Assembly: GCA_020510985.1 (NCBI GenBank)
Contig: CM035843.1
Span: 157,315,922 to 157,379,921 of the forward strand
Length of the DNA: 64,000 nt
Direction of reading: 5' to 3'
DNA from: Pholidichthys leucotaenia
Taxonomy: Eukaryota
Shown: one piece after another, positions 1 to 64,000 of the stretch
How the letters are laid out: each line of letters starts with the position of its first letter
How positions within the stretch are numbered: position 1 is the stretch's first letter
The notes under the pieces: model-generated
Seen by the model: only the letters and a program-made list of their open reading frames with translations
Databases searched by the model: none
Told to the model about the DNA's origin: nothing
Program-made: the position numbers and the translations under genes

Positions 1-404
1 TCTCCCTTGTGATATTTTCCAGGATTATCACTCCCTTATCGGCGTATTTGGATTCCTCCCTGGTGGTGCCGTTCCATCCAGATCTCCACCATCTCCTCAC
101 CCCCGAACAGGGCTGGACTGGCCATCTGGCATACCGGACATCGACGCACATGTGGGCCGGTACATTGTCATCAATATAATTATGATATAATTTTGTAACC
201 ACGGCTTCAAGGACCGCTGTGCACTGGCCTTTGAAGTACTGACAGCAGCCCATTAATTTATTTTCATTACTGACACTGGACTTGTCAATCAAATCTCTTA
301 ACACGCCCCTAACACCCCCACCTCTTCCTTCCCAGTGTACACCAGCCCCTTTCGGAGCTGAGTTTAGTGTGGAAGAAATTGTGTGGCCGCAGAAGTGTCG
401 GATT

Positions 405-1320
405 CAATTCAACTCAACTTTATTTATATAGCGCCATTTCACAACAACAGTCATCTCATAGCACTTTCAACTGTAGGGGAAACCCACACAATTGCAGAAA
501 GACCCCAGCAATCAGGTGATCCCCTGTGAGCAAGCACTTGGCGACGGTGGAGAGGAAAAACTCCCTTTTAACAGGAAGAATCCTCCAGCAGCACCAGGCT
601 CAGGGAGGGGCAGTCATCTGCTGCGACTGGCTGGGGGTGAGGGGATAGAGAAGAAGAAGAAAAGAACAGACATGTAGAGAGCAAACAGCATGACGGGGAC
701 TCAATCTATGGGAGAGAACGAACAGATGTTAATGACCAGCAAAAATATTTCATTGAAAGTGAGAAAAGGAGTGAAGCCCAGTGCATTGTTGGAGGTCCTC
801 CGGCTGTCTAAACCTATTAGCAGCATAACTAAGGGAGGGTTCAGGGCCACATGATCCCTCCCTAATTGTAGGCTATATCAAAAAGGGAGGTTTTAACCCT
901 ATTCTTAAAAACAGAGATAGAGTCTGACTCCCGAATCCAGATTGGCAGCTGGTTCCACAGGAGAGGAGCTTGATAACTGAAGGCTCTGCCTCCCATTGTA
1001 CTTTTGAAGATCCTAGGTATTACAGGTAATCCTGCATTTTGGGAGCATAGTGCTCTGTTAGGATAATAGGGTAGAAACAGATCTTTCAAATAAAAAGGAG
1101 CCTGATTATTTAGAGCTTTGTAAGTGAGAAGAAGGATTTTAAACTTAATTCTAAACTCTATGGGAAGCCACTGAAGGGAGGCCAGAACCGGAGAGAAAAC
1201 TCTTGTTGCAGCATTTTGGATCAGCTGAAGACTTTTTAAAGATGTTTTAAGACAACCCAGTGAAGAGTTACAATAATCTAATCTCGAGCTAACAATAGCG
1301 TGAATTAGTTTCTCAGCATC
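405..1320 (-). mobile_element. LINE (CR1/L2-clade) 3' fragment: ORF2 C-terminal tail plus 3'UTR
   Basis: ORF 862..1440(-) carries the conserved LINE ORF2 C-terminal motifs SSRLDYCNSSL, LQLIQNAATRV and LQWLPIEFRIKFKILLLTYKAL. The 3'UTR ends near 405 with a TTGAATTGA-type tail, and the same 3'UTR tail recurs at 30590..30765. Confidence 0.7.
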
Positions 1321-1440
1321 ACTCTGAGACAAGATAAGATAAGCCTTTATTAGTCCCACAATGGGGAAATTCCAGGATTGCAACAGCACAGGGATAGCAA
1401 CACTCAGAGCAACAATCAGAAGGCAAGAAAAAAAAAGCAA

Positions 1441-3800
1441 GAGCAGCTAATATACATATTTACATATTACTATAAATATATATATATACACACAGTGCAG
1501 AGCATTGTAGCTGGATGGAATAAATATGAGTATATAAACACAGTGCGGAGCATTGTAGCTAGATGAAATAAATCTGTAGATATATAAACACCCACAGTAC
1601 GGAGCATTGCAGTTAGGTGGAATAAATATGTAACTAGAAAAGCACTCGGAGAACGCAGACCTCCGCCAAGCGCCACAGTTCCCCCCATACAGTGTTTGTG
1701 TGTACGTTTTCAGATTCCTTGAGCATGAAAACATATGACTAGCAATTGGATTCACAATGATTATTTGTTTATTTGACAGGGACAGTGCAATAAACATAGA
1801 CAATTAATCAATGACAATCAATCTGATAGTGATAGGATTAGTGGTTCAGTAGTAAAAGCATTGCCTCCTTGGCGGAGGTAATAAAGTGAAGTGTTGCTGT
1901 TGTGTCCATCTCCTCCACTGACGGATGCAGATTGGGTAGACAGGTTGCCGTGGGTTTTCTATTATATTATATTGGGGTTGCGCTCCGCGGCAAACGAGAA
2001 TTTAGAAGCTTCCCCGGCAGAGAGCTCGTTTTTGCGCAGCGCCTATGGCTGGCCGGTGAATTTCTGCCAAATGCGCAGCGGCTATGGCTGGCCGGGGAAT
2101 GTCTGCCAAAGAATCCGGCGGCGGACAGCTGGCCGTGTCAGTTTTTGCAGCTGCGCGCAAACACAGGCACGCTGGCGGGCCCAGGCCACCAGTGTTTTCC
2201 GTGTGCTTTTGTGCCTAAAACGTTGAAGAACGCAGAGTTTGTGTTGCAGACATGCCGACCAGCGGCCTCCATTGCGCCTGCGCACATGTTGAAAATGGCC
2301 GTATGTCACAGTGTTAAAAAATGCTTTAAAAAATTCCTGTATCCAGACGGAGATCCGGATCATCCCCAAAATTTAATCAGTTCTTCCTTGTACCATTTCC
2401 AACAACACCTGAAAGTTTCATGGAAATCCGTCCAAGACTTTTTGAGTTATCTTGCTAACCAACAGACAAGCAGACAGACAGACAAACAGACAAACACACA
2501 GACAAACCCCGGCAAAAACATAACCTCCTCCTGGCCTTTTCGGCCTGGTGGAGGTAAATATATAAACACACACAGTGCGGAGCATTGTAGCTAGATGGAA
2601 TAATATGTAGATATATAAACACCCAGTGCGGAGCATTGTAGCTAGATGGAATAAATATGTAACTAGAAAAGCACTCGGAGAGCGCAGACCTCCGCCAAGC
2701 GGCACAGTTCCCCCCATACAGTGTTTGTGTGTATGTTTTCAGATTCCCTGAGCATGAAAAGATATGACTAGCAATTGGATTCACAATGATTATTTGTTTA
2801 TTTGACATGGACAGTGCAATAAACAGACAATTAATGAATGACAATCAATGTGATAGTGATAGGATTAGTGGTTCAGTAGTGTAAAACGGGGCTATAAGGG
2901 ACGGCGGGTTAATAAGGGACACTTTTCTGGGAAATGTTTTAAATGTAATTCTGCTTTTTTTATTTTGAGCAGGACGCTGAGTTGTGTTGTTATTGTCAAA
3001 TATCCATGAATCCTTCATCAAATCTAGGCGGAAGCAAAATTAAAAAAGCAGAATTACATTTAGAAAAGTGTCCCATATTACCCCGCCGTCCCTTATAGCC
3101 CCGTTTTACGGTTGTAAAAGCATTGCCTCCTTGGCGGAGGTAATAAACTGAAGTGTTGGTGTGTCCATCTCCTCCACTGACGGATGCAGATTGGTTAGAC
3201 AGGTTGCCGTGGATTTTATATTATATTGGGGTTGCGCTCCGCGGCAAAACAGAATTTACAATCTTCCCCGGCAGAGAGGTCGTTTTTACGCAGCGCCTAT
3301 AGCTGGGCGGGGAATTTGTGGCAAATAATCGGGCGGCGGACAGGTGGCCGTCTCAGGTTTTGCAGCGTGGCGCAAAAACAGGCACGCTGGCGGGCCCAGG
3401 CCAGCAGTGTTTTCCGCCTGCTTTTGTGGCTAAAACGTTGAAGAAGGCGGAGTTTGTGTTGGTCAGACACGACGCCCAGCGCCCTCCATTGCTCCTGCGC
3501 ACATGTTGAAAATGGCCGTATGTCACAGTGTGGAAAAATGCTTAAAAAAATTCCTGTATGCAGACGGTGATGCGGATCATCCCCAAAATTTAATCAGTTC
3601 TTCCTTGTACCATTTCCAACAACGCCTGAAAGTTTCATTGAAATCCGTCCAAAAGTTTTTGAGTTATCTTGCTAACCAACAGACAGACAAACACACAGAC
3701 AAACCCCGGCAAAAACATTACCTCCTCCTGGCCTTTCGGCCTGGCGGAGGTAAATATATAAACACACACAGTGCAGAGCATTGTTGCTATGGGATGAAAC
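1441..3800. repeat. Tandem array: two full copies plus a partial copy of a ~1.1-1.2 kb composite unit, with ~50-bp sub-repeats at unit junctions
   Basis: 1620..2575 aligns with 2646..3790 at high identity by eye. The 50-bp motif acagtgcRgagcattgtagctRgatggaataaatat recurs at 1487..1640 and 2560..2650. The unit includes a piece homologous to the Gypsy integrase C-terminus (2170..2300 and 3400..3520 against 6319..6507 on the other strand) and a piece homologous in inverse orientation to Rep-Z at 58860..58990. Confidence 0.8.
2881..3109. mobile_element. MITE-like palindromic insertion (~229 bp, ~70-80 bp imperfect TIRs) present only in array copy 2
   Basis: The left end gtaaaacggggctataagggacggcggg is the reverse complement of the right end cccgccgtcccttatagccccgttttac. 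The homologous site in copy 1 (around 1848, ggttcagtagtaaaagcattgcc) is uninterrupted. Confidence 0.75.
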
Positions 3801-5345
3801 AGCACAACCGTCTACTTAGTTATCCTACATGGTATGATTATGTGCCCATACATATTCTCACCCTCCATAGCGACCGGTATTTTCCTAGTTGTATGCCGGA
3901 GGGGACCATTGTGTAAGTCTATTGCATCTTTTGCATTCAAAAACTATTAGGTTGTTACGTCTTTTTGCTATCTCTGCGAGCAGCCCTGCTTAGGTTGTAC
4001 AGTCTGACAGCCGTTGGTAGGAAAGACCTGCGAAACCTCTCGGTTGTGCACCTGGGATGATGTAGTCTGCTGCTAAATGAGCTCCTCAGTGCATTCAGTA
4101 TGTCCTGCATAGGGTGGAACTCGGACTCCAGCAGAGATGACAGTTTAGCCACCGTCCTTCTCTCTCCTATCTCCTCCACCGGGTCAAGGCGCTGCCCCAG
4201 GACAGAGCTAGCTTTCTTGATCAGTTTGTTCAGTCTCTTCCTATCGGCTGCTGTAATGCCACTGCCCCAGCAGACCACTCCAAAAGTGATGGCTGATGCC
4301 ACCACCGTGTCATAGAATGTCTTCAGCAGTGCCCCTTGTACACCAAAAGACCTGAGTCTCCTCAGTAGGAACAGCCTGCGCTGTCCCTTCTTGTAGAGTG
4401 TGTCAGTATTGTGTGACCAGTCTAGTTTATTGTTCAGATGAACACCCAGGTACTTGTAGGATGTCACCATCTCAATGTCTGTTCCCTGTATATTTACTGG
4501 TGCTGTGAGGGGTTGTCCATGCCTGCGGCAGTCCACCGCCAGCTCCTTAGTTTTCCTCGCGTTGATCTGGAGGCAGTTCCGATGGCACCAGTCCACGAAG
4601 TCCTGGATAAGCCCTTTGTACTCAGCTTCATCTCCATTGGAGATGAGGCCAACGATCGCAGAGTCATCAGAGAACTTCTGTAGATGGCAGTGTGTTGTGT
4701 TGTGTGAGAAGTCCGCAGTATAAAGAGTGAACAGGAAGGGAGCCAACACCATTCCCTGGGGGGCCCCCGTGCTACCGATGATCGTGTCGGACACACAGTC
4801 CCGGGTTCTCACAAACTGAGGCCGGTTCGTGAGGTAGTCCAGGATCCATGATGACAGGTGCTGGTCCACCCCTGCGCGCAGCAGCTTGTCCTTCAGGATC
4901 ATCGGTTGGATGGTGTTGAAAGCACTGGAGAAGTCAAAGAACATGATCCTCACCACATTCCCGGGCTTCTCCAGGTGGGACAGAGAACGGTGAAGGAGGA
5001 AGATCACCGCATCCTCCACCCCAATGCCATGCTGGTAGGCGAACTGGAGTGGATCCATCGCTGGTTCCACCAGGGGGCGGAGGTGAGCAAGGAGCAGTCT
5101 CTCCAGGGTCTTCATCATGTGGGACGTCAAGGCCACTGGTCTGTAGCTGTTCAGGTCTTTGGGGTGGGAAGTTTTTGGTACAGGTACCACACAAGATGTT
5201 TTCCACAGCTGTGGTACCCTCCCCAGCTTCAGGCTGGAAGATGCTCCTAATCTTGGCAATATTACGCAAATGATAGAAGGCAGTCTTAGAAACAAGTTAA
5301 ATATGTGAATTAAAAAACAGATCTTGATCAAAAATAACTCCAAGG
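3800..5345 (-). mobile_element. LINE (CR1/L2/Rex1-like) 3' portion: RT domain, C-terminal region and 3'UTR
   Basis: ORF 3955..5343(-), 462 aa, carries the RT motifs [30 protein letters not shown] and KTKELAVD, then the conserved C-terminal tail ending RLYN. It lies on the opposite strand to the adjacent array. Confidence 0.8.
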
Positions 5346-5414
5346 TTCCTCACAGAACTATTAAGAGAAAGAGTAACCACATCCAAACTAAGAGTTTGAT
5401 TTGGAAAGGTATTT

Positions 5415-5801
5415 CTAAGGTTTTTTTGGACCAACTAGAATGACTTCAGTCTTATCTGAATTTAATAGCAGGAAATTACAAGTCATCCAAGCTTTGATTT
5501 CCTTAAGACAGGCCTCTAACTTGGCCAATTGATTACTATCATCTGGCTTCATTGACAGGTATAATTGTGTGTCATCTGCATAACAATGAAAATGTATACA
5601 GTGCTTTTGTGGAGAAAGAAGGCAGGTGAGGCAATGAGCTGGAAGACACAGAAACTTTATTCTTACTCCAATAAACATTATCGCAAAAGCTGAGCTTGGG
5701 TCTCTGTACATCAATTTTATACTTTTATTCCCATGCATCGAGACCTGAGGCTTCTGACAAAACACGTTGTCTGAACAAAGGAATATGTGGCACATCAACA
5801 T
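5415..5801 (-). mobile_element. Separate L2-type LINE RT fragment
   Basis: ORF 5415..5801(-) carries [12 protein letters not shown] and [14 protein letters not shown], the L2/Maui-type RT motif 4-5 region. It is distinct from the neighbouring LINE, which has its own FSDD motif. Confidence 0.6.
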
Positions 5802-5809
5802 AACGACGC

Positions 5810-8280
5810 CGGTGCCACTCCAACACCCTCCCTCTCTTCTGTGACTCCGGCAGCACTTCTCTCCCTGGGGGGATGCTTATATACAACAGTCCCATCTGAT
5901 GCCCCCCGGTGACACCTCCTCTTTCGGTCCATTGTCTTCTCCTTCCCCCTGCCTTTCTGGGGGGAGGAAACCCCCATACCATGTCCCCACACAGCCTCCC
6001 GCCCCCCGAACACCCAGAAGGGGCGCTAACCCTTCCATCCTTTGGGCTTGAGCCGGCATCCATAGTGGCTGTAGCGAGGGGTTGCCGATCCAGTTGAACC
6101 ACCCTGCTGGTGAGGTGTACTGGAGGGCACTTCAGTCTGAAGAGGAAAAGAGGGAGGGGGGAAACGCATTATCTTCGCGAGCGCAGGTCCCTGCTGAGGG
6201 ATCGCCAACCTGCGGAGCCACCAACGGTGGCCGTCCGCACCAGGGAGCTTGGGCCAGCACCACCTGCTCGTCTGCCAATACAAAAGTGGGCTTCAGCCCG
6301 TCGATGCAGACGGTCTCCCTACGCCCCCCCCATGACCAACACAAAATGCTTCGCCCCAGGTTCCAACACCCTGAACGGTCCGTCGTACAGTGGCCACAGC
6401 AGGGTCCGGTGCGCATCGTGCCTGATGAAAACAAAACAGGCGCTCTGCAAGCTTTTTGGGACAAATGTGCGGGGGAAACAATGGTGGGCCGGGCCCGGTA
6501 CGCTCAAAACCTCTGTACTGTGTAAAAATTAAACAGGCGGCTCAGCCTCGGGCATGAGATTTTCCAGTAAAAACTCTCCGGGGATTCGCAGCGGCTGAGA
6601 AAAAAACGAGTTCTGCCAGGAAGGCTGCCAAATCCTACTTAGGTGCGGAGCACATCCCTAAAAGAACCCAGGGCAGGTGGTCGACCCAATTTGTGCCCAT
6701 GAGCGAAGCTCTGAGCGCTGCTTTAAGCGACCTATGAAAACGCTCACATAACCCGTTAGCCTGGGGGTTGTACACAGTAGTGTGGTGAATTTTGACCCCC
6801 AGGCTCTGTGGCATCGTGGACCAGAGTTCCGACACGAATTGTGGACCCCTGTCGGACATGATGTCCGATGGAGCTCCGAAACGTGTAACCCAAGCCAACA
6901 AAAAAGCACGCACTACTTCTGCGGACGTCATAGAAGCCAGCGGGACCACTTCAGGCCAGCGCGTGGTGCAGTCTAAGACTCAAAAGGTGCGTGAAACCTT
7001 GCAACGGTGGGTGGGGTCCCACCAAATCCACGTGGATGTGGTCGAACCTCCTAGCCGGGATTTGGAACGGCTTGAGGGGAGCTCTGGTGTGCTTGTGCAC
7101 TTTGGCCCGCTGGCACACGACGCAAGCTGCAGTCCACTCTTTCATGTCCCTGGGCAAATGCGGCCAGACGAATTTTGCCCCCACTAGCTTCACTGACACG
7201 CGCACTCCCAGATGCGAAAGAGAGTGGACCGACTTGAAAACGCGATGGCACCAAGAGCTCGGAACCACCGGACGCGGTTGGCCGGTGGAGACGTCACAGA
7301 GCAAGGGAGGGCACCCTTCTTGCACCACTCTGCTCTCCAGCCTTAACCCAGTTGGTGCAGACTGGAGCATGCAGATGTCCGCATCCCTGGCTTGATCCGC
7401 AGCCATGGTAAATGGCATTCACTTATATAGCGCTTTTATTCTCATCTCTAGATAACAAAAGCACTTCACAGATCCTGCTATCCACCCATTCACACACACA
7501 TTCATACACTGATGGTAGCATGCTGCCAAACATGGCGCTGTCCAAACCCACCAGGAGCAATTGGGGGTAAAGTGTCTTGCCCAGGGACACAATGGCACGA
7601 TATCTGGGGAGAGCGGGATTCGAACCGCCAACCATCCGGTTACTGGATGACCTACTCTACCTCCTGAGCCACTGCCGTCCCAACTGCCATTGCTGCCGGG
7701 CCAACCATGGTTCCAATACTTTGGATATGGCGTACGTCAGCGGCTTATGGTCTACGAACGCGGTGAACTCCAGCCAGCACTGGAAATGGCACGTCGCCAG
7801 GTGAAGAACCAGCAATTCTCTATCGAATGTGCTGTATTTGTGTTCATTGTTGCGCAAAGTCCTGCTGAAAAATGCGAGCAGCTGCCACAAACCTGAGATG
7901 CACTGCTTCACCACTGCCCCTAGGGCAACATCCAACACGTCGGAAGTGAGTGATATCCATGCAGATGGATCCGGGTGGGCTAGCAACGCAGCGTCCGCCA
8001 GCGCTGTTTTGGCATTCGTAAAAGCCTGGTCTCACTCGAGAGTCCAGTCAATGTTTTCCTCAGGCTTCTTTTTTTTAAGTGCAGCGTACAACGGCTGCAT
8101 CAGCTGGGCTGCCCGGGGAAGGAAACGGTTGTAAAAATTAACCATTCCCAAAAACTCCTGTAGTGCCCTTACAGTCTGTGGATGCGGAAAATCCAATACC
8201 GCGCCCACCTTGTCCAGTAACGGGATCGCGCCCTCTGGCGAAATGCAGTGGCCCAAAAAGTCAATCACTGGCACACCGAA
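5810..8280 (-). mobile_element. Ty3/Gypsy-like LTR retrotransposon, copy A: pol fragment (RT C-terminus, RNase H, integrase), 5'-truncated
   Basis: ORFs on the - strand: 8032..8274 is the RT C-terminus ([27 protein letters not shown]); 7657..7986 is RNase H; 6951..7418 is the integrase HHCC region (CVVCQRAKVHKHTRAP, FDHIHVDLVGP); 6635..6949 is the integrase DDE core (SDRGPQF, HHTTVYNPQANGLCERFH); 6319..6507 is the integrase C-terminus (FVFIRHDAHR, LYDGPFRVL). It is ~80% aa identical to copy B at 45860..52108. Confidence 0.8.
7411..7663 (-). mobile_element. tRNA-derived SINE inserted in the RNase H-integrase linker of Gypsy copy A
   Basis: The reverse complement shows a tRNA-like head (ggcagtggctcaggaggtagag, ggttcgaatcccgc), a central conserved block and a tail ending aaagcgctatataagtgaatgcc. 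It interrupts the pol reading frame between the QQWQL and MAADQARDAD segments. Confidence 0.7.
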
Positions 8281-8556
8281 CTGGCACTTGGCCGGGTTAC
8301 TCTCCTCCTTTTATTAGATCTACGTCTGTTTAACCTTTTACCATAACGAATTTAGAATTTGCTTCAAATGTTCTCATCCCCTCGTTTGTTAATGTTAAGT
8401 TTGGTCATGTAGGAGATTTCTGGGCATCAATGTGCACACCCTTTTGTTCTGTGCTTACCCAGTTAAGAGACAATGTGTATGTTTCCAATTTAGGAGAATA
8501 TTCTATGTTGAGGTCAGGTGTTGGTTTTCCATAGATGGCTACATTCCCCAGCAGAG

Positions 8557-11500
8557 TGTGATGGATGGCCCTCACAAGCCATCAATAAGACGCTATATAT
8601 CGACCGGTGAGTTTGCACAGTTTATTAAAGGAAAAGAAAGATGACAAAATAACGAGCCATGGGGGGCTAAAACATACTATAACTAACACAGGCTATGACG
8701 AGGAAACGGATCACAATAGAATAATACACTTACAATAAAGGACGAGGACGAAAGATGACGTCTGACCAGGAAGCTCGGCGAGGGATACTTGACGATGTCA
8801 GACGAGGACTAGTTTGACGGAGACTGCAGCAACGTTTCGCCCTCAGCTGCCCTCCTAAATAGGGCTCAGGCTGGAACAGCTGATGAGGTGATTGTTAATG
8901 CAGCTCAGCTGTCAGAGCCTCAGCTCTGACAGCCGGAAGCCCCTCCGAGCGCTGTTGCAATAAAAGCTCGGAGAGCCATAGGGAACACACACACACACAC
9001 ACACACCAGATGGGAGGAAAATACTGCACGGCCCCAGCGCGGACGAAATCGGTGCTCAAACCACGATAGTACCTCCCCCCGAGGCAGAGAAGTCCGGGCT
9101 CCGTATGACACCAAAGCCCCCCCCCCCCCCAGGGTGGAAGGATGGGGGAAAGGCCTGGAGGGTGAGAACCAGAAAGGACAAAAAAAAAACCCACCAAGAC
9201 AATGACACGGGGAAACACAGGGAACGAACAAAGCAATTACAGAGTATGGTAGGGAAAAAAAACCAGTCCTCCATAAAGCATGGATGATACATACTGTAGA
9301 CAGGACAAAAATGCAAATAACAGAAGGAGGCCTATAACTAAAATACACAGGCCCATGAGACACAATGGGGCAGATACGAATCATCCCTCCGACAAGGGAG
9401 GGGAGAAAAAAAAAAGACACGCTAAACAGCGGTGAATACATAGATCAAAATGGAACAAATGACAACACACTAGAGCGACCTTAATATTTATAGAAATAAG
9501 AAACACACGGGGATGACGGCAGGCAGAGTTCAATGAGAGGAAAAACAAGTTCAGGCAGTCTGCCTGCATCCAATGTCCAGATAACCAATAGGGGGAAAAG
9601 GGAGTGTTTGGCGGCCTACCCGAATCCCAGGCCCGGAAAAACAGGATCTCTGGCGGCTGGACCAGGTCGCCAAGCAGACAGTCCAGTTGGTCGGGTGGCC
9701 GACCCAGAACGCCAAACGGGCGAGGCAGTCCTTCAGGCGGCCGACCCGCATCGCTCAGCCACCAGGACCGCAGGGGAGAGAACGACAATGGCTTCCCCGT
9801 AGAGGGGGATAGTGAGGGAGAGCTGGGCCGAATATGAGGAACCCCAACGGCACCCGGTGGAGAAGGCTTGGAGGAAGGATGAGGGAACAGTCCGGCGTCA
9901 CTCAGCGGAGGATCTGCAGCTCCACCTCCGAACGTTACTAGAATAGGCACTGTCCTCCTGTTGGACACAGGGTGAGCCCGCGCTGCACCCATGATGGACC
10001 CCGACTGGGTCGCGGCTGCACCCACATTGGACCCCAACTGAGTTGGAACAGCTCCATGGACGACCTCCAACCCCAAACCCAGAACCTCCAACACAGCGAC
10101 CGGGGTTGACTCCGCACCGATGACCCTGGGAGAAGGCTCAGGAGAAGAAAAAGAACTGGGATCAGGATCACCGGTAGTGACAGAGCCCAGCGAGACGAGT
10201 TCGGATGCAGTGGGCGGCTGCCCCTGGCTTGTCTCCCCAAGAGACAGGCAAAAATGCTCTAGAACAGATAGTAGGAAGGAAAAATAGAGCACTTGCCTGC
10301 ACTAGAGTTCTGTCACTGTCCAGGACTTTGACGATCCGGGTTCCAAAGGCAGAAGGACGTCTTCTGGCTCCCACTTGGCTACGGCGGGCCCCACAGCCGG
10401 CATGGTGTTCTCCACAGTCTGAGGACCCTCCAACAATGACGTCCACACCGACGACCCACACGGCGTGGTGGCAGGGGATCCTCGACCTGCTGGATTGAAC
10501 CGCTCATCGATGGAGACCCGGGGACGTTTCGTCGTCGGCGCAGGCTCCACACTGCAGTCCGCTCTCCTCCTTTGCCCGTGACATGGCTGCGGGGCTGGAA
10601 CCAGGCTCTCCAGGACCGCAGGCCCGACGTAGGTCTGGCGTCGCGGAACGCTCAACGGAGGGAGACACAGAGGCAGCAGGTTCAATGTTAGATGCTACAG
10701 CAGGTGGAGGAAGCTCGGGGGGTTGTGAACCCCGAACTCCACCCCCAGGAATCAAGCAAGGCAATTCACGCAATGGGGAAACAGAATGAAAAGACACTTG
10801 CCTGATCCGTAGGGGCCTGATAGAACCCGCTGCAGTGGACTTTGTTCCTCCCTTTCCCCGCTGGTTGGTGACGGAGGGCCCCCTGGGAGGACGAGGAGGA
10901 GCCGCTCGCGATGGTCCAATAAAGGGCTTCGCCGGAGTAGGACTCGTGGCACTCACAGCAGCCGGGGAAGACATCGAGGAGGAGGGGACGACAGCCGAGG
11001 CGATCCGGGCACGAGGAGCTGACGGGACAGCAGGGAAAAATGACCCTGGGGGAGAGGCTGCAGGAATTCCCTCCTGACGAAACGCCGAAGAGGCAGCTGA
11101 CTGGGAGGTAGAGTTCTTCCAACGACCTGGAACAGGATCCGGACGGGGTTCTCGCTGAGTCTTAGTGTTGGCTGTGTGACGATGGTTACCGGCAGAGGGC
11201 TAGGTAAAGAAGAGGTTCGGGAAACGCCGCTCCTGCGCGGAAATGGAGGCGAGCAGCTCGGCGTACTCTGGATAATCACTTAGCTCAGGATTCCTCTCCA
11301 CCAGCCTGACTGCCACCATCACATACTTAATAATCTGCGTGGGGTGGACGGCGGAGTGAGCAGCAGCCACTCGGTCCCAGATGGAAGCAGCTGACAGCTG
11401 TAACTTCTCCGGGGGAATCCCGACTGATGTCACACTCCTTGGGGAATCACCCCTGGGCGGTGCGAACTCCTGGACTGGAATGGGGACAGGAACGGGATCC

Positions 11501-12401
11501 CAAAGCGAGGAGCGAGGGTGCCTACTCTTCGGCTTCCTGCCGGAGTTTCCCTCCAGTCCACGGAGTCTCTCCCGGTGTGCAGAGGTGTCTGCCTTCCTCG
11601 CAATGACTTCAGGGTGGTTGGAGTAGCGAGGAAGGCAATTAATGATGTCCTCAGCGAGGTCCAGGTGCCGGTGTACATCGCTGGGAGTGTCATAGAGGCC
11701 AGCAGTGAAGAGAGTTCCATCAACGAAGTCCAGGGCCTCCGCCAGCTCGTAGCCCAGGCTCCGAACGCGGCCCCTGAATGACGACATGACCTCCCAGCAC
11801 ACAGGTACCCAGACAAGGAAAAACAAGTCCAATTCAGGCAAAACTAACGGCAACCGGCGTCTCAGTCTGGCTGCAGTCTACTGTCATGGACGGCCCTCAC
11901 GAGCCATCAATAAGATGCTATATATCGACCGGTGAGTTTGTACAGTTTATTAAAGGAAAAGAAAGATGACAAAATAACGAGCCATGGGGGGCTAAAACAC
12001 ACTATAACTAACACAGGCTATGACAAGGAGGAAACAGATTACAGAGGAATACACTTACAATAAAGGATGAGGATGAAAGGTAGATGACGTCTGACCAGGA
12101 AGCTCGGCGAGGGATACTCAACGATGTCAGATGAGGAATAGTTTGACGGAGTCTGACGGAGACTGCAGCAACGTTTCGCCCTCAGCTGCCCTCCTAAATA
12201 GGGCTCAGGCTGGAACAGCTGATGAGTCGATTGTTAATGCAGCTCAGCTGTCAGAGCCTCAGCTCTGACAGCCGGAAACCCCTCCGAGCGCTGTCACAAT
12301 AAAAGCTCGGAGAGCCATAGGGAACACACACACACACACCAGATGGGAGGAAAATACTGCATGGCCCCAGCGCGGATGAAATCGGCGCTTGAACCACGAC
12401 A
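8557..12401 (-). mobile_element. LTR-flanked insertion (~3.85 kb): ~510-bp direct LTRs, 5-bp TSD CAGAG, 2.8-kb GC-rich internal region with no recognisable pol; candidate non-autonomous LTR retrotransposon (LARD-like)
   Basis: LTR copies 8557..9066 and 11882..12401 both start tgtSatggaYggccctcac and end gaaccacga. CAGAG lies at 8552..8556 and at 12402..12406. The purine tract ggggggagg abuts the LTR at 9067..9085 on the - strand, suggesting - orientation. The internal ORFs on the - strand (11200..11853, 217 aa, and others) are Pro/Ser-rich with no RT, integrase or protease motifs. Confidence 0.6.
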
Positions 12402-12671
12402 CAGAGGTGACAAAATGTCCAACATTTTCCAATCCATGTGTTTGGGTCTAACCAGCAGGATGTGTGGAACCCCCCATAGGTCGAAATGTCTCTTATCCTC
12501 TTCAACTAGGACAATGGATGCTTCCACACATTTCTTTGTTTACCAGTCCATGTTTTATGAGCAATCTGGAGGAGGGATTTGCAAATAATGGTTGTTCATA
12601 ATTTGGATCAGATCCGTTCAATTGCCTGTAGCACATGGGATACAATGCTACTTTTACAGATGTTGATGGGT

Positions 12672-13027
12672 ATTCTACTGCACGGTGGCGCAGTGGTTAG
12701 CACTGCGGCAGCACAGTTTACCCTTGGCCGGGGGATTGTGGGGATCGTGGGATCATGGGTTTGATCCCAGCCCCCGACCAACAGTGATCTGTGTGGAGTT
12801 TGCATGTTCTCCCCGTGTTGCGTGGGTTTACTCCGGGATTTCTCCGGTTTCCTCCCACATGCCAAAAACATGCATGTTAGGTTAATTGGCTGTTCTAAAT
12901 TGTCCCTAGATATCTGTTTCCTATAGGCCCTTAGAATAGAGGGTTAGCATTAATGAAAGCGCTTTGAGTGGTCCTTGTGACTAGAAAAGCGCTATATAAG
13001 TGCAGGTTAGTTAGTTAGTTAGTTAGT
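12672..13027 (+). mobile_element. tRNA-derived SINE (widespread teleost family with a conserved ggagtttgcatgttctccccgtg core), followed by a (TTAG)n tail
   Basis: tRNA-like head ggtggcgcagtggttagcactg and gggtttgatcccag; core ctgtgtggagtttgcatgttctccccgtgttgcgtgggttt and ctccggtttcctcccacatgccaaaaacatgc. Sister copies sit at 13866..14251(-) and 34255..34576(+). Confidence 0.8.
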
Positions 13028-13865
13028 TTGCCATTTGCAGATTGTAACTATTACCTTTTCTGACCTTGAAAAGTCATGTATGTCATTACCCGGAGTTACT
13101 ACTTTACATGCACCTGCACCATACGGATTTACTCGGAGTACCTTGAACCTCAGAGTCAGGTAAATGGAAGATGTCTGCTATTTTCTAATAATTTAATTTT
13201 TGCTAATTTTCTATATATGTGTAGAAGTGAGTCCATTTATCTGTTTTAGTCTTAAGCATGCAGTCCAGTTTTTCCGTAGTGGGTGTGGATCATGGGTGCC
13301 TCCCCTCCCAGCGGCCGGTCTCGCCATCACTGTTTCCATTGTGGGTGCGTTGGCCCCTCCTGCTCCACTGCGTCCTCCCCCTCCTCCTTTTGGCTTCCTT
13401 TTATAAAAGACTTTTACTGTTGTTGCGGAGGGAGGAGGGGGTTGCTAGGCGATGGCGTGGAGGGGGAGGGTGGACGGAGCCAATTCCAGCAGGCTTGAAG
13501 AGGGACTCACACAGTCGCTGGGGGAGGGAGGTCATCCAAAGCCACAACCATCATCTCAGATTAATAGAGAAACAGACAAGCTGTTTGATTATTTTGCGTT
13601 TGTTCTCATTGCTGCAGCATGAGTCTCTTACGTTAAAAACTTCTTACGTTTTTTCTTTCCTTCTTCCAATTGTTTCTCCATATTTTCTCTTGTGTCCTGC
13701 ACCAAACTTAGCAATTCATCAACTTTCAATTTTCCTCTAAAACCAAACTTCCCTTTCCATTTTCTGCCCACTCTCACTTCTACAGTGCTCATCTCCACAA
13801 CTCTTATTTATTTATTCATTTTTATTTTATTTTATTTATTCATTTATTTCCATCCATTTTCTTCC

Positions 13866-14251
13866 GCTTAATCCTTTTCGGGTCACGGGGGAGGGGGGGG
13901 GGGCTTGAGCGTATCCCAGCATCTTTGGGCGGGAGGCAGGGTACACCCTGGACAGATCACCAGTCCATCGCAGGGCCAACACAGAGAGACAGACAACCAT
14001 TCACTCTCACATTCATACCTAAGGACAATGTAGAATCCCCAGTTTAATGCCAATTAACCTAACTTGCATGTTTTTGGCATGTGGGAGGAAACCAGAGAAA
14101 TCCCGGAGTAAACCCACGCAGACACAGGGATAACATGCAAACTCCACACAGATCACTGTTGGTCGGGGGCTGGGATTGAACCCAGGATCCCCCAGCCAAG
14201 GGTGAGTTGCTGTGCTGCCGCAGTGCTAACCACTCCGCCACCGCGCTGCCC
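13866..14251 (-). mobile_element. Full-length copy of the same SINE family
   Basis: The reverse complement matches 12672.. and extends through gccctgcgatggactggtgatctgtccagggtgtaccctgcctcccgcccaaagatgctgggata. Confidence 0.8.
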
Positions 14252-15299
14252 TATTCATTTATTTATTTTATTTATTAATAAATAAATATTCATTTATTTA
14301 TTCCAATTTGCAATTTTCCTTATTTCCTCATTTAAATTACCTCACCTTTATATATAGTCCACCTAGGATTTTTCTACACTTTTATTGTATAAGTAGGAAT
14401 AAATCTCCTTATTCTCCCCTTTGCCCAATTTAAAGTTGAGCCTTTTCTCTCCAGATGAATGGGCATGCTTTGCCTCACTACATCAAACCCGCATCGGCGG
14501 GTGAGGGAGGGCTTTATTTCACTGTGCACAGACTTGAAGCTTTCCTTTCAGCCAGAGAGATAAGGTTCCAAATTTATTAGGAAGATTTGAAGCTCTATTT
14601 GGCAGATTTATGAAAGAGTACACTTCCTACAGTTGACCACATGATGGAGGCACTGTGCCGCAGCTTGAAGGCGGTTCAAGATGGTGTTTATCCGCACATG
14701 TGCACTGAATGCCACGTGGCCACCTCTGCCACGTGCAATTGCGAACGCTCAAGATGGCCCCAGAGCCTATTGTCCACAAACCACAACTTGTTTTTCAAAG
14801 AAACTGGAGCGCTGCCTCCTTAACTTCAGCTGTAAACATGCCAGAATAACCTTACAACTTTAATTTAGGGCTCCATTTTAATACTGTCACCTCAAATGAT
14901 CTCGTCTCAGTAACCTGTTTTAAACAATCTCAACTCCACTCAGGAGTGGAGGTGAATTGCCTCCCTCCTTTATGGAAAAACACACACCTGCCTTTGTGCC
15001 CCACACGGCCCGAAGAGCGCCGTGAGTTAAATCATACTATGGGAAAAACTTAGTAGATACTTCCAACCCCCATTATTTCTCAAACCACACAGTTATCCCC
15101 TAAAGACACAAAATTAACACAGACATCAGCATGCAGGATATGGACAATACAAGACAACTATTTTTATTATCATGAACAGTCACTCACTAAGGAATGGTTA
15201 GAAGATTCTTGTGCTGTACTGTAAGCTATTACTTTTATACTTATGAACGGTCACTCACTAATGGTGGTAAAAAGGTTATTGTGCTGTACTGTAAGTTAT

Positions 15300-15870
15300 T
15301 ACTTTTATTCTTCTTTTTTCAGTACCGGCACCAGGCTAGCCCTGGTTCCCTTAATTTGGGAGACAAACACGGGTGATCGCTGATCACCGCTGTTCTCTAA
15401 GTCTCGTAATTATTTCGGAACAGACTGCATCTGAAATACCTCACCCACGTGGCATCGTTCCTTAACGGCATCGGGTTGGACACTTAAATCCCCTCCGCCA
15501 TCAGGCTAATCATGGCTATTTTAATTTGGAAGACGGACATGGCCGTTGTCCCCTAAGTCTTAGTAATTCTGGGAACAGACTGCTCACAGAATTGCACCGA
15601 CTCGTCCAACTTTAAGCAGAGGGCACTTTCACTGAAGCCTCGGCAGGTCTCCAGTACAAGAGGTATCGTATCTTAAAGCTCAGTGCTATACTGATTTAAA
15701 CAATCGTGGCTTTGCTCCCCAGCGGCACCGTGTTGAACACTCTAAATGGCTCCCCCCCCGGTATCGGGTTACTAACCCTGGCTATTTTAATTTGGGAGAC
15801 GAACCCGAATGATCATTGACCACCCCAAGTCTCGTATTTATTTTGGTTCAGACTGACTCCAAAATGCTTT
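15300..15870. repeat. Diverged tandem repeat: three ~130-250 bp units sharing ctggYt, ttaatttggRagacRaac, aagtctYRtaatt and ggaacagactgc. It is preceded by a 58-bp x2 tandem at 15180..15300.
   Basis: Units at ~15320..15450, 15490..15600 and 15760..15870, aligned by eye. Confidence 0.5.
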
Positions 15871-18800
15871 AAAATTTGGTGGACCATACACCTGTGAATT
15901 CTACGTCCTGATCGCGACCGTCCTAAATCAGACTGATAATAGGACACGTGCACTTTCCTTCGCGTGAAACTATTTGTTCAGACTTTATATGTGACTCCCA
16001 ATTAAATTATAAAATTTGGAGATCAGATATACCCCTTAATCAGACAACTGTAAATTTAGTATGGCCAAAGCGCAGAAATTCATGCAGAAAAGGTTTTCTG
16101 CTTACCTTTCTGTTTGAGCACCAAAGTCATCTAAAAAGGGTCCTTCTGATCTGTTCCGGACTCGTCTCAGAATAGTTCAATCCGGGTCACCGGCACCAAA
16201 ATTGTTAAAATCCCAATTCTTTGGTTGAAAGATCCAAGAATAAGCTGGAGAATTCTTCAGTTCAAAGATGCAACATTTATTCAGAGGTCACATGTAAAGC
16301 AAGCAGGGCTGGGTACAGCATGACGCAGCCCCCTCGGGAGCATCGCCAGACTGACCTCGACTTCCGGGTGCAACTTACATTCATCTTCTTGGGTTGGTTG
16401 GACCAAACCTGTACAATAGGATGGGCTTGTACGCAACCATCTGATTGACCAGTTTAACTCTGACGTGAACAGGCCAGCCGCTATTCACGTTAACTATCTC
16501 CTAAACTGTACTATAAAAAGTGTGTGTGAGTGTTGGTTTGGGTGTGTAACTAATGTAATAGACCTGACTAAAAGAAGTGAGAGAGAGAAGAACGAGGGCT
16601 CTATAGCTCTGCCTAATTCCTGTTTATCAGAGTTTAACACAACATATTTGTTCATAAGAATGCAAACAGAATATGTATAGAATATGTGTAGGGCATAATG
16701 GGAGATTACCTACAGAATTATTATTTTGGCACTAACTTTTCATAACCCTTTCAGGAAGCAGGTCAAACATGGTGGGCAAGATGTGAGGGGTCTCCTGTGA
16801 TGGCCTTGATCCTTTTGAGACAGGAGACTCTGGAGATGTCTTCCAGGGAGGGCAGAGGGCCGCCGATAATTTTTGGGGGCATGTTGACCTTCTGCACAGC
16901 CTTCCTGTTCTTGGCCATGGTGCTGGCGTAGCACACACCCAGTAGGTGAGCACACTCTCCACTGAGCAGCAATAGAAGGCCAGCAGCAGCTTCTGGTCCA
17001 GGTTGAATGTCCTTCAGTGTCGTTCATGCCTTCAATAATCAATCTATTGAATGACAAAATAGCTGACATTACCCGGACTGGTTTGGCAGCAGCCTTCCTC
17101 CTCCACACCTGCACTGCAGACACAGAACTTCACATGGATGGAGCTGCACTGTTACGGCTACTACTGACCTATTTCTTTTTCTGTGTGTCTGAGTTTGCCG
17201 TGAGTGAATGACTGCTGCACCCGCAATTAATTATGACCTGCAATCCAGCATCAGACGACAGAAGAGATGTGGGTTCCGAGGTCTGGAGGTGGAGATGGTA
17301 CCTGTTGGTGATCCATTTTGACTGTCTGTGATTGATTCACTAATTGAGGAATTGACTGTTAAAACTAAAGTGGTGCAGGGAGATATTGCCTTGCAGTTTT
17401 TATTGGTTTTATGGGCTCTTTGACAGTGATGTACAGGCCTTTTTATTTGTGTTCAGGTTGAACTTGTTAGTTAGCCTGCCTTTTTAGTTATTTTAGTGCC
17501 TAGTAAAAGTAATTTGTGTTTTGTTTTATCCAGTCAGGAGCATTAGTTATTCAGGGTTGGAGATGACGAATGCAAGATTAATTTAATAGAGAATGTATCC
17601 TTTTTTCCCATTTTATTTGGCTCTACTCTGGAGTTTTATTCATTTTATCAGTTTCTTAATTGAGTTTGCTGTTTCTTTTCATTTTGCTTTTTAATGGTTG
17701 GTTTGCTGTGTGATTTTATTGTTGCCTGTCATATTGTGGTGTTTTATTAAAGAACAATTTTCTCCTGTACAGCTCACGGACTGTGAGCCAGTGAGCCACT
17801 GAACTGTCTTCCTCAATAAAAGAAGGACTGTTTAGTTAGGGCAATATTATGTGTTACCATAAACAAATATGTAATGAATGCATGTGCATTTGTGTAAAAC
17901 TGAATTATTTAGAAATGTTAAAGAAAAATGACTTTTTATGGACCGATTACCAAAGAAATCGTAAACATGTAAAACATCAATGTTGGCTTGAAAGGAGAAG
18001 GGAGAAGGTGCTTCCATCTCAGATCACCTCTGCTGAAGACACCAAGACTGGTCCCCTGGTCTCTGGAGCACTCAGCTCCACATCAGATGTAGTTGTCACA
18101 GATCACACAGAAGTTTGCTGGATTAAAAAAATGCACAGTCGTTAAAAGTACATTACTTCCTCTGCTCAGCTGAATGTTTACAATAAAAAATAACCTATAT
18201 ATACCTATATACTTATATAGGCACCTCTCAGCCAGGGGCAGTCCTTTGAGGCTCCACCTACAGCATGGGCAAAAAACATAAAAAGGACCCACTCCAAAAA
18301 GGAGCGGGGTCGTAACACCCCCCCCCCCACACACACACACACACACACACAAAAGGGCTTCCCGATTGGGAAGGCCTACACAAACTGACCAACACACCAT
18401 GTTTCCTATAATTTATTTATCATTCAACTATAAATTACTATAGAACATTAAAACTACAAATACAGATCCACCATTTTACTTTGTCCCAAATCCAGTCCTG
18501 GTGTAAGTACCCCACCAACCCATCCAAACAAGTCAGCAACCCAGCAACTCCCGGCACCTGGAGAAGCAATTTAAGACTTCTGACCTGCTAAACAGGTGGC
18601 ATAGATATTAATAGACAAGATTTACTGAAGTCTAACACCTAAGGACTCGGCGCTCTGGACAGGGCATCCACTACAACATTCTCCGAGCCTTTGATGTGTT
18701 GGATGTCCACACAGCAGATCTGCAAAAAACAAAACAAATGCATCAGTCAGACAATAATCCTGTAGTCCACAGACTACTGGGAAACCAATGTCCCTCAGGA

Positions 18801-19535
18801 GGATAACTAAAATCCAAGATCCACTGAGCAGGAAGGAAAAACCTGTCAGGATGCTGATCCAAACCCACAGACAGCCAGGACAAATAGAGGTGTCCCTAAG
18901 GAAAAACCTGTCAGGATGCTGATCCAAACCCACAAACAGCCAGGACAAATAGAGGTGTCCCTCAGGAGGACGACCATTATCAGAACTCCACAAGAGCACC
19001 AGAAGTCTCAGCCCAGAAGCAAACCACAGTTCATGCAGGTTTTGCAGTGACTCAGACTTCCTCAGCTCGCCCTGTAACCCACACTGATCAGGAGAATCAG
19101 TCACACACCTGATCACGAACCCTGCAGCTGCTGAGCTAACAAGTTGCTGAGACACACTCCCTCACGGTTCAAAAATCAGGTCTCCTCGGGAAGAATCAGA
19201 TTTCAATAGATTAACCTGGCAAATCTGATCCTCCTCCCTCTGCTCAGATGTAATTCCTCAGAATTCATCAGAGACCAAACTGACAGACACTTCCACAGTG
19301 TCATCCAGACACAAATGACTGCCAGAATCACCAACAGAACAAATTAATTGCACCTGCTGACAATAAGCGACCTTCGCATTACGAGTGCACATGTGTGGAC
19401 TATGCGACCCAACATCCGGTTCAAAGTTCACGACTACCAAACATTCCGCTAGCCGCCTTGCTTTTGTTTAGAGACAGTACTGTCACACCTGAACAATTGC
19501 CGTTTAAAGTCTGCTTCAAGCTTTAAGTCACCATT

Positions 19536-19737
19536 ATGCCAGGTGCACATTGTGCCGTAGTGAAGTGTGGGAATGGCATGTATCATCTAGAGCGGTGGAA
19601 AAAGCAAACTTGTAACATACATTCGTGAAACTTCGGGACCAGTGTGTGCACATGTCCGCCGCCATTCACGTTATTTACATTCCCCACAGAGATGAAGGAT
19701 CCGGACACACATAATTGTTGGATTAAAGCAATAAGTC
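19536..19737 (+). pseudogene. THAP-type zinc-finger remnant with a frameshift
   Basis: The sequence translates as MPGAHCAVVKCGNG, followed after a frameshift by FTLFTFPTEMKDPDTHNCWIKAIS. This matches the THAP consensus MP-C-A-GC-N, FH-FP-DP and R-W-AI, but with ~20 extra residues and a +1 shift. Confidence 0.4.
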
Positions 19738-19868
19738 TGTATTATAACATAATTAAATAGTGTTGTGTATTTTTCAAGTGCCTAAACCCTGAAGTAGTAG
19801 GTACGGACAGGCAGGCCTAGATCTAGGATATACTTCTTTGTATATTGGTAATGAAGCTTGATCTACAC

Positions 19869-20058
19869 CAGGGGTGTCAAACTCATTCCATGGAGGGCCA
19901 AGACCCTGCAGGTTTTACTTCTACCCAGTCTCTTCAGCAGGTGTTTTCACTGATCAGCAATCAGTGGGAAGAAATTCAGAGAAAACACCTGTTGAAGCCA
20001 CTGGGTGGAGGTAAAACCTGCAGGGTCTTGGCCCTCCATGGAATGAGTTTGACACCTG
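19869..20058. mobile_element. MITE (190 bp) with ~50-bp TIRs and a perfect 10-bp TSD TGATCTACAC
   Basis: The left end caggggtgtcaaactcattccatggagggccaagaccctgcaggttttac is the reverse complement of the right end. tgatctacac occurs at 19859..19868 and again at 20059..20068. Confidence 0.75.
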
Positions 20059-21819
20059 TGATCTACACCCACATGTAATTAAGGCCATTGATAAGTAGGC
20101 TGGTATAGAATAAAATTGCAAATCATTGAAAACGTGTGGTACTTAAACTATAGTAGTATCGACCTATAGATCTAAGTAAGCAGGCTATGCCTTGGAGTGA
20201 AATTTAATCAAAATGACAAAACCAAAGTTGAGCTGTCAAACCACTTGCTTACCTTCTTTGTAGTCATTTCAGAGTCTCGCAAGTAAGGGTGATTGGTTCT
20301 TTGACAACAAAAAATCTGCTATCTCAGCGTACATACAGGGGGGCCATTTTGGCCAATTTCTGCAACGTGGCTGCGAATTCGTGCAACTAGTTCATCCTTG
20401 CGTTTGCGGGTACAACCGGGAAGACCCCTGCGCATACAATATGCTCGTAGATCAGGAATTTTCCATAATTAAATGTATCGATAGAGCATGTTTGGTAGCC
20501 ATGTTCCCATGATGCTTTGCGCAAGCCGAGATGTGAAAGTTGCTTATTTGACACGAGCTCCTGCTCAGGTGAAAATGAACATCCTTCATCAGGAACTAAA
20601 TCTGCAGGCACCTTAATAATGTCACACAACCCCATGTGACCATCGGAGACAACAGCTGAACAAATTAATTGTTCCAACTGACAATCCGACACAAAATCTG
20701 CATTCTCTGACATATCAACTGGTGCATTAATTGATGTTACTGGCACACCACCTGATCTTGCTAACGGGTCACAGTCAGAAAACACACATACAGGCTTCAC
20801 GAACAGATCCTCAGGATCAACCTGACTAACTGGCACCACACGACAGACTGCACAGGATGAGGTTTGACACACAGGTTTTCAGAATTAGCACAATCAATTG
20901 GTGCAGCCAGCACCACAGGTACAACTGTGCAAGCTGGATCCAGTTCACCAATCTGCTGACTGTGCATCTGAAACAAATGAGGAAACTGTGCACAAATCAG
21001 AGAAAACACCACCTGAGTGCACACAACCAGAGGCACCACTTCGACCTAAACCGACACCAATTGCAGCCAAAACACTCGGCTTATGTCTCTCCAAATGTGC
21101 CCATGCCAATGTCAACTCCTGCAGCAAAATTGCCTCCCGTTGCTCAAAAAGCAACGTGGCCACACTATGAGTCGCCCTCATTCCAGACATCTCAACAGGT
21201 GTTACACACAAACAAATCAGACTGATGCAACAAATTCACAAATACTGCACTCTGCCTACAATTCAATAATTTAATCACGCACAAACACAAAACACCACAG
21301 ATGAAATTTACAAATAAACAGATACTCACCTCAGTGTCTCCCCAACAGATGTGCGTCTCCCAACAAACACTGCAAACTAATGAGCTGACATCACCCGGAT
21401 CACATAGCTGTTCTCACTCATTCACACCCAGCCCCCGCCCCCCACCCGGCCATGCCTCTACTCACACGTGAACAGATTGCGCCAACGGAAAAACGAAACT
21501 GGGTCAAACAGAGAAAGCGCCTCCACACAGACTGACACACTGGCAACTCTCCACCCTGACTAACTGGTCACAAAGCTACCTAAATAATCTGGACCCTAGT
21601 CTTTTGGCACCTACTTGGAGGAGGCTCTTTAATCACTAAACCACTAGGCTGGAAAGCAATCGCTATGTAACGACTCACCAGGAACTCCTGTGGATGTGAC
21701 CCCAGTGCTGCGCTCATCACCACACTAAAGCAAAGCCGACAGTGACCCTGTATTGGAACTCACTGTTAAGTCTATCCAGAGAAAATACCAGTGATCTAAC
21801 TGATTGCATGGAAAACACT

Positions 21820-23428
21820 TACAGTGCATCCAGAAAGTCTTCACAGCGTTTCACTTTTTCCATATTTTGCTATGTTACAGCCTTATTCCAAAAAGTGATT
21901 AAATTCATCTTTTCCCTCAAAATTCTACACACAATACCCCATAATGACAACATGAAAAACGTTTTTTGGAGATTTTTGTAAATTTATTAAAAATAAAAAA
22001 CTAAGAAATCATATGTACATAAGTATTCACAGCCTTTTCCATGAAACTCAAAATTGATCTCAGGTGCATCTTGTTTCTGCTGATCTTGAGATGTTTCTAC
22101 AGCTTAATTGGAGTCCACCTGTGGTAAATTCAGTTGATTGGACATGATTTGGAAAGGCACACACCTGTCTATATAAGGTCCCACAGTTGACAGTGCATGT
22201 CAGAGCACAAACCAAGCATGAAGTCAAAGGAATTGTCTGTTGACCTCTGAGACAGGATTGTCTTGAGGCAGAAATTTTGGAAAAGGTACAGAAAAATTTC
22301 TGCTGCTTTGAAGGTCCCAGTGAGCACAGTGGCCTCCATCATCCGTAAATGGAAGAAGTTCAGAACCACCAGGACTCTTCCTAGAGCAGCCGACCATCTA
22401 AACTGACCGATCAGAGGAGAAGGGCCTTAGTCAGGAAGGTGACCAAGAACCCAATGGTCACTCTGTCAGAGCTCTAGCATTCCTCTGTGGACAGAGGAGA
22501 ACCTTCCAGAAGGACAACCATCTCTGCAGCAATTCACCAATCAGGCCTGTATGGTAGAGTGGCTAGATGGAAGCCGCTCCTTAGTAAAAGGCACATGGCA
22601 GCCTGCCTGGAGTTTGCCAAAAGGCACCTGAAGGACTCTCTGACCACGAGAAACAAAATTCTCTGGTCTGATGAGACAAAGATTGAACTCTTTGACGTGA
22701 ATGCCAGGTGTCATATTTGGAGGAAACCAGGCACCGCTCATTACCAGACCAATGGTGGTGGCAGCATCATGCTGTGGGGATATTTTTCAGCGGCAGGAAC
22801 TGGGAGAAGAGTCAGGATAGAGGGAAAGATGAATGTAGTAATGTACAGAGACATCCTGGATGAAAACCTGCTCAGAGCACTCTTGACCTCAGACTGGGGT
22901 GACGGTTCACCTTTCAGGACAACGACCCTAAGCACACAGCCAAGATATCAAAGGAGTGGCTTCAGGACAACTCTGTGAATGTCCTTGAGTGGCCCAGCCA
23001 GAGCCCAGACTTGAATCCAATTGAATATCTCTGGAGAGATCTGAAAATGGCTGTGCACTGATGCTTCCCATCCACTCTGATGGAGCTTGAGAGGTGCTGC
23101 AAAGAGGAATAGGCCAAACTGCCCAAAGATAGGTGTGCCAAGCTTGTGGCATCATATTCAAAAAGACTTGAGGTTGTAAATCCTGCCAAAGGTGCATCAA
23201 CAAAGTACTGAGCAAAGGCTGTGAATACTTATGTACATGTGATTTCTTTTTTTTTTAATTGTTAATAAATTTGCAAAAATTAAAAAAAAATGTTTTTCAT
23301 GTTGACATTATGGGGTATTGCGTGTTTTTTTGAGTAAAAAAATGAATTTAATCCCTTTTGGAATAAGGCTGTAACATAACAAAATTTGAAAAAGTGAAGT
23401 GTTGTGAAGACTTTCCGGATGCCCTGTA
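21820..23428 (+). mobile_element. Tc1-family DNA transposon no. 1 (~1.6 kb, ~200-bp TIRs); transposase degraded by multiple stops and frameshifts
   Basis: The left end acagtgcatccagaaagtcttcacagcgtttcactttttccatattttgctatgttacagccttattcc is inverted at 23210..23428. Internal ORF fragments 22200..23200 include 22487..22978 ([12 protein letters not shown] and DNDPKH-type DDE motifs) and a C-terminus with [14 protein letters not shown]. Confidence 0.8.
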
Positions 23429-23447
23429 CCTGTACCTGTTTCAACCC

Positions 23448-23452
<5 letters not shown>

Positions 23453-23482
<30 letters not shown>
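23453..23482. repeat. (CA)n microsatellite
   Basis: acacacacacacacacacacacacacacaca directly after the Tc1 element. Confidence 0.9.
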
Positions 23483-23486
<4 letters not shown>

Positions 23487-23928
23487 ACAAAATACAAAAA
23501 ACGGGCAAATCCGCCCAAACAGAACGTGTTCAACTAATAAGCCTTCATTAGTCACACTACAAATGAATCACAAGCTCGAAAAACAAACAACAGGGTTCAA
23601 TAAAGTGGACAAGCCCCCATTAATCAGAATCCTTGGCTCACAGGTTTAGACAAAGAAGGGCAACCACACAGAGGTGCCAATTTAATGTTATCAATCTTTT
23701 CTTGGAGGGTTTGTGCACTGAAGTGTTTGACAGTCCAGTTTTTATTCAGCCAAATGCCCATTGTGATGTGCCCAGGTCAGTAATGACCAGGATGTAGTAT
23801 ATTTTATTTCAAAATGGAAACAAATGTTAATGCTACTAACAGTGCACATTGAGATTTTATGGACTTTGAGATATGCCTGAGAAAGATGTGACCAAAATGG
23901 TTATTTATACAATTTTATTTTTTTCATT

Positions 23929-24075
23929 CTATTTATTTAATTGTTGCTCAAGAGGAAAAATATTTCTACTACTTCAAGTTCTGCTCAACCCCAGCACTGT
24001 TATCTATTTATTTAATTGTTGTTCAAGAGGAAAAATATTTCTACTACTTCAAGTTCTGCTCAACCCCAGCACTGT
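23929..24075. repeat. 73-bp tandem duplication (x2)
   Basis: tatttatttaattgttgYtcaagaggaaaaatatttctactacttcaagttctgctcaaccccagcactgttat occurs twice back to back. Confidence 0.8.
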
Positions 24076-24554
24076 TATTGTGTTTTTATGCACTTTTGAT
24101 GTGCCTTTGTCATGTGCCAATTGCACATTTAAAACCAAGAGAATGAATAAAAAGTGTGTATTTTTCATCATACTGATCTGTGTTGGTTTGAAATTTATCA
24201 TATTCAACAGATCGCTGAACATGTGCGGCCCAGATACATGTCTTAATTTCAAATTGTGGCTCAGCTGATTTTGTAATTGGATAGCCCTGCTGTAATAGTT
24301 GCAATGAGGAAGATAATTGGCCAGAGGATCTGGTATTGACCAGCGGACTGAAGAGGAAGAAGAGGGTCCAATAGCAACACAGGCAACAAAGCAGTGTGGA
24401 AGAGGCAAATTGAAAGGTAAAGAGAAGAGAAGAAAGACACATACAGCTGCTGAATTTGATCAAAGTGTTGACCTGACGAGCGCAGAAAAAGAGGGTCCAA
24501 CAGCAACGCAGGCCAAACTGAGAAAGTTTCAGGTCTCAGTTGGCTCTTGCCTGA

Positions 24555-26164
24555 TACAGTGGGGCCCAAAAGTATTTAGTCAGCCACCAATTGTGCAAGT
24601 TTTCCCACTTAAAAGATGAGAGAGGTCTCCAATTTTCATCATAGGTATACCTCAACTATGAGAGACAAAATGAGAAAAAAAAAATCCAGAAAATCACATT
24701 GAAGGATTTTTAATGAATTAATTGGTAAATTCCTTGGTAAAATAAGTATTTGGTCACCTACAAACAAGCAAGATTTCTGGCTCTCACAGACCTGTAACTT
24801 CTTCTTTAAGAGGCTCCTCTGTCCTCCACTCATTACCTGTATTAATGGCACCTGTTTGAACTCATTATCAGTATAAAAGGCACCTGTCCACAACCTCAAA
24901 CAGTCAGACTCCAAACTCCACTATGGCCAAGACCAAAGAGCTGTCAAAGGACACCAGAAACAAAATTGTAGACCTGCACCAGGCTGGGAAGACTGAATCT
25001 GCAATAGGTAAGCAGCTTGATGTGAAGAAATCAACTGTGGGAGCAATTATTAGAAAATGGAAGACATACAAGACCACCGATAAGCTCCCTCGATCTGGGG
25101 CTCTATGCAAGATCTCACCCCGTGAGGTCAAAATTATCACAAGAACGGTGAGCAAAAATCCCAGAACCACACGGGGGGGCCTAGTGAATGATCTGCAGAG
25201 AGCTGGGACCAAAGTAACAAAGGTTACATCAGTAACACACTACGCCGCCAGGGACTCAAATCCTGCAGTGCCAGACGTGTCCCCCTGCTTAAGCCAGTAC
25301 ATGTCCAGGCCCGTCTGAAGTTTGCTAGAGAGCATTTGGATGATCCAGAAGAGGATTGGGAGAATGTCACATGGTCAGATGAAACCAAAATAGAACTTTT
25401 TGGTAAAAACTCAACTTGTCGTGTTTGGAGGAGAAAGAATGCTGAGTTGCATCCAAAGAACACCATACCTACTGTGAAGCATGGGGGTGGAAACATCATG
25501 CTTTGGGGCTGTTTTTCTGCAAAGGGACCAGGACGACTGATCCGTGTAAAGGAAAGAATGAATGGGGCCACGTATCGTGAGATTTTGAGTGAAAACCTCC
25601 TTCCATCAGCAAGGGCATTGAAGATGAAACGTGGCTGGGTCTTTCAGCATGACAATGATCCCAAACACACTGCCCGGGCAATGAAGGAGTGGCTTTGTAA
25701 GACGCATTTCAAGGTCCTGGAGTGGCCTAGCCAGTCTCCAGATCTCAACCCCATAGAAAATCTTTGGAGGGAGTTGAAAGTCCATGTTACCCAGCGACAG
25801 CCGCAAAACATCACTGCTCTAGAGGAGATCTGCATGGAGGAATGGGCCAAAATACCAGCAACAGTGTGTGAAAACCTTGTGAAGACTTACAGAAAATATT
25901 TGACCTCTGTCATTGCCAACAAAGGGTATGTAACAAAGTATTGAGATGAACTTTTGTTATTGACCAAATACTTACTTTACTGAGGAATTTACCAATTAAT
26001 TCATTAAAAATCCTTCAATGTGATTTTCTGGATTTTTTTTTCTCATTTTGTCTCTCATAGTTGAGGTATACTTATGATAAAAATTGGAGACCTCTCTCAT
26101 CTTTTAAGTGGGAGAACTTGCACAATTGGTGGCTGACTAAATACTTTTTTTTATCCCACTGTAA
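24555..26164 (+). mobile_element. Tc1-family DNA transposon no. 2 (1.6 kb, ~200-bp TIRs) with a frameshifted transposase
   Basis: The TIR tacagtggggcccaaaagtatttagtcagccaccaattgtgcaagtt is inverted at 26100..26164. Transposase ORFs 24923..25318 and 25336..25944 carry the HTH region, [17 protein letters not shown] and [12 protein letters not shown] 1-nt frameshift near 25210 separates the HTH and DDE parts. Confidence 0.85.
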
Positions 26165-27117
26165 GTGCAGGAAAAGGGAAAGTGGGAGAGAGCAACTCTG
26201 TTAAACCAAGATGATTCTCCCCTCCAAACACCACGGTGAGGGCGTGAGCGACCTGGCAGAGCTGTCAAATCTGTCAGATCAGTCGTGCCTAAAACAGCTG
26301 ATGTGACACGTCAGGAACATCGGATGACAATTGTCACAACCTGGCTCAAAGGCACGTGAACTGATGGCTATAAAAAACTTTATTTTCAATAAAGCGAAAA
26401 AAATAAAACCAAGATAATACACTGAGTGTGCTTTTGCTGGGAGGTGCAGCCAACAGCAAAGTAAACAGCTGCGCTCTGCGCTTCAGGTGATCAGCTGATT
26501 GGATCCTCCTTCTCCGGAGTTCTGACATTTTGGCATATCTATCTGAACGACACTGGACAGCTGATCGTATAGACTTCATTTAAATGTAAAAAAGCCCCCC
26601 GACAGGTCCCGTTTAGCTCTCTCTCTCTATAAGTGTGCTGCAGGCAGAGAGCTCTGTATGTTTTTTCCTGTGAACCAATGCTGTAAATTTGCCATTTGCT
26701 CCACAAATGTGGGATGTTTCAGCCATATGCTGAATATGTCGGAAAATTTTCAGCATGCTGAAAATTAATTTTCAGAGGAGCTCAGCGAACAATGCTGTAG
26801 CATGCTTCAGCATTCTTCAGCATGCTCTTAACTAGGGGTGGGTTCAAAAGATCGATACAACGATCTGGATCGATCCACATTTGGCTGAGCCGATATCGAT
26901 CCACAAAATCCACAGATCCATCTTTTAATATAATGCTTTTACGTCTGTGAATGTCTGCTGGGTCTGATCGGGTCGAAACCAGGCCAGTGAGCCAGAAACA
27001 GCAGCGAAGAACCAGAAACACCCTGAGTGCTAACGCAGCTAACACCTAACAAGCTTATGGAGATGTTGGTTCTCCTTCTGTGGTGTAAAAACGGTTTTCA
27101 TCTGGCAAAAGTTCCCT

Positions 27118-27240
27118 GTGGCACATGAATCAGAATCAGAATCAGAATCAGAAAAAGATTTATTGCCAAGTACATTAACAGATCACTGATAACATACGAG
27201 AGAATTTGACTTGACACAGAAAATGAACCTGCATTTCCAG
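27118..27240 (-). mobile_element. L2-LINE 3' tail fragment
   Basis: A (gaatca)n tail followed by agatttattgccaagt, matching the 3' end of the L2 copy at 46547..46600. Confidence 0.5.
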
Positions 27241-28789
27241 TGACACGGCTGCATCGGGGACGCGCCTGCCAATAGGATGGTACAGATAAGAAATCATACA
27301 ATAGGAAGGAGCAAAAAAATCATTGAATTCAGAATATTGACCATAAGTAATCAATATTATGATTACAAAGACAAAAAAAGCCCACGATGCACATTCAAGA
27401 CCAGAGTCCACAGGACACAAGGAGAGCAGTGAATGTTATCTTGTTGTCAGTTTCTGGGTCAGTGTGGATGTAGTGTTGAAGCAATGTTGTATCAATATGA
27501 GCACAAGGACACTTTGGCAGAAGATGTTTTGTCTGGCTGCAGCAATTGTCCTTGGCAATTGTCCCAAGCAGCTACTGTCCAGAGGCCGTGTGCTCAGTGT
27601 TTTGAAAAACAAAGACTGGGGATTATCAGGAGGATTTTTGTAAGGGAAATTGAGCCAAATAGACTGAACACAGAGAAAGAACTTTATTTTCTTCTGCAGA
27701 TTCAGTGCTTAATCCTTCATTGCGAGGGCTTTGAGTCCGTCGTGGATAGACTTAAGCGTAGATGTAATCCACCTTCCGAGACAGTTCTCCATTTGTCGCT
27801 ATCAAAGTCTCCTCCATTTTTCCAATTTGATGGATGCACCTCGCGTGGCCAGCATTTTGATAGGTTGTATCCATCTTCAGCAATTTGCGGTACACCAGGA
27901 CAATCCCAGTTCCAATCAGAACGATCCCAGTCACCATTATTACGAAGATATACAAATCTTCAATATCTTCGATAGAGAGATTACTCAGGCACAAGATCCT
28001 CCAAACACTTGTCACCCGTAAATAGCCCGCTGGAGCCGTCCCTGCGGGGCAAACAGCTTCCCCCGGAGCACTGTTCCTTGTTGAAAAAATAGTGTCAATT
28101 GCGTTCAAAGCCCAGCTTATCAATTCCATAATTTCTTTTCGATAATCAGCAGTAGACGCAGACAGACAACAGCAAGCTGGGATCCAGTTAGTTAGGGAAG
28201 TGGGGAGCTAGAGCAGAGAGAAAAGAGAGAAGCGTCTACTCTCCTTGAAGAGCGGAAGTGAACACGTCTTTACTTCCGTGTTTTACATGAGCGGAGTTGT
28301 TAACATGCATGTTTCTTAATTTATCTAGAAAAGTCACCGTAAAGACCGTCCTCAACAGTTTCCAAATATTTTTCTTAAAGCGGGATAAACGGTTTTGTAC
28401 TACATGTAGTGCTGTGTTGGAACATAAATATTGTCTCCTTCCTGTTACTCCCGTGCTTGCGGTAGGGCCTGCCCACGTGTACATTGTTCTTGTAATAAAC
28501 TTTATAAAACGTCACCTCAACTCCTCACTTATTCGGACACTACATTTGGCGATGAGGACAAACGGAGATGGAGAGGGCTGAGACCATGATGTGTCCCTTT
28601 TTGGAGGCTCCGGGAGAGCCGCTGGTCCCTTGGGCCAGGTCGTTTGCGGCCTTCCAGGACTATCTACTCGCGTTGGACCTTGGAAAACTGGACAAATAAC
28701 GATCAAGAGCAATTCTGGTCCATAACCTGGGCAGGGAGGGCCAGAAAATCCTCAGCACCTTAGGGGGAGGTGATAGCTTCAACGACGTC

Positions 28790-30100
28790 ATGAGGCTCAT
28801 GGCTGGCTACTTCCGCGCCCCCGAAAATATCATCATGCGGCGCATCCAGTTCGGACAACGGCACCAGCGACCCAGAGAATCAGTCCAGCAGTTTGTGGCA
28901 GACCTCCGACAGCTGGCAGGTGTGTGCAGGTTTGGTGCCCTAGAGGAGGAGATGGTCCGTGACCAGTTGGCAGAGCACGTGGCCTACTCCTCGGCAAGGG
29001 TTCGCCTGCTAACTCACGCTGGTGAGCTAACTTTGCTAGCGGCCATGGAGCTAGCGCAACAGCACGAGGCAGCAGAGCAGCTGACAAAACACCTCGGCTG
29101 TGACGACGCTCCGCAGAAGAGTGAGGCACACGGGAAGACTCTGGCCTTGGATTCGGATGATGGCAGCAGTGACAAGTAAGCAGCCATTGTCAAGATATGG
29201 TCCACCCCGGGGACACCACGATGCTATAGCTGCAGATCCAGCAAGCACCGCTATCGAGCCAAGGAGTGCACGGCGAGGGGCAAGTCTGCTCCATCACTTC
29301 GCCAGAGTTTGCCGCAATTTTGACAAGGAGGAACGGAGACCGGTGTAAGGAACTGTTAAGAAGTGGGCCCCTACCGTGGTCCACACAGTCTCGCCTGACA
29401 CAGAGGGTCACATCATTTGTGACATTGTGTTGGACGGGACACCGATACCGCTTTTAGTGGACACTGGGTCAGCAGTCTCCATCCTCAACTTGGCAACTGT
29501 AAGTCGGTGTTTTCCCCACTATAGAGTGAGTAACACTAATATCACCTCCTATGGTTATGGTAGCCACCTGCTGGATGTTGTGGGCTCGATGTAGCTGTCG
29601 GTGAGGTACAAAGGGGCCTCCATGTGCGCCAATGAGTTCATGGTGTCACGGGACGGTAATAACCTAATGGGCTGTGATTTATTCTATGGGCTCGGTTTCA
29701 CCATTACCTGCGGTGAAGTGGAGGAGTGGTCAGGTGGTGGCTTATGGGACCGGCCTTTCTACGTGGGAAGTGGCGATGAAGTGTGGGACTTTGGGTGGCC
29801 CATTCCAGGTGAAGAGGGGTACCGCCAGCACCTTAGTATGCTGAATAGGTGGGGGGTCCCGTACCAGTGTTTGTGGTCCCATGGATGGTGGACCTGAACG
29901 ACATGGTTTAACCTCTGCGGTGGCGGAAAGGTCCGAAGAACATGAGCTACAGGGCTCCGGCGGCTGATGAGTTCTGGCTGCTGAGCCAACAGTGACTGGT
30001 GCTGCTCCGACGCAACAACATCTGGTATCCGGGGTACCTCCAGACGGCACAAACCCTAGCCGTGCCGATACCAAAGGCAAGGGACATGACTCTAGTCAAC
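28790..30100 (+). mobile_element. LTR-retrotransposon gag-protease fragment (Ty3/Gypsy-like), 3'-truncated
   Basis: ORF 28790..29179 has a Retrotrans_gag-like region (FGQRHQRPRESVQQFVADLRQLAGVCRF). A CCHC zinc knuckle sits at ~29215..29275 (CYSCRSSKHRYRAKEC). ORF 29376..29594 is an aspartic protease with LVDTGSAVSIL. Confidence 0.7.
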
Positions 30101-30589
30101 TTGGCGAGCCGCTGAAGAGTCATAAGGGAGCCAGGTCATGGTGCAGACGATGAAGGAAGCCAGTGAGTGCTCCCCTGGGCGAGGGTGATGACATGAGCCC
30201 TAGAGTGGAGCCTCAGCTTGGTCAGGTGCGCAGTTCTAGGAAACAGACAGCTGGGCAGGATAATCTGCGGGTGGTCCAGTCCAGTGGCGACGGCTACCTG
30301 AGTTTGACTGATGGGTTGAGACAGCATCCCAACGAGCTGCAATGTCGGAGCACAAAAGGGTGTCTATGCAGTCCATCTCCGGTCACGACAAAACAGAGAC
30401 GCTCTGGAAGTGGGCTGTGTGATGGACACTCCGGGGAGGGCCTTCGGGAGACCCGGGTTGAATGTATGAGGGCTTACAGTGTGTCTGAAATGTGCATTTA
30501 GTAGTAGATGTGTTTTGTTTACGGTTATTATGGTTAATGGGTTCAGAATATGTTGACATGTTGAAGTTTTATGGGAATGGGGTTGAAGA

Positions 30590-30765
30590 GAACCATGTGC
30601 GTAAGGTGTAACATGTATAAATTGGTTCCCACGGACCCCTGATTGCTGGGGTCTTTCTGCAACTGTGGGGGTCCCCCCTACAGTTGATAGTGCTATGAGA
30701 TGACTGTTGTTGTGAAATGGCGCTATATAAATAAAGTTGAATTGAATTGAATTGAATTTACCCTG
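30590..30765 (+). mobile_element. LINE 3'UTR and tail fragment, same family as 405..520
   Basis: ggggtctttctgcaactgtggggg, cctacagttgatagtgctatgagatgactgttgttgtgaaatggcgctatataaataaagttgaattgaattgaattta is the reverse complement of 405..525. Confidence 0.7.
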
Positions 30766-33700
30766 TTAATGATACAATTTATGTGACTAGTTTTTTTCTG
30801 CAGTTATAAAAAAAGAAAAAAGAAAATAAAGTGTGTTTATAGAATTGTTTTATTACAAATTGACCTGTCTGTGTGTGTACCACATCTTGGTCAGTGTAAC
30901 TGTCTATAATATTTTGATATGTTGTATTTTATTTATATTTCTAGCACGAGATGCTGTGTTTATTTCCCTCTCTTTGGTGGGGCCTTAATGGCTGTTTACA
31001 TTATTGTTAGTAATGGGATACATCTGCCACTGTAACAGGGCGATTAAGGGATTAAAAGCACAAGACCACTGTTGTTGTGTGACTGTTGTTGAGTGTGAGG
31101 TTCAGTAACACCTGGGTGTGAATGATTAGGTTTACTGCCCTGTACTGCGAGAATTCTGTTTTGTTTGGGGAGTTCTCTGTATGTACTTTTATGTACCCTG
31201 TGAGTTTATAGGATTGGGTACTGCCATTGTATATGTCCATATTTGTTATGTGTTTAGCTTAGGAGGGCTTAATTTAGTTTGGTGTGTGGCCCATTTTTCT
31301 TTCAGGGACTATTTGATTACATAGCGGAGAGTTCCGCTGGACCAGTATGTTGTGTGAATGTGTCGGCCTATTCTCCTCTGTATTAGTGTACGATTTGGGT
31401 GTAAATTATTTAGTTGGGTAATTTGTATGCTTGCATTTTTTCAAAGAGGGGGTGTAGAATTGTAATGTAGTTATAATATATTAGTATGGCAGTGCCCTAG
31501 GCTGGGAAGGGTGATGCCCCGCCTTCAGGGGGTGGCGTCACCTGGGATATATAAGCCTGGAGCAAGAGACATAAAGCGGGCCGAACTGTACCGTCCCGTC
31601 CCATACTGAACCGTACTGTACTGTACTGTACCGTACTGTACCATACTGACCCTAGTGGAAAAGGGCCTTATGACTGCAGATGTTCCACAGTTTCATGTAA
31701 GTGCTATTATTTCAGTGCTTGCATTCAAGTTCTTGTTGACTAAGAATGCCCAGCTTTTCAGAAAAAAGATGTATCATCCAGCCCACTAGATGGCACTGTT
31801 TGACCACTTATGTAGCTGTTGTATATGTCAGTCAAGTTTCACTAGATTTAAGGGGAAATGGATATGATTCAAGGTGGTAGAAGTAAACAAATGAATGCTA
31901 CCCAACGGTTGATGTGTGTGATTTAATATTATGTGCTAACAATGGGAAATAAACATCACAACTATAAAAAGCATATACACATAAAATGTTCTCTTTAATA
32001 TTTCCATAACTGTCAGTTCAATATTCTTTGACTTATGGCCTGTACATGCTCCACAAGAACAGAGAAATCTGTTCTTTCTCCCAGGGCTGCAAAAACAAAA
32101 TGACATCATTTTGTTCTTGCAGCCTGGTGCGGGAGTTCTTGCAGCTTGTTCTTGACACATCATCGTGGCAGAACTTTTTTCTTGTGTGGTGTCCAAGAAC
32201 TATTCTGTGATTGATTAGAAATGTGAATTTCCCAAGAGGTCTGCACTTGAGTTTCTTTTGAAGCAAGAAATGTCCTGATCAGAAGCAACTTTATTCTTGT
32301 TTTTAGAACCTCAAGAAAAAGAAAATAGTCTCTGTTCTTGCAGAGTATGTACAGGTCTTTATTCTGTTGATGAAAAAAGAAGAGAGAGAACAGAAGAAAG
32401 AAAAACCAAAAATCACTTTCATCCACAGCAGACAATCTTGAAAAGTCAATATTTGGGAACTGAAAGTGGTTAAAGGGGTCATTGACTCAAAAATGGTGTG
32501 TTTGTAGGTTTGACTGAAATAAGTCTACTGGGCCCCTAATTATCAAACATTTTTCAAAACAATCAGTTCGCTTAAAAAACACGCAGCCTTTATCTTGTTT
32601 TCCTCTCCCAGAAACAGCAGAAATATTTTTGACTTTTCTAAATCGTATACATCATGATTAGAAAAAGCCAACTCACCGCCATCCTAAAAACCCAGCCACT
32701 GCTCTATTATTGGCCTGCCTAGCTGTCCGTCATGTAGATGGGTGTGGGGGGGGGGGGGTGGATAAAGGTAGCCGATTAACCCCTGAGCTATTAGCCCACG
32801 AGCTAACACTGTTACCAGGAGGCTCACTATAAGTGCGACTTATATTGTTATTTTCTTCAGATCTTAGTCAACCTAATAGCCATCCCTGTTACCACCTGGT
32901 TTGCCAGTGTGCCTCGTGTCACTCAAGCACATCTCTGAGTGGTTTCGTCACTATTTCACAATGGATCTCCCGCACCAGCACACTGGTCACTGCAACCAAA
33001 ATGGCTCGGGACCACAGGCTGCTGGCTGGAGGCTGAGGCTCTCACAGGCCAGCTCCCCCACTGTTACTTGACGCTCTTTGAGACTCTGCTGTCATGGGCA
33101 GTGTAGGGTAACAGCCTCGTGATGGGTCGTCCCCTGACTGGATGCAGGAGCAGAGCCCCACGAAATGGGACACTGCCCTTTGAGATCCTGTGGTTTGGCA
33201 GCTCGGCTCGGCCTCGGGCTGGCAGCCTCATATCCTGGGCTGAGTTAACTGCTGACAATTTAACATTAGTCCAGGGACTGCAGATGAAAAATGGCCATTT
33301 TTGCTAATTCTGGTGCATTTTATAGTAATGTGAATTAATGTACAATGTCCCTGTCAAATAAACCAGTCAATAAATAAAATAAAAATGAATGAATTGCAGT
33401 GCGGTGCGGGCGATTTGCTGTGGAGTCACGGCAAGGTTTTTGGTTCAGTGAACAAGTGTTGCTCATCTGAACGAGAAGGACGGTAAAAGCTGAAAGCTAG
33501 AAGCTAGTCAGCTAATGGCTAACTGACAAGAGGGAGGCCAATTTGAGTAGGTGAAGGATGTTTCTTAAAGTGATGGGCTATAAATCAGAGCATTTCCAGA
33601 AAGCCAGGAAAGATATAAAGCAAATTTGCTTCAACAATTAAAAAAAATAAAGAAAATTTGAACAAAATATGTTACAAACATTTCATTAAGACATATGTGA

Positions 33701-34254
33701 GCTGTGGAAAAAGTGTAGTCAATGACCCCTTTAAATCAAGTAATAACATTGTTGAAACTGAACATTTCTTTCCTTAATTTCCTACCATGATCAGGCATTG
33801 AAAGTTACGAGTCATATAATATTCAGCTTCTTGAGTCAGAATGAAGAAATTACAAAACATTCCCTATAGGATGCAATGACTTGTGTTTCTATACAGACCC
33901 AATATGGCATCCATAATTGGCCGACTGCAAGTAGCTTGTTGGCTAGCAATGTCTGGTCTAGTGATTATATATGATGTCTACGGTTCTTTCCCCTCTATAA
34001 GTTCCTGAAAACTTTCCCCTACAGGAAGGTTCCTGAGGTGGAGACACAACATGAGTGGAGCTTCTGTAAAATTGGTTCCTAGGTCCTGTAGTGGAAATGA
34101 AGCTATATTTGTATGATTTGTTTCCCCTTTCATTCCTCCACCTAGTGCAACAATGCTCCATCACCAGTGATGGCTCCTCACATCTGCTGCTGTCCACACT
34201 CACACTGTCTTCAGTGGAGCGCATCTACTGTATTTAACTATATTCCTTCATATG

Positions 34255-34576
34255 ATGGAAGTGCGTGGGTTCAATCCCACCCCCAGACCATTGGTGACCC
34301 TTGTCTGTGGAGTTTGCATGTTCTCCCCGTGTCTGTGTGGTTTTACTCTGGGTACTCCAGTTTCCTCCCACAGGCCAAAAATATGCAGGTTAGGTTAACT
34401 GGCATCAACTGGGGATTTTAAATTGTCCTTAGGTATGAATGTGAGAGTGAATGGTTGTCTGTCTGTCTGTGTTGGCCCTGTGACTGGCGATCTGTCCAGG
34501 GTGTACCCTGCCTCTCGCCCAAAGATACAGGGATAGGCTCCAGCCCCCCCACAACTTGAAAAGGATTAAACAGTAG
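34255..34576 (+). mobile_element. 5'-truncated copy of the teleost SINE family, followed by a (GATG)n tract and a tandem duplication of the SINE tail at 34640..34720
   Basis: gggttcaatcccacc; ctgtggagtttgcatgttctccccgtgtctgtgtggtttt; gccctgtgactggcgatctgtccagggtgtaccctgcctctcgcccaaagatacagggataggctccagc. Confidence 0.8.
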
Positions 34577-35101
34577 AAGATGGATGGATGGATGGATGGA
34601 TGATGGAAGTGTTGCTGTCATTAGGAGGGAGATGGTCAGATTGGTCCCAGCACCCCCCCACCCCCCGCCGCCATAACCAAAAAGGTTTACGCAGTTGAAG
34701 ATGATTGAAAGAATGGATGAATGGATTGCTCATATTAAACTCGCACAAACCTCGCGTCTCAGTTCAACTGTGGCTAATGACACACAATTTATGATAAAGG
34801 TTTAGAAAAATAACGGCCACCATATGAGGAGTTAACTGTTGCTGTGAACGGTACATGATGGTCCAGCTGGGCCATTTCGACTTCTCATTTCCCTTACGAA
34901 ACAAAAATATATTGCAGTATATAGGAAAATATCATGCAATACATTAAGCAATATATTCCCATATATGAGATTTAGTATTTATATTTTCCAATATATTGCA
35001 ATGTAAGCATAGACCATATATGTGTATTGATAAATATAAAAAATGTATTGCAATAAGAGCACTATATTTTTACATGTAATAGTCTGTCTTTATATGCTAC
35101 A

Positions 35102-35119
35102 ACATACTGCAATATGGCC

Positions 35120-35153
<34 letters not shown>

Positions 35154-35180
35154 TATATATACTGTATATATATATATATA
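35102..35180. repeat. (TA)n microsatellite, interrupted
   Basis: tatatatatatatatatatatatatacagtatatatactgtatatatatatatatata. Confidence 0.9.
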
Positions 35181-37255
35181 TACACCCTAAAGCAAATACA
35201 ATGAAGACAAAAATCTGCATTACACAAATAAGATTTATTGTTGACAATCTTGACAGTTGAAATGTACTTTGCCATTACATTTTCAATCCTCCACACTGGA
35301 TCTTGGAGGTATGCATACATAGAGGCTTGCATATTGTGGCAGATCAATTAGCATACATTTTCTTTTGAACAGTGTCACATCAAATATTTGTTTCCTGCCC
35401 CGGAATTCCCTTTTCAGACCAACTACATTTTCAGCATAAATCAGTGTACTATGTGACCTATCATATTTTCTCCCAAAAGCAAAGCATTTTCTGCTACCAT
35501 GTTGCTCTATTACAATGTAATAGTATACAGTGATGATGTGTCCATTCTGCAACAGCACAGTGAAGCTGTTCCTTTTCACTACCCTTGTGAACTCCTGAGA
35601 ATAATACAGCTCTCCGCTGACTAGAAGTTGCCTGAATATTTTCACGACTGTATCCGTGGTGACTGAAAGTTGCTCTCTCATGACCAGTAACTCTTCGCTT
35701 GAAAGTTTTTGACAATAATGCAAACCAAGGGTAACAAGTTGATCACCTACTCTTTCAAACTGCTTCCTTTTTTGGCCAGTTAACTTACTAAATAGCTGGA
35801 TGCATTCAGGAACAGCATTTCTCAGTGCATCATTCCTTAAAAGAGGCAATACTTGTCTATATGTGAATTGTTTCATTATCTGTAAAGGAACAAATTGAGT
35901 GCCATGAAACATTTTCAGTATTTCACCATTATATGACTCAAAAATATACCCAGAATGGGCCCACAAAGGTCCCCAATTCCTGACAGACTCTGGCAAATGA
36001 AGACATAAATGTACATTAAATGACACATTTGTTTTCCCATACAGTGTTTCAAATTGTTTGACAAAATCTACAAGTTTTTCACATTTTTGTACATCCTCTG
36101 TTGTAATAATGTCCTTACAAAGTAAGAACATGAATGTGACAAGGACTAACCAGTGCTGGTAAAATACCTGGGGCAGAATTCCTTTTAGCACAAATACACT
36201 ATAAAACAGTAACCAGTTCTGTCATTCAGAAGCCTTCCAAAACTTTCTCTGCTGAAGAGATCGGCGCACTCTTGTGATATTGCAAGGAGGCTTAATTAGT
36301 AAAAGCTGCTGATCAAGTTCATTCACTCTATTGCCAATATAATAAGGCTTTTCATGGTTATCACTGTCCAGCCACATGCTTGCCATTTGGCGAACCACAC
36401 CAAGATGTATATTATGCATGTGGTCAGGAGGCATGCCAGATATGATGTCAAAGTGTGGAATATTAATCAGACATGTGGGCCCTTTAACACCCCTCACAGA
36501 TTTTTTTGTACATAAAGCCTCCCTTGCATCACTTATTGTTGAAGCGTGGTCCCTCTTTGGAACATCTTTGTATGGGTAAACCCTGACGGTGCCATGACCC
36601 TTTTCAACTTGTTCACCGGGATGTAAACAGAGGCTGCATCCATAGTGGCCATTAAATTGCGTCATGTTTTGAAGTATGGGCCTAGCTACCGAATCACACA
36701 TCATAAGAGCAGCCACAACTCTACATTGTTCCGAAATGCCATTTCTTGTTATCTTAAAGCCCTCAGTTGACAACGTCTGACACTCTAAAATTAAAGGCTT
36801 TAAAAATGTATTAACATTTGGCTTTTATCCCCAAACCACAAGCCAAAAAGCAGAACACTGTCTTTACGCACAGGGTAAGGAAGCTTGTTTACAATCCCAT
36901 ATAATGACCAAATACCAAAGAGTGATGATTTGAATACAGGCACTCCATCACAGTTGAGTGTTAAGGAGTATCCATGAGCACAGTCAAGCGGGCCTCCAAT
37001 TTTGTTCAGATTACGGTACATTTTACCACTTCCAATATCATCAAAAATTTCAGAATGACATGTGCCATCTCTTGACTTGATACAAAGTGCAATATCTTCT
37101 CTTTGAAGAAGATGTTCCAACTGTGTTTGGATTGGTAAGTATATAAAGTAGTTTCCATTCTTCAGTGAGTTGTTTTTATCCCATGTTGTGTTGCATACAA
37201 CACATTGTCCTTCACTATCCTGTTCACCAATATAGTACTCACAGTTTGGACAATA

Positions 37256-38856
37256 TACAGTGGGGCAAAAAAGTATTTAGTCAGCCACCAATTGTGCAAG
37301 TTCTCCACTTAAAAGATGAGAGAGGTCTCCAATTTTCATCATAGGTATACCTCAACTATGAGAGACAAAATGAGAAAAAAAATCCAGAAAATCACATTGA
37401 AGGATTTTTAAAGAATTTGTTTGCAAATTATGGTGGAAAATAAGTATTTGGGCAATAACAAAAGTTCATCTCAATACTTTGCTATATACCCTTTGTTGGC
37501 AATGACAGAGGTCAAATGTTTTCCATAAATCTTCACAAGGTTTTCACACACTGTTGCTGGTATTTTGGCCCATTCCTCCATGCAGATCTCCTCTAGAGCA
37601 GTGATGTTTTGGGGCTGTCGCTGGGCAACACAGACTTTCAACTCCCTCCAAGGATTTTCTATGGGGTTGAGATCTGGAGACTGGCTAGGCCACTCCAGGA
37701 CCTTGAAATGCTTCTTACAAAGCCACTCCTTCGTTGCCCGGGCGGTGTGTTTGGGATCATTGTCATGCTGAAAGACCCAGCCACGTTTCATCTTCAATGC
37801 CCTTGCTGATGGAAGGAGGTTTTCACTCAAAATCTCACGATACATGGCCCCATTCATTCTTTCCTTTACACGGATCAGTTGTCCTGGTCCCTTTGCAGAA
37901 AAACAGCCCCAAAGCATGATGTTTCCACCCCCATGCTTCACAGTAGGTATGGTGTTCTTTGGATGCAACTCAGCATTCTTTCTCCTCCAAACACGACAAG
38001 TTGAGTTTTTACCAAAAAGTTCTATTTTGGTTTCATCTGACCATGTGACATTCTCCCAATCCTCTTCTCGATCATCCAAATGCTCTCAAACTTCAGACGG
38101 GCCTGGACATGTACTGGCCTAAGCAGGGGGACACGTCTGGCACTGCAGGATTTGTGTCCCTGGCGGCGTAGTGTGTTACTGATGTAACCTTTGTTACTTT
38201 GGTCCCAGCTCTCTGCAGGTCATTCACTAGGTCCCACCGTGTGGTTCTGGGATTTTTGCTCACCGTTCTCGTGATTATTTTGACCTCACGGGGTGAGATC
38301 TTGCGTGGAGCCCCAGATCGAGGGAGATTATCAGTGGTCTTGTATGTCTTCCATTTTCTAATAATTGCTCCCACAGCTGATTTCTTCACACCAAGCTGCT
38401 TACCTATTGCAGATTCAGTCTTTCCAGCCTGGTGCAGGTCTACAATTTTGTTTCTGGTGTCCTTTGACAGCTCTTTGGTCTTGGCCATAGTGGAGTTTGG
38501 AGTCTTGACTGTTTGAGGTTGTGGACAGGTGTCTTTTATACTGATAACGAGTTCAAACAGGTGCCATTAATACAGGTAATGAGTGGAGGACAGAGGAGCC
38601 TCTTAAAGAAGAAGTTACAGGCCTGTGAGAGCCAGAAATCTTGATTGTTTGTAGGCGACCAAATACTTATTTTCCACCATAATTTGCAAATAAATTCTTT
38701 AAAAATCAGACAATGTGATTTTCTGGATTTTTTTTTCTCATTTTGTCTCTCATAGTTGAGGTATACCTATGATGAAAATTGGAGACCTCTCTCATCTTTT
38801 AAGTGGGAGAACTTGCACAATTGGTGGCTGACTAAATACTTTTTTGCCCCACTGTA
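37256..38856 (-). mobile_element. Tc1-family DNA transposon no. 3, same subfamily as no. 2, inserted into the CACTA-like transposase coding region
   Basis: TIR tacagtggggcaaaaaagtatttagtcagccaccaattgtgcaag at 37256.., inverted at 38810..38856. Transposase ORFs 38093..38488(-) and 37471..38079(-) are near-identical to those of element no. 2 and share the same frameshift. Confidence 0.85.
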
Positions 38857-40089
38857 TGTGACATTGTAGGTGACTTTCTATTGGCTTAAGCTCTTTTAAG
38901 AACACATGCTTTGAGGTTAACTGTGTGTTTTCTGGACAGTGAATATTGATCAAATCTAGGAGATCTGAGAGAGCCATGCCTGTGAGTCCGTGTCTCAAAA
39001 CAAATGAAAGTATAAGTAAAAAACTCTGAGCTTGGGTTAGTCGTGAACCAGTGTAAAGTGTCTCTTCGTTTTCCAGTTCATGACCGACTTTTCCAAAATG
39101 TGATTCCTCATTTACTGACTCATCAGGGCTATCTTCAAATAAAAGGGAAGATTCTTCTTCACTTCCAATAATGGATCCAAGACTGTCATCCAAGTCATTA
39201 TGAATATAGTTACTGGTATTTGGTGACACGTGGCTGCAATTAGGTTCATCATTGAATGGAGGTTCACTTTCTGTGGAACATTCATCCTCAAACAAGAGTG
39301 GGGAAGTAAGACATCTGGGAACAGAATCGCTGCAGTCAACATGCAGGCTCTATATATGGAGAAAAGAAAAAAAATTCTGGTTAGAGAAATGTTGTTTGAT
39401 TCACTTACTTACTGTCACTTTAGTTCTTCAGTACCTTCAGTGAATTAGTCAAAAGTTTAACTACACACAATCCAGTAGAGCCAGTGACAATAAACTGAAA
39501 CACTTTATACCAATTTCACTTTACTGTCACAGTTGCTGCTCTACCCCTTTGCTGATCTGGAGAGAGCAGTAAACACTAATGCTTCCTCTGACAATTGCCA
39601 ACCACTACTTTTAAACTGACAGGATGTAGCTTCACCAGCATGCTCCGTCCTGACTGACGGTGCAGTGACCTGGACTGAGCATTCATCCTAGCTTCCAACC
39701 TGCAGACAGCTACAAATATGTTCCACACAGTTGAAACTTACACAGACTTTGGCTCTTTCTGATAAACTTTGTTGTCCACTGAGAGGAGAATATGGTTCAG
39801 AATCGTAATCAACCTAAAAAAAACACATTAGAAAATAAAAACCCATAGAAAGTTTACAAACCAACCTGCATGTTACAACATGCAAACTACAGAAACTATA
39901 CACACTTTACAAAATGTACGCTATAGAGGTTATGCACATGTCGTCATGAGCACGACAACAGTGTTGCATCCTTAGCAATAGAAGCTAAACTGAGTGGATT
40001 GCAAAATCAACGCATTTCTGTTCAGTAGACTCGAGTTGTGACTTTCTTTCTTTTCCTCGCAAAACATTCTCAAATGGTGAAGCTCTGTC

Positions 40090-41060
40090 ATGTCACTGAT
40101 CACACAAACCTCCATCCATCCATCTTCTACCGCTTTTCCAGAGGTCCGGGTCACGGAGGCAGCAGTTCAAACAGAGAAGCACAGACTTCCCTCTCCCCAG
40201 CCACCTGCTCCAGCTCTTCACAGAGGATACCAAGGTGTTCCCAGACCAGCTGGGAGACATAGTCTCTCCACCGAGTCCTGGGTCTGCCCCGGGGTCTCCA
40301 CCTCAAGTGGGAGGCGTCCAGGAGGCATCCTAATCAGATGCCCATACCACCTCAACTGACTTCTTTCAATGTGGAGGAGCAGCGGTTCTACTCTGAGCCT
40401 CTCCCGGATGACTGAGCTCCTCACCCTATCTCTGAGGGTGAGTCCAGCATTCCTATGGAGAAAGCTCATTGTAGCCACTTGTATCCACGATCTTATTCTT
40501 TCGGTCATTACCCAAAGCTTGTGAGGTGAGAGTAGGAACGTAGATTGACTGGTAAATCGACAGCTTTTCCTTAGAACTAAGCTCCCTCTTCACCACAACA
40601 GACCGGTACAACGTCCGCATAACTGCAGATGCTGCTCCAATCCGTCTGTCAATCTCTCGCTCCATTTTCCCCTCACTCGTGAATAAGACCCCAAGATACT
40701 TAAACTCCTCCACTTGGGGCAGGAGCCTGTCCCCAACCCAGAGAGGACAAGCCACCTTTTTCTGGCTGAGGACCATGGACTCGGACTTGGAGGTGCCAGC
40801 CGCTTCACACTCAGCGGCAAACTGTCCCAGCAAGAGCTGTAGGACATTGCTGGATGAAGCCAACCGGACAACATCATCTGCAAACAACAGAGATGAGATC
40901 CTGTGGTCAATGTACACTATACTCACCATAATGTGGCTGACATCATGTGCATCTTCAGAGCCATTGTCAGAGTCATAGTGAGAGGAATTTTCATTCAGAT
41001 TCTGTGTTGCAGAAAAGAATACAAAGTATTGATAAACCTTTGTTACACAATACACGCACA
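40090..41060 (-). mobile_element. LINE RT-C-terminal fragment
   Basis: ORF 40453..41055(-) carries LLFADDVVRLASS and FKYLGVLFTSEGKMEREIDRRIGAASAVMRTL. ORF 40218..40508(-) carries MTERIRSWIQVATMSFLHRNAGLTLRDRVRSSVIRERLRVEPLLLHIERSQLRWYGHLIRMP, the conserved LINE ORF2 C-terminal tail. Confidence 0.75.
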
Positions 41061-41418
41061 GTCACCAGCCACCAACAGGATCTAGCATGTGGGAGATGCT
41101 ATTCCAACCAGTTGCCTTCCCTCCAAACTTGATTAAAGAGATACATGGGTTGCCAGAGCGACAAAAATCCCATCAGCTAGATAATCTACAGTATTTATTT
41201 ATGTATCCTTGAAGAACACCTGGTTGGACCATTTTATCCATTTTTAAGCTTTTAAAAAACCACAACTGTATTGACCAAGTGCAGCACTCCCACTTCTGCC
41301 TACCTACAAGTTTGATTAAAGAGATACTCCACATCCCCAAATCAGAAGTATCATCTCAGTTAGTAGGGAGATACCAGTGTAGCTTTACCATGACATCACA
41401 ACACTTCTGACTACTGAC

Positions 41419-42273
41419 TAGGGATGGGCATACTTTACCGATTAACTGATAATTGATCATTAAGAATTTCACCGAGGAAGTTCATTTTCGTCGACAAACC
41501 GTTTTTTTTTTTTTTTTAAACAATCCGACGTTATTAGGCCTAGTGCACGGCCGTCCTCAAACAATGCAATGGCAAAATTTGGGCACCAGGGGGCAACATT
41601 ACACCATCGCCGTACCCTGGCGTGCCTCAGTTGATACATGCGGGCTTCCGTAGGGCAATCGCCAAATCATGAAGCGGTTATGGCGAAGTGTTGCGTGGGA
41701 CCATTTCAATTTAAAAAATGACCAGGTGTACTGCAATCACTGCAATGCAGCATACAAATATACCTCATCGACAGGGTCCATGGAACACCCTTATTACGCG
41801 AAGAAACCGCCAACAGTGGTTGCGCGCTGAGTAATGGCGGTCGTGAAGATTCTTTTTTTTTTTCAGAAACTTTATTGAGAAGGTCATGAAGATTCAGTGT
41901 ACACACGTCGAGGGAAGCTGCAGGAGGCGGCGTAGTGGCTCGACGGGAAGACTATTTCGCACAAAATGGCACAAGAGAACAGCAAAAAGTTCTGCGCGGC
42001 TAGACTAAGTAACACGAGCGATAGAGCAATGAATGCGGTCTTCGTTTGTTGGGTGGCCGCTCGGCAGGGACAGTCGGCCAATCAGCTTGCGGGGTGAAAC
42101 GTCTCGGCCAATCAGCTTGCGAGATTCCCGAGGGCTCTCCGTGCTGATTCCTGATGTTCTAATGTAGTCTACCTGCCTTGTTATGTACCTAAAAATGTTA
42201 ATGATTAACCGATTATTAATCATTAATTCTCCCGACGATCGGTGAAGAAAATTTCACCGAATGCCCATCCCTA
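41419..42273. mobile_element. hAT-like non-autonomous element (~855 bp): TIR TAGGGATGGGCAT, 8-bp TSD CTACTGAC, and an internal BED-zinc-finger remnant
   Basis: ctactgac at 41411..41418 and at 42274..42281. Terminal tagggatgggcat is matched by atgcccatcccta. Subterminal ccgattaa and ttaatcat repeats. 41700..41830 translates as NDQVYCNHCNAAYKYTSSTGSMEHP, a BED-like C..C..H pattern. Confidence 0.7.
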
Positions 42274-43736
42274 CTACTGACTATCCCTAACCTATTGCTG
42301 CCTGAACTGTAATAAACACACAAACAGATCTCGGAACCCCCCCCCCCCCCCCAGCAAAAAACAAATATGTTAATATTGCACTATAATGCAAGCGCTACAG
42401 AGGCCAGATTCTTGCAAAAGTTGAAACTTACAGAGTCTTCTGCTCCTGAAAAACTTTGTAGTCCAGTGAGTGGAACCCAAGGTTCAGAATAATCATCCTA
42501 ATAAAACAGAAATAAATAACAAAATGCCGGTAAACAAAAATGAACACCCATACAGTCTACAAACCAATCTGCAAGTTACCATGATGTATGTAACATGCTA
42601 ACTCCACAATATATTTTTAATACAAAACCTAAAATATACTGAACACTAAATCTGCACAATTAAAGACTGCCTGAAATGCAATGAATAATGCTGTAAGTGT
42701 TTTATTAACATGGATCATGCACGCAGAGCATGAGATGGTTTCGTCTTGTGTTGAAAATCCAGCACACACCTTTCTCTGGCAGTGGTGCGCTCCATCTCTC
42801 TGCCAAAGCACAAACACATTGTGCTTTTTCTTTATATATCTCAAGTGGGCATCAATATGTGGGGCCTATGTTAGCATTATTAAAGCAGACCAATTCATTC
42901 TTAAAAAGTCCTATTGTCAGTGCAGTATTAAACACTGTCACATTGTAGAGCTGAGTGCCTCAGTGCTCTGGTGATTTTTCTGTGCTCTACATGAAATACC
43001 TTATTTGAAAATAGCCGATCAACGAGCTTGTCGATCTGCTATTTAAGGTTTTCCAGAATCTGAAACTTACATGGCCCTCTTCTGTAGTTCCCCATAGTCT
43101 TTCTGAAGATGGTTCACCTTGGGGGGATCCAGGCATCAGAACTGGCATGAGCTCTTGTCTAAACAAAAGATGACAGTTTCCATCTAATGACTGCAACAAA
43201 TTTGACAAAAATATGTAGCTGTAACTCAGTCACAATATCGTCATTGCCAAAATGTACTCTACACATAGACTACACATATTTTAAGATATTGATGAAGACA
43301 TCTGTTGCTGGAGATGCATCTGGCAATACAATAGTAATTATTAAAAATAAGAAAAAATAGTTCTATTTTGTGAGAAGTAGATCTGGCTACATATAGCCAA
43401 GTACAGTATAGTTTAACGCTACATGTTTAAAGTTCATGACTTACCACATCCTGGTTTGGCTGATCAATCTTGGTATCTCTCATTGCTTCCCTAAAGTGAT
43501 AGAAAACATAGATTCATATTAATCTTTGAATACATGATTCTCAAGCTTAATTCCCCCTGAGGAAATACATAGATCTATTAAATAAAAATGTTACTGTGAC
43601 ATGATCATATCAATAGATGCAAAATGATAAATGGTGTAATGCTAAATGCAAATAGAAGATAGTAGCCGTGTTATAAATAATGTTATGTCACCCCAAGTTA
43701 CCTCTCTTCGGCTAGGCAACATCATGGCTACAGTCA

Positions 43737-43763
43737 CATCCAAAGCAATGAAAATAATAAAAT

Positions 43764-43790
<27 letters not shown>
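43737..43790. repeat. (TAA)n microsatellite flanked by a ~50-bp direct repeat
   Basis: aataataataataataataataataacaataat; ggcRacatcatggctaSagtcacatYcaaagcaat occurs on both sides, at 43710 and 43818. Confidence 0.85.
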
Positions 43791-43794
<4 letters not shown>

Positions 43795-44149
43795 TAATCC
43801 TCTTGTCTATCATCCCTAGGCGACATCATGGCTAGAGTCACATTCAAAGCAATAAAAAAGAATTGTCCCCTCCATCATCCCTGTCTATCAGTTTTGTTTG
43901 CAGCAGATATAATTATCGTGTGCTGTATAAACGGCCAGAATCAAGCAGAAAGGACTAACCTTTTTTTCCATAATCGTCTTGTTCTTCTTGGGATATCCGT
44001 TTCAGAACCAGGGAGGATATATTTCCTTTTCAGTCGGACTCGGTCCATTTTCTACATTTGTCTGTACTCTGAGCTAGCTAACGTAAGGTTAGGTTGTTTT
44101 GATTTGAAAACGGATGGGATGAGATACATGACTACTTTTACCAGAGTGC

Positions 44150-44311
44150 TCAGCGCGAATGGAGCATGCGCATAACAATCGCCCCGAACAAGCCAGCCAA
44201 TCATGGCACAATGACGTCTTTCATGCATGCGCAATGCTAGGCGCGAATGTCGGTTGCTTTAAGCGGGAAGAAGAAACGGAGAGGCACAACCATAATATAT
44301 ATTTAGCAAAA
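44150..44311 (+). promoter_or_regulatory. Putative promoter of the candidate gene: CCAAT box, CRE-like TGACGTCT, NRF1-like GCATGCGC
   Basis: agccaatcatgg at ~44192, tgacgtct at ~44207, catgcatgcgcaatg at ~44222, with the ATG at 44312. The ORF is also open from 44159, so the start assignment is uncertain. Confidence 0.3.
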
Positions 44312-45829
44312 ATGTCAAAATATAGGTTTGCCCTTGTTAGTTGGGCGAAGGGACCTGACAAAGATAAAACCAGCATCGTTCCCATCAGCTGGATAATTGA
44401 TTTTGACCCAGCTGCTACTACTGACACGACATATCTTGTTGAATGTCGAACAACTAACAGCAAGAAGCCTGCTAATGGATGGCCCATTGAAGATGCTGTT
44501 GTTCTTCAGTTAGCAGGCAAGTCGGTCTTACACACACTCTCACACTTGACCTATTACTTATTTCCTACCAGTTACTGTATTATCAAATACAGCAACAAAA
44601 TGTTCTGTTTATTATGTCAAAATGTGTATCCCGTATTTCACTATTTTGCAGTCTTAAATTTGGCACACAATTATTTATTCTGTAGTATTTATTAATACAG
44701 TGGTGTTTAGTTTGATATTAAATCTATCCTTATAAATTAATGTAGAAAAAGAGGCTACACTGAGAGCTGCTGAGCGGGAACTGGAAGCACAGGAACTGAG
44801 CGGGAACATGCCGGCCAAGAGGGTGAGAAAAGGAAAACACCTGGACTTTGATGAAGAATATTTTGGTACTGGTGACAAAGCCTCTGGCTCTGGAAATCCA
44901 AAACAGGTAATTCAACAGAGATTGATATCACATTATGCATCATTTGTGTAATGGATTATCCATAACTAAATAATAAAAATTAATATCTTTGCCCTATAGA
45001 AAAAGGCCAAAGTTGCTGCTCAAAGACGGGTGGAAGAGGAATTACTGTCAGGGAACAGTCAGTTCAGCCTCGGTCCAGCAGAATCGTCAAGCCAGGAAAG
45101 AGATGACTTTACCAGAGATCTGCAGAGCCAGATCAAGGCTTTACATAAAGAAAACTCCAAACTGCGGAACATGGTAGTTAAAGGCATGTATTGAGTATTA
45201 TGTCATCAAATATTATTACATATCATATGATATTACTCCATTTAGACCTGAGGGTGATTCTAAAGATGCTATCTAAATCTAAAAAGCAATTGCCCATATC
45301 AGCCCATGTGTGGTCAGATAGGTGGGTTACAGGTATTTTAAGAGCATGTTTGAAGAATCACGAGCATAATTATCACTCACACAAGCATAATAAGCAGAAA
45401 AATGATGGTTGCAATTTGTCTATGTGATTGTGCAAGTAACAACCATCAGTCACAGTCTGTATCATTTATACTGATTGTTACTGTTAATGAGCCCAGGGTA
45501 AATGAGCATGATATACTGTACATGAAGTCAGTGTCAATTCTATAACTTGCTCCTGTTACGATTATTTTAATGATACGTCAATTGATTTGTAGCATCTTGG
45601 ACAATATTGGTCTTCATGGTTGCTGTCTGAATAATCTTGTACTTTTTTCTCAGAAATTCCAGCTCTGTTGGTGGAGGTGAGAAAACTTGTCTCCTTCAAC
45701 ACCACCACCACCACCACCACCACCAACAAAGATGTTGACAACCACCCCACCAAACATGCTGATGAACCTTATGCAGAGAGTGATGGCCCAGGTGAAACAT
45801 CACTTTGCACACCTTGCAGACCTTCACAT
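44312..45829 (+). CDS. Candidate host protein-coding gene, 5' part of four exons: N-terminal beta-barrel-like domain, coiled coil and poly-Thr; further exons not identified
   Basis: Exon 1 is 44312..44516 (MSKYRFALVSWAKGPDKDKTSIVPISWIIDFDP, YLVECRTTNSKKPANGWPIEDAVVLQLA) with donor AG|GCAAGT, the GC-AG consensus. Exon 2 is 44746..44906 (EKEATLRAAERELEAQELSGNMPAKRVRKGKHLDFDEEYFGTGDKASGSGNPKQ) with donor CAG|gtaatt. Exon 3 is 45000..45183 (KKAKVAAQRRVEEELL, QSQIKALHKENSKLRNMVVK) with acceptor tttgccctatag and a putative GC donor AAG|gcatgt. Exon 4 is 45654..45829 (EIPALLVEVRKLVSFNTTTTTTTTNKDVDNHPTKHADEPYAESDGPGETSLCTPCRPSH) with acceptor acttttttctcag and donor CACAT|gtaagt. The phases are consistent at 1, 0, 1, 0. 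Confidence 0.4.
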
Positions 45830-45928
45830 GTAAGTATTTGCACAGAGCGCAACCCCAATAAAACCCATGGCAGCCTGTCTACCCAATTTGCATCTGTCAA
45901 TGAAGCCCTGAGTGCTGCTTTCAGTGAT

Positions 45929-46336
45929 CTATGAAAACGCTTGCATAACCCATAGTCCCGACGGGACTCCAAAATGCGCCACCCATGCTGTTAAAAAAGT
46001 GCGCGCTACATCCACGGACGCGGTTGCCGCCAGCGGGACCGCTTCTGGCCAGCGCGTGGTGCAGTCCACCATTGTCAGGAGGTGCGTCCACCCCTGTGAT
46101 GGCAGGAGGGGGCCCACGAGGTCCACGTGAACATGGTCGAACCTCTTAGCCGGAATACGAAACGGCTCCAAGGGAGCCTTCGTGTGTCTGTGTACCTTGG
46201 CTCGTTGGCACACCACGCAGGCTGCAGCCCACTCTTTCACTTGTTTGCGTAGGCTCGGCCACACAAATTTTTCTCCCACCATTTTGACCGACGCGCGCAC
46301 TCCTGGGTGCGCCAGAGTGTGAACCGACTCAAACAC
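45929..46336 (-). CDS. Gypsy copy B integrase HHCC finger plus the start of the DDE core
   Basis: HPGVRASVKMVGEKFVWPSLRKQVKEWAAACVVCQRAKVHRHTKAP and FDHVHVDLVGPLLPSQGWTHLLTMVDCTTRWPEAVPL. Confidence 0.8.
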   Translation of the reverse strand: MFESVHTLAHPGVRASVKMVGEKFVWPSLRKQVKEWAAACVVCQRAKVHRHTKAPLEPFRIPAKRFDHVHVDLVGPLLPSQGWTHLLTMVDCTTRWPEAVPLAATASVDVARTFLTAWVAHFGVPSGLWVMQAFS

Positions 46337-46546
46337 GCGGCCGGGACCACCGGACGCGGGCGACCCATGGAGACATCACAGATTGGGGGGGGGGGGGCTC
46401 CATCCTGCAGCACCCTGCTCTCCAGCCTTAACCCTGTTGGTCCAGACTGGAGCGCGCGCACGTCTGCATCGCTAATCTGCTCCGCGGCCATGGCTGCGTA
46501 ATCTATCCCCACGCAGACTGGGGCCACCAAGGCATGCGAGAGGCAG

Positions 46547-49500
46547 TCAGAATCAGAATCAGAATCAGAATCAGAATCAGAATCAGGTTTATTGCCATTG
46601 TTCATGTAGTACACAAACTAGGAATTTGTCTCGGTACAATGCTGCAACATTAAACATGATAAGATAAGAGAAATAAACTATACATGTAATAAAGTGTAGG
46701 ATAAGATTAAGTGATACTGGTCAACAGTTAAAATATATATTAGCCAGCAGCAGATACTGTGGAGAACCATATAGTGCAGTCGGTAATGCAGGAAGAAAAC
46801 AGTGATGATTGACATGAGTCTGGTTGAGCTGCTGTACATGGTGCACGAGAGTCAATAAGTCACTTAGTGTTCAGCAGTCTAATGGCAGAGGGGAAGAAGC
46901 TGTTCATGTGACGGGAGGTTTTAGTCTGGATGGACCGAAGTCTTCTACCAGAGGGGAGGGGGGCAAACAGTACGTGACCAGGGTGTGAGGGATCGGCTAT
47001 GATCCGGCCAGCACGCCTCCGGGTCCTGGAGATGTACAGATCCTGGAGAGATGGGAGCTTGCAGCCGATCACCTTCTCAGCAGTGCGCACGACGCGCTGC
47101 AGCCTTAGTCTGTCTCTGGCAGTGGCTCCTGCGTACCACACGGTTATGGAGGTGGTGAGGATGGACTCGATGATGGCTGTGTAGAACTGCACTAACATCT
47201 TGGTGGGTAGCTTGAGCTTCCTCAGCTGCCGCAGGAAGAACATCCTCTGCTGGGCTTTTTTGATGAGTGAGCTGATGGTCAGCTCCCATTTGAGGTCCCT
47301 GGTGATGGTAGTGCCTAGGAAGCGGAAGGAATCAGCAGTGGTGATGGGAGAGCCTGAGAGGGTGAGGGGGGGCAGAGGAGTAGTGACTTTCCTGAAGTCT
47401 ACAATCATCTCCACTGTCTTCAGAGCGTTCAGCTGCAGGTTGTTATTGCTGCACCAGGACGCCAGCTGGGCCACCTCTCTCCTGTAGGCGGACTCGTCGC
47501 CGTTGGAGATGAGCCCGATGAGGGTGGTGTCGTCCGCAAACTTGATCAACTTGACAGACTGGTGGCTGGAGGTGCAGGAGTTGGTGTAAAGGGAGAAGAG
47601 TAGGGGGGAAAGTACACAGCGCTGGGGTGATCCGGTGCTGATGCTAGTATAGTCTGAGACAGTCTTTCCCAGCCGCACATGCTGCCTCCGGTCCGTCAGG
47701 AAGTCGATGATCCACCTGCAGAGGGAGTCAGGCACGTTGAGCAGGGACAGCTTGTCCCGGAGCAGAGCGGGGCGGATGGTGTTGAATGCGGAGCTGAAGT
47801 CCACAAACAGGATCCTGGCGTAGGTTCCCGGGGAGTCCAGGTGCTGCAGGATGGAGTGGAGGGCCAGGTTGACTGCATCGTCTACAGACCTTTTGGCTCG
47901 GTAGGCAAACTGCAGCGGGTCCAAGAGAGGGGTGGTGATGGACTTGAGGTGGGACAGGACCAGGCGCTCAAAGGACTTCATGACTACAGAGGTGAGTGCT
48001 ACAGGTCTGTAGTCATTAAGTCCAGTGATCCGTGGCTTCTTGGGGACAGGGATGATGGTGGAGGATTTGAGGCAGGACGGCACGTGGCATAACTTAAGGG
48101 AGGTGTTAAAAATGTCTGTGAATACAGGAGCCAGCTGTTTTGCACAGAGTCTCAGGGTGGAGGGAGACACGCCGTCTGGGCCGGGGGCCTTGCGCGGGTT
48201 CAGTCTGGAGAACTGTTTGAGCACATCCTGCTCACTGATGATAAGGGGAGGGGGGGAGGAGGGGGGGGTGCCTTAAATGAAGTAGGGAATGTGGAGGCTG
48301 TGGAGCTGGAGGGAGGGGGGAAGTTGGACACAGATGACGAGGTGTCAAAACGGGCATAGTGTTGGGACAGTCTTTGACAAAGGGCTTTGTCATCCTGACC
48401 TTTAGGAGCCTTAGGTCGATAGTTGGTGATTTGCCTCAGTCCTCTCCACACAGACATATATCCACAAAAGTGGATATATGAGTTCACAGTGTCCGTGTAC
48501 TCATCCAGATCATGCATGGCTCCTTTAAGCATGCCCCAGTCAGATATTTCCATGCACGTTTCCAGCTTCTCCTCAGCATCACTGGTCCGTATCTTCGTAG
48601 TGCTCACAACAGGTTTAGTGAGCTTCAATCTCTGTCTGTATGTGGGAATGAGGTGAACCATCACGTGATCAGATAATCCCAGCGCAGCTCGAGGGACAGC
48701 GCGATATGCGTCTTTCACTGTGGTGTAACAGTGATCCAGTGTGTTTAATCCTCTGGTGGGGCATTTAATAAACTGTTTGTAGCGGGGGAGATCGTGGCTC
48801 AGATTGCACTGATTAAAGTCGCCAGCCACAATAATCAGCGAGTCTGGAAAACTCCGCTCTGTGTGTTGAATGTGATCCGCGAGCACGCGCTGAGCTTCGC
48901 GCGTGTCCGCGTCGGGAGGGGCGTACACAGCGATCATTATGAAAGAAGCAAACTCCCGCGGGGAATAGAAGGGCTTGCAATTGATAACAAGAAATTCCAA
49001 GGCAGGAGAACAGTGTTTGGAAATTACCATTACATCAGAGCACCAGCTGCAGTTGATGTAGAAGCAGACACCGCCTCCTGTGGTCTTGCCGGAAAGCTCT
49101 GTGTCACGATCAGCACGGAAGAGCTGAAAGCTGTCGAGGCGCAGCGCGCTGTCCGGTATATTTTCCCGGAGCCAGGTCTCAGTAAAGCAGAGGACAGCTG
49201 AGGAGGCGAGGTCCTTAAAACGCATCAGCAGTCTCAGTTCATCTACCTTGTTAGAGAGAGAGTTGGTATTGGACAGAAATATGCCAGGCAGCGCCGTTCG
49301 CGAGCCTGTCCTGCGAAGTCGTACGAGAGCGCCCGCTCATCTTCCTCTCTTCCGCCGTCTCACTTTCCGAGCCAAACAATAAACCAGATCGGCGGCAGGG
49401 GCTAGAAAAACTGGGAGGAGGTCCGTGGGGGTGAAAGTCCTGATATTTAGAAGTTCTTCACGGGTATAAGTGCAAGCAGACACACAATTGACAAACAAAA

Positions 49501-49550
49501 ACAAACAAAGAGCGCAGCGAAGCACCATGTCGACCGCTGTGGGCGCCATC
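46547..49550 (-). mobile_element. L2-type LINE (~3.0 kb: ORF2 endonuclease plus RT, (TGATTC)n 3' tail) nested inside the Gypsy copy B integrase/RNase H region
   Basis: (gaatca)n at 46547..46586 forms the 3' tail. RT ORF 46860..48224(-) carries [33 protein letters not shown] and ends [10 protein letters not shown]-endonuclease ORF 48200..49225(-) carries CFTETWL and IVAGDFNQ. The ORF2 N-terminus 49337..49549 carries TREELLNIR and RKRGR. There is a frameshift near 48210. Confidence 0.85.
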
Positions 49551-50399
49551 TTGGATGCTTTCCAAGATGTAGTCCGCCACTACATTCAGTTTACCAGACA
49601 CATGCTGAATATCAGTAGTAAACTCTGAGATCGCGGCCAGCTGTCTCTGCTGCCGGCCCGACCACGGTTCTGAAACCTTGGCCATCGCGAATGTTAGTGG
49701 CTTGTGGTCCACGAACGTGGTGAAGCTGCGCCCTTCCAGCCAGAACTGGAAGTGGCATATGGCCAGGTGAAGGGCCAGCAACTCTCTGCCGAATGCGTTG
49801 TATTTACGTTCGCTGTCGCGCAAAGTTCTGCTGAAAAAAGGGAGCGGCTGCCAAGCCCCGGCGACGCGCTGCTCCACGACAGCCCCTATGGCCATGTCTG
49901 AAGCGTCGGTGGTGAGCGCTATGCGGGCCGTCGGGTCTGGATGCGTCACCAGTGCGGCGTTTGACAGGGCTGCTTTAACTTCCGAGAACGCCCGCTCTCG
50001 CTCCGGGGTCCATTCGACCCTATCCGCGGGTTTCTGCTTCTTGAGCGCGGCGTATAATGGTTGCATGAGCTGCGCCGTGCAGGGAAAGAAATGGTTATAA
50101 AAGTTCACCATTCCCAAAAATTCCTGCAGCGCGCTGACGGTCTGAGGCCAGGGAAAATCCGCCACGGTGCCCACCTTGTCGGGCAGCGGGATCGCTCCTT
50201 CGGGAGAGATGCGGTGCCCCAAAAAATCAATCTCCGTCATGCCGAACTGGCATTTCGCCGGGTTGATTATTAACCCGTGCTCCTTCAACCTCCGGAAAAC
50301 CGTCCTGAGGTGGGTTTCGTGTTCGTCTTCGGACGCACTGGCTACCAGGATATCGTCCACGTAGACGAACACAAACGGGGAGATCGCGCAGCACTGCAT
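49458..50399 (-). CDS. Gypsy copy B RT C-terminus plus RNase H ORF
   Basis: [11 protein letters not shown] (the YxDD box), [13 protein letters not shown], and the RNase H segment [17 protein letters not shown]. The last ~30 codons read through into the L2 5' end. Confidence 0.8.
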
Positions 50400-50503
50400 C
50401 CATCATGCGCTGGAACGTCTGTGCCGCTCCTTTTAACCCGAATGGCATGCGCAGGAACTCGAATAGACCGAATGGAGTTATTACCGCTGTTTTGGGTATG
50501 TCC

Positions 50504-52084
50504 TCAGCGCGCACTGGGACTTGGTGGTAACCGCGGACCAGGTCTATTTTGGGAAAAAATGCGCTCTCCGGCGAGGTGAACGGAAAAATCCTGTATGTGG
50601 GGAATTGGGTAGTGGTCGTGCGCTGTGGCGTTGTTCAACCTGTGGAAATCCCTGCACGGTTGCCACGATCCCTCAGCCTTAGGGACCATGTCTAGCGGGG
50701 AAGCCCATGGGCTGTTCGAGCGCCTGATGATGCCCAACCTTTCCAGGTTGGCGAACTCCTCGCGCGCTATGGCCAGTTTAGCTGCGTCCAGGCGCCGAGG
50801 TCTTGCAAAAACGGGCGGCCCGGTGGTGGTGATAAAGTGCTCCACCCCGTGTTTAACGATGCCCGCGGAAAACATCGGGACCGTGAGTGCTGGGAACTGA
50901 GTGAGCAGTGTGTGGAACTTACCGCCTGTAGCTGTGACGTTGGCTTGTGCTGTTGGTTGGGTCACTCGAGCTATACAGGGGAGAGAGTCAAAGGACAGTG
51001 CATTAACCAAACGCCTGTTAGCAACATCAACCAGTAAACCATGTGCACACAGAAAATCAGCCCCCAGTATGTGGTAATTCAGTGCTGCTACGACAAAAGT
51101 CCACTCATATGTACGGCCGTGTAGAGATAAGAGCAGAGTCCTCTCACTGGGGCCGCTAGATCCTGCCAGCTGGTCAGCGTAGGTCGGCCAGATGAAGCTC
51201 TTCTGGGCTCTGGTGTCCACGAGGAAACGCCTCTCAGAGCGTGCATCCGTTAAGCAGAGCAGCTTGTTCTCTTCACCGAGGGTCACAGCTGCTACCGACC
51301 CCCGGCCTTGGCGTTTTCCCGAGCGTTTGAATTGGCACGGTGGCGCACATCTGCATGCCTTCTCTCCGAAGCGGCGGTGGTAGAAACAGAGCGTGTCTCT
51401 CTGACGCTCCTTGGCCCCCGCTGCCGCTACCGTCGGTGGCTCCTCGCCTCCTCTGGTCGTCTCGCTGGGCTCTGCCGCTGCTGCGTTGACTGTGATCGCC
51501 CTGGTGGTGATGATGATCCGGTCTGCCTCCTGGGCTAGCGCACGGTAGTCGCGCGTGGCCAGCCACGGCGAATTGGCCAGAACCGCTCTCGCCACTGTTG
51601 GAAGGTTCCAGAGGAAGAGGTGGGCAAACAGAAAGTGCGCGTCGTCCGTGCCCATCAACGCCAGCATCTTCTTCATCAGGTCTATGGCTGAACCATCTCC
51701 TAACTCGGTCCGCGTCAGGAGCCTCTCTGCTCTCTCACATTCCGAGAGTGTGTAGCGCTGGATAAGTGCAGCCTTGAGTGCTTCATATTTGCTGCTGGCT
51801 GGTGGCTGATTGAGCAGGCTCACTACCTGCTGAGCTGTGCGGGCGTCGAGCGCTGCGACCACATGATAGAATCTGGTATCATCTACCATTACTCCCTGGA
51901 GGGTGAACTGGGCCTCGGTGAGGTGGAACCAAGAGCGTGGGTTGTGCTGCCAGAAATCCGGTAGCTTGACTGAAACCGCACACGCATGGCTGGGGGTTCC
52001 AGTCCTGGCTGTCTGTGGGATGGCTGCCGCCCCGCTGTAGCTTCCTGACCGGGCCGGCTCCAGGGATCTTGCCTCGTGTTCCAT
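50504..52084 (-). CDS. Gypsy copy B gag-protease-RT N-terminal ORF (526 aa)
   Basis: A gag-like region; a protease-like segment around [13 protein letters not shown]; RT motifs [27 protein letters not shown] and YPIPHIQDF. Confidence 0.75.
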
Positions 52085-52959
52085 AATACGTCTTGGGTCA
52101 CCAGTGTGGAGTGTGTGAAATCAGAGGCGGAATCATTTCAGACGATTTATTACACACTCACATCTTTCAAGCACAGAACAGACTGGATTCTCAAGAAGAA
52201 ACTCCTCTCTTAAGTTTCATGGCATTTACATCACACACAACATGATATTTGCATCACACTGCATCCAACCCCCTCATCCTTGACTCCTTCCTGCTATCTC
52301 ACCAGGAATCCCCTGCTCTTTGTTCTCCCAAGCTTATCCACTGTCTCCTGTCTGAGATGCTAGACAATCTGGCTCTCCCAAGGTGCTATACATTGCTACA
52401 ACAGCACCTTTATTTAACCACCTATAGACTCCAGCTGACGGAGATATGTTTTGTTTGCATATTTCTTCATCAGGAGATGCCAGCAATATATCATAAAGGA
52501 ATAAAATGCACAAGATTTGGGGACATTGCCTGAGGAAAAAAATTGTAGGACTCACAGTAATCCTGTGGCAGTCTGATGAATGCGTACTTTTTGTTCTCAG
52601 ATTTGATTGCAAACCAGAACTAATGATCTTGGTGTACTGGTATGCTAAAAATGCATTGCTAATGACTACCACTGTGAAAAAATTGCAATTGGGGTTCTAG
52701 TTCATTCAACAATGTGTGTGAATCTGGTACACAATGAACACAAAGAATTATAGCTTTGTTAATTCCAGCAGGTCCTGCATCATCAGGATGTTTCCCACAG
52801 GAATGGGGAGGCTGAGCATGACACGCTGACATCTGTTGCTTTTAGCTCTTTTATGACCTGTTTAACACCTTTTTGAACTTCTAGACAGAGAGGATATTGT
52901 CTTTTATATGGTCTATAGTGTGACTTTGATGTTACAGTGACATACTTTGCCTCCTTTAA

Positions 52960-55860
<2,901 letters not shown>

Positions 55861-56574
55861 AGAATAATGGGGGGCCCCAGCCCCCAGTGGGTCAGCAATC
55901 ACATAAATAGGTGCAGGTTTTTCTTTTAAAGTTTTTATTTTCCTTCCATACCTAGATTCCCAATCTTCAGACACAGTACACCAATTTATTAATATCTTGA
56001 AATTTAGTACAATGTCAAACAAAATTTACAAGTGATCCAGACCAGCTAAGAGTTTTGTGTAAAAAGTTTGCTGTTATTCTATGCTTAGTTTTCACTAAAT
56101 AGCTACATTTTATTTGTCTGAATCAAGTCCAAGAGTTTAATCCATATAAACTAATAATTACTTGACTAAGATTTCATACTTTGATTCAGGTTATAATTAA
56201 AAATAATTAAGGACGATTAAAACATTATCATTTCATCTACGTCCAAATCATATCAGATGCAAAAAGATTCTAAACGTTGTTTTCCCGGTAACATGTAAGA
56301 GCACACTGCTCCATTATTCTGTAGGACAGTGTCATGAACTGGGTTTAGACCTTTTCCAAACCCAGCTTCGTGGCATTGTGGCTGCATTTCTCTTGTCATG
56401 TTTTTGGTGCCTGTTGTCTGCCAGTTAATGTTTTGGTCTCTCCTCACTCATTTTGTGGCAGGCAGCTGTCAGGGAGCTTTCCGGGGTTTGTCCTGCCCCC
56501 TGTCAGCTGACAGCCACGCCTCCCTCTCCTGTCAGTACTTGACAGCTGAATGCCATTATTGTCTGTCTACTACT

Positions 56575-56649
56575 CAGCTCACTCTCACACACACACTCTC
56601 ACACATACACGTATGCACACACTCACTGACACCTGTGCTCAATCAGTCC

Positions 56650-56710
<61 letters not shown>
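56575..56710. repeat. (CA)n/(CACT)-rich microsatellite block
   Basis: A long acacacac run at 56646..56708, preceded by imperfect cacacacactctcacaca. Confidence 0.9.
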
Positions 56711-58845
56711 GTGCTCACTTGGCTCGTTATGTTGTCATTATTTAAGCTCTGTCTGTTCACCTGTATCTCACCAGTTCATTGGATTGTCACCCCTACTCCA
56801 GAGCAGACCGCTCTGTCAAGATTCTGTAAGTACTGTTTCCCCACCATTCCGCAGTCACGTCTGGGAATGCCTTGGGTTTATCTCTATTATCCCCCTGCTC
56901 CTCAATCATGTCTGAGGGCGCCTTGGGTCTCATTCTCATACTCTCCTATGAACCGTAGAGTGTTTATAAAGTGTTCAAAAAGCCCATTAGGTGGCATCAC
57001 TGTAATGTTTTAAAAAAATACAACCTATTGAGTTTTGAGAGCTTCATTGACCTCTGTCTTCTGAAATTAACGTTCAAATGTTTCCATAAATCAGCACCCG
57101 AGCCACTTGCTGGTTTCGTCCAAAGACAGGACAGCAGCAGAGCCACCAGGAGTTCTGTTAACAATAACTGTAAAATATTCCACCGCAGAACCACATTTGG
57201 ACAAACAGCTTTCTCTATAAAGGGCAGTCACATCTGGAACACAATGCCAAATGAAATTAAAATAATAACGGACTTTAAAACATTCACTAAAAATGTTAAA
57301 AACTGGCTGAAAAATAAACAAGAATGTACTCATGTATGAATTATTTGTCTGCAAAGTGAGAGTGAATGAAGGGAAGGAATAAATGTGTTTGTTTATAGTG
57401 AGTGACGGAGGGAGGAAGGCCTGAAATAGGCAAATGTGAGTTATGTTATATGTGTTAAATGTGAGTCAGGCTGTTATATTTGTGTATTTATAATTATGTT
57501 AAATGTGAGTCAGGCTGTTATATTTGTGTATTTATAATATTTATAATATTTATAATTGTGTATTTATAATTTTTCTGCATTGATGTATGTGGTTATTGTG
57601 TATATTTTTTATCTTGATTCTTTTTTCTAAAGCCCATCCAGGGACAAGAGTTGCAAATTAGCTAATAGCTATACACTCTATGTGCAACACATCAGATTGA
57701 TTGTCTTTGATTAATTGTCTATGTTTATTGCACTGTCCCTGTCAAATAAACTAATCTACTACTACTACTACTATGTGTGCTCTTTGTTCTACCTGCTCAG
57801 TTCACTTGTTGAAGCTTCTGTTATGACTTTTTTGCTCAATAAATACGTGCAACACTATCCTGCATTTGGGTTTTTGTCTTTCCTGCCCAAGATGGGCAGG
57901 AATTCATGACAAGACAGTGCAATGACAAATGTCTTGTCCAACATGACTATAATGTTTGGATGATCGCTAATTGATCAACTCACATAGGGTCAGATGGATA
58001 TCATTCTGATTTTTATTGCTTTGACATGAAGTGTGCACTTTGCTTCTGGGTTATGGTGCAGAGTTAGGAAAAAGGAATAATGGGAGAAGTAGCCTTTATT
58101 TCCATACTATACTGTAAAATTTAGCTAGAGTAATTTTTATTGCTTTTTACACACTCATTCTAAACCCAAATTGTTAAAATGTGTCATAATGCTCTGCAAA
58201 GTGGGAGAGTTTCTGCACAGCGCAACATGGGCATGTACAGTTTTGAAAGCAGATCACGGTGCCCATCTGAAATCCAATTTTAGGTGTATTTTATGCCATA
58301 GTTGTTTAAAATAATGCCATTCCAAAACAGTACAAATGGTTTTTGCAACATTGCATTACATTCAAGCTTACGCCGTGTCTTCATTTCGGTCATTGCAGAA
58401 GAAAACCCTGCTGCCATAACTAATCTGACTTTTTTTTTTTTCTCATACAGGAGAACTCCAGTTTCACTGGAGCAAGTAATATAACTTCCCCGTTATATTA
58501 CTTGCTCTTTAATTTTGCATCTGATCAGATATTAAATTATACCCAAATCTCAGACTTTCCATTCAGCAGATGAACAAGAATATCACTCACGTGATTCTGG
58601 GCCTGATGGTTGAAAATGAAGATCCTCCTGTGTTGCCATCTGGAATTTTTCGATGTGGAAAAGTGCCAAAACCCAGAATATTTGTCCAGCAAATATTCGG
58701 TTGTCACCAGATGAGATTTTGATGTGTTGATCACCTGGGCTGTGGTCCAACCCAAGATGTCTACTCTTCGGGGCGTGCTGATTTCTTCAGCTGCGCGTGA
58801 TGGCGGGTTGTGTCGAGAATCTGCGGCTTCCCATGAGGAATTCAA

Positions 58846-59370
58846 GGATAATTACCTCCGCCAAGGAGGTTATGTTTTCATCAGCGTTGGTTTGTCTGTC
58901 TGTCTGTCTGTTTGTTTGTTAGCAAGATAACTCAAAAAGTTATGGACGGATATTCATGAAATTTTCAGAGATTGTCAGAAATGGGGTATCCTACAGATGA
59001 TTAGATTTTGGTGATGATCTGAGAGTGCATGCCTCCACCAAGGGCTTTGTTTGTATTTGTGCAGCAGGATTACACAAAAACTACTGGATGGATTGGGATG
59101 AAATTTTCACCACAGGTGGTTCTTGGGCTAGAGAGGAACCCATTATATTTTGGTGATTGTCTGAGAATGCATACCTCAGCCAAGGCTCTTATCTTCTCAC
59201 AATATGTTAGCAACAATACTCCAAAACTGATGGACAGACTTTGATGCAATTTTCACCACAAGTGGCTATAGGCCTACACACAAACCCATTACATTTTGGA
59301 GGTAATCCATGAGAAACGGAAGGAGCCTTGGCGGAGGTATGTGCTCTATGAGTGCTTTTCTAGTTAAAAA
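58846..59370 (+). repeat. Rep-Z: unclassified ~500-bp interspersed element with internal ~130-bp subrepeats and the terminal signature ACCTCCGCCAAGG and CCTTGGCGGAGGT..CTAGTTAAA
   Basis: An inverted partial copy sits at the window end, 63895..64000. Pieces occur inside each tandem-array unit (2350..2560, 3560..3780) and at 57690..57770. Confidence 0.5.
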
Positions 59371-60149
59371 TCTGATCCGATAGCAAAATTAACAGATCTT
59401 TGGACTTTAGATAAAAGAACTTCTGGTGTGGGATTGTTCAATAAAAATATTATAAAAATAAAGTCAAGATTAAAGCTTACATTAAATTAAAACGGTGGCT
59501 TTACAGAAAGTTTAACAGGGAAAAGTTATAAGAATAAATGTCTTCTTCTTCTTCGTCGATCGCTAGATGATCACACCAGCTGCCCTGACGAATGCTGCCG
59601 TCCTGCGGAGGTCCCCGAGGTCCCCGTGCAGCTTTTGGTTCAACGATGTGGGGTCAGGGAATAAATGTCTAGGATTGGAGTTTTTAACTCCTAATTAGAA
59701 TTGAGCTCAAGAAAGAAAGAATGCCTAGGCGTTTAAACAAAAATTAAGATACAAAGAGGTTACAAAAAAAACCCAAAAACAGGATACTTCAGGCTCTGTG
59801 ATCATAGAGAAGAAACACATGGGATAAGTCCCTTTGTTCTCCCGAAAAGTTCTCTGCTGTGTGAATAGCACCTCACAAAAGAAAACTCAGAAATAGCCAG
59901 AAAAGCAAGTTACAGTTAGGCCCAGAAATATTTGGACAGTGACACAATCTTCATGATTTGGGCTCTGCATGCCACCACATTGGATTTGAAATGAAACAAC
60001 TACAACGGAATTGAAGTGCAGACTTTAAGGTTTAATTCAAGGGGTTGAACAAAGATATATGATTAAACATGTAGTAATTGTAACTATTTTTATACAAATG
60101 CTCCTCATTTCAGGGGCTCAAAAGTAATTGGACAAATAAACATAACCCT

Positions 60150-62059
60150 GTGGGTGACCCCCACAGCCTTCGGGACAAGCAGAGTGCTCAGCTGGAACAA
60201 TTAGCAGAACAGTGAGATGTATGGACTGATACCAATATGTAGATGTGCCTTGCAACCTCTTTTGTCCTACAGCTCCAGAGCAGAGAGGAATTCTGGCGCC
60301 AGTAATCCTGCTATTGATATGTGTGACTCTCATGTAAATGTCCCATGTATTCCTGCTGTACTGTGATGCTAATGTGCCATGCATGCATTGTCTAGCTGGG
60401 TATATAAGTCAACCATATCGCTTGCTCTCTCTCTTACTCTCTTTTTGATCACACGCATTGCCTGTTTGCTGATGAGAGACACAGGGCTCGCTTCAGCGCG
60501 CACCCACAGCGCTGGAGTGAGTCTCGTGATGGTGGATGAATAAAACACCCTTTTAAACTTTAGTTCACCGTGTCCTGCCTGCACTTATTCCTTGCCTCCA
60601 CACTTGGGTTCCCTTAGCTCATCCGCCACACTGGTGACCCCGTCCGAAGACAAGAACACGCTGACGACGAACGCAGCTCCTGGCGGTGACTCCTACGACA
60701 AGCGAACGCAGCTGCCTGACACAAATGGACTGCCCTCCCTTCTGCCACATGGGAGACCTCGACGCAGAACCGACACCAGGCGAACTCCCTCGGAGATCAT
60801 CCACGACCGGGAAGGCTGCAGAAAGCGTCATGGTGCGACCCTCGCCTGAGATCGGGACATCCACGCTGGGACCGCCCGAGGGACAAAGAGTCTCTACTCC
60901 CTCTCACCGCTCCTCCGCATCCACACGAGCGCGCACGCACCATGACCCGGCACGAGTGAACGACAGCAACAGCCAAGACAGGGAGGACCATCGGGGGGTT
61001 ACGAGGACAGCGCACCACGCACGGGACAATACCGGCTCCACAGACCGCCTTCGTCCTCCGCCGCTGCACACGCCTGAGAAGCACGGCTGACCGCCATCCT
61101 CGGAACCTTCAGGGCTGCTCACACACCTGAAGCACACACGCAGCCCGCACACAGGATTTTGTATGGGTCTCAGCCACGGCGCACAATGGGAATTCAGCTG
61201 TCAGCTGTCCTCGAGGGCTTTAGGGCTGCGCCCGCACCTAAAGCCAACATGCCAAGTCCCCCACACAGCTCCAGCTTTTGTTTTTTTCTTCATGGCTGCG
61301 ACGCATCCTCGCAGGACTGAAGCCGCGAGAGGAGTCAGAGACTAATGTTTCTTCTCACAGCCGCTGTGGACCTCTGCCACGTTCAACGGGACAGCCCCTC
61401 CACATCGTGGGTCCACATGCAATTTTTGCGCGGCCCGGACAACTTTGCCGTCCCGGGCCGGAACTCGCTACCCCCACCCTCCTCCCTCCCCCTCCTCCGG
61501 CACAGAGCTTTTCCACGCAGCTCGCTTCCAAAGCCGGACGATCGATGCCTCAGCACCCTGCTGAGCCCTCTGGGGGGGCGGGGGTGACTCCCACAGCCTT
61601 CGGGACAAGCAGAGCGCTCAGCTGGAGCAATTAGCAGAACAATGAGATGTATGGACTGATATCAATATGTAGATGTGCCTTGCAACCTCTTTTGTCCTAC
61701 AGCTCCAGAGCAGAGAGGAATTCCGGCGCCAGTAATCCTGCTATTGATATGTGTGACTCTCATGTAAATGTCCCATGCATTCCTGCTGTACTGTGATGCT
61801 GATGTGCCATGCATGCATTGTCTAGCTGGGAATATAAGTCAACCATATCGCTTGCTCTCTCTCTTACTCTCTTTTTGATCACACGCATTGCCTGTTTGCT
61901 GATGAGAGATACAAGGCTCGCTCCAGCGCACACCCACAGCGCTGGAGTGAGTCTCGTGATGGTGGATGAATAAAACACCCTTTTAAACTTTAGTTCACCG
62001 TGTCCTGCTTGCACTTATTCCGTGCCTCCACACTTGGGTTCCCTTAGCTCATCCGCCAC
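60150..62059 (+). mobile_element. Non-autonomous LTR-like element (TRIM/LARD-type: ~480-bp direct LTRs plus a ~950-bp GC-rich core) nested in the 3' region of Tc1 no. 5
   Basis: Direct repeats 60150..60630 and ~61581..62059. A putative PBS cTGGTGACCCCGTCC lies directly after the 5' repeat, and a G-rich tract tgggggggcggggg lies before the 3' repeat. The hexamer AACCCT flanks both sides, at 60144..60149 and 62060..62065. Confidence 0.65.
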
Positions 62060-62082
62060 AACCCTAAGTAAAGTGTTACTTT

Positions 62083-63093
62083 TCAATATTTTGTTGAGGA
62101 TCCTTTGCAGGCAATGACTTCCTGAAGTCTGGAACCCATGGACATCACCAAACACTGGGTTTCCTCCTTTGTGGTGCTTTGCCAGGCCTTTACTGCAGCT
62201 GTCTTCAGTTGTTGCTTGTTTGTGGGTCTTTCTGCCTTAAGTTTTGTCTTGAGCAAGTGAAATGCATGCTCGATTGGGTTGAGATCTGGTGATTGACTCA
62301 GCCATTGCAGAATATTCCACTTCTTTGCTTTAAAAATTCCTGGGTTGCTTTTGCAGTATGGATCATTGTCCATCTGTACTGTGAAGCGCCGTCCAACCAA
62401 CTTTGCTGCATTTGGCTGAATCTGAGCAGAAAGTATATCCCTATACACTTCAGAATTCATCCGGCTGCTTCTGTCTTTTGTCACATCATCAATAAACACA
62501 AATGACCCAGTGCCATTGGAAGCCATGCATGCCCATGCCATCACACTGCCTCCACCATGTTTTACAGATGATGTGGTGTGCTTTGGATCATGAGCAGTTC
62601 CAATTCTTCTCCAAACTTTCTTCTTCCCATCATTCTGGTACAAGTTGATCTTAGTCTCATCTGTCCAAAGAATGCTGTTCCAGAACTGGGCTGGCTTCTT
62701 CAGGTGTTTTTTCACAAAGTCAATTCTGGCCTTTCTATTTTTGAGGCTGATTAATGGTTTGCACCTTGTGGTGAATCCTTTGTATTTACTCTCATGAAGT
62801 CTTCTCTTTATGGTAGACTTAGATACTGATACACCTACTTCCTGGAGAGTGTTCTTCACTTGAGTGGATGTTGTGAAGAGATTTCTGCGATCATCCACCA
62901 CTGTTGTCTTCCGTGGACGTCCAGGCCTTTTTGAGTTCCCAAGCTCACCAGTGCACTCTTTTTTTCTCAGAATGTACCAAACTGTTGATTTGGCCACTCC
63001 TAACATTTCTGCTATCTCTCTGATGGATTTCTTCTTTTTTTTCAGCCTCAGGATGGTCTGTTTCACCTCCATTGAGAGCTCCTTTGACCGCAT
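62083..63093 (-). CDS. Tc1 transposase, complete 336-aa ORF with no internal stop or frameshift
   Basis: MRSKELSMEVKQ and GVAKSTVWYILRK form the HTH region. Motifs WTDETKINLY, VQMDNDPYC and [15 protein letters not shown] follow (DDE-like spacing), and the ORF ends with a stop after KGSSTKY. Confidence 0.8.
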   Translation of the reverse strand: MRSKELSMEVKQTILRLKKKKKSIREIAEMLGVAKSTVWYILRKKECTGELGNSKRPGRPRKTTVVDDRRNLFTTSTQVKNTLQEVGVSVSKSTIKRRLHESKYKGFTTRCKPLISLKNRKARIDFVKKHLKKPAQFWNSILWTDETKINLYQNDGKKKVWRRIGTAHDPKHTTSSVKHGGGSVMAWACMASNGTGSFVFIDDVTKDRSSRMNSEVYRDILSAQIQPNAAKLVGRRFTVQMDNDPYCKSNPGIFKAKKWNILQWLSQSPDLNPIEHAFHLLKTKLKAERPTNKQQLKTAAVKAWQSTTKEETQCLVMSMGSRLQEVIACKGSSTKY

Positions 63094-64000
63094 GTTGTGT
63101 GTTCACAGCAACAGCTTCCAAATGCAAACGCCACACCTGGAATCAACTCCAGACCTTTTAACTGCTTAACTGATGACAGGTTAATGAGGGAAGAGCCCAT
63201 GCGCCCTTGTTATTTATTTATTTTTTTTTTGCAGCCTTCTGAGTCAATTGTCCAGTTACCTTTGGTCCCTTGAAAAAGAGGCGGCTACATATTAAAGAGC
63301 TGTGATTCCTAAACCCTTGCTCCAATTTGGATGTGAATACTCTCAAATTACAGCTGAGAGTCTGCACTTTAAGCCCATATTGATTATATAATTATATCCT
63401 GAATAGGTTTTCGTAAACAGCTAAATAACAAAACTTGTGTCACTGTCCAAATATTTCTGGGCCTAACTGTACCTGAGAAAGCAGAAAAAGATTCAAAACA
63501 CCTGGACATCAAACTGTAAAATATACATAAAATTAAATGGGTCACCTGAAGAAGCCAAGGTCATTAACATCCGAAATATTATGGAATTGGACAAATATCA
63601 ATGAATATTATGTACTGGAGTCGACAGCAACAAGAGACAATTGTAGGACACTGAAGGATTATACTCATCTGCAACAGGACATTTAACAACATGAAACAAA
63701 AAGATCAACAAACAGGAACATCAGGAATGGAAAGGTTTTGAATATACGGATCACAACCCAAAGGACGTAGAATATAACATAGACCATGACAATAATTTAT
63801 TTAGCTCCATCAATAATGACTGTAGTTACTATACAGATGAACAGTTTAACACTAGGGTCACATCTGATTTCAATATTTCTATGATCCACTTCAACAGCAG
63901 AAGTCTCTATGCCAACTTTAACTAGAAGAGCACTCATAGAGCGCATACCTCCGCCAAGGCTCCTTCCGTTTCTCATGGATTACCTCCAAAATGTAATGGG

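Follow-up and report, generated by a model that had tools for sequence, protein, structure and literature searches.

A probable self-primed, non-autonomous LTR retrotransposon with a decayed reading frame of its own, nested in a Ty3/gypsy copy of Pholidichthys leucotaenia

The window analyzed here, a stretch of 64,000 nucleotides from the genome of the fish Pholidichthys leucotaenia, contains a unit of 3.85 kb that is bounded by direct repeats and carries none of the usual retroelement enzymes. The question raised by this locus is what kind of mobile element it represents, the preliminary description having left the choice between a non-autonomous retroelement of the LARD type and a new class of element. 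Our analysis indicates that the unit is a single LTR-bounded insertion, now old and decayed, and that it is probably a non-autonomous LTR retrotransposon on the minus strand, self-primed and equipped with its own reading frame, which is nested in a Ty3/gypsy element.

The direct repeats, 8557-9068 (512 bp) and 11882-12401 (520 bp), align from end to end as an LTR pair, which upholds the two repeats of about 510 bp reported earlier while moving the end of the left one from 9066 to 9068. A total of 469 of the 506 aligned columns match, the differences comprising 28 transitions, 9 transversions and 3 indel events (p-distance 7.3%, K2P 7.8%; blastn identity with gaps counted, 90.1%). The indel events amount to 20 gap columns, and the runs of 4, 10 and 6 seen in one alignment include no multiple of 3. 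Similarity ends sharply, at TGT... on the left and at ...ACA/ATA on the right, with no alignment between the outer flanks. Homology is therefore confined within the repeats, which are not part of a longer segmental duplication, the very continuation of homology past the repeat ends against which the earlier proposal was to be judged being absent. Read on the minus strand, the 5' LTR has the termini TGTCGTGG...CCATGACA and the 3' LTR the termini TATCGTGG...CCATCACA, with one terminal substitution (TG -> TA); these are ends of the TG..CA type with 8-nt imperfect terminal inverted repeats.

Direct reading places the 5-mer CAGAG at 8552-8556 on the left and at 12402-12406 on the right, so that the target-site duplication (TSD) noticed previously is indeed present on either side of the element. 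The left flank (8298-8556) matches 52943-53201 at 85% and the right flank (12403-12647) matches 53198-53445 at 82%. When the flanks are joined with a single CAGAG, they are colinear with 53101-53300 without a gap across the junction, the paralog having the unoccupied target as a single GAGAG at 53197-53201; the empty site claimed for this paralog is thereby borne out. By paralogy, the host sequence (7691-8551, minus strand) is a Ty3/gypsy copy with an internal deletion: its part 7691-8298 has its paralog in the RT/RNase H region at 49648-50264, and the part 8298-8556 has its own in 52943-53201, upstream of the gag-pol ORF, in an element of the DUF7041-gag/RT/RNase H type. The insertion is nested in the upstream (LTR or leader) portion of this internally deleted copy. 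The surrounding fish genome is very rich in repeats.

The element is oriented on the minus strand, because a polypurine tract (PPT; GGGGGGAGGTAC, 9069-9080, read from the sequence) adjoins the left LTR on this strand only. This makes 11882-12401 the 5' LTR and 8557-9068 the 3' LTR, with the PPT directly upstream of the latter. On the minus strand of the 520-nt LTR, TATTTA is found at nt 202 and AATAAA at nt 451. The TATA-like box (TATTTAGG) accordingly occupies 12193-12200, with a counterpart at 8844-8851 in the other LTR, and the AATAAA polyadenylation signal near the LTR 3' end occupies 11946-11951, the other LTR likewise containing one. The predicted parts of the 5' LTR are U3 at 12401-12170, R from 12169 to about 11930, and U5 from about 11929 to 11882. 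A plus-strand orientation was considered and rejected: no purine tract precedes the right LTR, the corresponding positions (11860-11881) not being purine-rich; the TATA-like box and AATAAA would be badly placed; and the complement between LTR and post-LTR sequence reaches only 6 nt.

Immediately beyond the 5' LTR, the element has a candidate primer-binding site (PBS) of the self-priming type. The sequence AGACTGCAGC (11870-11879, minus strand) starts 2 nt past the LTR and, over positions +3 to +12, is a perfect 10-nt complement of 12169->12160, an LTR 10-mer whose start is 31 nt downstream of the TATA-like box. This 10-mer, the putative self-primer GCTGCAGTCT (12160-12169, minus strand), would constitute the first 10 nt of the transcript, and is found unchanged in the other LTR at 8811-8820. 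An operational definition of self-priming asks for complementarity of at least 10 bp beginning 0-5 bp downstream of the 5' LTR (PMC6317226), and the layout observed here lies within these published bounds. When post-LTR windows were shuffled, only 0.9% of them attained a 10-nt complement anywhere in the LTR. In folds of 12169->11860, MFE and centroid alike, nucleotides 1-11 pair with the PBS, the leader fold overall being no more stable than shuffles (z = -0.91); the primer duplex itself is only 10 bp long and includes the palindrome CTGCAG. Against a human tRNA set, distinct from that of the host, no complement to a tRNA 3' end was detected in either orientation; the best matches to this set are 7-8 nt, and those of at least 7 nt sit 9-59 nt from the tRNA 3' end. 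The trinucleotide TGG is absent within 40 nt of the LTR in both orientations, and tRNA and Rfam scans over the whole window returned no match. As a positive control for the tRNA scan, the neighboring LTR element at 60150-62060 yielded a clean 11-nt match to tRNA-Trp; this neighbor, with a length of 1.9 kb, is closer to the TRIM type. Thus, of the two signals that the preliminary description had named as worth locating, the PPT is found at 9080->9069 and a tRNA-type PBS is absent, its place being taken by the 10-nt complement of the self-primer. Given the predicted start site, the primer site appears to use the RNA of the element itself in place of a tRNA.

The internal region had been credited with a 217-aa ORF of no known family. 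This ORF is present (11200-11853, minus strand), with a TTG start under the bacterial code and a first ATG at 11787 that yields 195 aa. It is not an isolated frame, being the 5' part of a longer, decayed frame of about 730 codons (9591-11787, minus strand), which is delineated by tblastn with three related proteins, by alignment and by 3-base periodicity. The path of the long frame follows frame -2 from 11787 to about 10651 and then frame -3 to 9591; in the present copy it is disabled by two stop codons, a TAG in frame at 11200-11202 and another at 10302-10304, together with a frameshift near 10650. A segment of 75 codons (~11397-11175) is missing from the relatives. Three segments of the long frame show 3-base periodicity (p=4.5e-5, 7.9e-8 and 0.0019), and the LTRs and 9069-9590 give p=0.4-0.7. 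The T-rich 3' region of the internal domain (9081-9590, minus strand), which includes a G13 run, is apparently non-coding, with no 3-base periodicity (chi2 4.7, p=0.58) and a strong AT skew in the composition profile. Codon position 2 of the long frame has an extreme composition, with 51% C. The length of the ORF is unexceptional, at least 217 codons being reached in 15% of dinucleotide shuffles of this pyrimidine-rich strand.

The protein predicted from the long frame has a helical N-terminus followed by a very basic Pro/Ser/Ala-rich stretch and a conserved RRRxDC-x9-KRPR motif, which looks like a bipartite nuclear-localization signal. A single-sequence AlphaFold2 model of the 195-aa ORF was poor (pLDDT 45). 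Pfam searches at E<=1 gave no match in the six longest minus-strand ORFs or in the six frames of 9069-11881, the same method having recovered RT, RNase H and DUF7041 in neighboring elements. A profile search of PDB was equally negative. Consistent with the earlier reading that reverse transcriptase, integrase and protease are lacking, no RT, integrase, protease or Gag domain was found across the six internal frames. Two further interpretations of the ORF were set aside. A low-stringency self-comparison of the internal region revealed no significant internal repeats, so the idea that one half of the 217-aa ORF duplicates the other was dropped. Two CAGGCAAGTG motifs were considered as splice donors of introns retained in an antisense captured gene, a reading that we put aside since the relatives translate both of them in frame ('RQV').

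The sole relatives of the long frame are three "uncharacterized proteins" of P. leucotaenia itself (P0001, P0002 and P0003), the gene models concerned being KAM9306260.1, KAM9306928.1 and KZ484_007907. The absence of a known family accordingly holds for Pfam and PDB and gives way to these three unannotated proteins. They run colinear with 11712->9535, with an amino-acid identity of 45-64%, none of the three has a pol domain, and Pfam finds nothing in them. In tblastn, P0003 follows the element in one frame over 409 aa with all gaps in-frame; positives scarcely exceed identities (56% vs 50%), which is the pattern of neutral DNA divergence. When 1.84 billion protein representatives were searched exhaustively with HMMER, the 217-aa ORF recovered P0001 and P0002 only, and hence no cellular homolog of this part in other organisms, and a word-indexed profile search with residues 1-492 against 5.8 billion proteins also found no cellular homolog elsewhere. 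The same 217-aa ORF drew no match in a word-indexed search for homologs, and no record matched in an exact look-up of the ORFs of the window. Look-ups of the DNA behind P0001-P0003 likewise came back empty, and a second DNA copy sharing the termini of the element was not retrieved. Among metagenome and viral contigs, a 26-mer palindrome of the LTR was absent and the protein profile had no match. Taken from the alignments, the three proteins most likely represent further members of this repeat family in translated form, and the frame was probably translated while that family was active; its product may have stood in for Gag or served as an accessory protein.

Several alternative explanations have to be weighed against this interpretation. 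That no mobile element is involved, the unit being a local tandem or segmental duplication with similar 5-mers at its edges by chance, has nothing in its favor except the presence of two direct repeats. With homology ending exactly at TG../..CA, a 5-bp duplication that fits the gap-free empty site of the paralog, and the PPT, TATA-like box and AATAAA all canonically placed, its probability is negligible, and the exact homology ends together with the empty-site alignment rule it out. A different kind of objection accepts the insertion and sees in it a one-off, either an autonomous element reduced by internal deletion or an LTR element carrying a transduced fragment of a host gene. The lack of pol and an ORF without retroelement signature would be expected on this account, and the motif resembling a nuclear-localization signal would suit a cellular protein. 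However, the internal architecture recurs in at least three further copies, all of them devoid of pol domains, and the searches of 1.84 billion representatives (217-aa part) and 5.8 billion proteins (residues 1-492) furnish no cellular homolog elsewhere, so that a one-off origin strikes us as very improbable. As part of the explanation that we consider probable, the element instead belongs to a family.

A more serious challenge is that the element might be a true LARD, with a 2.8-kb interior that is conserved and non-coding, the ORFs and the three 'proteins' being artefacts of a stop-poor, pyrimidine-rich strand. Such a reading can draw on an ORF length that is not significant relative to shuffles, the lack of Pfam and PDB matches, the Pro/Ser-rich, low-complexity sequence, the pLDDT of 45, and the slight excess of positives over identities that agrees with neutral divergence. 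Yet significant 3-base periodicity occurs only in the homology-supported frames and in neither the LTRs nor the 3' region, the single-frame colinearity over 409 aa tolerates in-frame gaps only as against LTR indels that are never a multiple of 3, and the 51% C at codon position 2 is not explicable by the avoidance of stop codons; we consider a non-coding interior unlikely, albeit deserving of attention. The primer site invites comparable caution. The 10-nt complementarity between LTR and PBS could have arisen by chance, priming having been achieved by other means, such as a diverged or internal tRNA fragment, or the PBS having decayed. The duplex is a short one with a 6-nt palindrome in it, 10 nt somewhere in the LTR are attained by about 1% of shuffles, the tRNAs used for comparison were human ones and not those of the host, and a tRNA-type PBS could have mutated because the element is old (7% LTR divergence). 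What speaks against coincidence is its position, since a start at +3 behind the LTR and at -31 relative to the TATA-like box would require two independent accidents of placement, along with the missing TGG and tRNA matches that are short and displaced from the tRNA 3' end. A fortuitous complement is, in our estimate, a minority possibility.

The preferred interpretation, a self-primed, non-autonomous LTR retrotransposon with a reading frame, does not amount to a new class of element, because TG..CA ends, a 5-bp TSD, a PPT, the U3-R-U5 layout and a self-priming PBS of known type are all present. The features by which LTR retrotransposons are recognized (TG..CA LTRs, a 4-6 bp TSD, a PPT before the 3' LTR and a PBS after the 5' LTR) are found, and the coding capacity for gag and pol (PR, RT, RNase H, IN) is lacking. 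An LTR-bounded unit with a 5-bp TSD, an empty site and no RT, IN or PR is therefore non-autonomous and LARD-like in the broad sense, and to this extent the first half of the original alternative stands. The strict label is doubtful: LARDs have by definition a long, non-coding internal domain, were described from plants and possess much larger LTRs, and here codon periodicity and a frame kept relative to the relatives extend over about 2.2 kb. LARDs and other non-autonomous LTR elements are reportedly treated by Kalendar and colleagues in 2004 and in the Wicker classification. The present element shares with LARDs two LTRs, a PBS and a PPT, the absence of reverse transcriptase, integrase and protease, a family-conserved interior and the requirement for mobilization in trans, but differs in its codon periodicity and frame conservation over that length, in LTRs of about 0.5 kb and in its teleost-like fish host. 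TR-GAG-type elements, said to have been described from plants by Chaparro and colleagues in 2015, are reportedly non-autonomous LTR elements that retain a single ORF at the gag position. One long ORF soon after the PBS, at the gag position, and the absence of pol are common to both, whereas the ORF examined here has no similarity to Gag, capsid or zinc-knuckle families in Pfam and PDB. TRIMs are likewise non-autonomous and LTR-bounded with a 5-bp TSD, but they stay below about 1 kb, lack an ORF and have LTRs of 100-250 bp, in contrast to 3.85 kb and 0.5-kb LTRs in the present case.

The closest parallel for the cis signals is the Tf1/sushi group of Ty3/gypsy. In Tf1 the primer duplex measures 11 nt, as against 10 nt in the present element. 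Shared with this group are a PBS that would pair with the predicted 5' end of the RNA of the element itself and not with a tRNA, located within a few nt of U5, and TG..CA ends with a 5-bp TSD that suit a Ty3/gypsy integrase; the group occurs in vertebrates including fishes. The present element differs in having no gag-pol, and the likeness is one of predicted cis signals. Tf1, Tf2 and Tj1 of fission yeasts and sushi-ichi of pufferfish are placed in this group (as cited in PMC4600332 and PMC6317226), and self-priming is documented in Tf1 and implicated from fungi through vertebrates (PMC4600332).

These features are compatible with the following scenario. Transcription by RNA polymerase II would begin in the 5' LTR at GCUGCAGUCU, some 31 nt beyond TATTTAGG, and the transcript would be polyadenylated after the AAUAAA of the 3' LTR. 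Its first 10 nt would fold back on the complementary AGACUGCAGC, 2 nt past U5, and act as a Tf1/sushi-type self-primer of minus-strand DNA synthesis, the plus strand being primed by the PPT. For RT/RNase H and integrase the element would have depended on an autonomous Ty3/gypsy helper acting in trans, most plausibly a self-priming one of the Tf1/sushi kind, whose integrase would make the 5-bp staggered cut; the LTR divergence of about 7% has accrued since insertion. Going further, the frame of about 730 codons might encode an undescribed retroelement protein that replaces the canonical Gag in a self-primed, pol-less LTR family restricted to the Pholidichthys lineage and adapted to parasitizing sushi-type Ty3/gypsy elements, a proposal that we offer as speculative.

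For the annotation of this genome, the gene models KAM9306260.1, KAM9306928.1 and KZ484_007907 most probably represent a non-autonomous LTR retrotransposon in translated copies and not host genes, and the cleanly documented nested insertion with its empty site could seed a consensus for a repeat library of this repeat-rich fish genome. The self-priming layout of a pol-less element is also useful, if in a small way, as an example: a non-autonomous LTR element has to retain the cis signals of its helper, so the layout points to a helper of the Tf1/sushi type. If the long frame was truly translated, its product would be an unclassified addition to the short list of non-Gag proteins in LTR elements.

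The two direct repeats bounding the 3.85-kb insertion, which a repeat finder and pairwise alignment place at 8557-9068 and 11882-12401, the left one ending 2 bp later than in the preliminary description, are its LTRs. Counting gaps, blastn gives an identity of 90.1% across 527 columns; 469 of the 506 aligned columns match, the remainder being 28 transitions and 9 transversions alongside 3 indel events (p-distance 7.3%, K2P 7.8%). In the pairwise alignment the similarity starts exactly at TGT and stops exactly at ACA/ATA, with no alignment between the flanks on either side; the longer segmental duplication that the preliminary description named as a refutation is thus not seen. The expected CAGAG lies directly outside the LTRs at both ends (8552-8556 and 12402-12406). 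The flanks are themselves repeats, with 8298-8556 matching 52943-53201 and 12403-12647 matching 53198-53445. Fused around one CAGAG, the two flanks align gap-free across the junction with 53101-53300, the paralog reading GAGAG at 53197-53201, which bears out the empty site claimed earlier. The filled site and its empty paralog form a textbook pair, and every structural feature tested for membership in the LTR order is found in the element. The LTR divergence of 5-8% marks the insertion as old, consistent with the disabling mutations in its reading frame described below. At neutral rates for teleosts of a few 1e-9 per site and year, this divergence would correspond to an age of roughly 5-15 million years.

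The window is repeat-dense vertebrate DNA of teleost type. Alongside several Tc1-like transposases and ORFs for LINE RT/endonuclease, it contains a Ty3/gypsy element (49458-52084) that has RT, RNase H and a DUF7041-type gag; neither tRNA genes nor Rfam families were found in a scan of the 64 kb. The closest relative of the 526-aa gag-pol ORF of the gypsy element is from Pholidichthys leucotaenia itself (77% identity), with other fishes reaching at most 54%. The LTR-flanked element landed in the upstream part of another copy of this gypsy element, one with an internal deletion. There, 7691-8298 has its paralog in the RT/RNase H region of the gypsy element and 8298-8556 in a stretch some 0.9 kb upstream of the gypsy gag; the LTR-flanked element is therefore a nested insertion. 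The two copies of this DUF7041-gag gypsy element (45845-53445 versus 6648-8556 plus 12403-12647) have diverged to 73-85% identity. The right-hand copy retains the intact gag-pol ORF (50504-52084) and is interrupted at 46860-49225 by a LINE and at 53625-55233 by a Tc1 element, and the left-hand copy lacks the 2.7 kb corresponding to 50265-52942. At 12680-14246, a tRNA-like SINE head (GCACGGTGGCGCAGTGGTTAG) precedes 143-bp inverted repeats of 94% identity (12749-12890 and 14049-14191), and this unit may be a foldback or MITE-like element. Two Tc1-like copies in inverted orientation (24554-26163 and 37256-38857; 95% identity) each carry terminal inverted repeats of about 200 bp. Within another Tc1-like transposon, on the plus strand at 60150-62060, sits a second non-autonomous LTR element of about 1.9 kb, younger and shorter than the one at 8557-12401, with 479-bp LTRs of 97% identity, a probable target-site duplication ACCCT, TGGTGACCCCG complementing the tRNA-Trp 3' end, and GGGGGGGCGGGGG ahead of the 3' LTR.

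The cis signals orient the element on the minus strand. Directly upstream of the left LTR is the polypurine tract GGGGGGAGGTAC (9080->9069, minus strand); read in the plus orientation, the matching position shows no purine enrichment. The minus strand also carries a TATA-like box, TATTTAGG (12200->12193; LTR position 202), and AATAAA (11951->11946; position 451 of 520), both conserved in the second LTR. These signals point to an ordinary layout, with a predicted U3 of ~232 nt, R of ~240 nt and U5 of ~48 nt. The putative U3 of both LTRs contains a 26-nt palindrome, GCTGTCAGAGCCTCAGCTCTGACAGC (8908-8933 and 12247-12272), with several CAGCTG motifs around it. Possibly an enhancer or factor-binding module, the palindrome is absent from the metagenome and viral contigs searched.

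Of the two priming signals whose search the preliminary description had proposed, the polypurine tract is present but a tRNA-type primer-binding site is not. No TGG-initiated tRNA complement follows the LTR in either orientation, and in a comparison with a set of 23 vertebrate tRNAs no match exceeds 7-8 nt, those of at least 7 nt lying 9-59 nt away from the 3' end of the tRNA. As positive control, the small element at 60150-62060 matched the tRNA-Trp 3' end over 11 nt, starting 1 nt past its LTR. An alternative is self-primed reverse transcription, which was first demonstrated for Tf1 and has been implicated from fungi to vertebrates among LTR retrotransposons (PMC4600332). An operational rule for it asks for a complementary stretch of 10 bp or more that starts 0-5 bp past the 5' LTR (Neumann et al. 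2019, PMC6317226). The element conforms to this rule: AGACTGCAGC (11879->11870), 2 nt past the 5' LTR, is a perfect 10-nt complement of GCTGCAGTCT within the LTR (12169->12160). Counted from the first T of TATTTAGG, the latter starts 31 nt downstream, where the transcription start would be expected. Only 0.9% of shuffled post-LTR windows yield a 10-nt complement anywhere in the LTR, even without a positional requirement, and the plus-orientation control yields 6 nt. In both the MFE and centroid folds of the predicted leader (12169->11860), nucleotides 1-11 pair with the AGACTGCAGC site; the stability of the whole leader fold is not unusual (z = -0.91). Taken together, self-priming is probably the likeliest priming mechanism of this element.

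The absence of RT, integrase and protease reported in the preliminary description holds: neither the long ORFs nor the six frames of 9069-11881 match Pfam at E<=1. In neighbouring elements an identical search readily picked up domains of RT, RNase H, gag and transposase, and the LTR-flanked element is therefore non-autonomous. The internal 217-aa ORF (11200-11853, minus strand), described as of no known family, returned nothing in a word-indexed homolog search. Exhaustive phmmer against 1.84 billion representatives recovered two relatives (E = 4e-11 and 1e-7), both "uncharacterized proteins" of P. leucotaenia, and a third, again from this fish, came out of a profile search. These three (P0001-P0003) have neither a Pfam domain nor a PDB relative; the ORF has kin, but no family in Pfam or PDB. 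Mapped onto the window, the three proteins jointly run colinear with the minus strand between ~11712 and ~9535, P0001 and P0002 following frame -2 down to ~10650 and frame -3 thereafter, and P0003 continuing in frame -3 to 9591 with one HSP of 409 aa at 50% identity. The 217-aa ORF therefore forms the 5' part of a ~730-codon frame (11787->9591), which in this copy is interrupted by TAG stops at 11200-11202 and 10302-10304 and by a frameshift near 10650. The element copy has an extra 75-codon segment (~11397-11175) missing from its relatives. The GenBank entries of the latter (KAM9306260.1, KAM9306928.1 and KZ484_007907) appear to be conceptual translations of element-family copies rather than host genes; several other P. 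leucotaenia gene models, such as 'gal3st1b isoform 1' and 'C11orf54 homolog isoform 2', contain gypsy gag/RT domains. Scans of metagenome and viral contigs for element sequences were negative.

Whether this frame was translated draws evidence in both directions. Against translation, 15% of dinucleotide shuffles of the pyrimidine-rich strand yield ORFs this long, positives hardly exceed identities in the tblastn alignments to the relatives, the predicted protein is 14% Pro and 12% Ser, and its single-sequence AF2 model is poor (pLDDT 45), with helices only at residues 4-83 and 126-188. On the other side, codon-position composition is strongly non-uniform in four homology-supported segments (p = 4.5e-5, 7.9e-8, 0.041 and 0.0019), C occupying 51% of second codon positions in one of them, and neither LTR nor 9069-9590 has three-base periodicity (p = 0.4-0.7). 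The P0003 alignment keeps a single frame across 1.1 kb with in-frame gaps only; the three LTR indel events, a neutral comparison, comprise 20 gap columns in runs of 4, 10 and 6 nt. We therefore moderately favor the view that the family encoded a protein when active. Its product would begin with a neutral helical head, continue with a middle part that is very basic (pI 11.9) and consists to 60% of Pro/Ser/Ala/Gly/Thr, and end in an acidic tail; it has neither a zinc knuckle nor a capsid signature. The best-conserved block (window ~10590-10520, minus strand) contains RRRxDC-x9-KRPR, invariant in 4/4 sequences, which resembles a bipartite nuclear-localisation signal. A 5' splice-site-like sequence (AG|GCAAGT), CAGGCAAGTG, occurs twice on the sense strand (10290-10299 and 10795-10804, minus-strand reading), each copy followed by a T-rich stretch and translating as 'RQV', conserved in the P. 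leucotaenia relatives; the two motifs may act as donors in the splicing of a subgenomic RNA, or may just be codons under conservation.

The observation in the preliminary description is thus confirmed, and its interpretation as a LARD-type or new class of element is supported in part. The element resembles LARDs in being a non-autonomous LTR element without pol, but a LARD in the strict sense has a non-coding interior, and on that point the evidence is divided: the ORF length and the lack of known domains speak for a non-coding interior, codon-position periodicity and frame conservation for past coding. As in TR-GAGs, a single ORF remains where gag would sit, although its product cannot be recognised as Gag. 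Its priming signal recalls the Tf1/sushi group of Ty3/gypsy elements from yeast and vertebrates, of which self-primers are typical (Neumann et al. 2019, PMC6317226), but membership in that clade is judged on pol, which the element lacks. All structural features tested for the LTR order are in place, and nothing requires a new class. Several copies share the identical pol-less architecture, and they therefore represent a family rather than a one-off deletion derivative; judged by its sequence, the element is a non-autonomous LTR retrotransposon that would have been mobilised in trans.

Follow-up and report, generated by a model that had tools for sequence, protein, structure and literature searches.

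What kind of unit is the interrupted transposase-like coding region in this window, the whole 64-kb stretch of DNA analysed here? A first-pass annotation had proposed a multi-exon gene for a Transposase_21/DUF4218-type transposase, and annotated fish proteins, the catalytic signature and the predicted fold agree with that proposal. Alignment to seven other fish loci (L001-L007) placed the gene within a longer unit, of which the window copy retains the complete transposase-side end and is truncated on the side of a second gene that encodes a BEN-domain protein.

34891..45829, minus strand (the transposase strand): transposon copy, collinear with L001, L002, L003, L004, L005, L006 and L007

This region is very probably what remains of one copy of an autonomous cut-and-paste DNA transposon, present in multiple copies in teleost fishes; the window copy is decayed and truncated at one end. 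Apart from a few unusual features, the element belongs to an ordinary class of mobile DNA.

The coding evidence centers on one large exon, which carries most of the conserved residues and most of the damage.

35283..39349, minus strand: main transposase exon, with its TGA stop at 35283..35285, split by a Tc1 insertion
36958..36923, 36704..36678 and 35975..35925, minus strand: blocks holding the catalytic D, D and E, respectively
36641..36615 and 36017..35994, minus strand: zinc-module residues, C(2)C and H(3)H, respectively
37258..38854, minus strand: Tc1-type transposon in the main exon, with a duplicated TA at 37256..37257 and 38855..38856
36823..36826, minus strand: 1-nt deletion causing a frameshift, the A run reading GATAAAAGCC against GATAAAAAGCC in other copies
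36222..36224, minus strand: in-frame TGA in place of the W found in all homologs (KASEWQNW)

The exon had been annotated as 35283..39342; the exon itself held, but its upstream boundary did not, the acceptor lying at 39349. The motifs reported on the minus strand were all located there, namely KMYRNL (37024..37007), LNCDGVPVFKSS (36958..36923), LPYPVRK (36883..36863) and CPNC, the last within YCPNC...CVVC at 37255..37193. The exon DNA was 91.6% identical to the intact 805-codon exon of L001. The Tc1 insertion reported inside the gene was also confirmed, and its excision in silico restored ...HLQCHIYCPNCEYY... in frame. The inserted Tc1 has perfect inverted ends (I1-I3; arms 100% complementary) and is 95.4% identical to a second window copy at 24557..26150; its own transposase frame is broken. 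At the site of the 1-nt deletion, L001, L002 and L007 have five A. The first-pass annotation had overlooked this deletion, the TGA at 36222..36224 and a +1 insertion in exon 3. The transposase gene of the window copy bears a Tc1 insertion, a +1 frameshift (exon 3), a -1 frameshift and a stop codon, and the BEN exons and the far terminus are lost besides. This copy is dead.

The main exon encodes a zinc ribbon and a DDE core that includes a C(2)C/H(3)H zinc module; the C-terminal domain is rich in beta structure. An alignment of 20 homologs showed the CMC-group signature (D, D, C(2)C, H(3)H, E): D250, D335, C354 and C357 were invariant at identities down to 22%, and H563, H567 and E587 were nearly invariant (D250, D335 and E587 in the numbering of P0002). 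In the Pfam search, the reconstructed window protein was marginal, with both Transposase_21 (E=0.0022) and DUF4218 (E=0.031) below the curated cut-offs. This result was rescued by the relatives, because several of them pass these cut-offs; 15 of the 20 matched Transposase_21, 10 matched DUF4218 and 7 matched DUF1258, two of the latter above the cut-off. DUF1258 was not matched by the window protein or its close relatives in the profile search, and for some relatives this Mirage-type model scores at least as well as the plant one (cf. PMC3985635). The AlphaFold model of the transposase (pLDDT 79.9, pTM 0.80) gave 45 significant PDB matches, all of them RAG1 (best E=4e-11, target-normalised TM 0.61) or HzTransib. 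The catalytic signature together with the RAG1/Transib-like predicted fold confirmed the transposase identity. Sequence and model together support the assignment of the protein as a CMC-group transposase with a predicted RAG1-like catalytic core.

Upstream of the main exon lies a series of short exons, with two further insertions between them.

43960..44048, minus strand: exon 1 with the ATG, encoding MDRVRLKRKYILPGSETDIPRRTRRLWKK, basic and NLS-like; matches the N-termini of P0003, P0005 and P0041
43445..43490, minus strand: exon 2, 46 nt; matches ...TLTEANDIEIRKSIQDL of P0003
43071..43158, minus strand: diverged A-type mini-exon, 88 nt; 87 nt in intact copies (L001, L002), PRAHASFDAWIPVSEPSSERLSETTEEVN
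42432..42497, minus strand: A-type mini-exon, 66 nt, phase 0, encoding DDYSEPWVPLTGLQSFSGAEDS
41419..42273, no strand assigned: non-autonomous hAT-type element, intronic, with TAGGGATGGGCAT ends
40927..41001, minus strand: B-type mini-exon, 75 nt, phase 0, encoding NLNENSSHYDSDNGSEDAHDVSHIM; conserved in L001, L002, L003 and L004
40150..40905 (approximate), minus strand: LINE reverse transcriptase fragment in the intron just past the B-type mini-exon
39742..39813, minus strand: A-type mini-exon, 72 nt, phase 0, encoding VDYDSEPYSPLSGQQSLSERAKVC, with an AG acceptor and a GTAAGTTTCA donor

Three of these exons had been recognized from an identical donor. The 64-kb window contains this 10-mer, GTAAGTTTCA, at exactly three places (39741..39732, 42431..42422 and 43070..43061), each directly abutting one proposed exon, with a chance expectation of 0.19. 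The three had been described as in frame with the main exon. At 43158..43071 the frame read from the true ATG breaks because of one extra C; in intact copies this exon is 87 nt long and in phase 0. Exon 1 (44048..43960), exon 2 (43490..43445) and the B-type mini-exon (41001..40927) had been overlooked. The reported hAT element has TAGGGATGGGCAT ends, and an 8-bp sequence, CTACTGAC, is perfectly duplicated on its two sides (41411..41418 and 42274..42281). Two ORFs in the region of the LINE fragment (40218..40508 and 40453..41055) appeared reverse-transcriptase-like by eye. Nested insertions in the window copy amount to ~3.4 kb.

The proposed exon duplication at the N-terminus was borne out. Exons 42497..42432 and 39813..39742 repeat each other in direct orientation, and their similarity extends into the flanking intron (families D1, D2 and D5). 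The consensus is roughly DDSEPWVPLSGQQSLSG for type A and NLNENSSHYDSDNGSEDAHD for type B, the latter also being present in P0003, P0006 and P0026. The two RefSeq isoforms of an icefish gene differ by a single B+A mini-exon pair, present in X1 and missing from X2. We considered whether the mini-exons might be intronic or upstream repeats that stay open by chance and were stitched in by gene-prediction pipelines, with no coding expression. They are known here from sequence and gene models, the splicing evidence being comparative and resting on the gene models of others (RefSeq, GenBank submitters). Two of the four modules in the window copy are altered (SEPYSPLSG in 39813..39742 and the frameshift in 43158..43071), their number varies between copies, and the region is predicted to be disordered. 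However, comparison among copies showed that splice sites and phases are conserved: copies from at least five species keep the AG acceptors and GTAAGT donors, together with phase 0 and exon lengths that are multiples of three. The exons are also more conserved than the surrounding intron. The RefSeq and GenBank-submitter annotations, which are independent, join the mini-exons identically, and the exon types follow the same order in the annotated full-length fish proteins P0003, P0054, P0006 and P0026. Moreover, exon 1, with its ATG and basic stretch, could join the main exon in frame without them; the mini-exons are dispensable for the frame yet retained in many copies, which argues that they are used. 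Chance repeats are thus an improbable explanation. The comparisons instead support an N-terminal tail built from duplicated mini-exons, which, in annotated models of other fishes, behave as cassette exons. The array probably grew through tandem duplication of exon-plus-intron units.

The ends of the unit bear on whether it is mobile at all.

34891..34913, no strand assigned: terminal inverted repeat at the transposase-side end; the plus strand reads CCCTTACGAAACAAAAATATATT
34891..35100, no strand assigned: zone of subterminal repeats, the AATATATT core occurring at 34906, 34950 and 34990

Similarity stops at window position 34891 in each of the five other loci, out of seven, that contain this end (L001, L002, L005 and L007 as read from the sequence, L003 as a BLAST endpoint), and far-side homology runs out at about 45839. 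In the two complete copies, L005 and L007, the terminal repeat pairs with an inverted copy at the opposite end. These inverted ends are 23-24 bp long and start CCCTTACGAAAG, giving termini of CCCTTACG...CGTAAGGG, i.e. CCC...GGG. Both copies, the only two complete ones, are flanked by a 2-bp target duplication (AA/AA in L005, CC/CC in L007). L007 is a full copy of 9837 bp, whereas L005 (6061 bp) arose by internal deletion and has both ends preserved; the intact element is ~10 kb. Inside both ends lie arrays of a near-palindrome, (C)AATATATT(G), with 20 and 18 AATATATT occurrences within 500 bp of the ends of the complete copies against about 0.5 expected.

These observations weigh heavily against a domesticated transposase kept by fishes as a host gene outside any mobile element, with a pseudogene in the window. 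It is true that relatives appear in RefSeq as protein-coding genes of the usual multi-exon type, with isoforms, that protein identity is high even among distant fishes, and that coding conservation (91.6%) exceeds intron conservation (about 77-85%). Against this stand the inverted ends with their 2-bp flank duplication, the same breakpoint in unrelated genomic contexts, and an internal-deletion derivative reduced to its ends plus the second gene. An identical 942-residue protein is annotated at no fewer than four loci in Toxotes jaculatrix, and there are 34- and 41-member clusters at 90% identity. Furthermore, collinearity with the seven loci extends through the introns, which align among copies from cyprinid, damselfish, wrasse, loach and blackfish; orthologous host introns that old would not align. 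A host gene is therefore highly improbable.

The termini also bear on the type of transposon. CACTA ends and a 3-bp duplication had been anticipated, and this was contradicted by the CCCTTACG... ends and the 2-bp duplication. A canonical plant-type CACTA/En-Spm element would have these features and two products spliced from one transcript. Transposase_21 and DUF4218 are weakly matched in the right order, subterminal repeats are present, and two proteins are encoded. However, both complete copies have the 2-bp duplication, CACTA ends lying further out are excluded by divergent flanks, the two proteins have separate, divergently oriented genes, and the accessory protein has a BEN domain, with no similarity to TnpA detected. 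The affinity of some relatives to DUF1258 points the same way. A canonical CACTA element is refuted by the termini and is scarcely credible here.

The second gene, which the first-pass annotation had overlooked, lies head-to-head with the transposase gene.

44049..44311, no strand assigned: spacer of 263 bp that separates the two start codons; L005, the deletion derivative, still has it
44312..44516, 44746..44906, 45000..45183 and 45654..45829, plus strand: exons 1-4 of the second gene, with an open 242-codon frame

Its product, about 290 residues long, contains a coiled coil and, at the C-terminus, a BEN DNA-binding domain. In the homologs P0074 and P0077 this domain scored 30.9 and 27.2 bits (Pfam cut-off 23.2); the BEN-domain exons are missing from the window copy. 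The gene might be a passenger, either a captured host gene or a mere neighbor, with no role in transposition. Its function is read from sequence features, it is absent from L002, its BEN exons are deleted in L007 as well as in the window, and host-gene capture by DNA transposons does occur. However, it lies inside the inverted ends of both complete copies and is the sole gene retained in L005. It also holds the same head-to-head position in seven of the eight loci (the window, L001, L003, L004, L005, L006 and L007); in L004 and L005, where the main transposase exon is deleted, it faces the transposase first exons. A coiled coil and palindromic subterminal repeats would fit a dimeric, sequence-specific binder. 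A passenger is a possible but rather doubtful reading. By its placement, the BEN-domain gene belongs to the element, and it is oriented for transcription away from the transposase gene.

In the intact element, the two genes would be transcribed apart across the 263-bp spacer, presumably a bidirectional promoter. The first would yield a spliced transposase from the basic exon 1 and the short exon 2, followed by acidic mini-exons in variable number and by one large exon. This enzyme would cut and rejoin DNA as its structural relatives RAG1 and Transib do. The BEN protein might bind the subterminal repeats as a dimer and help to assemble or regulate the complex, as a functional analogue of TnpA of plant En/Spm.

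In plant En/Spm, TnpD is the transposase and TnpA binds the subterminal repeats. The fish element likewise has a large, spliced transposase, subterminal repeat arrays and a second, smaller, presumed DNA-binding protein. In contrast, En/Spm has CACTA ends, a 3-bp duplication and one alternatively spliced transcript, whereas the fish element has a 2-bp duplication, no CACTA ends and two divergent genes, one for a BEN-domain accessory protein.

In mouse RAG1, the corresponding residues are D708-C727 and H942-E962. These spacings equal those of the fish transposase, with 19 residues from the second D to C(2)C and 20 from the last H to E. The predicted overall fold is shared with the RAG1 core and Helicoverpa Transib structures over about 610 aligned columns, at a sequence identity of about 10-12%. 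The fish element differs in having no RAG2-like partner, a 2-bp rather than 5-bp duplication and different ends.

Among animal elements, the Mirage group (DUF1258; PMC3985635) shares animal hosts and close Transposase_21 kinship with the fish element; DUF1258 is matched by 7 of the 20 relatives but not by the window protein or its close relatives. Zebrafish CMC-EnSpm elements such as EnSpm-N49B_DR have CACTCAAAAAAATGA ends and a 2-bp target duplication (PMC13189230). They share with the fish element a teleost host, the 2-bp duplication, evidence of recent activity and non-autonomous deletion derivatives, and differ in their ends (CACTCAAAAAAATGA against CCCTTACGAAAG).

The CMCT clade comprises CMC (CACTA/EnSpm-Mirage-Chapaev), Transib and RAG1, with its signature defined in PMC12730594. 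The fish element shares the signature and, in its relatives, Transposase_21, DUF4218 and DUF1258 with the CMC superfamily, although the window protein itself falls below the Pfam cut-offs. Most members of the CMC/Transib/RAG1 clade have CA...TG ends (PMC12730594), and CA...TG or CAC...GTG is usual, in contrast to CCC...GGG in the fish element. Its 2-bp duplication is within the 2-5 bp range of the clade, and the predicted fold of its transposase matches the RAG1/Transib fold.

The transposase gene in the window belongs to a transposon. Seven loci from other fishes (L001 to L007) were collinear with it, in exons and introns alike, and in all five that contained the corresponding end (L001, L002, L003, L005 and L007) the similarity stopped at one base, window position 34891. 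The plus strand at this base reads CCCTTACGAAAC..., and the flanks past it were unrelated. The termini CCCTTACG...CGTAAGGG were found in the window, L001, L002, L004, L005, L006 and L007. L007, from Dallia pectoralis, is a full copy of 9837 bp. L005, from Leuciscus chuanchicus, is a 6061-bp derivative that lost the transposase gene save for a remnant and kept both ends. In both copies the ends formed inverted repeats of 23-24 bp; the target-site duplication was 2 bp, AA/AA in L005 and CC/CC in L007, as read from these two complete copies only. Near the ends (within 500 bp), the core AATATATT, often extended to CAATATATTG, was counted 20 times in one of these copies and 18 times in the other, where about 0.5 would be expected. 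It was almost absent from the interior, and the window copy retains three cores beside its end. Multiple copies are also reflected in the protein databases, with an identical 942-residue protein annotated at no fewer than four Toxotes loci and clusters of 34 and 41 members at 90% identity.

When the window was searched for the terminal 12-mer and its complement, a single end was found, and the only inverted repeats around the gene were the arms of a Tc1 insertion. The far terminus and the BEN-encoding exons of a second gene were not found in the window. Homology to the other copies broke off at about 45839, in the intron past exon 4 of this second gene, beside a truncated LTR-type retroelement (45840..52100, minus strand) whose ORFs are gag-like, RT/RNase H and integrase. 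This retroelement abuts the breakpoint and is itself split by a LINE (about 46860..49225) that has ORFs for endonuclease and RT.

The window copy is an ordinary dead insertion in a vertebrate-like, repeat-rich region, with no obvious consequence for the host. Its transposase gene carries four independent disabling lesions. The exons, lesions and nested elements were as follows.

Features of the window copy (window coordinates)
44312..44516, 44746..44906, 45000..45183 and 45654..45829, plus strand: second gene, four exons, open frame of 242 codons
44048..43960, minus strand: transposase exon 1, ATG and basic stretch (from annotated proteins and other genomic copies)
43490..43445, minus strand: transposase exon 2 (same evidence)
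43158..43071, minus strand: A', a diverged A-type mini-exon
41001..40927, minus strand: B-type mini-exon, encoding NLNENSSHYDSDNGSEDAHDVSHIM (from annotated proteins and other genomic copies)
Acceptor 39349 to stop codon 35283..35285, minus strand: reading frame of the main transposase exon, split by Tc1
37258..38854: Tc1-type insertion, 1597 bp, ends perfectly complementary, TA on either side
36823..36826: 1-nt deletion, one A short in a run that reads GATAAAAAGCC in three other copies
36222..36224: in-frame TGA, where every homolog has tryptophan
41419..42273: non-autonomous hAT-type element in an intron, CTACTGAC on both sides as a perfect 8-bp duplication, 13-bp ends
About 40150..40905: LINE reverse-transcriptase fragment in an intron

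The first-pass annotation had placed a Tc1 copy and a hAT element inside the gene, and both were borne out, as were its quoted transposase motifs, all of which lie on the minus strand. The Tc1/mariner assignment follows from the TA target duplication, the long inverted ends and the DDE transposase remnants at 37258..38854. Deleting Tc1 together with one TA in silico brought ...HLQCHIYCPNCEYY... back in frame. The A' exon is 88 nt long in the window versus 87 nt in L001 and L002; because of this one extra C, the frame read from the real start codon is broken there. The hAT call rests on the 8-bp duplication and the short inverted ends, because the element has no transposase of its own. Other transposons seem to insert often in the long mini-exon introns.

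Several further repeats were observed. An intact-looking hAT transposase gene (DUF4371, Dimer_Tnp_hAT) lies at 3446..5338 of L001, which comes from another species, in the same mini-exon intron region. A second Tc1 copy of the same family, at 24557..26150 of the window on the opposite strand, was 95.4% identical to the one in the transposase exon, and two more Tc1/mariner-type transposase ORFs of other families were seen at 53964..54914 (316 residues) and 62083..63093 (336 residues). Inside the element, a (TA)n microsatellite (35120..35185) separates the terminal repeats from the stop codon of the transposase; it was absent from or shorter in other copies.

The transposon is a member of a known superfamily, of the CMC/CMCT DDE type. 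The joined translation had been expected to match Pfam PF02992 and PF13960. The 913-residue window reconstruction matched Transposase_21 (E=0.0022) and then DUF4218 (E=0.031) in the right order, scoring 17.6 and 14.6 bits, below the respective cut-offs of 28.6 and 27; several relatives passed. Among relatives found at E=1e-113 to 1e-217, P0011, P0013 and P0020 scored 29.3, 35.3 and 44.0 for Transposase_21, and P0025 scored 32.2 for DUF4218. Across 20 homologs, down to 22% identity, D250, D335, C354-x2-C357, H563-x3-H567 and E587 (numbered after P0002, an intact relative) were invariant or nearly so, and the catalytic D, D, C(2)C, H(3)H and E are all intact in the frames of the window copy. The literature gives this conserved D/D/C(2)C/H/E set as the signature of the CACTA-Mirage-Chapaev-Transib clade (PMC12730594). 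The 2-bp duplication of the two complete copies also lies within the 2-5 bp given for CMC/CMCT.

The AlphaFold model of P0002 (pLDDT 79.9, pTM 0.80) predicts a RAG1/Transib-type catalytic core with an RNase H-like fold. With this model as query, all 45 PDB matches at E<=0.001 were the RAG1 core or the Helicoverpa Transib transposase (HzTransib); the best was the RAG1 core (E=4e-11, TM 0.61 normalised to the target). The family sequence profile searched against the PDB retrieved no RAG1; its only hits were weak and RING-like, at the zinc ribbon (Hakai, E=0.007). The relationship to RAG1 is visible at the fold level only.

The three short upstream exons in the first-pass gene model proved real, each with an AG acceptor and a common donor 10-mer. 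Across the whole window there are three occurrences of this donor, GTAAGTTTCA, where 0.19 would be expected, and they lie at these three exons only. The suggested exon duplication in the N-terminal tail was likewise upheld: the exons at 42497..42432 and 39813..39742 repeat each other in direct orientation, and the similarity reaches into the intron on both sides, so the duplicated unit is exon plus intron. The gene proved larger than the model, whose exon list lacked exon 1, exon 2 and the B-type exon. The in-frame joining fails at 43158..43071, where the extra C falls. Splicing of the transposase exons is supported by comparison across fish copies and annotated proteins. Full-length proteins of other fishes begin with MDR..KRKY..PGS...IP.RT, matching exon 1, and the same modules, order and boundaries recur in P0003 and P0054 (icefish), P0006 (Leuciscus), P0026 (grouper), and P0005 and P0041 (archerfish and catfish). 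Copies from several species retain the AG acceptors, the GTAAGT donors and phase 0, and their exon lengths remain multiples of three.

The number of modules differs by copy. The series in the window copy is A', A, B, A; the grouper copy continues it with two further B, A pairs, and one leuciscid copy carries seven B modules. The two icefish isoforms differ by exactly one additional B+A pair in X1 relative to X2, a difference suggesting that the pair acts as a cassette. The mini-exon-encoded part is acidic, and so are residues 1-76 of the main exon, which are disordered in the AlphaFold model. Between copies, only W and the following P/S-L/I-S-G of the A-type module are kept. We considered PWVPL in an A-type mini-exon as an HP1-binding PxVxL motif and rejected it; other copies have AWPSL, VWSPI or PYSPL. 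P0012 from Xyrichtys novacula is an annotated chimera of an unrelated N-terminal part, the middle of this transposase and a frameshifted tail, and illustrates how transposon copies contaminate gene sets.

The second gene lies inside the inverted ends and is the gene retained by the deletion derivative L005. In the window, L001, L003, L006 and L007 it is arranged head-to-head with the transposase gene, and in L004 and L005 with the remnant of that gene. In the window, a 263-bp spacer separates transposase exon 1 from the second-gene start at 44312. By eye, a CCAAT box and a CRE-like TGACGTC were seen at 44180..44220, between the divergent start codons. GC donors were present in two of the four visible introns (GCAAGT at 44517..44518 and GCATGT at 45184..45185), and, judging from the tblastn translations QLAGK and QRAGK, L001 and L003 seem to retain the first. 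Homologs of 230-297 residues contain a leucine-zipper-like stretch and continue into a BEN domain (PF10523; 30.9 bits for P0074 and 27.2 bits for P0077, cut-off 23.2). The BEN assignment applies to the family rather than to the window copy, because the window lacks the BEN exons.

Transposases were 96% identical between catfish and leuciscid and 89% between archerfish and leuciscid (P0041, P0042, P0005, P0026 and P0002), and the grouper protein was 94% identical to that of the L001 assembly. This pattern of protein identity suggests horizontal transfer among teleost orders. The window and Leuciscus copies share 91.6% identity, which may reflect either vertical or horizontal descent.

In the element as we envisage it, the transposase would, like its structural relatives, use DDE chemistry for excision and integration. 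The BEN protein would act as a dimer that recognises the near-palindromic (C)AATATATT(G) subterminal repeats, a role resembling that of TnpA in plant En/Spm, and the acidic mini-exon tail would modulate activity or interactions. The full reading, of a still-active vertebrate family with a RAG1-like transposase, a BEN partner binding palindromic AATATATT, recent horizontal spread as the source of near-identical copies in distant fish orders, and acidic cassette mini-exons whose expandable array tunes transposase activity, is put forward tentatively, and we consider it rather unlikely as a whole. If true, the BEN protein would be the first accessory factor with this domain to be described from any eukaryotic DNA transposon, and domestication of such elements could be a source of BEN-domain genes.

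The window copy itself is of modest overall interest. For annotation, the "uncharacterized protein LOC..." genes that recur across many fish genomes, some with multiple isoforms, are the two genes of one transposon family, which public databases hold as "uncharacterized" proteins only. With ends and target duplication now defined, the family can be masked and counted properly. As a vertebrate CMC-type family with intact and apparently recently active copies, it is a tractable relative of RAG1/Transib, and the pairing of a DDE transposase with a BEN-domain protein in one element is a point of interest for transposon biology. No description of a BEN domain with an EnSpm or other DNA transposon was found in PubMed Central open-access and bioRxiv full texts, which does not in itself prove novelty, and the family may already be catalogued in Repbase or Dfam.

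Against the literature consulted, three features are unusual: termini in CCC, a divergently placed BEN-domain gene, and a mini-exon array that can expand. Chapaev elements have CAC...GTG ends, a 3-4 bp duplication and C(2)C, LH and H(4)H motifs (PMC4079192), and DUF1280 is their Pfam model (PMC3985635). Chapaev identity was rejected on H(3)H in place of H(4)H, the CCC ends, the 2-bp duplication and the lack of DUF1280 in all 20 relatives. DUF1258 denotes the Mirage group, placed beside Transposase_21/CACTA (PMC3985635). It was matched by seven of 20 distant relatives, with P0020 and P0025 above cut-off, and by neither the window protein nor its close relatives. In the CMCT clade the termini are 5'-CA...TG-3' "in most cases" (PMC12730594), whereas the fish element ends in CCC; because the source says "most cases", these ends are compatible with CMC/CMCT membership. 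The first-pass annotation had anticipated CACTA terminal inverted repeats with a 3-bp duplication. The ends are instead CCCTTACG...CGTAAGGG with 2 bp, and canonical CACTA/En-Spm was rejected for want of the CACTA pentanucleotide and of the third duplicated base. A zebrafish EnSpm family with different ends is likewise reported to make a 2-bp duplication (PMC13189230), and the fish element shares with canonical CACTA/En-Spm the subterminal repeat arrays at both ends.

Follow-up and report, generated by a model that had tools for sequence, protein, structure and literature searches.

Does the Tc1 element near the end of this 64,000-nucleotide stretch of Pholidichthys leucotaenia DNA (the window) still encode a working transposase? 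An earlier note had described an intact transposase of 336 aa that may be functional, and had put the element forward as a candidate autonomous or trans-mobilising source. The element and its ends consist of the following features.

59911..63471, minus strand: whole Tc1 element, 3,561 bp with the TA dinucleotides on both sides counted in, co-linear with the same-family copies L001 and L014-L017 of 1.60-1.67 kb
59911..59912, no strand: left TA target-site duplication, read directly
63470..63471, no strand: right TA target-site duplication, read directly
63435..63471, minus strand: the element's outer terminal repeat at its 5' end in gene orientation, identical to 59911-59947 in inverted form
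59911..59947, plus strand: the element's outer terminal repeat at its 3' end, identical to 63435-63471 in inverted form
63243..63275, minus strand: the 5' IR/DR's inner direct repeat, with two private substitutions in the core, 63260 A>G and 63255 T>C (gene orientation)
60108..60141, plus strand: the 3' IR/DR's inner direct repeat; its core, CAAAAGTAATTGGACAA, is consensus-like, and an LTR element lies 7 bp inboard
63216..63223, minus strand: 8-bp insertion into the 5' UTR, private to the window copy in the alignment with sibling copies

The TA dinucleotides lie directly outside the CAGT...ACTG ends, the duplication typical of the Tc1 family. The outer repeats agree at 37 of 37 nt, TA included, and their 23-nt core occurs twice within the window, against 0.00 occurrences expected from shuffles; a literature search gave no match to the terminal repeat sequence. 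The description of these ends as matching repeats of about 37 bp holds for the perfect outer copies, but the real ends are longer: they are imperfect repeats of about 230 bp of the IR/DR type, with one outer and one inner repeat per side, and the inner repeat core CAAAAGTAATTGGACAA is found on both sides, as in the Sleeping Beauty (SB)-like subgroup.

Just inboard of the 3' inner repeat lies a second mobile element.

60149..62060, plus strand: non-coding LTR element nested in the Tc1 element, 1,912 bp long and in antisense to the transposase gene
60149..60630, plus strand: 5' LTR, 482 bp, with TG...CA ends, TATATAAG at 60401 and AATAAA at 60539
61579..62060, plus strand: 3' LTR, 482 bp, with 479 bp aligned to the 5' LTR, 15 mismatches and no gaps (K2P 0.032)
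60632..60649, plus strand: putative primer-binding site TGGTGACCCCGTCCGAAG, 1 nt after the 5' LTR, read directly
61570..61578, plus strand: G-rich polypurine tract abutting the 3' LTR
60145..60148, no strand: left ACCC target-site duplication of the LTR element
62061..62064, no strand: right ACCC target-site duplication of the LTR element

The nested LTR-type insertion of 1.9 kb reported earlier is thus confirmed at 60149-62060. It lies 18 bp downstream of the transposase stop codon, clear of the ORF and of the inner repeat alike, and occupies a 3' UTR position because the transposase gene is on the minus strand. Once this element and one copy of its target-site duplication are subtracted, the Tc1 element measures 1,645 bp. 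The empty site TTAGGGTTATG runs uninterrupted through six same-family copies, and the insertion is absent from all six. The two LTRs are direct repeats with an identity of 96.9% over 479 bp; the 5' LTR opens with TGTG and closes with CACA, and in the 3' LTR mutation has turned the first bases into CGGG. A primer-binding-site-like sequence starting with TGGTGACCCCG begins 1 nt past the 5' LTR, and GGGGGGG adjoins the 3' LTR. The first 11 nt of this sequence appear to resemble the tRNA-Trp primer-binding site of avian retroviruses; ARAGORN found no tRNA in the window. The 948-bp internal region holds only short ORFs, and no gag/pol capacity was found in it: no Pfam match was significant (a single weak match, to PspC, stayed below the cutoff at E = 0.008), and an Rfam scan of the region gave no match. 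The window has no other copy of the element, and an autonomous partner was not found.

Direct LTRs, TG..CA ends, a 4-bp target-site duplication, primer-binding-like and polypurine sequences in the usual positions, and TATA and AATAAA signals inside the LTR, all without gag/pol, are the features of non-autonomous LTR retroelements (TRIM, LARD and non-coding ERV derivatives). TRIMs total well under about 1.5 kb and have LTRs of roughly 100-250 bp; LARDs have a non-coding internal domain of several kb and a total length above about 4 kb. A TRIM is ruled out by size (1,912 bp with 482-bp LTRs) and a LARD by an internal domain of just 948 bp. Of the earlier label "TRIM/LARD-like", the non-coding LTR element remains, and the size class is that of neither.

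The open frame itself, reported at 62083..63093, is there on the minus strand, and alignment finds all three catalytic residues in place.

62083..63093, minus strand: 336-codon ORF of a decayed Tc1 transposase, ATG start and TGA stop, stop codon included
62659..62661, minus strand: catalytic D145 (WTDET), kept, aligned to SB D153
62368..62370, minus strand: catalytic D242 (QMDNDP), kept, aligned to SB D244
62269..62271, minus strand: catalytic E275 (NPIE), kept, aligned to SB E279, 32 rather than 34 residues after D242

Pfam recognises HTH_Tnp_Tc3_2 (59.4 bits) and DDE_3 (35.8 bits) in the ORF, with HTH_SB below the cutoff; the PAI helix-turn-helix is present (HTH_SB, HTH_23, HTH_38). The ORF also keeps its GRPR motif, NLS-like basic region, glycine-rich strip and C-terminus; their retention, like that of the PAI subdomain and of the D, D, E triad of Tc1/DD34E transposases, counts against decay. 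The reference system is Sleeping Beauty, a reconstructed salmonid Tc1 (PDB 5CR4 for the catalytic domain, 5UNK for RED, 2M8E for PAI), to which the catalytic domain aligns with E = 1.4e-45. Common to both are a paired-like domain for binding DNA, made of PAI and RED, the GRPR/AT-hook, the basic linker, a predicted RNase-H-like core (DD34E in the family), IR/DR ends of about 230 bp and the TA target. SB represents a different Tc1 lineage, with only 42% core identity and an unrelated terminal repeat sequence. Since identity between the SB and ZB groups is 58-61% (PMC9777934), the family of the window element, at 42% core identity to SB, is probably another DD34E lineage. An open frame of 336 codons, the D145/D242/E275 triad, perfect outer repeats and a TA duplication, with the LTR insertion in neither the ORF nor the inner repeat, would suit a functional transposase that serves as an autonomous or trans-mobilising source and to which the insertion in the 3' UTR is harmless.

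Comparison with sibling copies bears directly on that reading. Six copies (L001, L002 and L014-L017) were taken from public assemblies, from the contigs that encode the closest protein matches and their 90% cluster members, and the window copy is 94.8-97.7% identical to them at aligned bases. It belongs to an unnamed vertebrate Tc1/DD34E family, already to be found among public sequences and represented by L014-L017 (94.8-97.7% DNA identity to the window copy), UniRef A0A3B5Q0B9 and Polypterus entries. The Xiphophorus maculatus 'Transposase' A0A3B5Q0B9 (hereafter P0002) shows 82-85% protein identity to the window ORF, and the Polypterus senegalus 'TCB1 transposase, partial' shows 75-80% among the entries listed. 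L014-L017 each carry a 345-aa ORF (MRSKELS...GFSTKY), a three-copy reconstruction of the family transposase likewise has 345 aa, and full-length relatives among the matches listed are mostly of 338-351 aa. Terminal repeats, IR/DR layout and the start and stop of the ORF are alike in the window copy and L014-L017; unlike them, the window copy has three coding deletions, the 8-bp insertion in the 5' UTR and the nested LTR element.

The exact 336-aa ORF was not found among 15 billion proteins, and a metagenome contig scan with six patterns, including QMDNDPYC, returned no close relative among confirmed loci (best 78%). Within the window, no second copy of the family was found, the terminal repeat core being confined to the element at 59911-63471. 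The other Tc1 copies of the window (at 22.2, 25.2, 37.5 and 54.0 kb) are of different families, with about 33-43% protein identity; in tblastn those at 22.2, 37.5 and 54.0 kb split into several segments, and that at 25.2 kb covers only residues 91-336. A propagating subfamily that carries the coding deletions is rejected, as these are shared by 0/6 DNA copies and 0/12 close protein sequences.

In the seven-copy DNA alignment, coding deletions of 21, 5 and 1 bp are private to the window copy, and the ORF (336 aa) can be aligned with the family transposase (345 aa) only with indels.

62883..62884, minus strand: junction of the 21-bp in-frame deletion, with ILSMVKK gone between R70 and N71, aligned to SB 71-77 in RED helix 1
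62332..62358, minus strand: out-of-frame patch, codons 246-254 (YCKSNPGIF), between the 5-bp and 1-bp deletions; the family reads KHTAKATQEFF

The ORF is 9 aa short of the family product because of the private 21-bp deletion and a compensated frameshift, and its frame has been preserved only by accident, because the 21-bp deletion is in frame and the 5-bp and 1-bp deletions, 24 nt apart, cancel. RED helix 1 spans aa 67-77 in SB (PMC7827188), and ILS[ML]VK is carried by all eight other sequences of alignment A3 that cover the deletion site. The family has the bipartite PAI and RED domain; in the window ORF seven residues of RED helix 1 are gone. The earlier note had named disruption of the repeat-binding helix-turn-helix as what would refute its claim, and the 21-bp deletion disrupts the RED helix-turn-helix. 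At the frameshift, the stretch that separates the 5-bp and 1-bp deletions continues to encode TAKATQEF in the ancestral frame, and 12/12 other covering sequences of A3 share one 13-residue reading. The window copy reads QMDNDPYC where its relatives and SB carry DNDPKH, in which, across 28 relatives down to 56% identity, the Lys is invariant and the His is conserved in at least 90%. H249 of SB is stacked on residue 243 and gives the 243-251 loop, which positions D244, its structure (PMC4820933). The compensated frameshift thus drops a near-invariant K-H beside the second Asp and turns DD34E into DD32E, against a spacing of 34 in L014-L017, P0002 and SB. Compared with SB, the window ORF has a truncated RED helix 1, and a shorter, different sequence stands in for the loop equivalent to SB 248-258.

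Against the reconstructed ancestor, the Pfam domain scores of the window ORF are down by 21-25 bits: HTH_Tnp_Tc3_2 scores 59.4 bits (profile 11-72) versus 80.9 (1-72) and DDE_3 35.8 versus 60.8, and the HTH_32 match of the ancestor is lost. The DNA alignment with siblings shows about 27 private substitutions. Private changes in the coding region number nine nonsynonymous and four synonymous, and seven of the nine nonsynonymous changes (P72L, A127V, L198F, I233V, P265L, A325E and F332S) fall in columns conserved at 90% or more. Such a pattern looks like neutral decay, with no constraint apparent. The RED deletion, the lost K-H, the lower domain scores, the 9:4 ratio and the two substitutions in the 5' inner repeat core all argue against a functional transposase, which we regard as very unlikely.

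Structure predictions agree with the sequence comparison and are to be read as supportive only; the two models rest on different alignments, and AF2 is unreliable for mutational effects. The window ORF was modelled at a pLDDT of 48, with residues 133-274 below 50, and the model is too poor across the core (pLDDT <50) for a meaningful fold comparison; the 345-aa relative P0002, whose alignment was about as shallow, reached a pLDDT of 71 with an RNase-H-like core. The P0002 model matched SB 5CR4 with a TM score of 0.74 at 42% identity, and Mos1 was also matched.

Could the frame have been kept open for a secondary role, as a catalytically dead DNA-binding repressor or dominant-negative regulator, or in early domestication? 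The PAI helix-turn-helix, the AT-hook-like GRPR and the basic NLS-like region are unaffected, and it is through the PAI subdomain that SB primarily contacts the repeats (PMC7827188), which favours such a role. The neutral-looking substitutions do not, nor do the terminal repeats and target-site duplication, still there as in any ordinary insertion, or the restriction of the lesions to one copy; rough arithmetic puts accidental openness at about a few per cent, which is enough in a family of many copies. Taken together, these points leave the proposal extremely unlikely. There is just as slender a chance that the 336-aa product, if expressed, might be a DNA-binding, catalytically dead competitor that damps transposition within its still young family, joined by antisense RNA from the 3' LTR against the transposase; a TATA-like AATATAAG at 61831 in that antisense-oriented LTR points into the ORF.

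Some of the indels could instead be assembly or sequencing errors, the true locus encoding a 345-aa protein. The 1-bp deletion does lie in a T homopolymer, six long in the family and five in the window copy, a typical error site. The 21-bp and 5-bp deletions are in non-repetitive sequence and atypical of errors; were the 1-bp change the sole error, correcting it would break the frame instead of restoring it; and the window copy also has its roughly 27 private substitutions and the 8-bp insertion. Error therefore seems scarcely credible as an explanation.

We conclude with high confidence that the window element is a neutrally decaying, non-autonomous member of a fairly young IR/DR Tc1 (DD34E) family with a functional product of 345 aa. 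As for the order and timing of events, a Tc1 copy would first have inserted at a TA dinucleotide, a non-coding LTR retroelement would then have landed just inside the 3' inner repeat and 18 bp beyond the stop codon, and about 2% substitutions and several indels would since have built up. The encoded protein has lost most of the C-terminal two-thirds of RED helix 1, and its segment for the loop and helix placing the second catalytic Asp is scrambled and two residues shorter. Judged from sequence, this combined loss in RED helix 1 and the active-site loop very probably makes the 336-aa protein unable to transpose anything. The claim of an intact, possibly functional transposase and that of an autonomous or trans-mobilising source both fall with the 9 missing residues, the damaged RED helix-turn-helix and the damaged loop at the second Asp. 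With its outer repeats perfect, the DNA could at most serve as a passive substrate, should another locus of the genome produce a 345-aa transposase of this family.

The premise that ORF-bearing Tc1 elements are rare in vertebrates is weak. A survey that defined an intact Tc1 copy by a target-site duplication, terminal repeats and an ORF of at least 300 aa found such Tc1/DD34E copies in hundreds of vertebrate genomes (PMC9777934), and the window element, of the same kind as its ZB, ZB-like and SB-like groups, would count as intact there. The locus itself is of little weight, being one more decayed copy of a known Tc1 family and one more nested retroelement. The lesson is one of method: the element passes that definition (PMC9777934), and comparison with siblings exposes its lesions. 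Counts of 'intact' or 'potentially active' Tc1 copies by ORF length alone are inflated, because decayed copies like this one pass. The candidates for active elements of the family are the 345-aa ORFs in L014-L017, not the window locus.

The Tc1-type transposon described in the earlier note is confirmed together with its anatomy, which comprises the following features:

59911-63471, minus strand: Tc1-type transposon with TA dinucleotides at both borders
62083..63093, minus strand: transposase ORF, open for 336 codons
63243-63275: inner repeat of the 5' IR/DR, core CAAAAGTAATTGGACAA (end alignment)
60108-60141: inner repeat of the 3' IR/DR, core CAAAAGTAATTGGACAA (end alignment)
60149-62060: nested LTR element of 1,912 bp, antisense to the transposase gene
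62884|62883: 21-bp deletion, window copy alone, removing ILSMVKK
adjoining codon 245: 5-bp deletion, window copy alone
T-run 24 nt past the 5-bp deletion: 1-bp deletion, window copy alone

Both ends are formed by the perfect 37-nt inverted repeat TACAGTTAGGCCCAGAAATATTTGGACAGTGACACAA, and the 64-kb window contains exactly two occurrences of the 23-nt core of this outer repeat (0.00 expected from shuffles). End-to-end alignment revealed that the ends are more than simple 37-bp TIRs, being IR/DR-type repeats of ~230 bp that each include an inner repeat. The ORF matches the Pfam families HTH_Tnp_Tc3_2 and DDE_3, as well as the catalytic-domain structure (5CR4) of Sleeping Beauty (SB), the reconstructed salmonid Tc1 (E = 1.4e-45). 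The element is a member of the Tc1/DD34E group and has SB-like IR/DR ends.

The transposase, in contrast to the earlier claim, is not intact: it has 336 aa instead of 345 aa and carries private deletions of 21, 5, and 1 bp. Among the matches listed from a search of 5.8 billion proteins, the full-length closest relatives mostly have 338-351 aa, and the window protein shows two gaps in the alignment with its relatives. Six sibling DNA copies (L001, L002, and L014-L017) were taken from the contigs encoding the nearest protein matches and their cluster members; at aligned bases, they share 94.8-97.7% identity with the window copy, and the private lesions were called in the resulting 7-copy alignment. 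L014 (GCA_028748325.1 JAMHJL010005533.1, 281-1922) and L015-L017 (Logan SRR25169340, SRR35290027, and SRR35290026, respectively) are full-length copies of 1.60-1.67 kb, each with an uninterrupted 345-aa ORF (MRSKELS...GFSTKY), and the majority reconstruction from three copies also yields 345 aa. The mutual identity of L015-L017 is at least 99.5%, and L014 is ~96% identical to them; judged by sequence, these four copies are real candidates for an active element of the family. That the window ORF stays open is a matter of deletion lengths (21 is divisible by three, and 5 + 1 = 6) and not of gene integrity. The frame is shifted between the 5-bp and 1-bp deletions, so that codons 246-254 (62332-62358) read YCKSNPGIF, whereas every other family member has KHTAKATQEFF; the ancestral TAKATQEF is still readable in the other frame of the window copy.

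These lesions hit two functional regions, the helix 1 of the DNA-binding RED subdomain and the loop after the second catalytic Asp, which speaks against the proposed functionality of the transposase and its role as an autonomous or trans-mobilising source. The seven lost residues align to SB residues 71-77, inside RED helix 1, hence the HTH, on which the earlier note had made its claim depend, is disrupted. In SB, this helix (aa 67-77) packs against helix 2 and is itself positively charged, and RED is required to recognise the outer repeats and to complete the synaptic complex (PMC7827188). In line with the deletion, the HTH_Tnp_Tc3_2 match of the window ORF starts at profile position 11 and scores 59.4 bits, against 80.9 bits for the reconstructed ancestor, whose match covers the full profile; the HTH_32 match of the ancestor is gone. 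The scrambled patch starts four residues past the second catalytic Asp and removes K-H of the DNDPKH motif. Among 28 relatives (down to 56% identity), the Lys of this motif never varies and the conservation of the His is at least 90%, and SB has both residues. The crystal structure of SB shows H249 stacked on residue 243 and structuring the 243-251 loop, which positions D244 (PMC4820933). Owing to the patch, the D-to-E spacing is also only 32 residues instead of 34, and the DDE_3 score falls from 60.8 bits in the ancestor to 35.8 bits in the window ORF; the catalytic residues D145, D242, and E275 are kept. The private coding substitutions include nine nonsynonymous and four synonymous changes, with seven of the former on columns at least 90% conserved, a pattern to be expected in the absence of selection. 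As supporting evidence only, the AF2 model of the window ORF has a pLDDT of 48 with the entire core below 50, and that of P0002, a 345-aa Xiphophorus maculatus relative with a similarly shallow alignment, has a pLDDT of 71 and matches SB 5CR4 and Mos1.

The outer repeats are consensus-like, and the 5' inner repeat core carries two private substitutions (63260 and 63255). All four repeats are required in SB (PMC7827188), and with these substitutions a passive mobilisation of the window copy by a sibling's transposase would be uncertain.

The nested element is bounded by direct LTRs of 482 bp (479 bp aligned, 15 mismatches, 0 gaps; K2P distance 0.032) with TG...CA ends and with TATATAAG and AATAAA within the LTR. 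A TGG-initiated PBS-like sequence starts 1 nt past the 5' LTR, a G-run adjoins the 3' LTR, and the 4-bp duplication ACCC is found on both flanks. The insertion is proven by the unoccupied site TTAGGGTTATG, which is uninterrupted in 6/6 same-family Tc1 copies from public assemblies. Having landed 18 bp downstream of the transposase stop codon, with 7 bp separating it from the 3' inner repeat on the inboard side, the element interrupts neither. Within its 948-bp interior, Pfam gave no significant protein-domain match (one weak, below-cutoff PspC match), and Rfam gave no match. At 1,912 bp, this non-autonomous LTR element is larger than a TRIM would be and smaller than a LARD. The 3' LTR (61579-62060, plus strand), with TATA-like AATATAAG at 61831 and AATAAA at 61969, faces into the minus-strand transposase gene (62083-63093) in antisense, and read-through from it would give antisense transposase RNA.

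We propose that a 1.65-kb copy of the still-young family inserted at a TA site. The LTR element would have arrived about one third of the way into the lifetime of the copy, given a divergence of ~1.6% per LTR (half of 0.032) against 2.3% substitutions between the window copy and L015-type sequence, and neutral decay would have followed. A neutral rate of 1-3 x 10^-9 per site per year, taken as an assumption, would date the LTR insertion to about 5-16 million years ago, as an order of magnitude only.

Transposable elements are packed very densely in the window. An inverted 84-bp stretch (59285-59368 and 63917-64000; 97.6% identical) flanks the Tc1 element, with its right arm cut off by the window end and weaker 40-bp matches at 1631-1670 and 2660-2699. 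This stretch resembles the terminus of a further interspersed repeat (...CTTGGCGGAGGTATG[TC]GCTCTATGAGTGCT[TC]TTCTAGTT) in two facing copies, or else long TIRs of an enclosing element. An open plus-strand frame at ~63600-63916 (...NISMIHFNSRSLYANFN) ends exactly at the start of the 84-bp repeat and presumably resembles the N-terminal endonuclease region of LINE ORF2. Tc1 copy no. 4 (53964-54914, plus strand; tblastn match to 55017) belongs to a different family, with 34% identity to the ORF described here; its open stretch spans 316 codons, with the C-terminal end continued in a different frame, and its DNA-binding domains score full length (HTH_Tnp_Tc3_2, 77.3 bits; HTH_SB, 74 bits), better than those of the 59911-63471 element. 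Four consecutive long minus-strand ORFs at 46860-52084 (454, 341, 313, and 526 aa) match, in order, RVT_1 with ALKBH8_N, RVT_1/RT_RNaseH, and DUF7041, which suggests a LINE-type RT beside an LTR-retrotransposon pol/gag-like segment. The 462-aa minus-strand ORF at 3955-5343 has the same RVT_1 and ALKBH8_N pair as 46860-48224 and is thus probably a second copy of that LINE family.

The window transposon is one copy of a family that public data already include. Its transposase is 82-85% identical to Xiphophorus maculatus A0A3B5Q0B9 and about 75-80% to Polypterus entries annotated as TCB1 transposase; many Leptobrachium entries also match, and one member of the 90% cluster, a fragment, is labelled Ascaphus truei. 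Transposases with 70-85% identity occur in the distant vertebrates Xiphophorus, Polypterus, Erpetoichthys, Leptobrachium, Collichthys, Salmo, and Oryzias, a patchy spread such as is commonly explained by horizontal transfer in Tc1 elements. ORF-bearing Tc1/DD34E copies have been reported in hundreds of vertebrate genomes by the criterion of TSD, TIR, and at least 300 aa (PMC9777934), under which the defective window locus would still be counted. The finding itself is ordinary; its only general lesson is that the integrity of an element is poorly judged from its ORF length.
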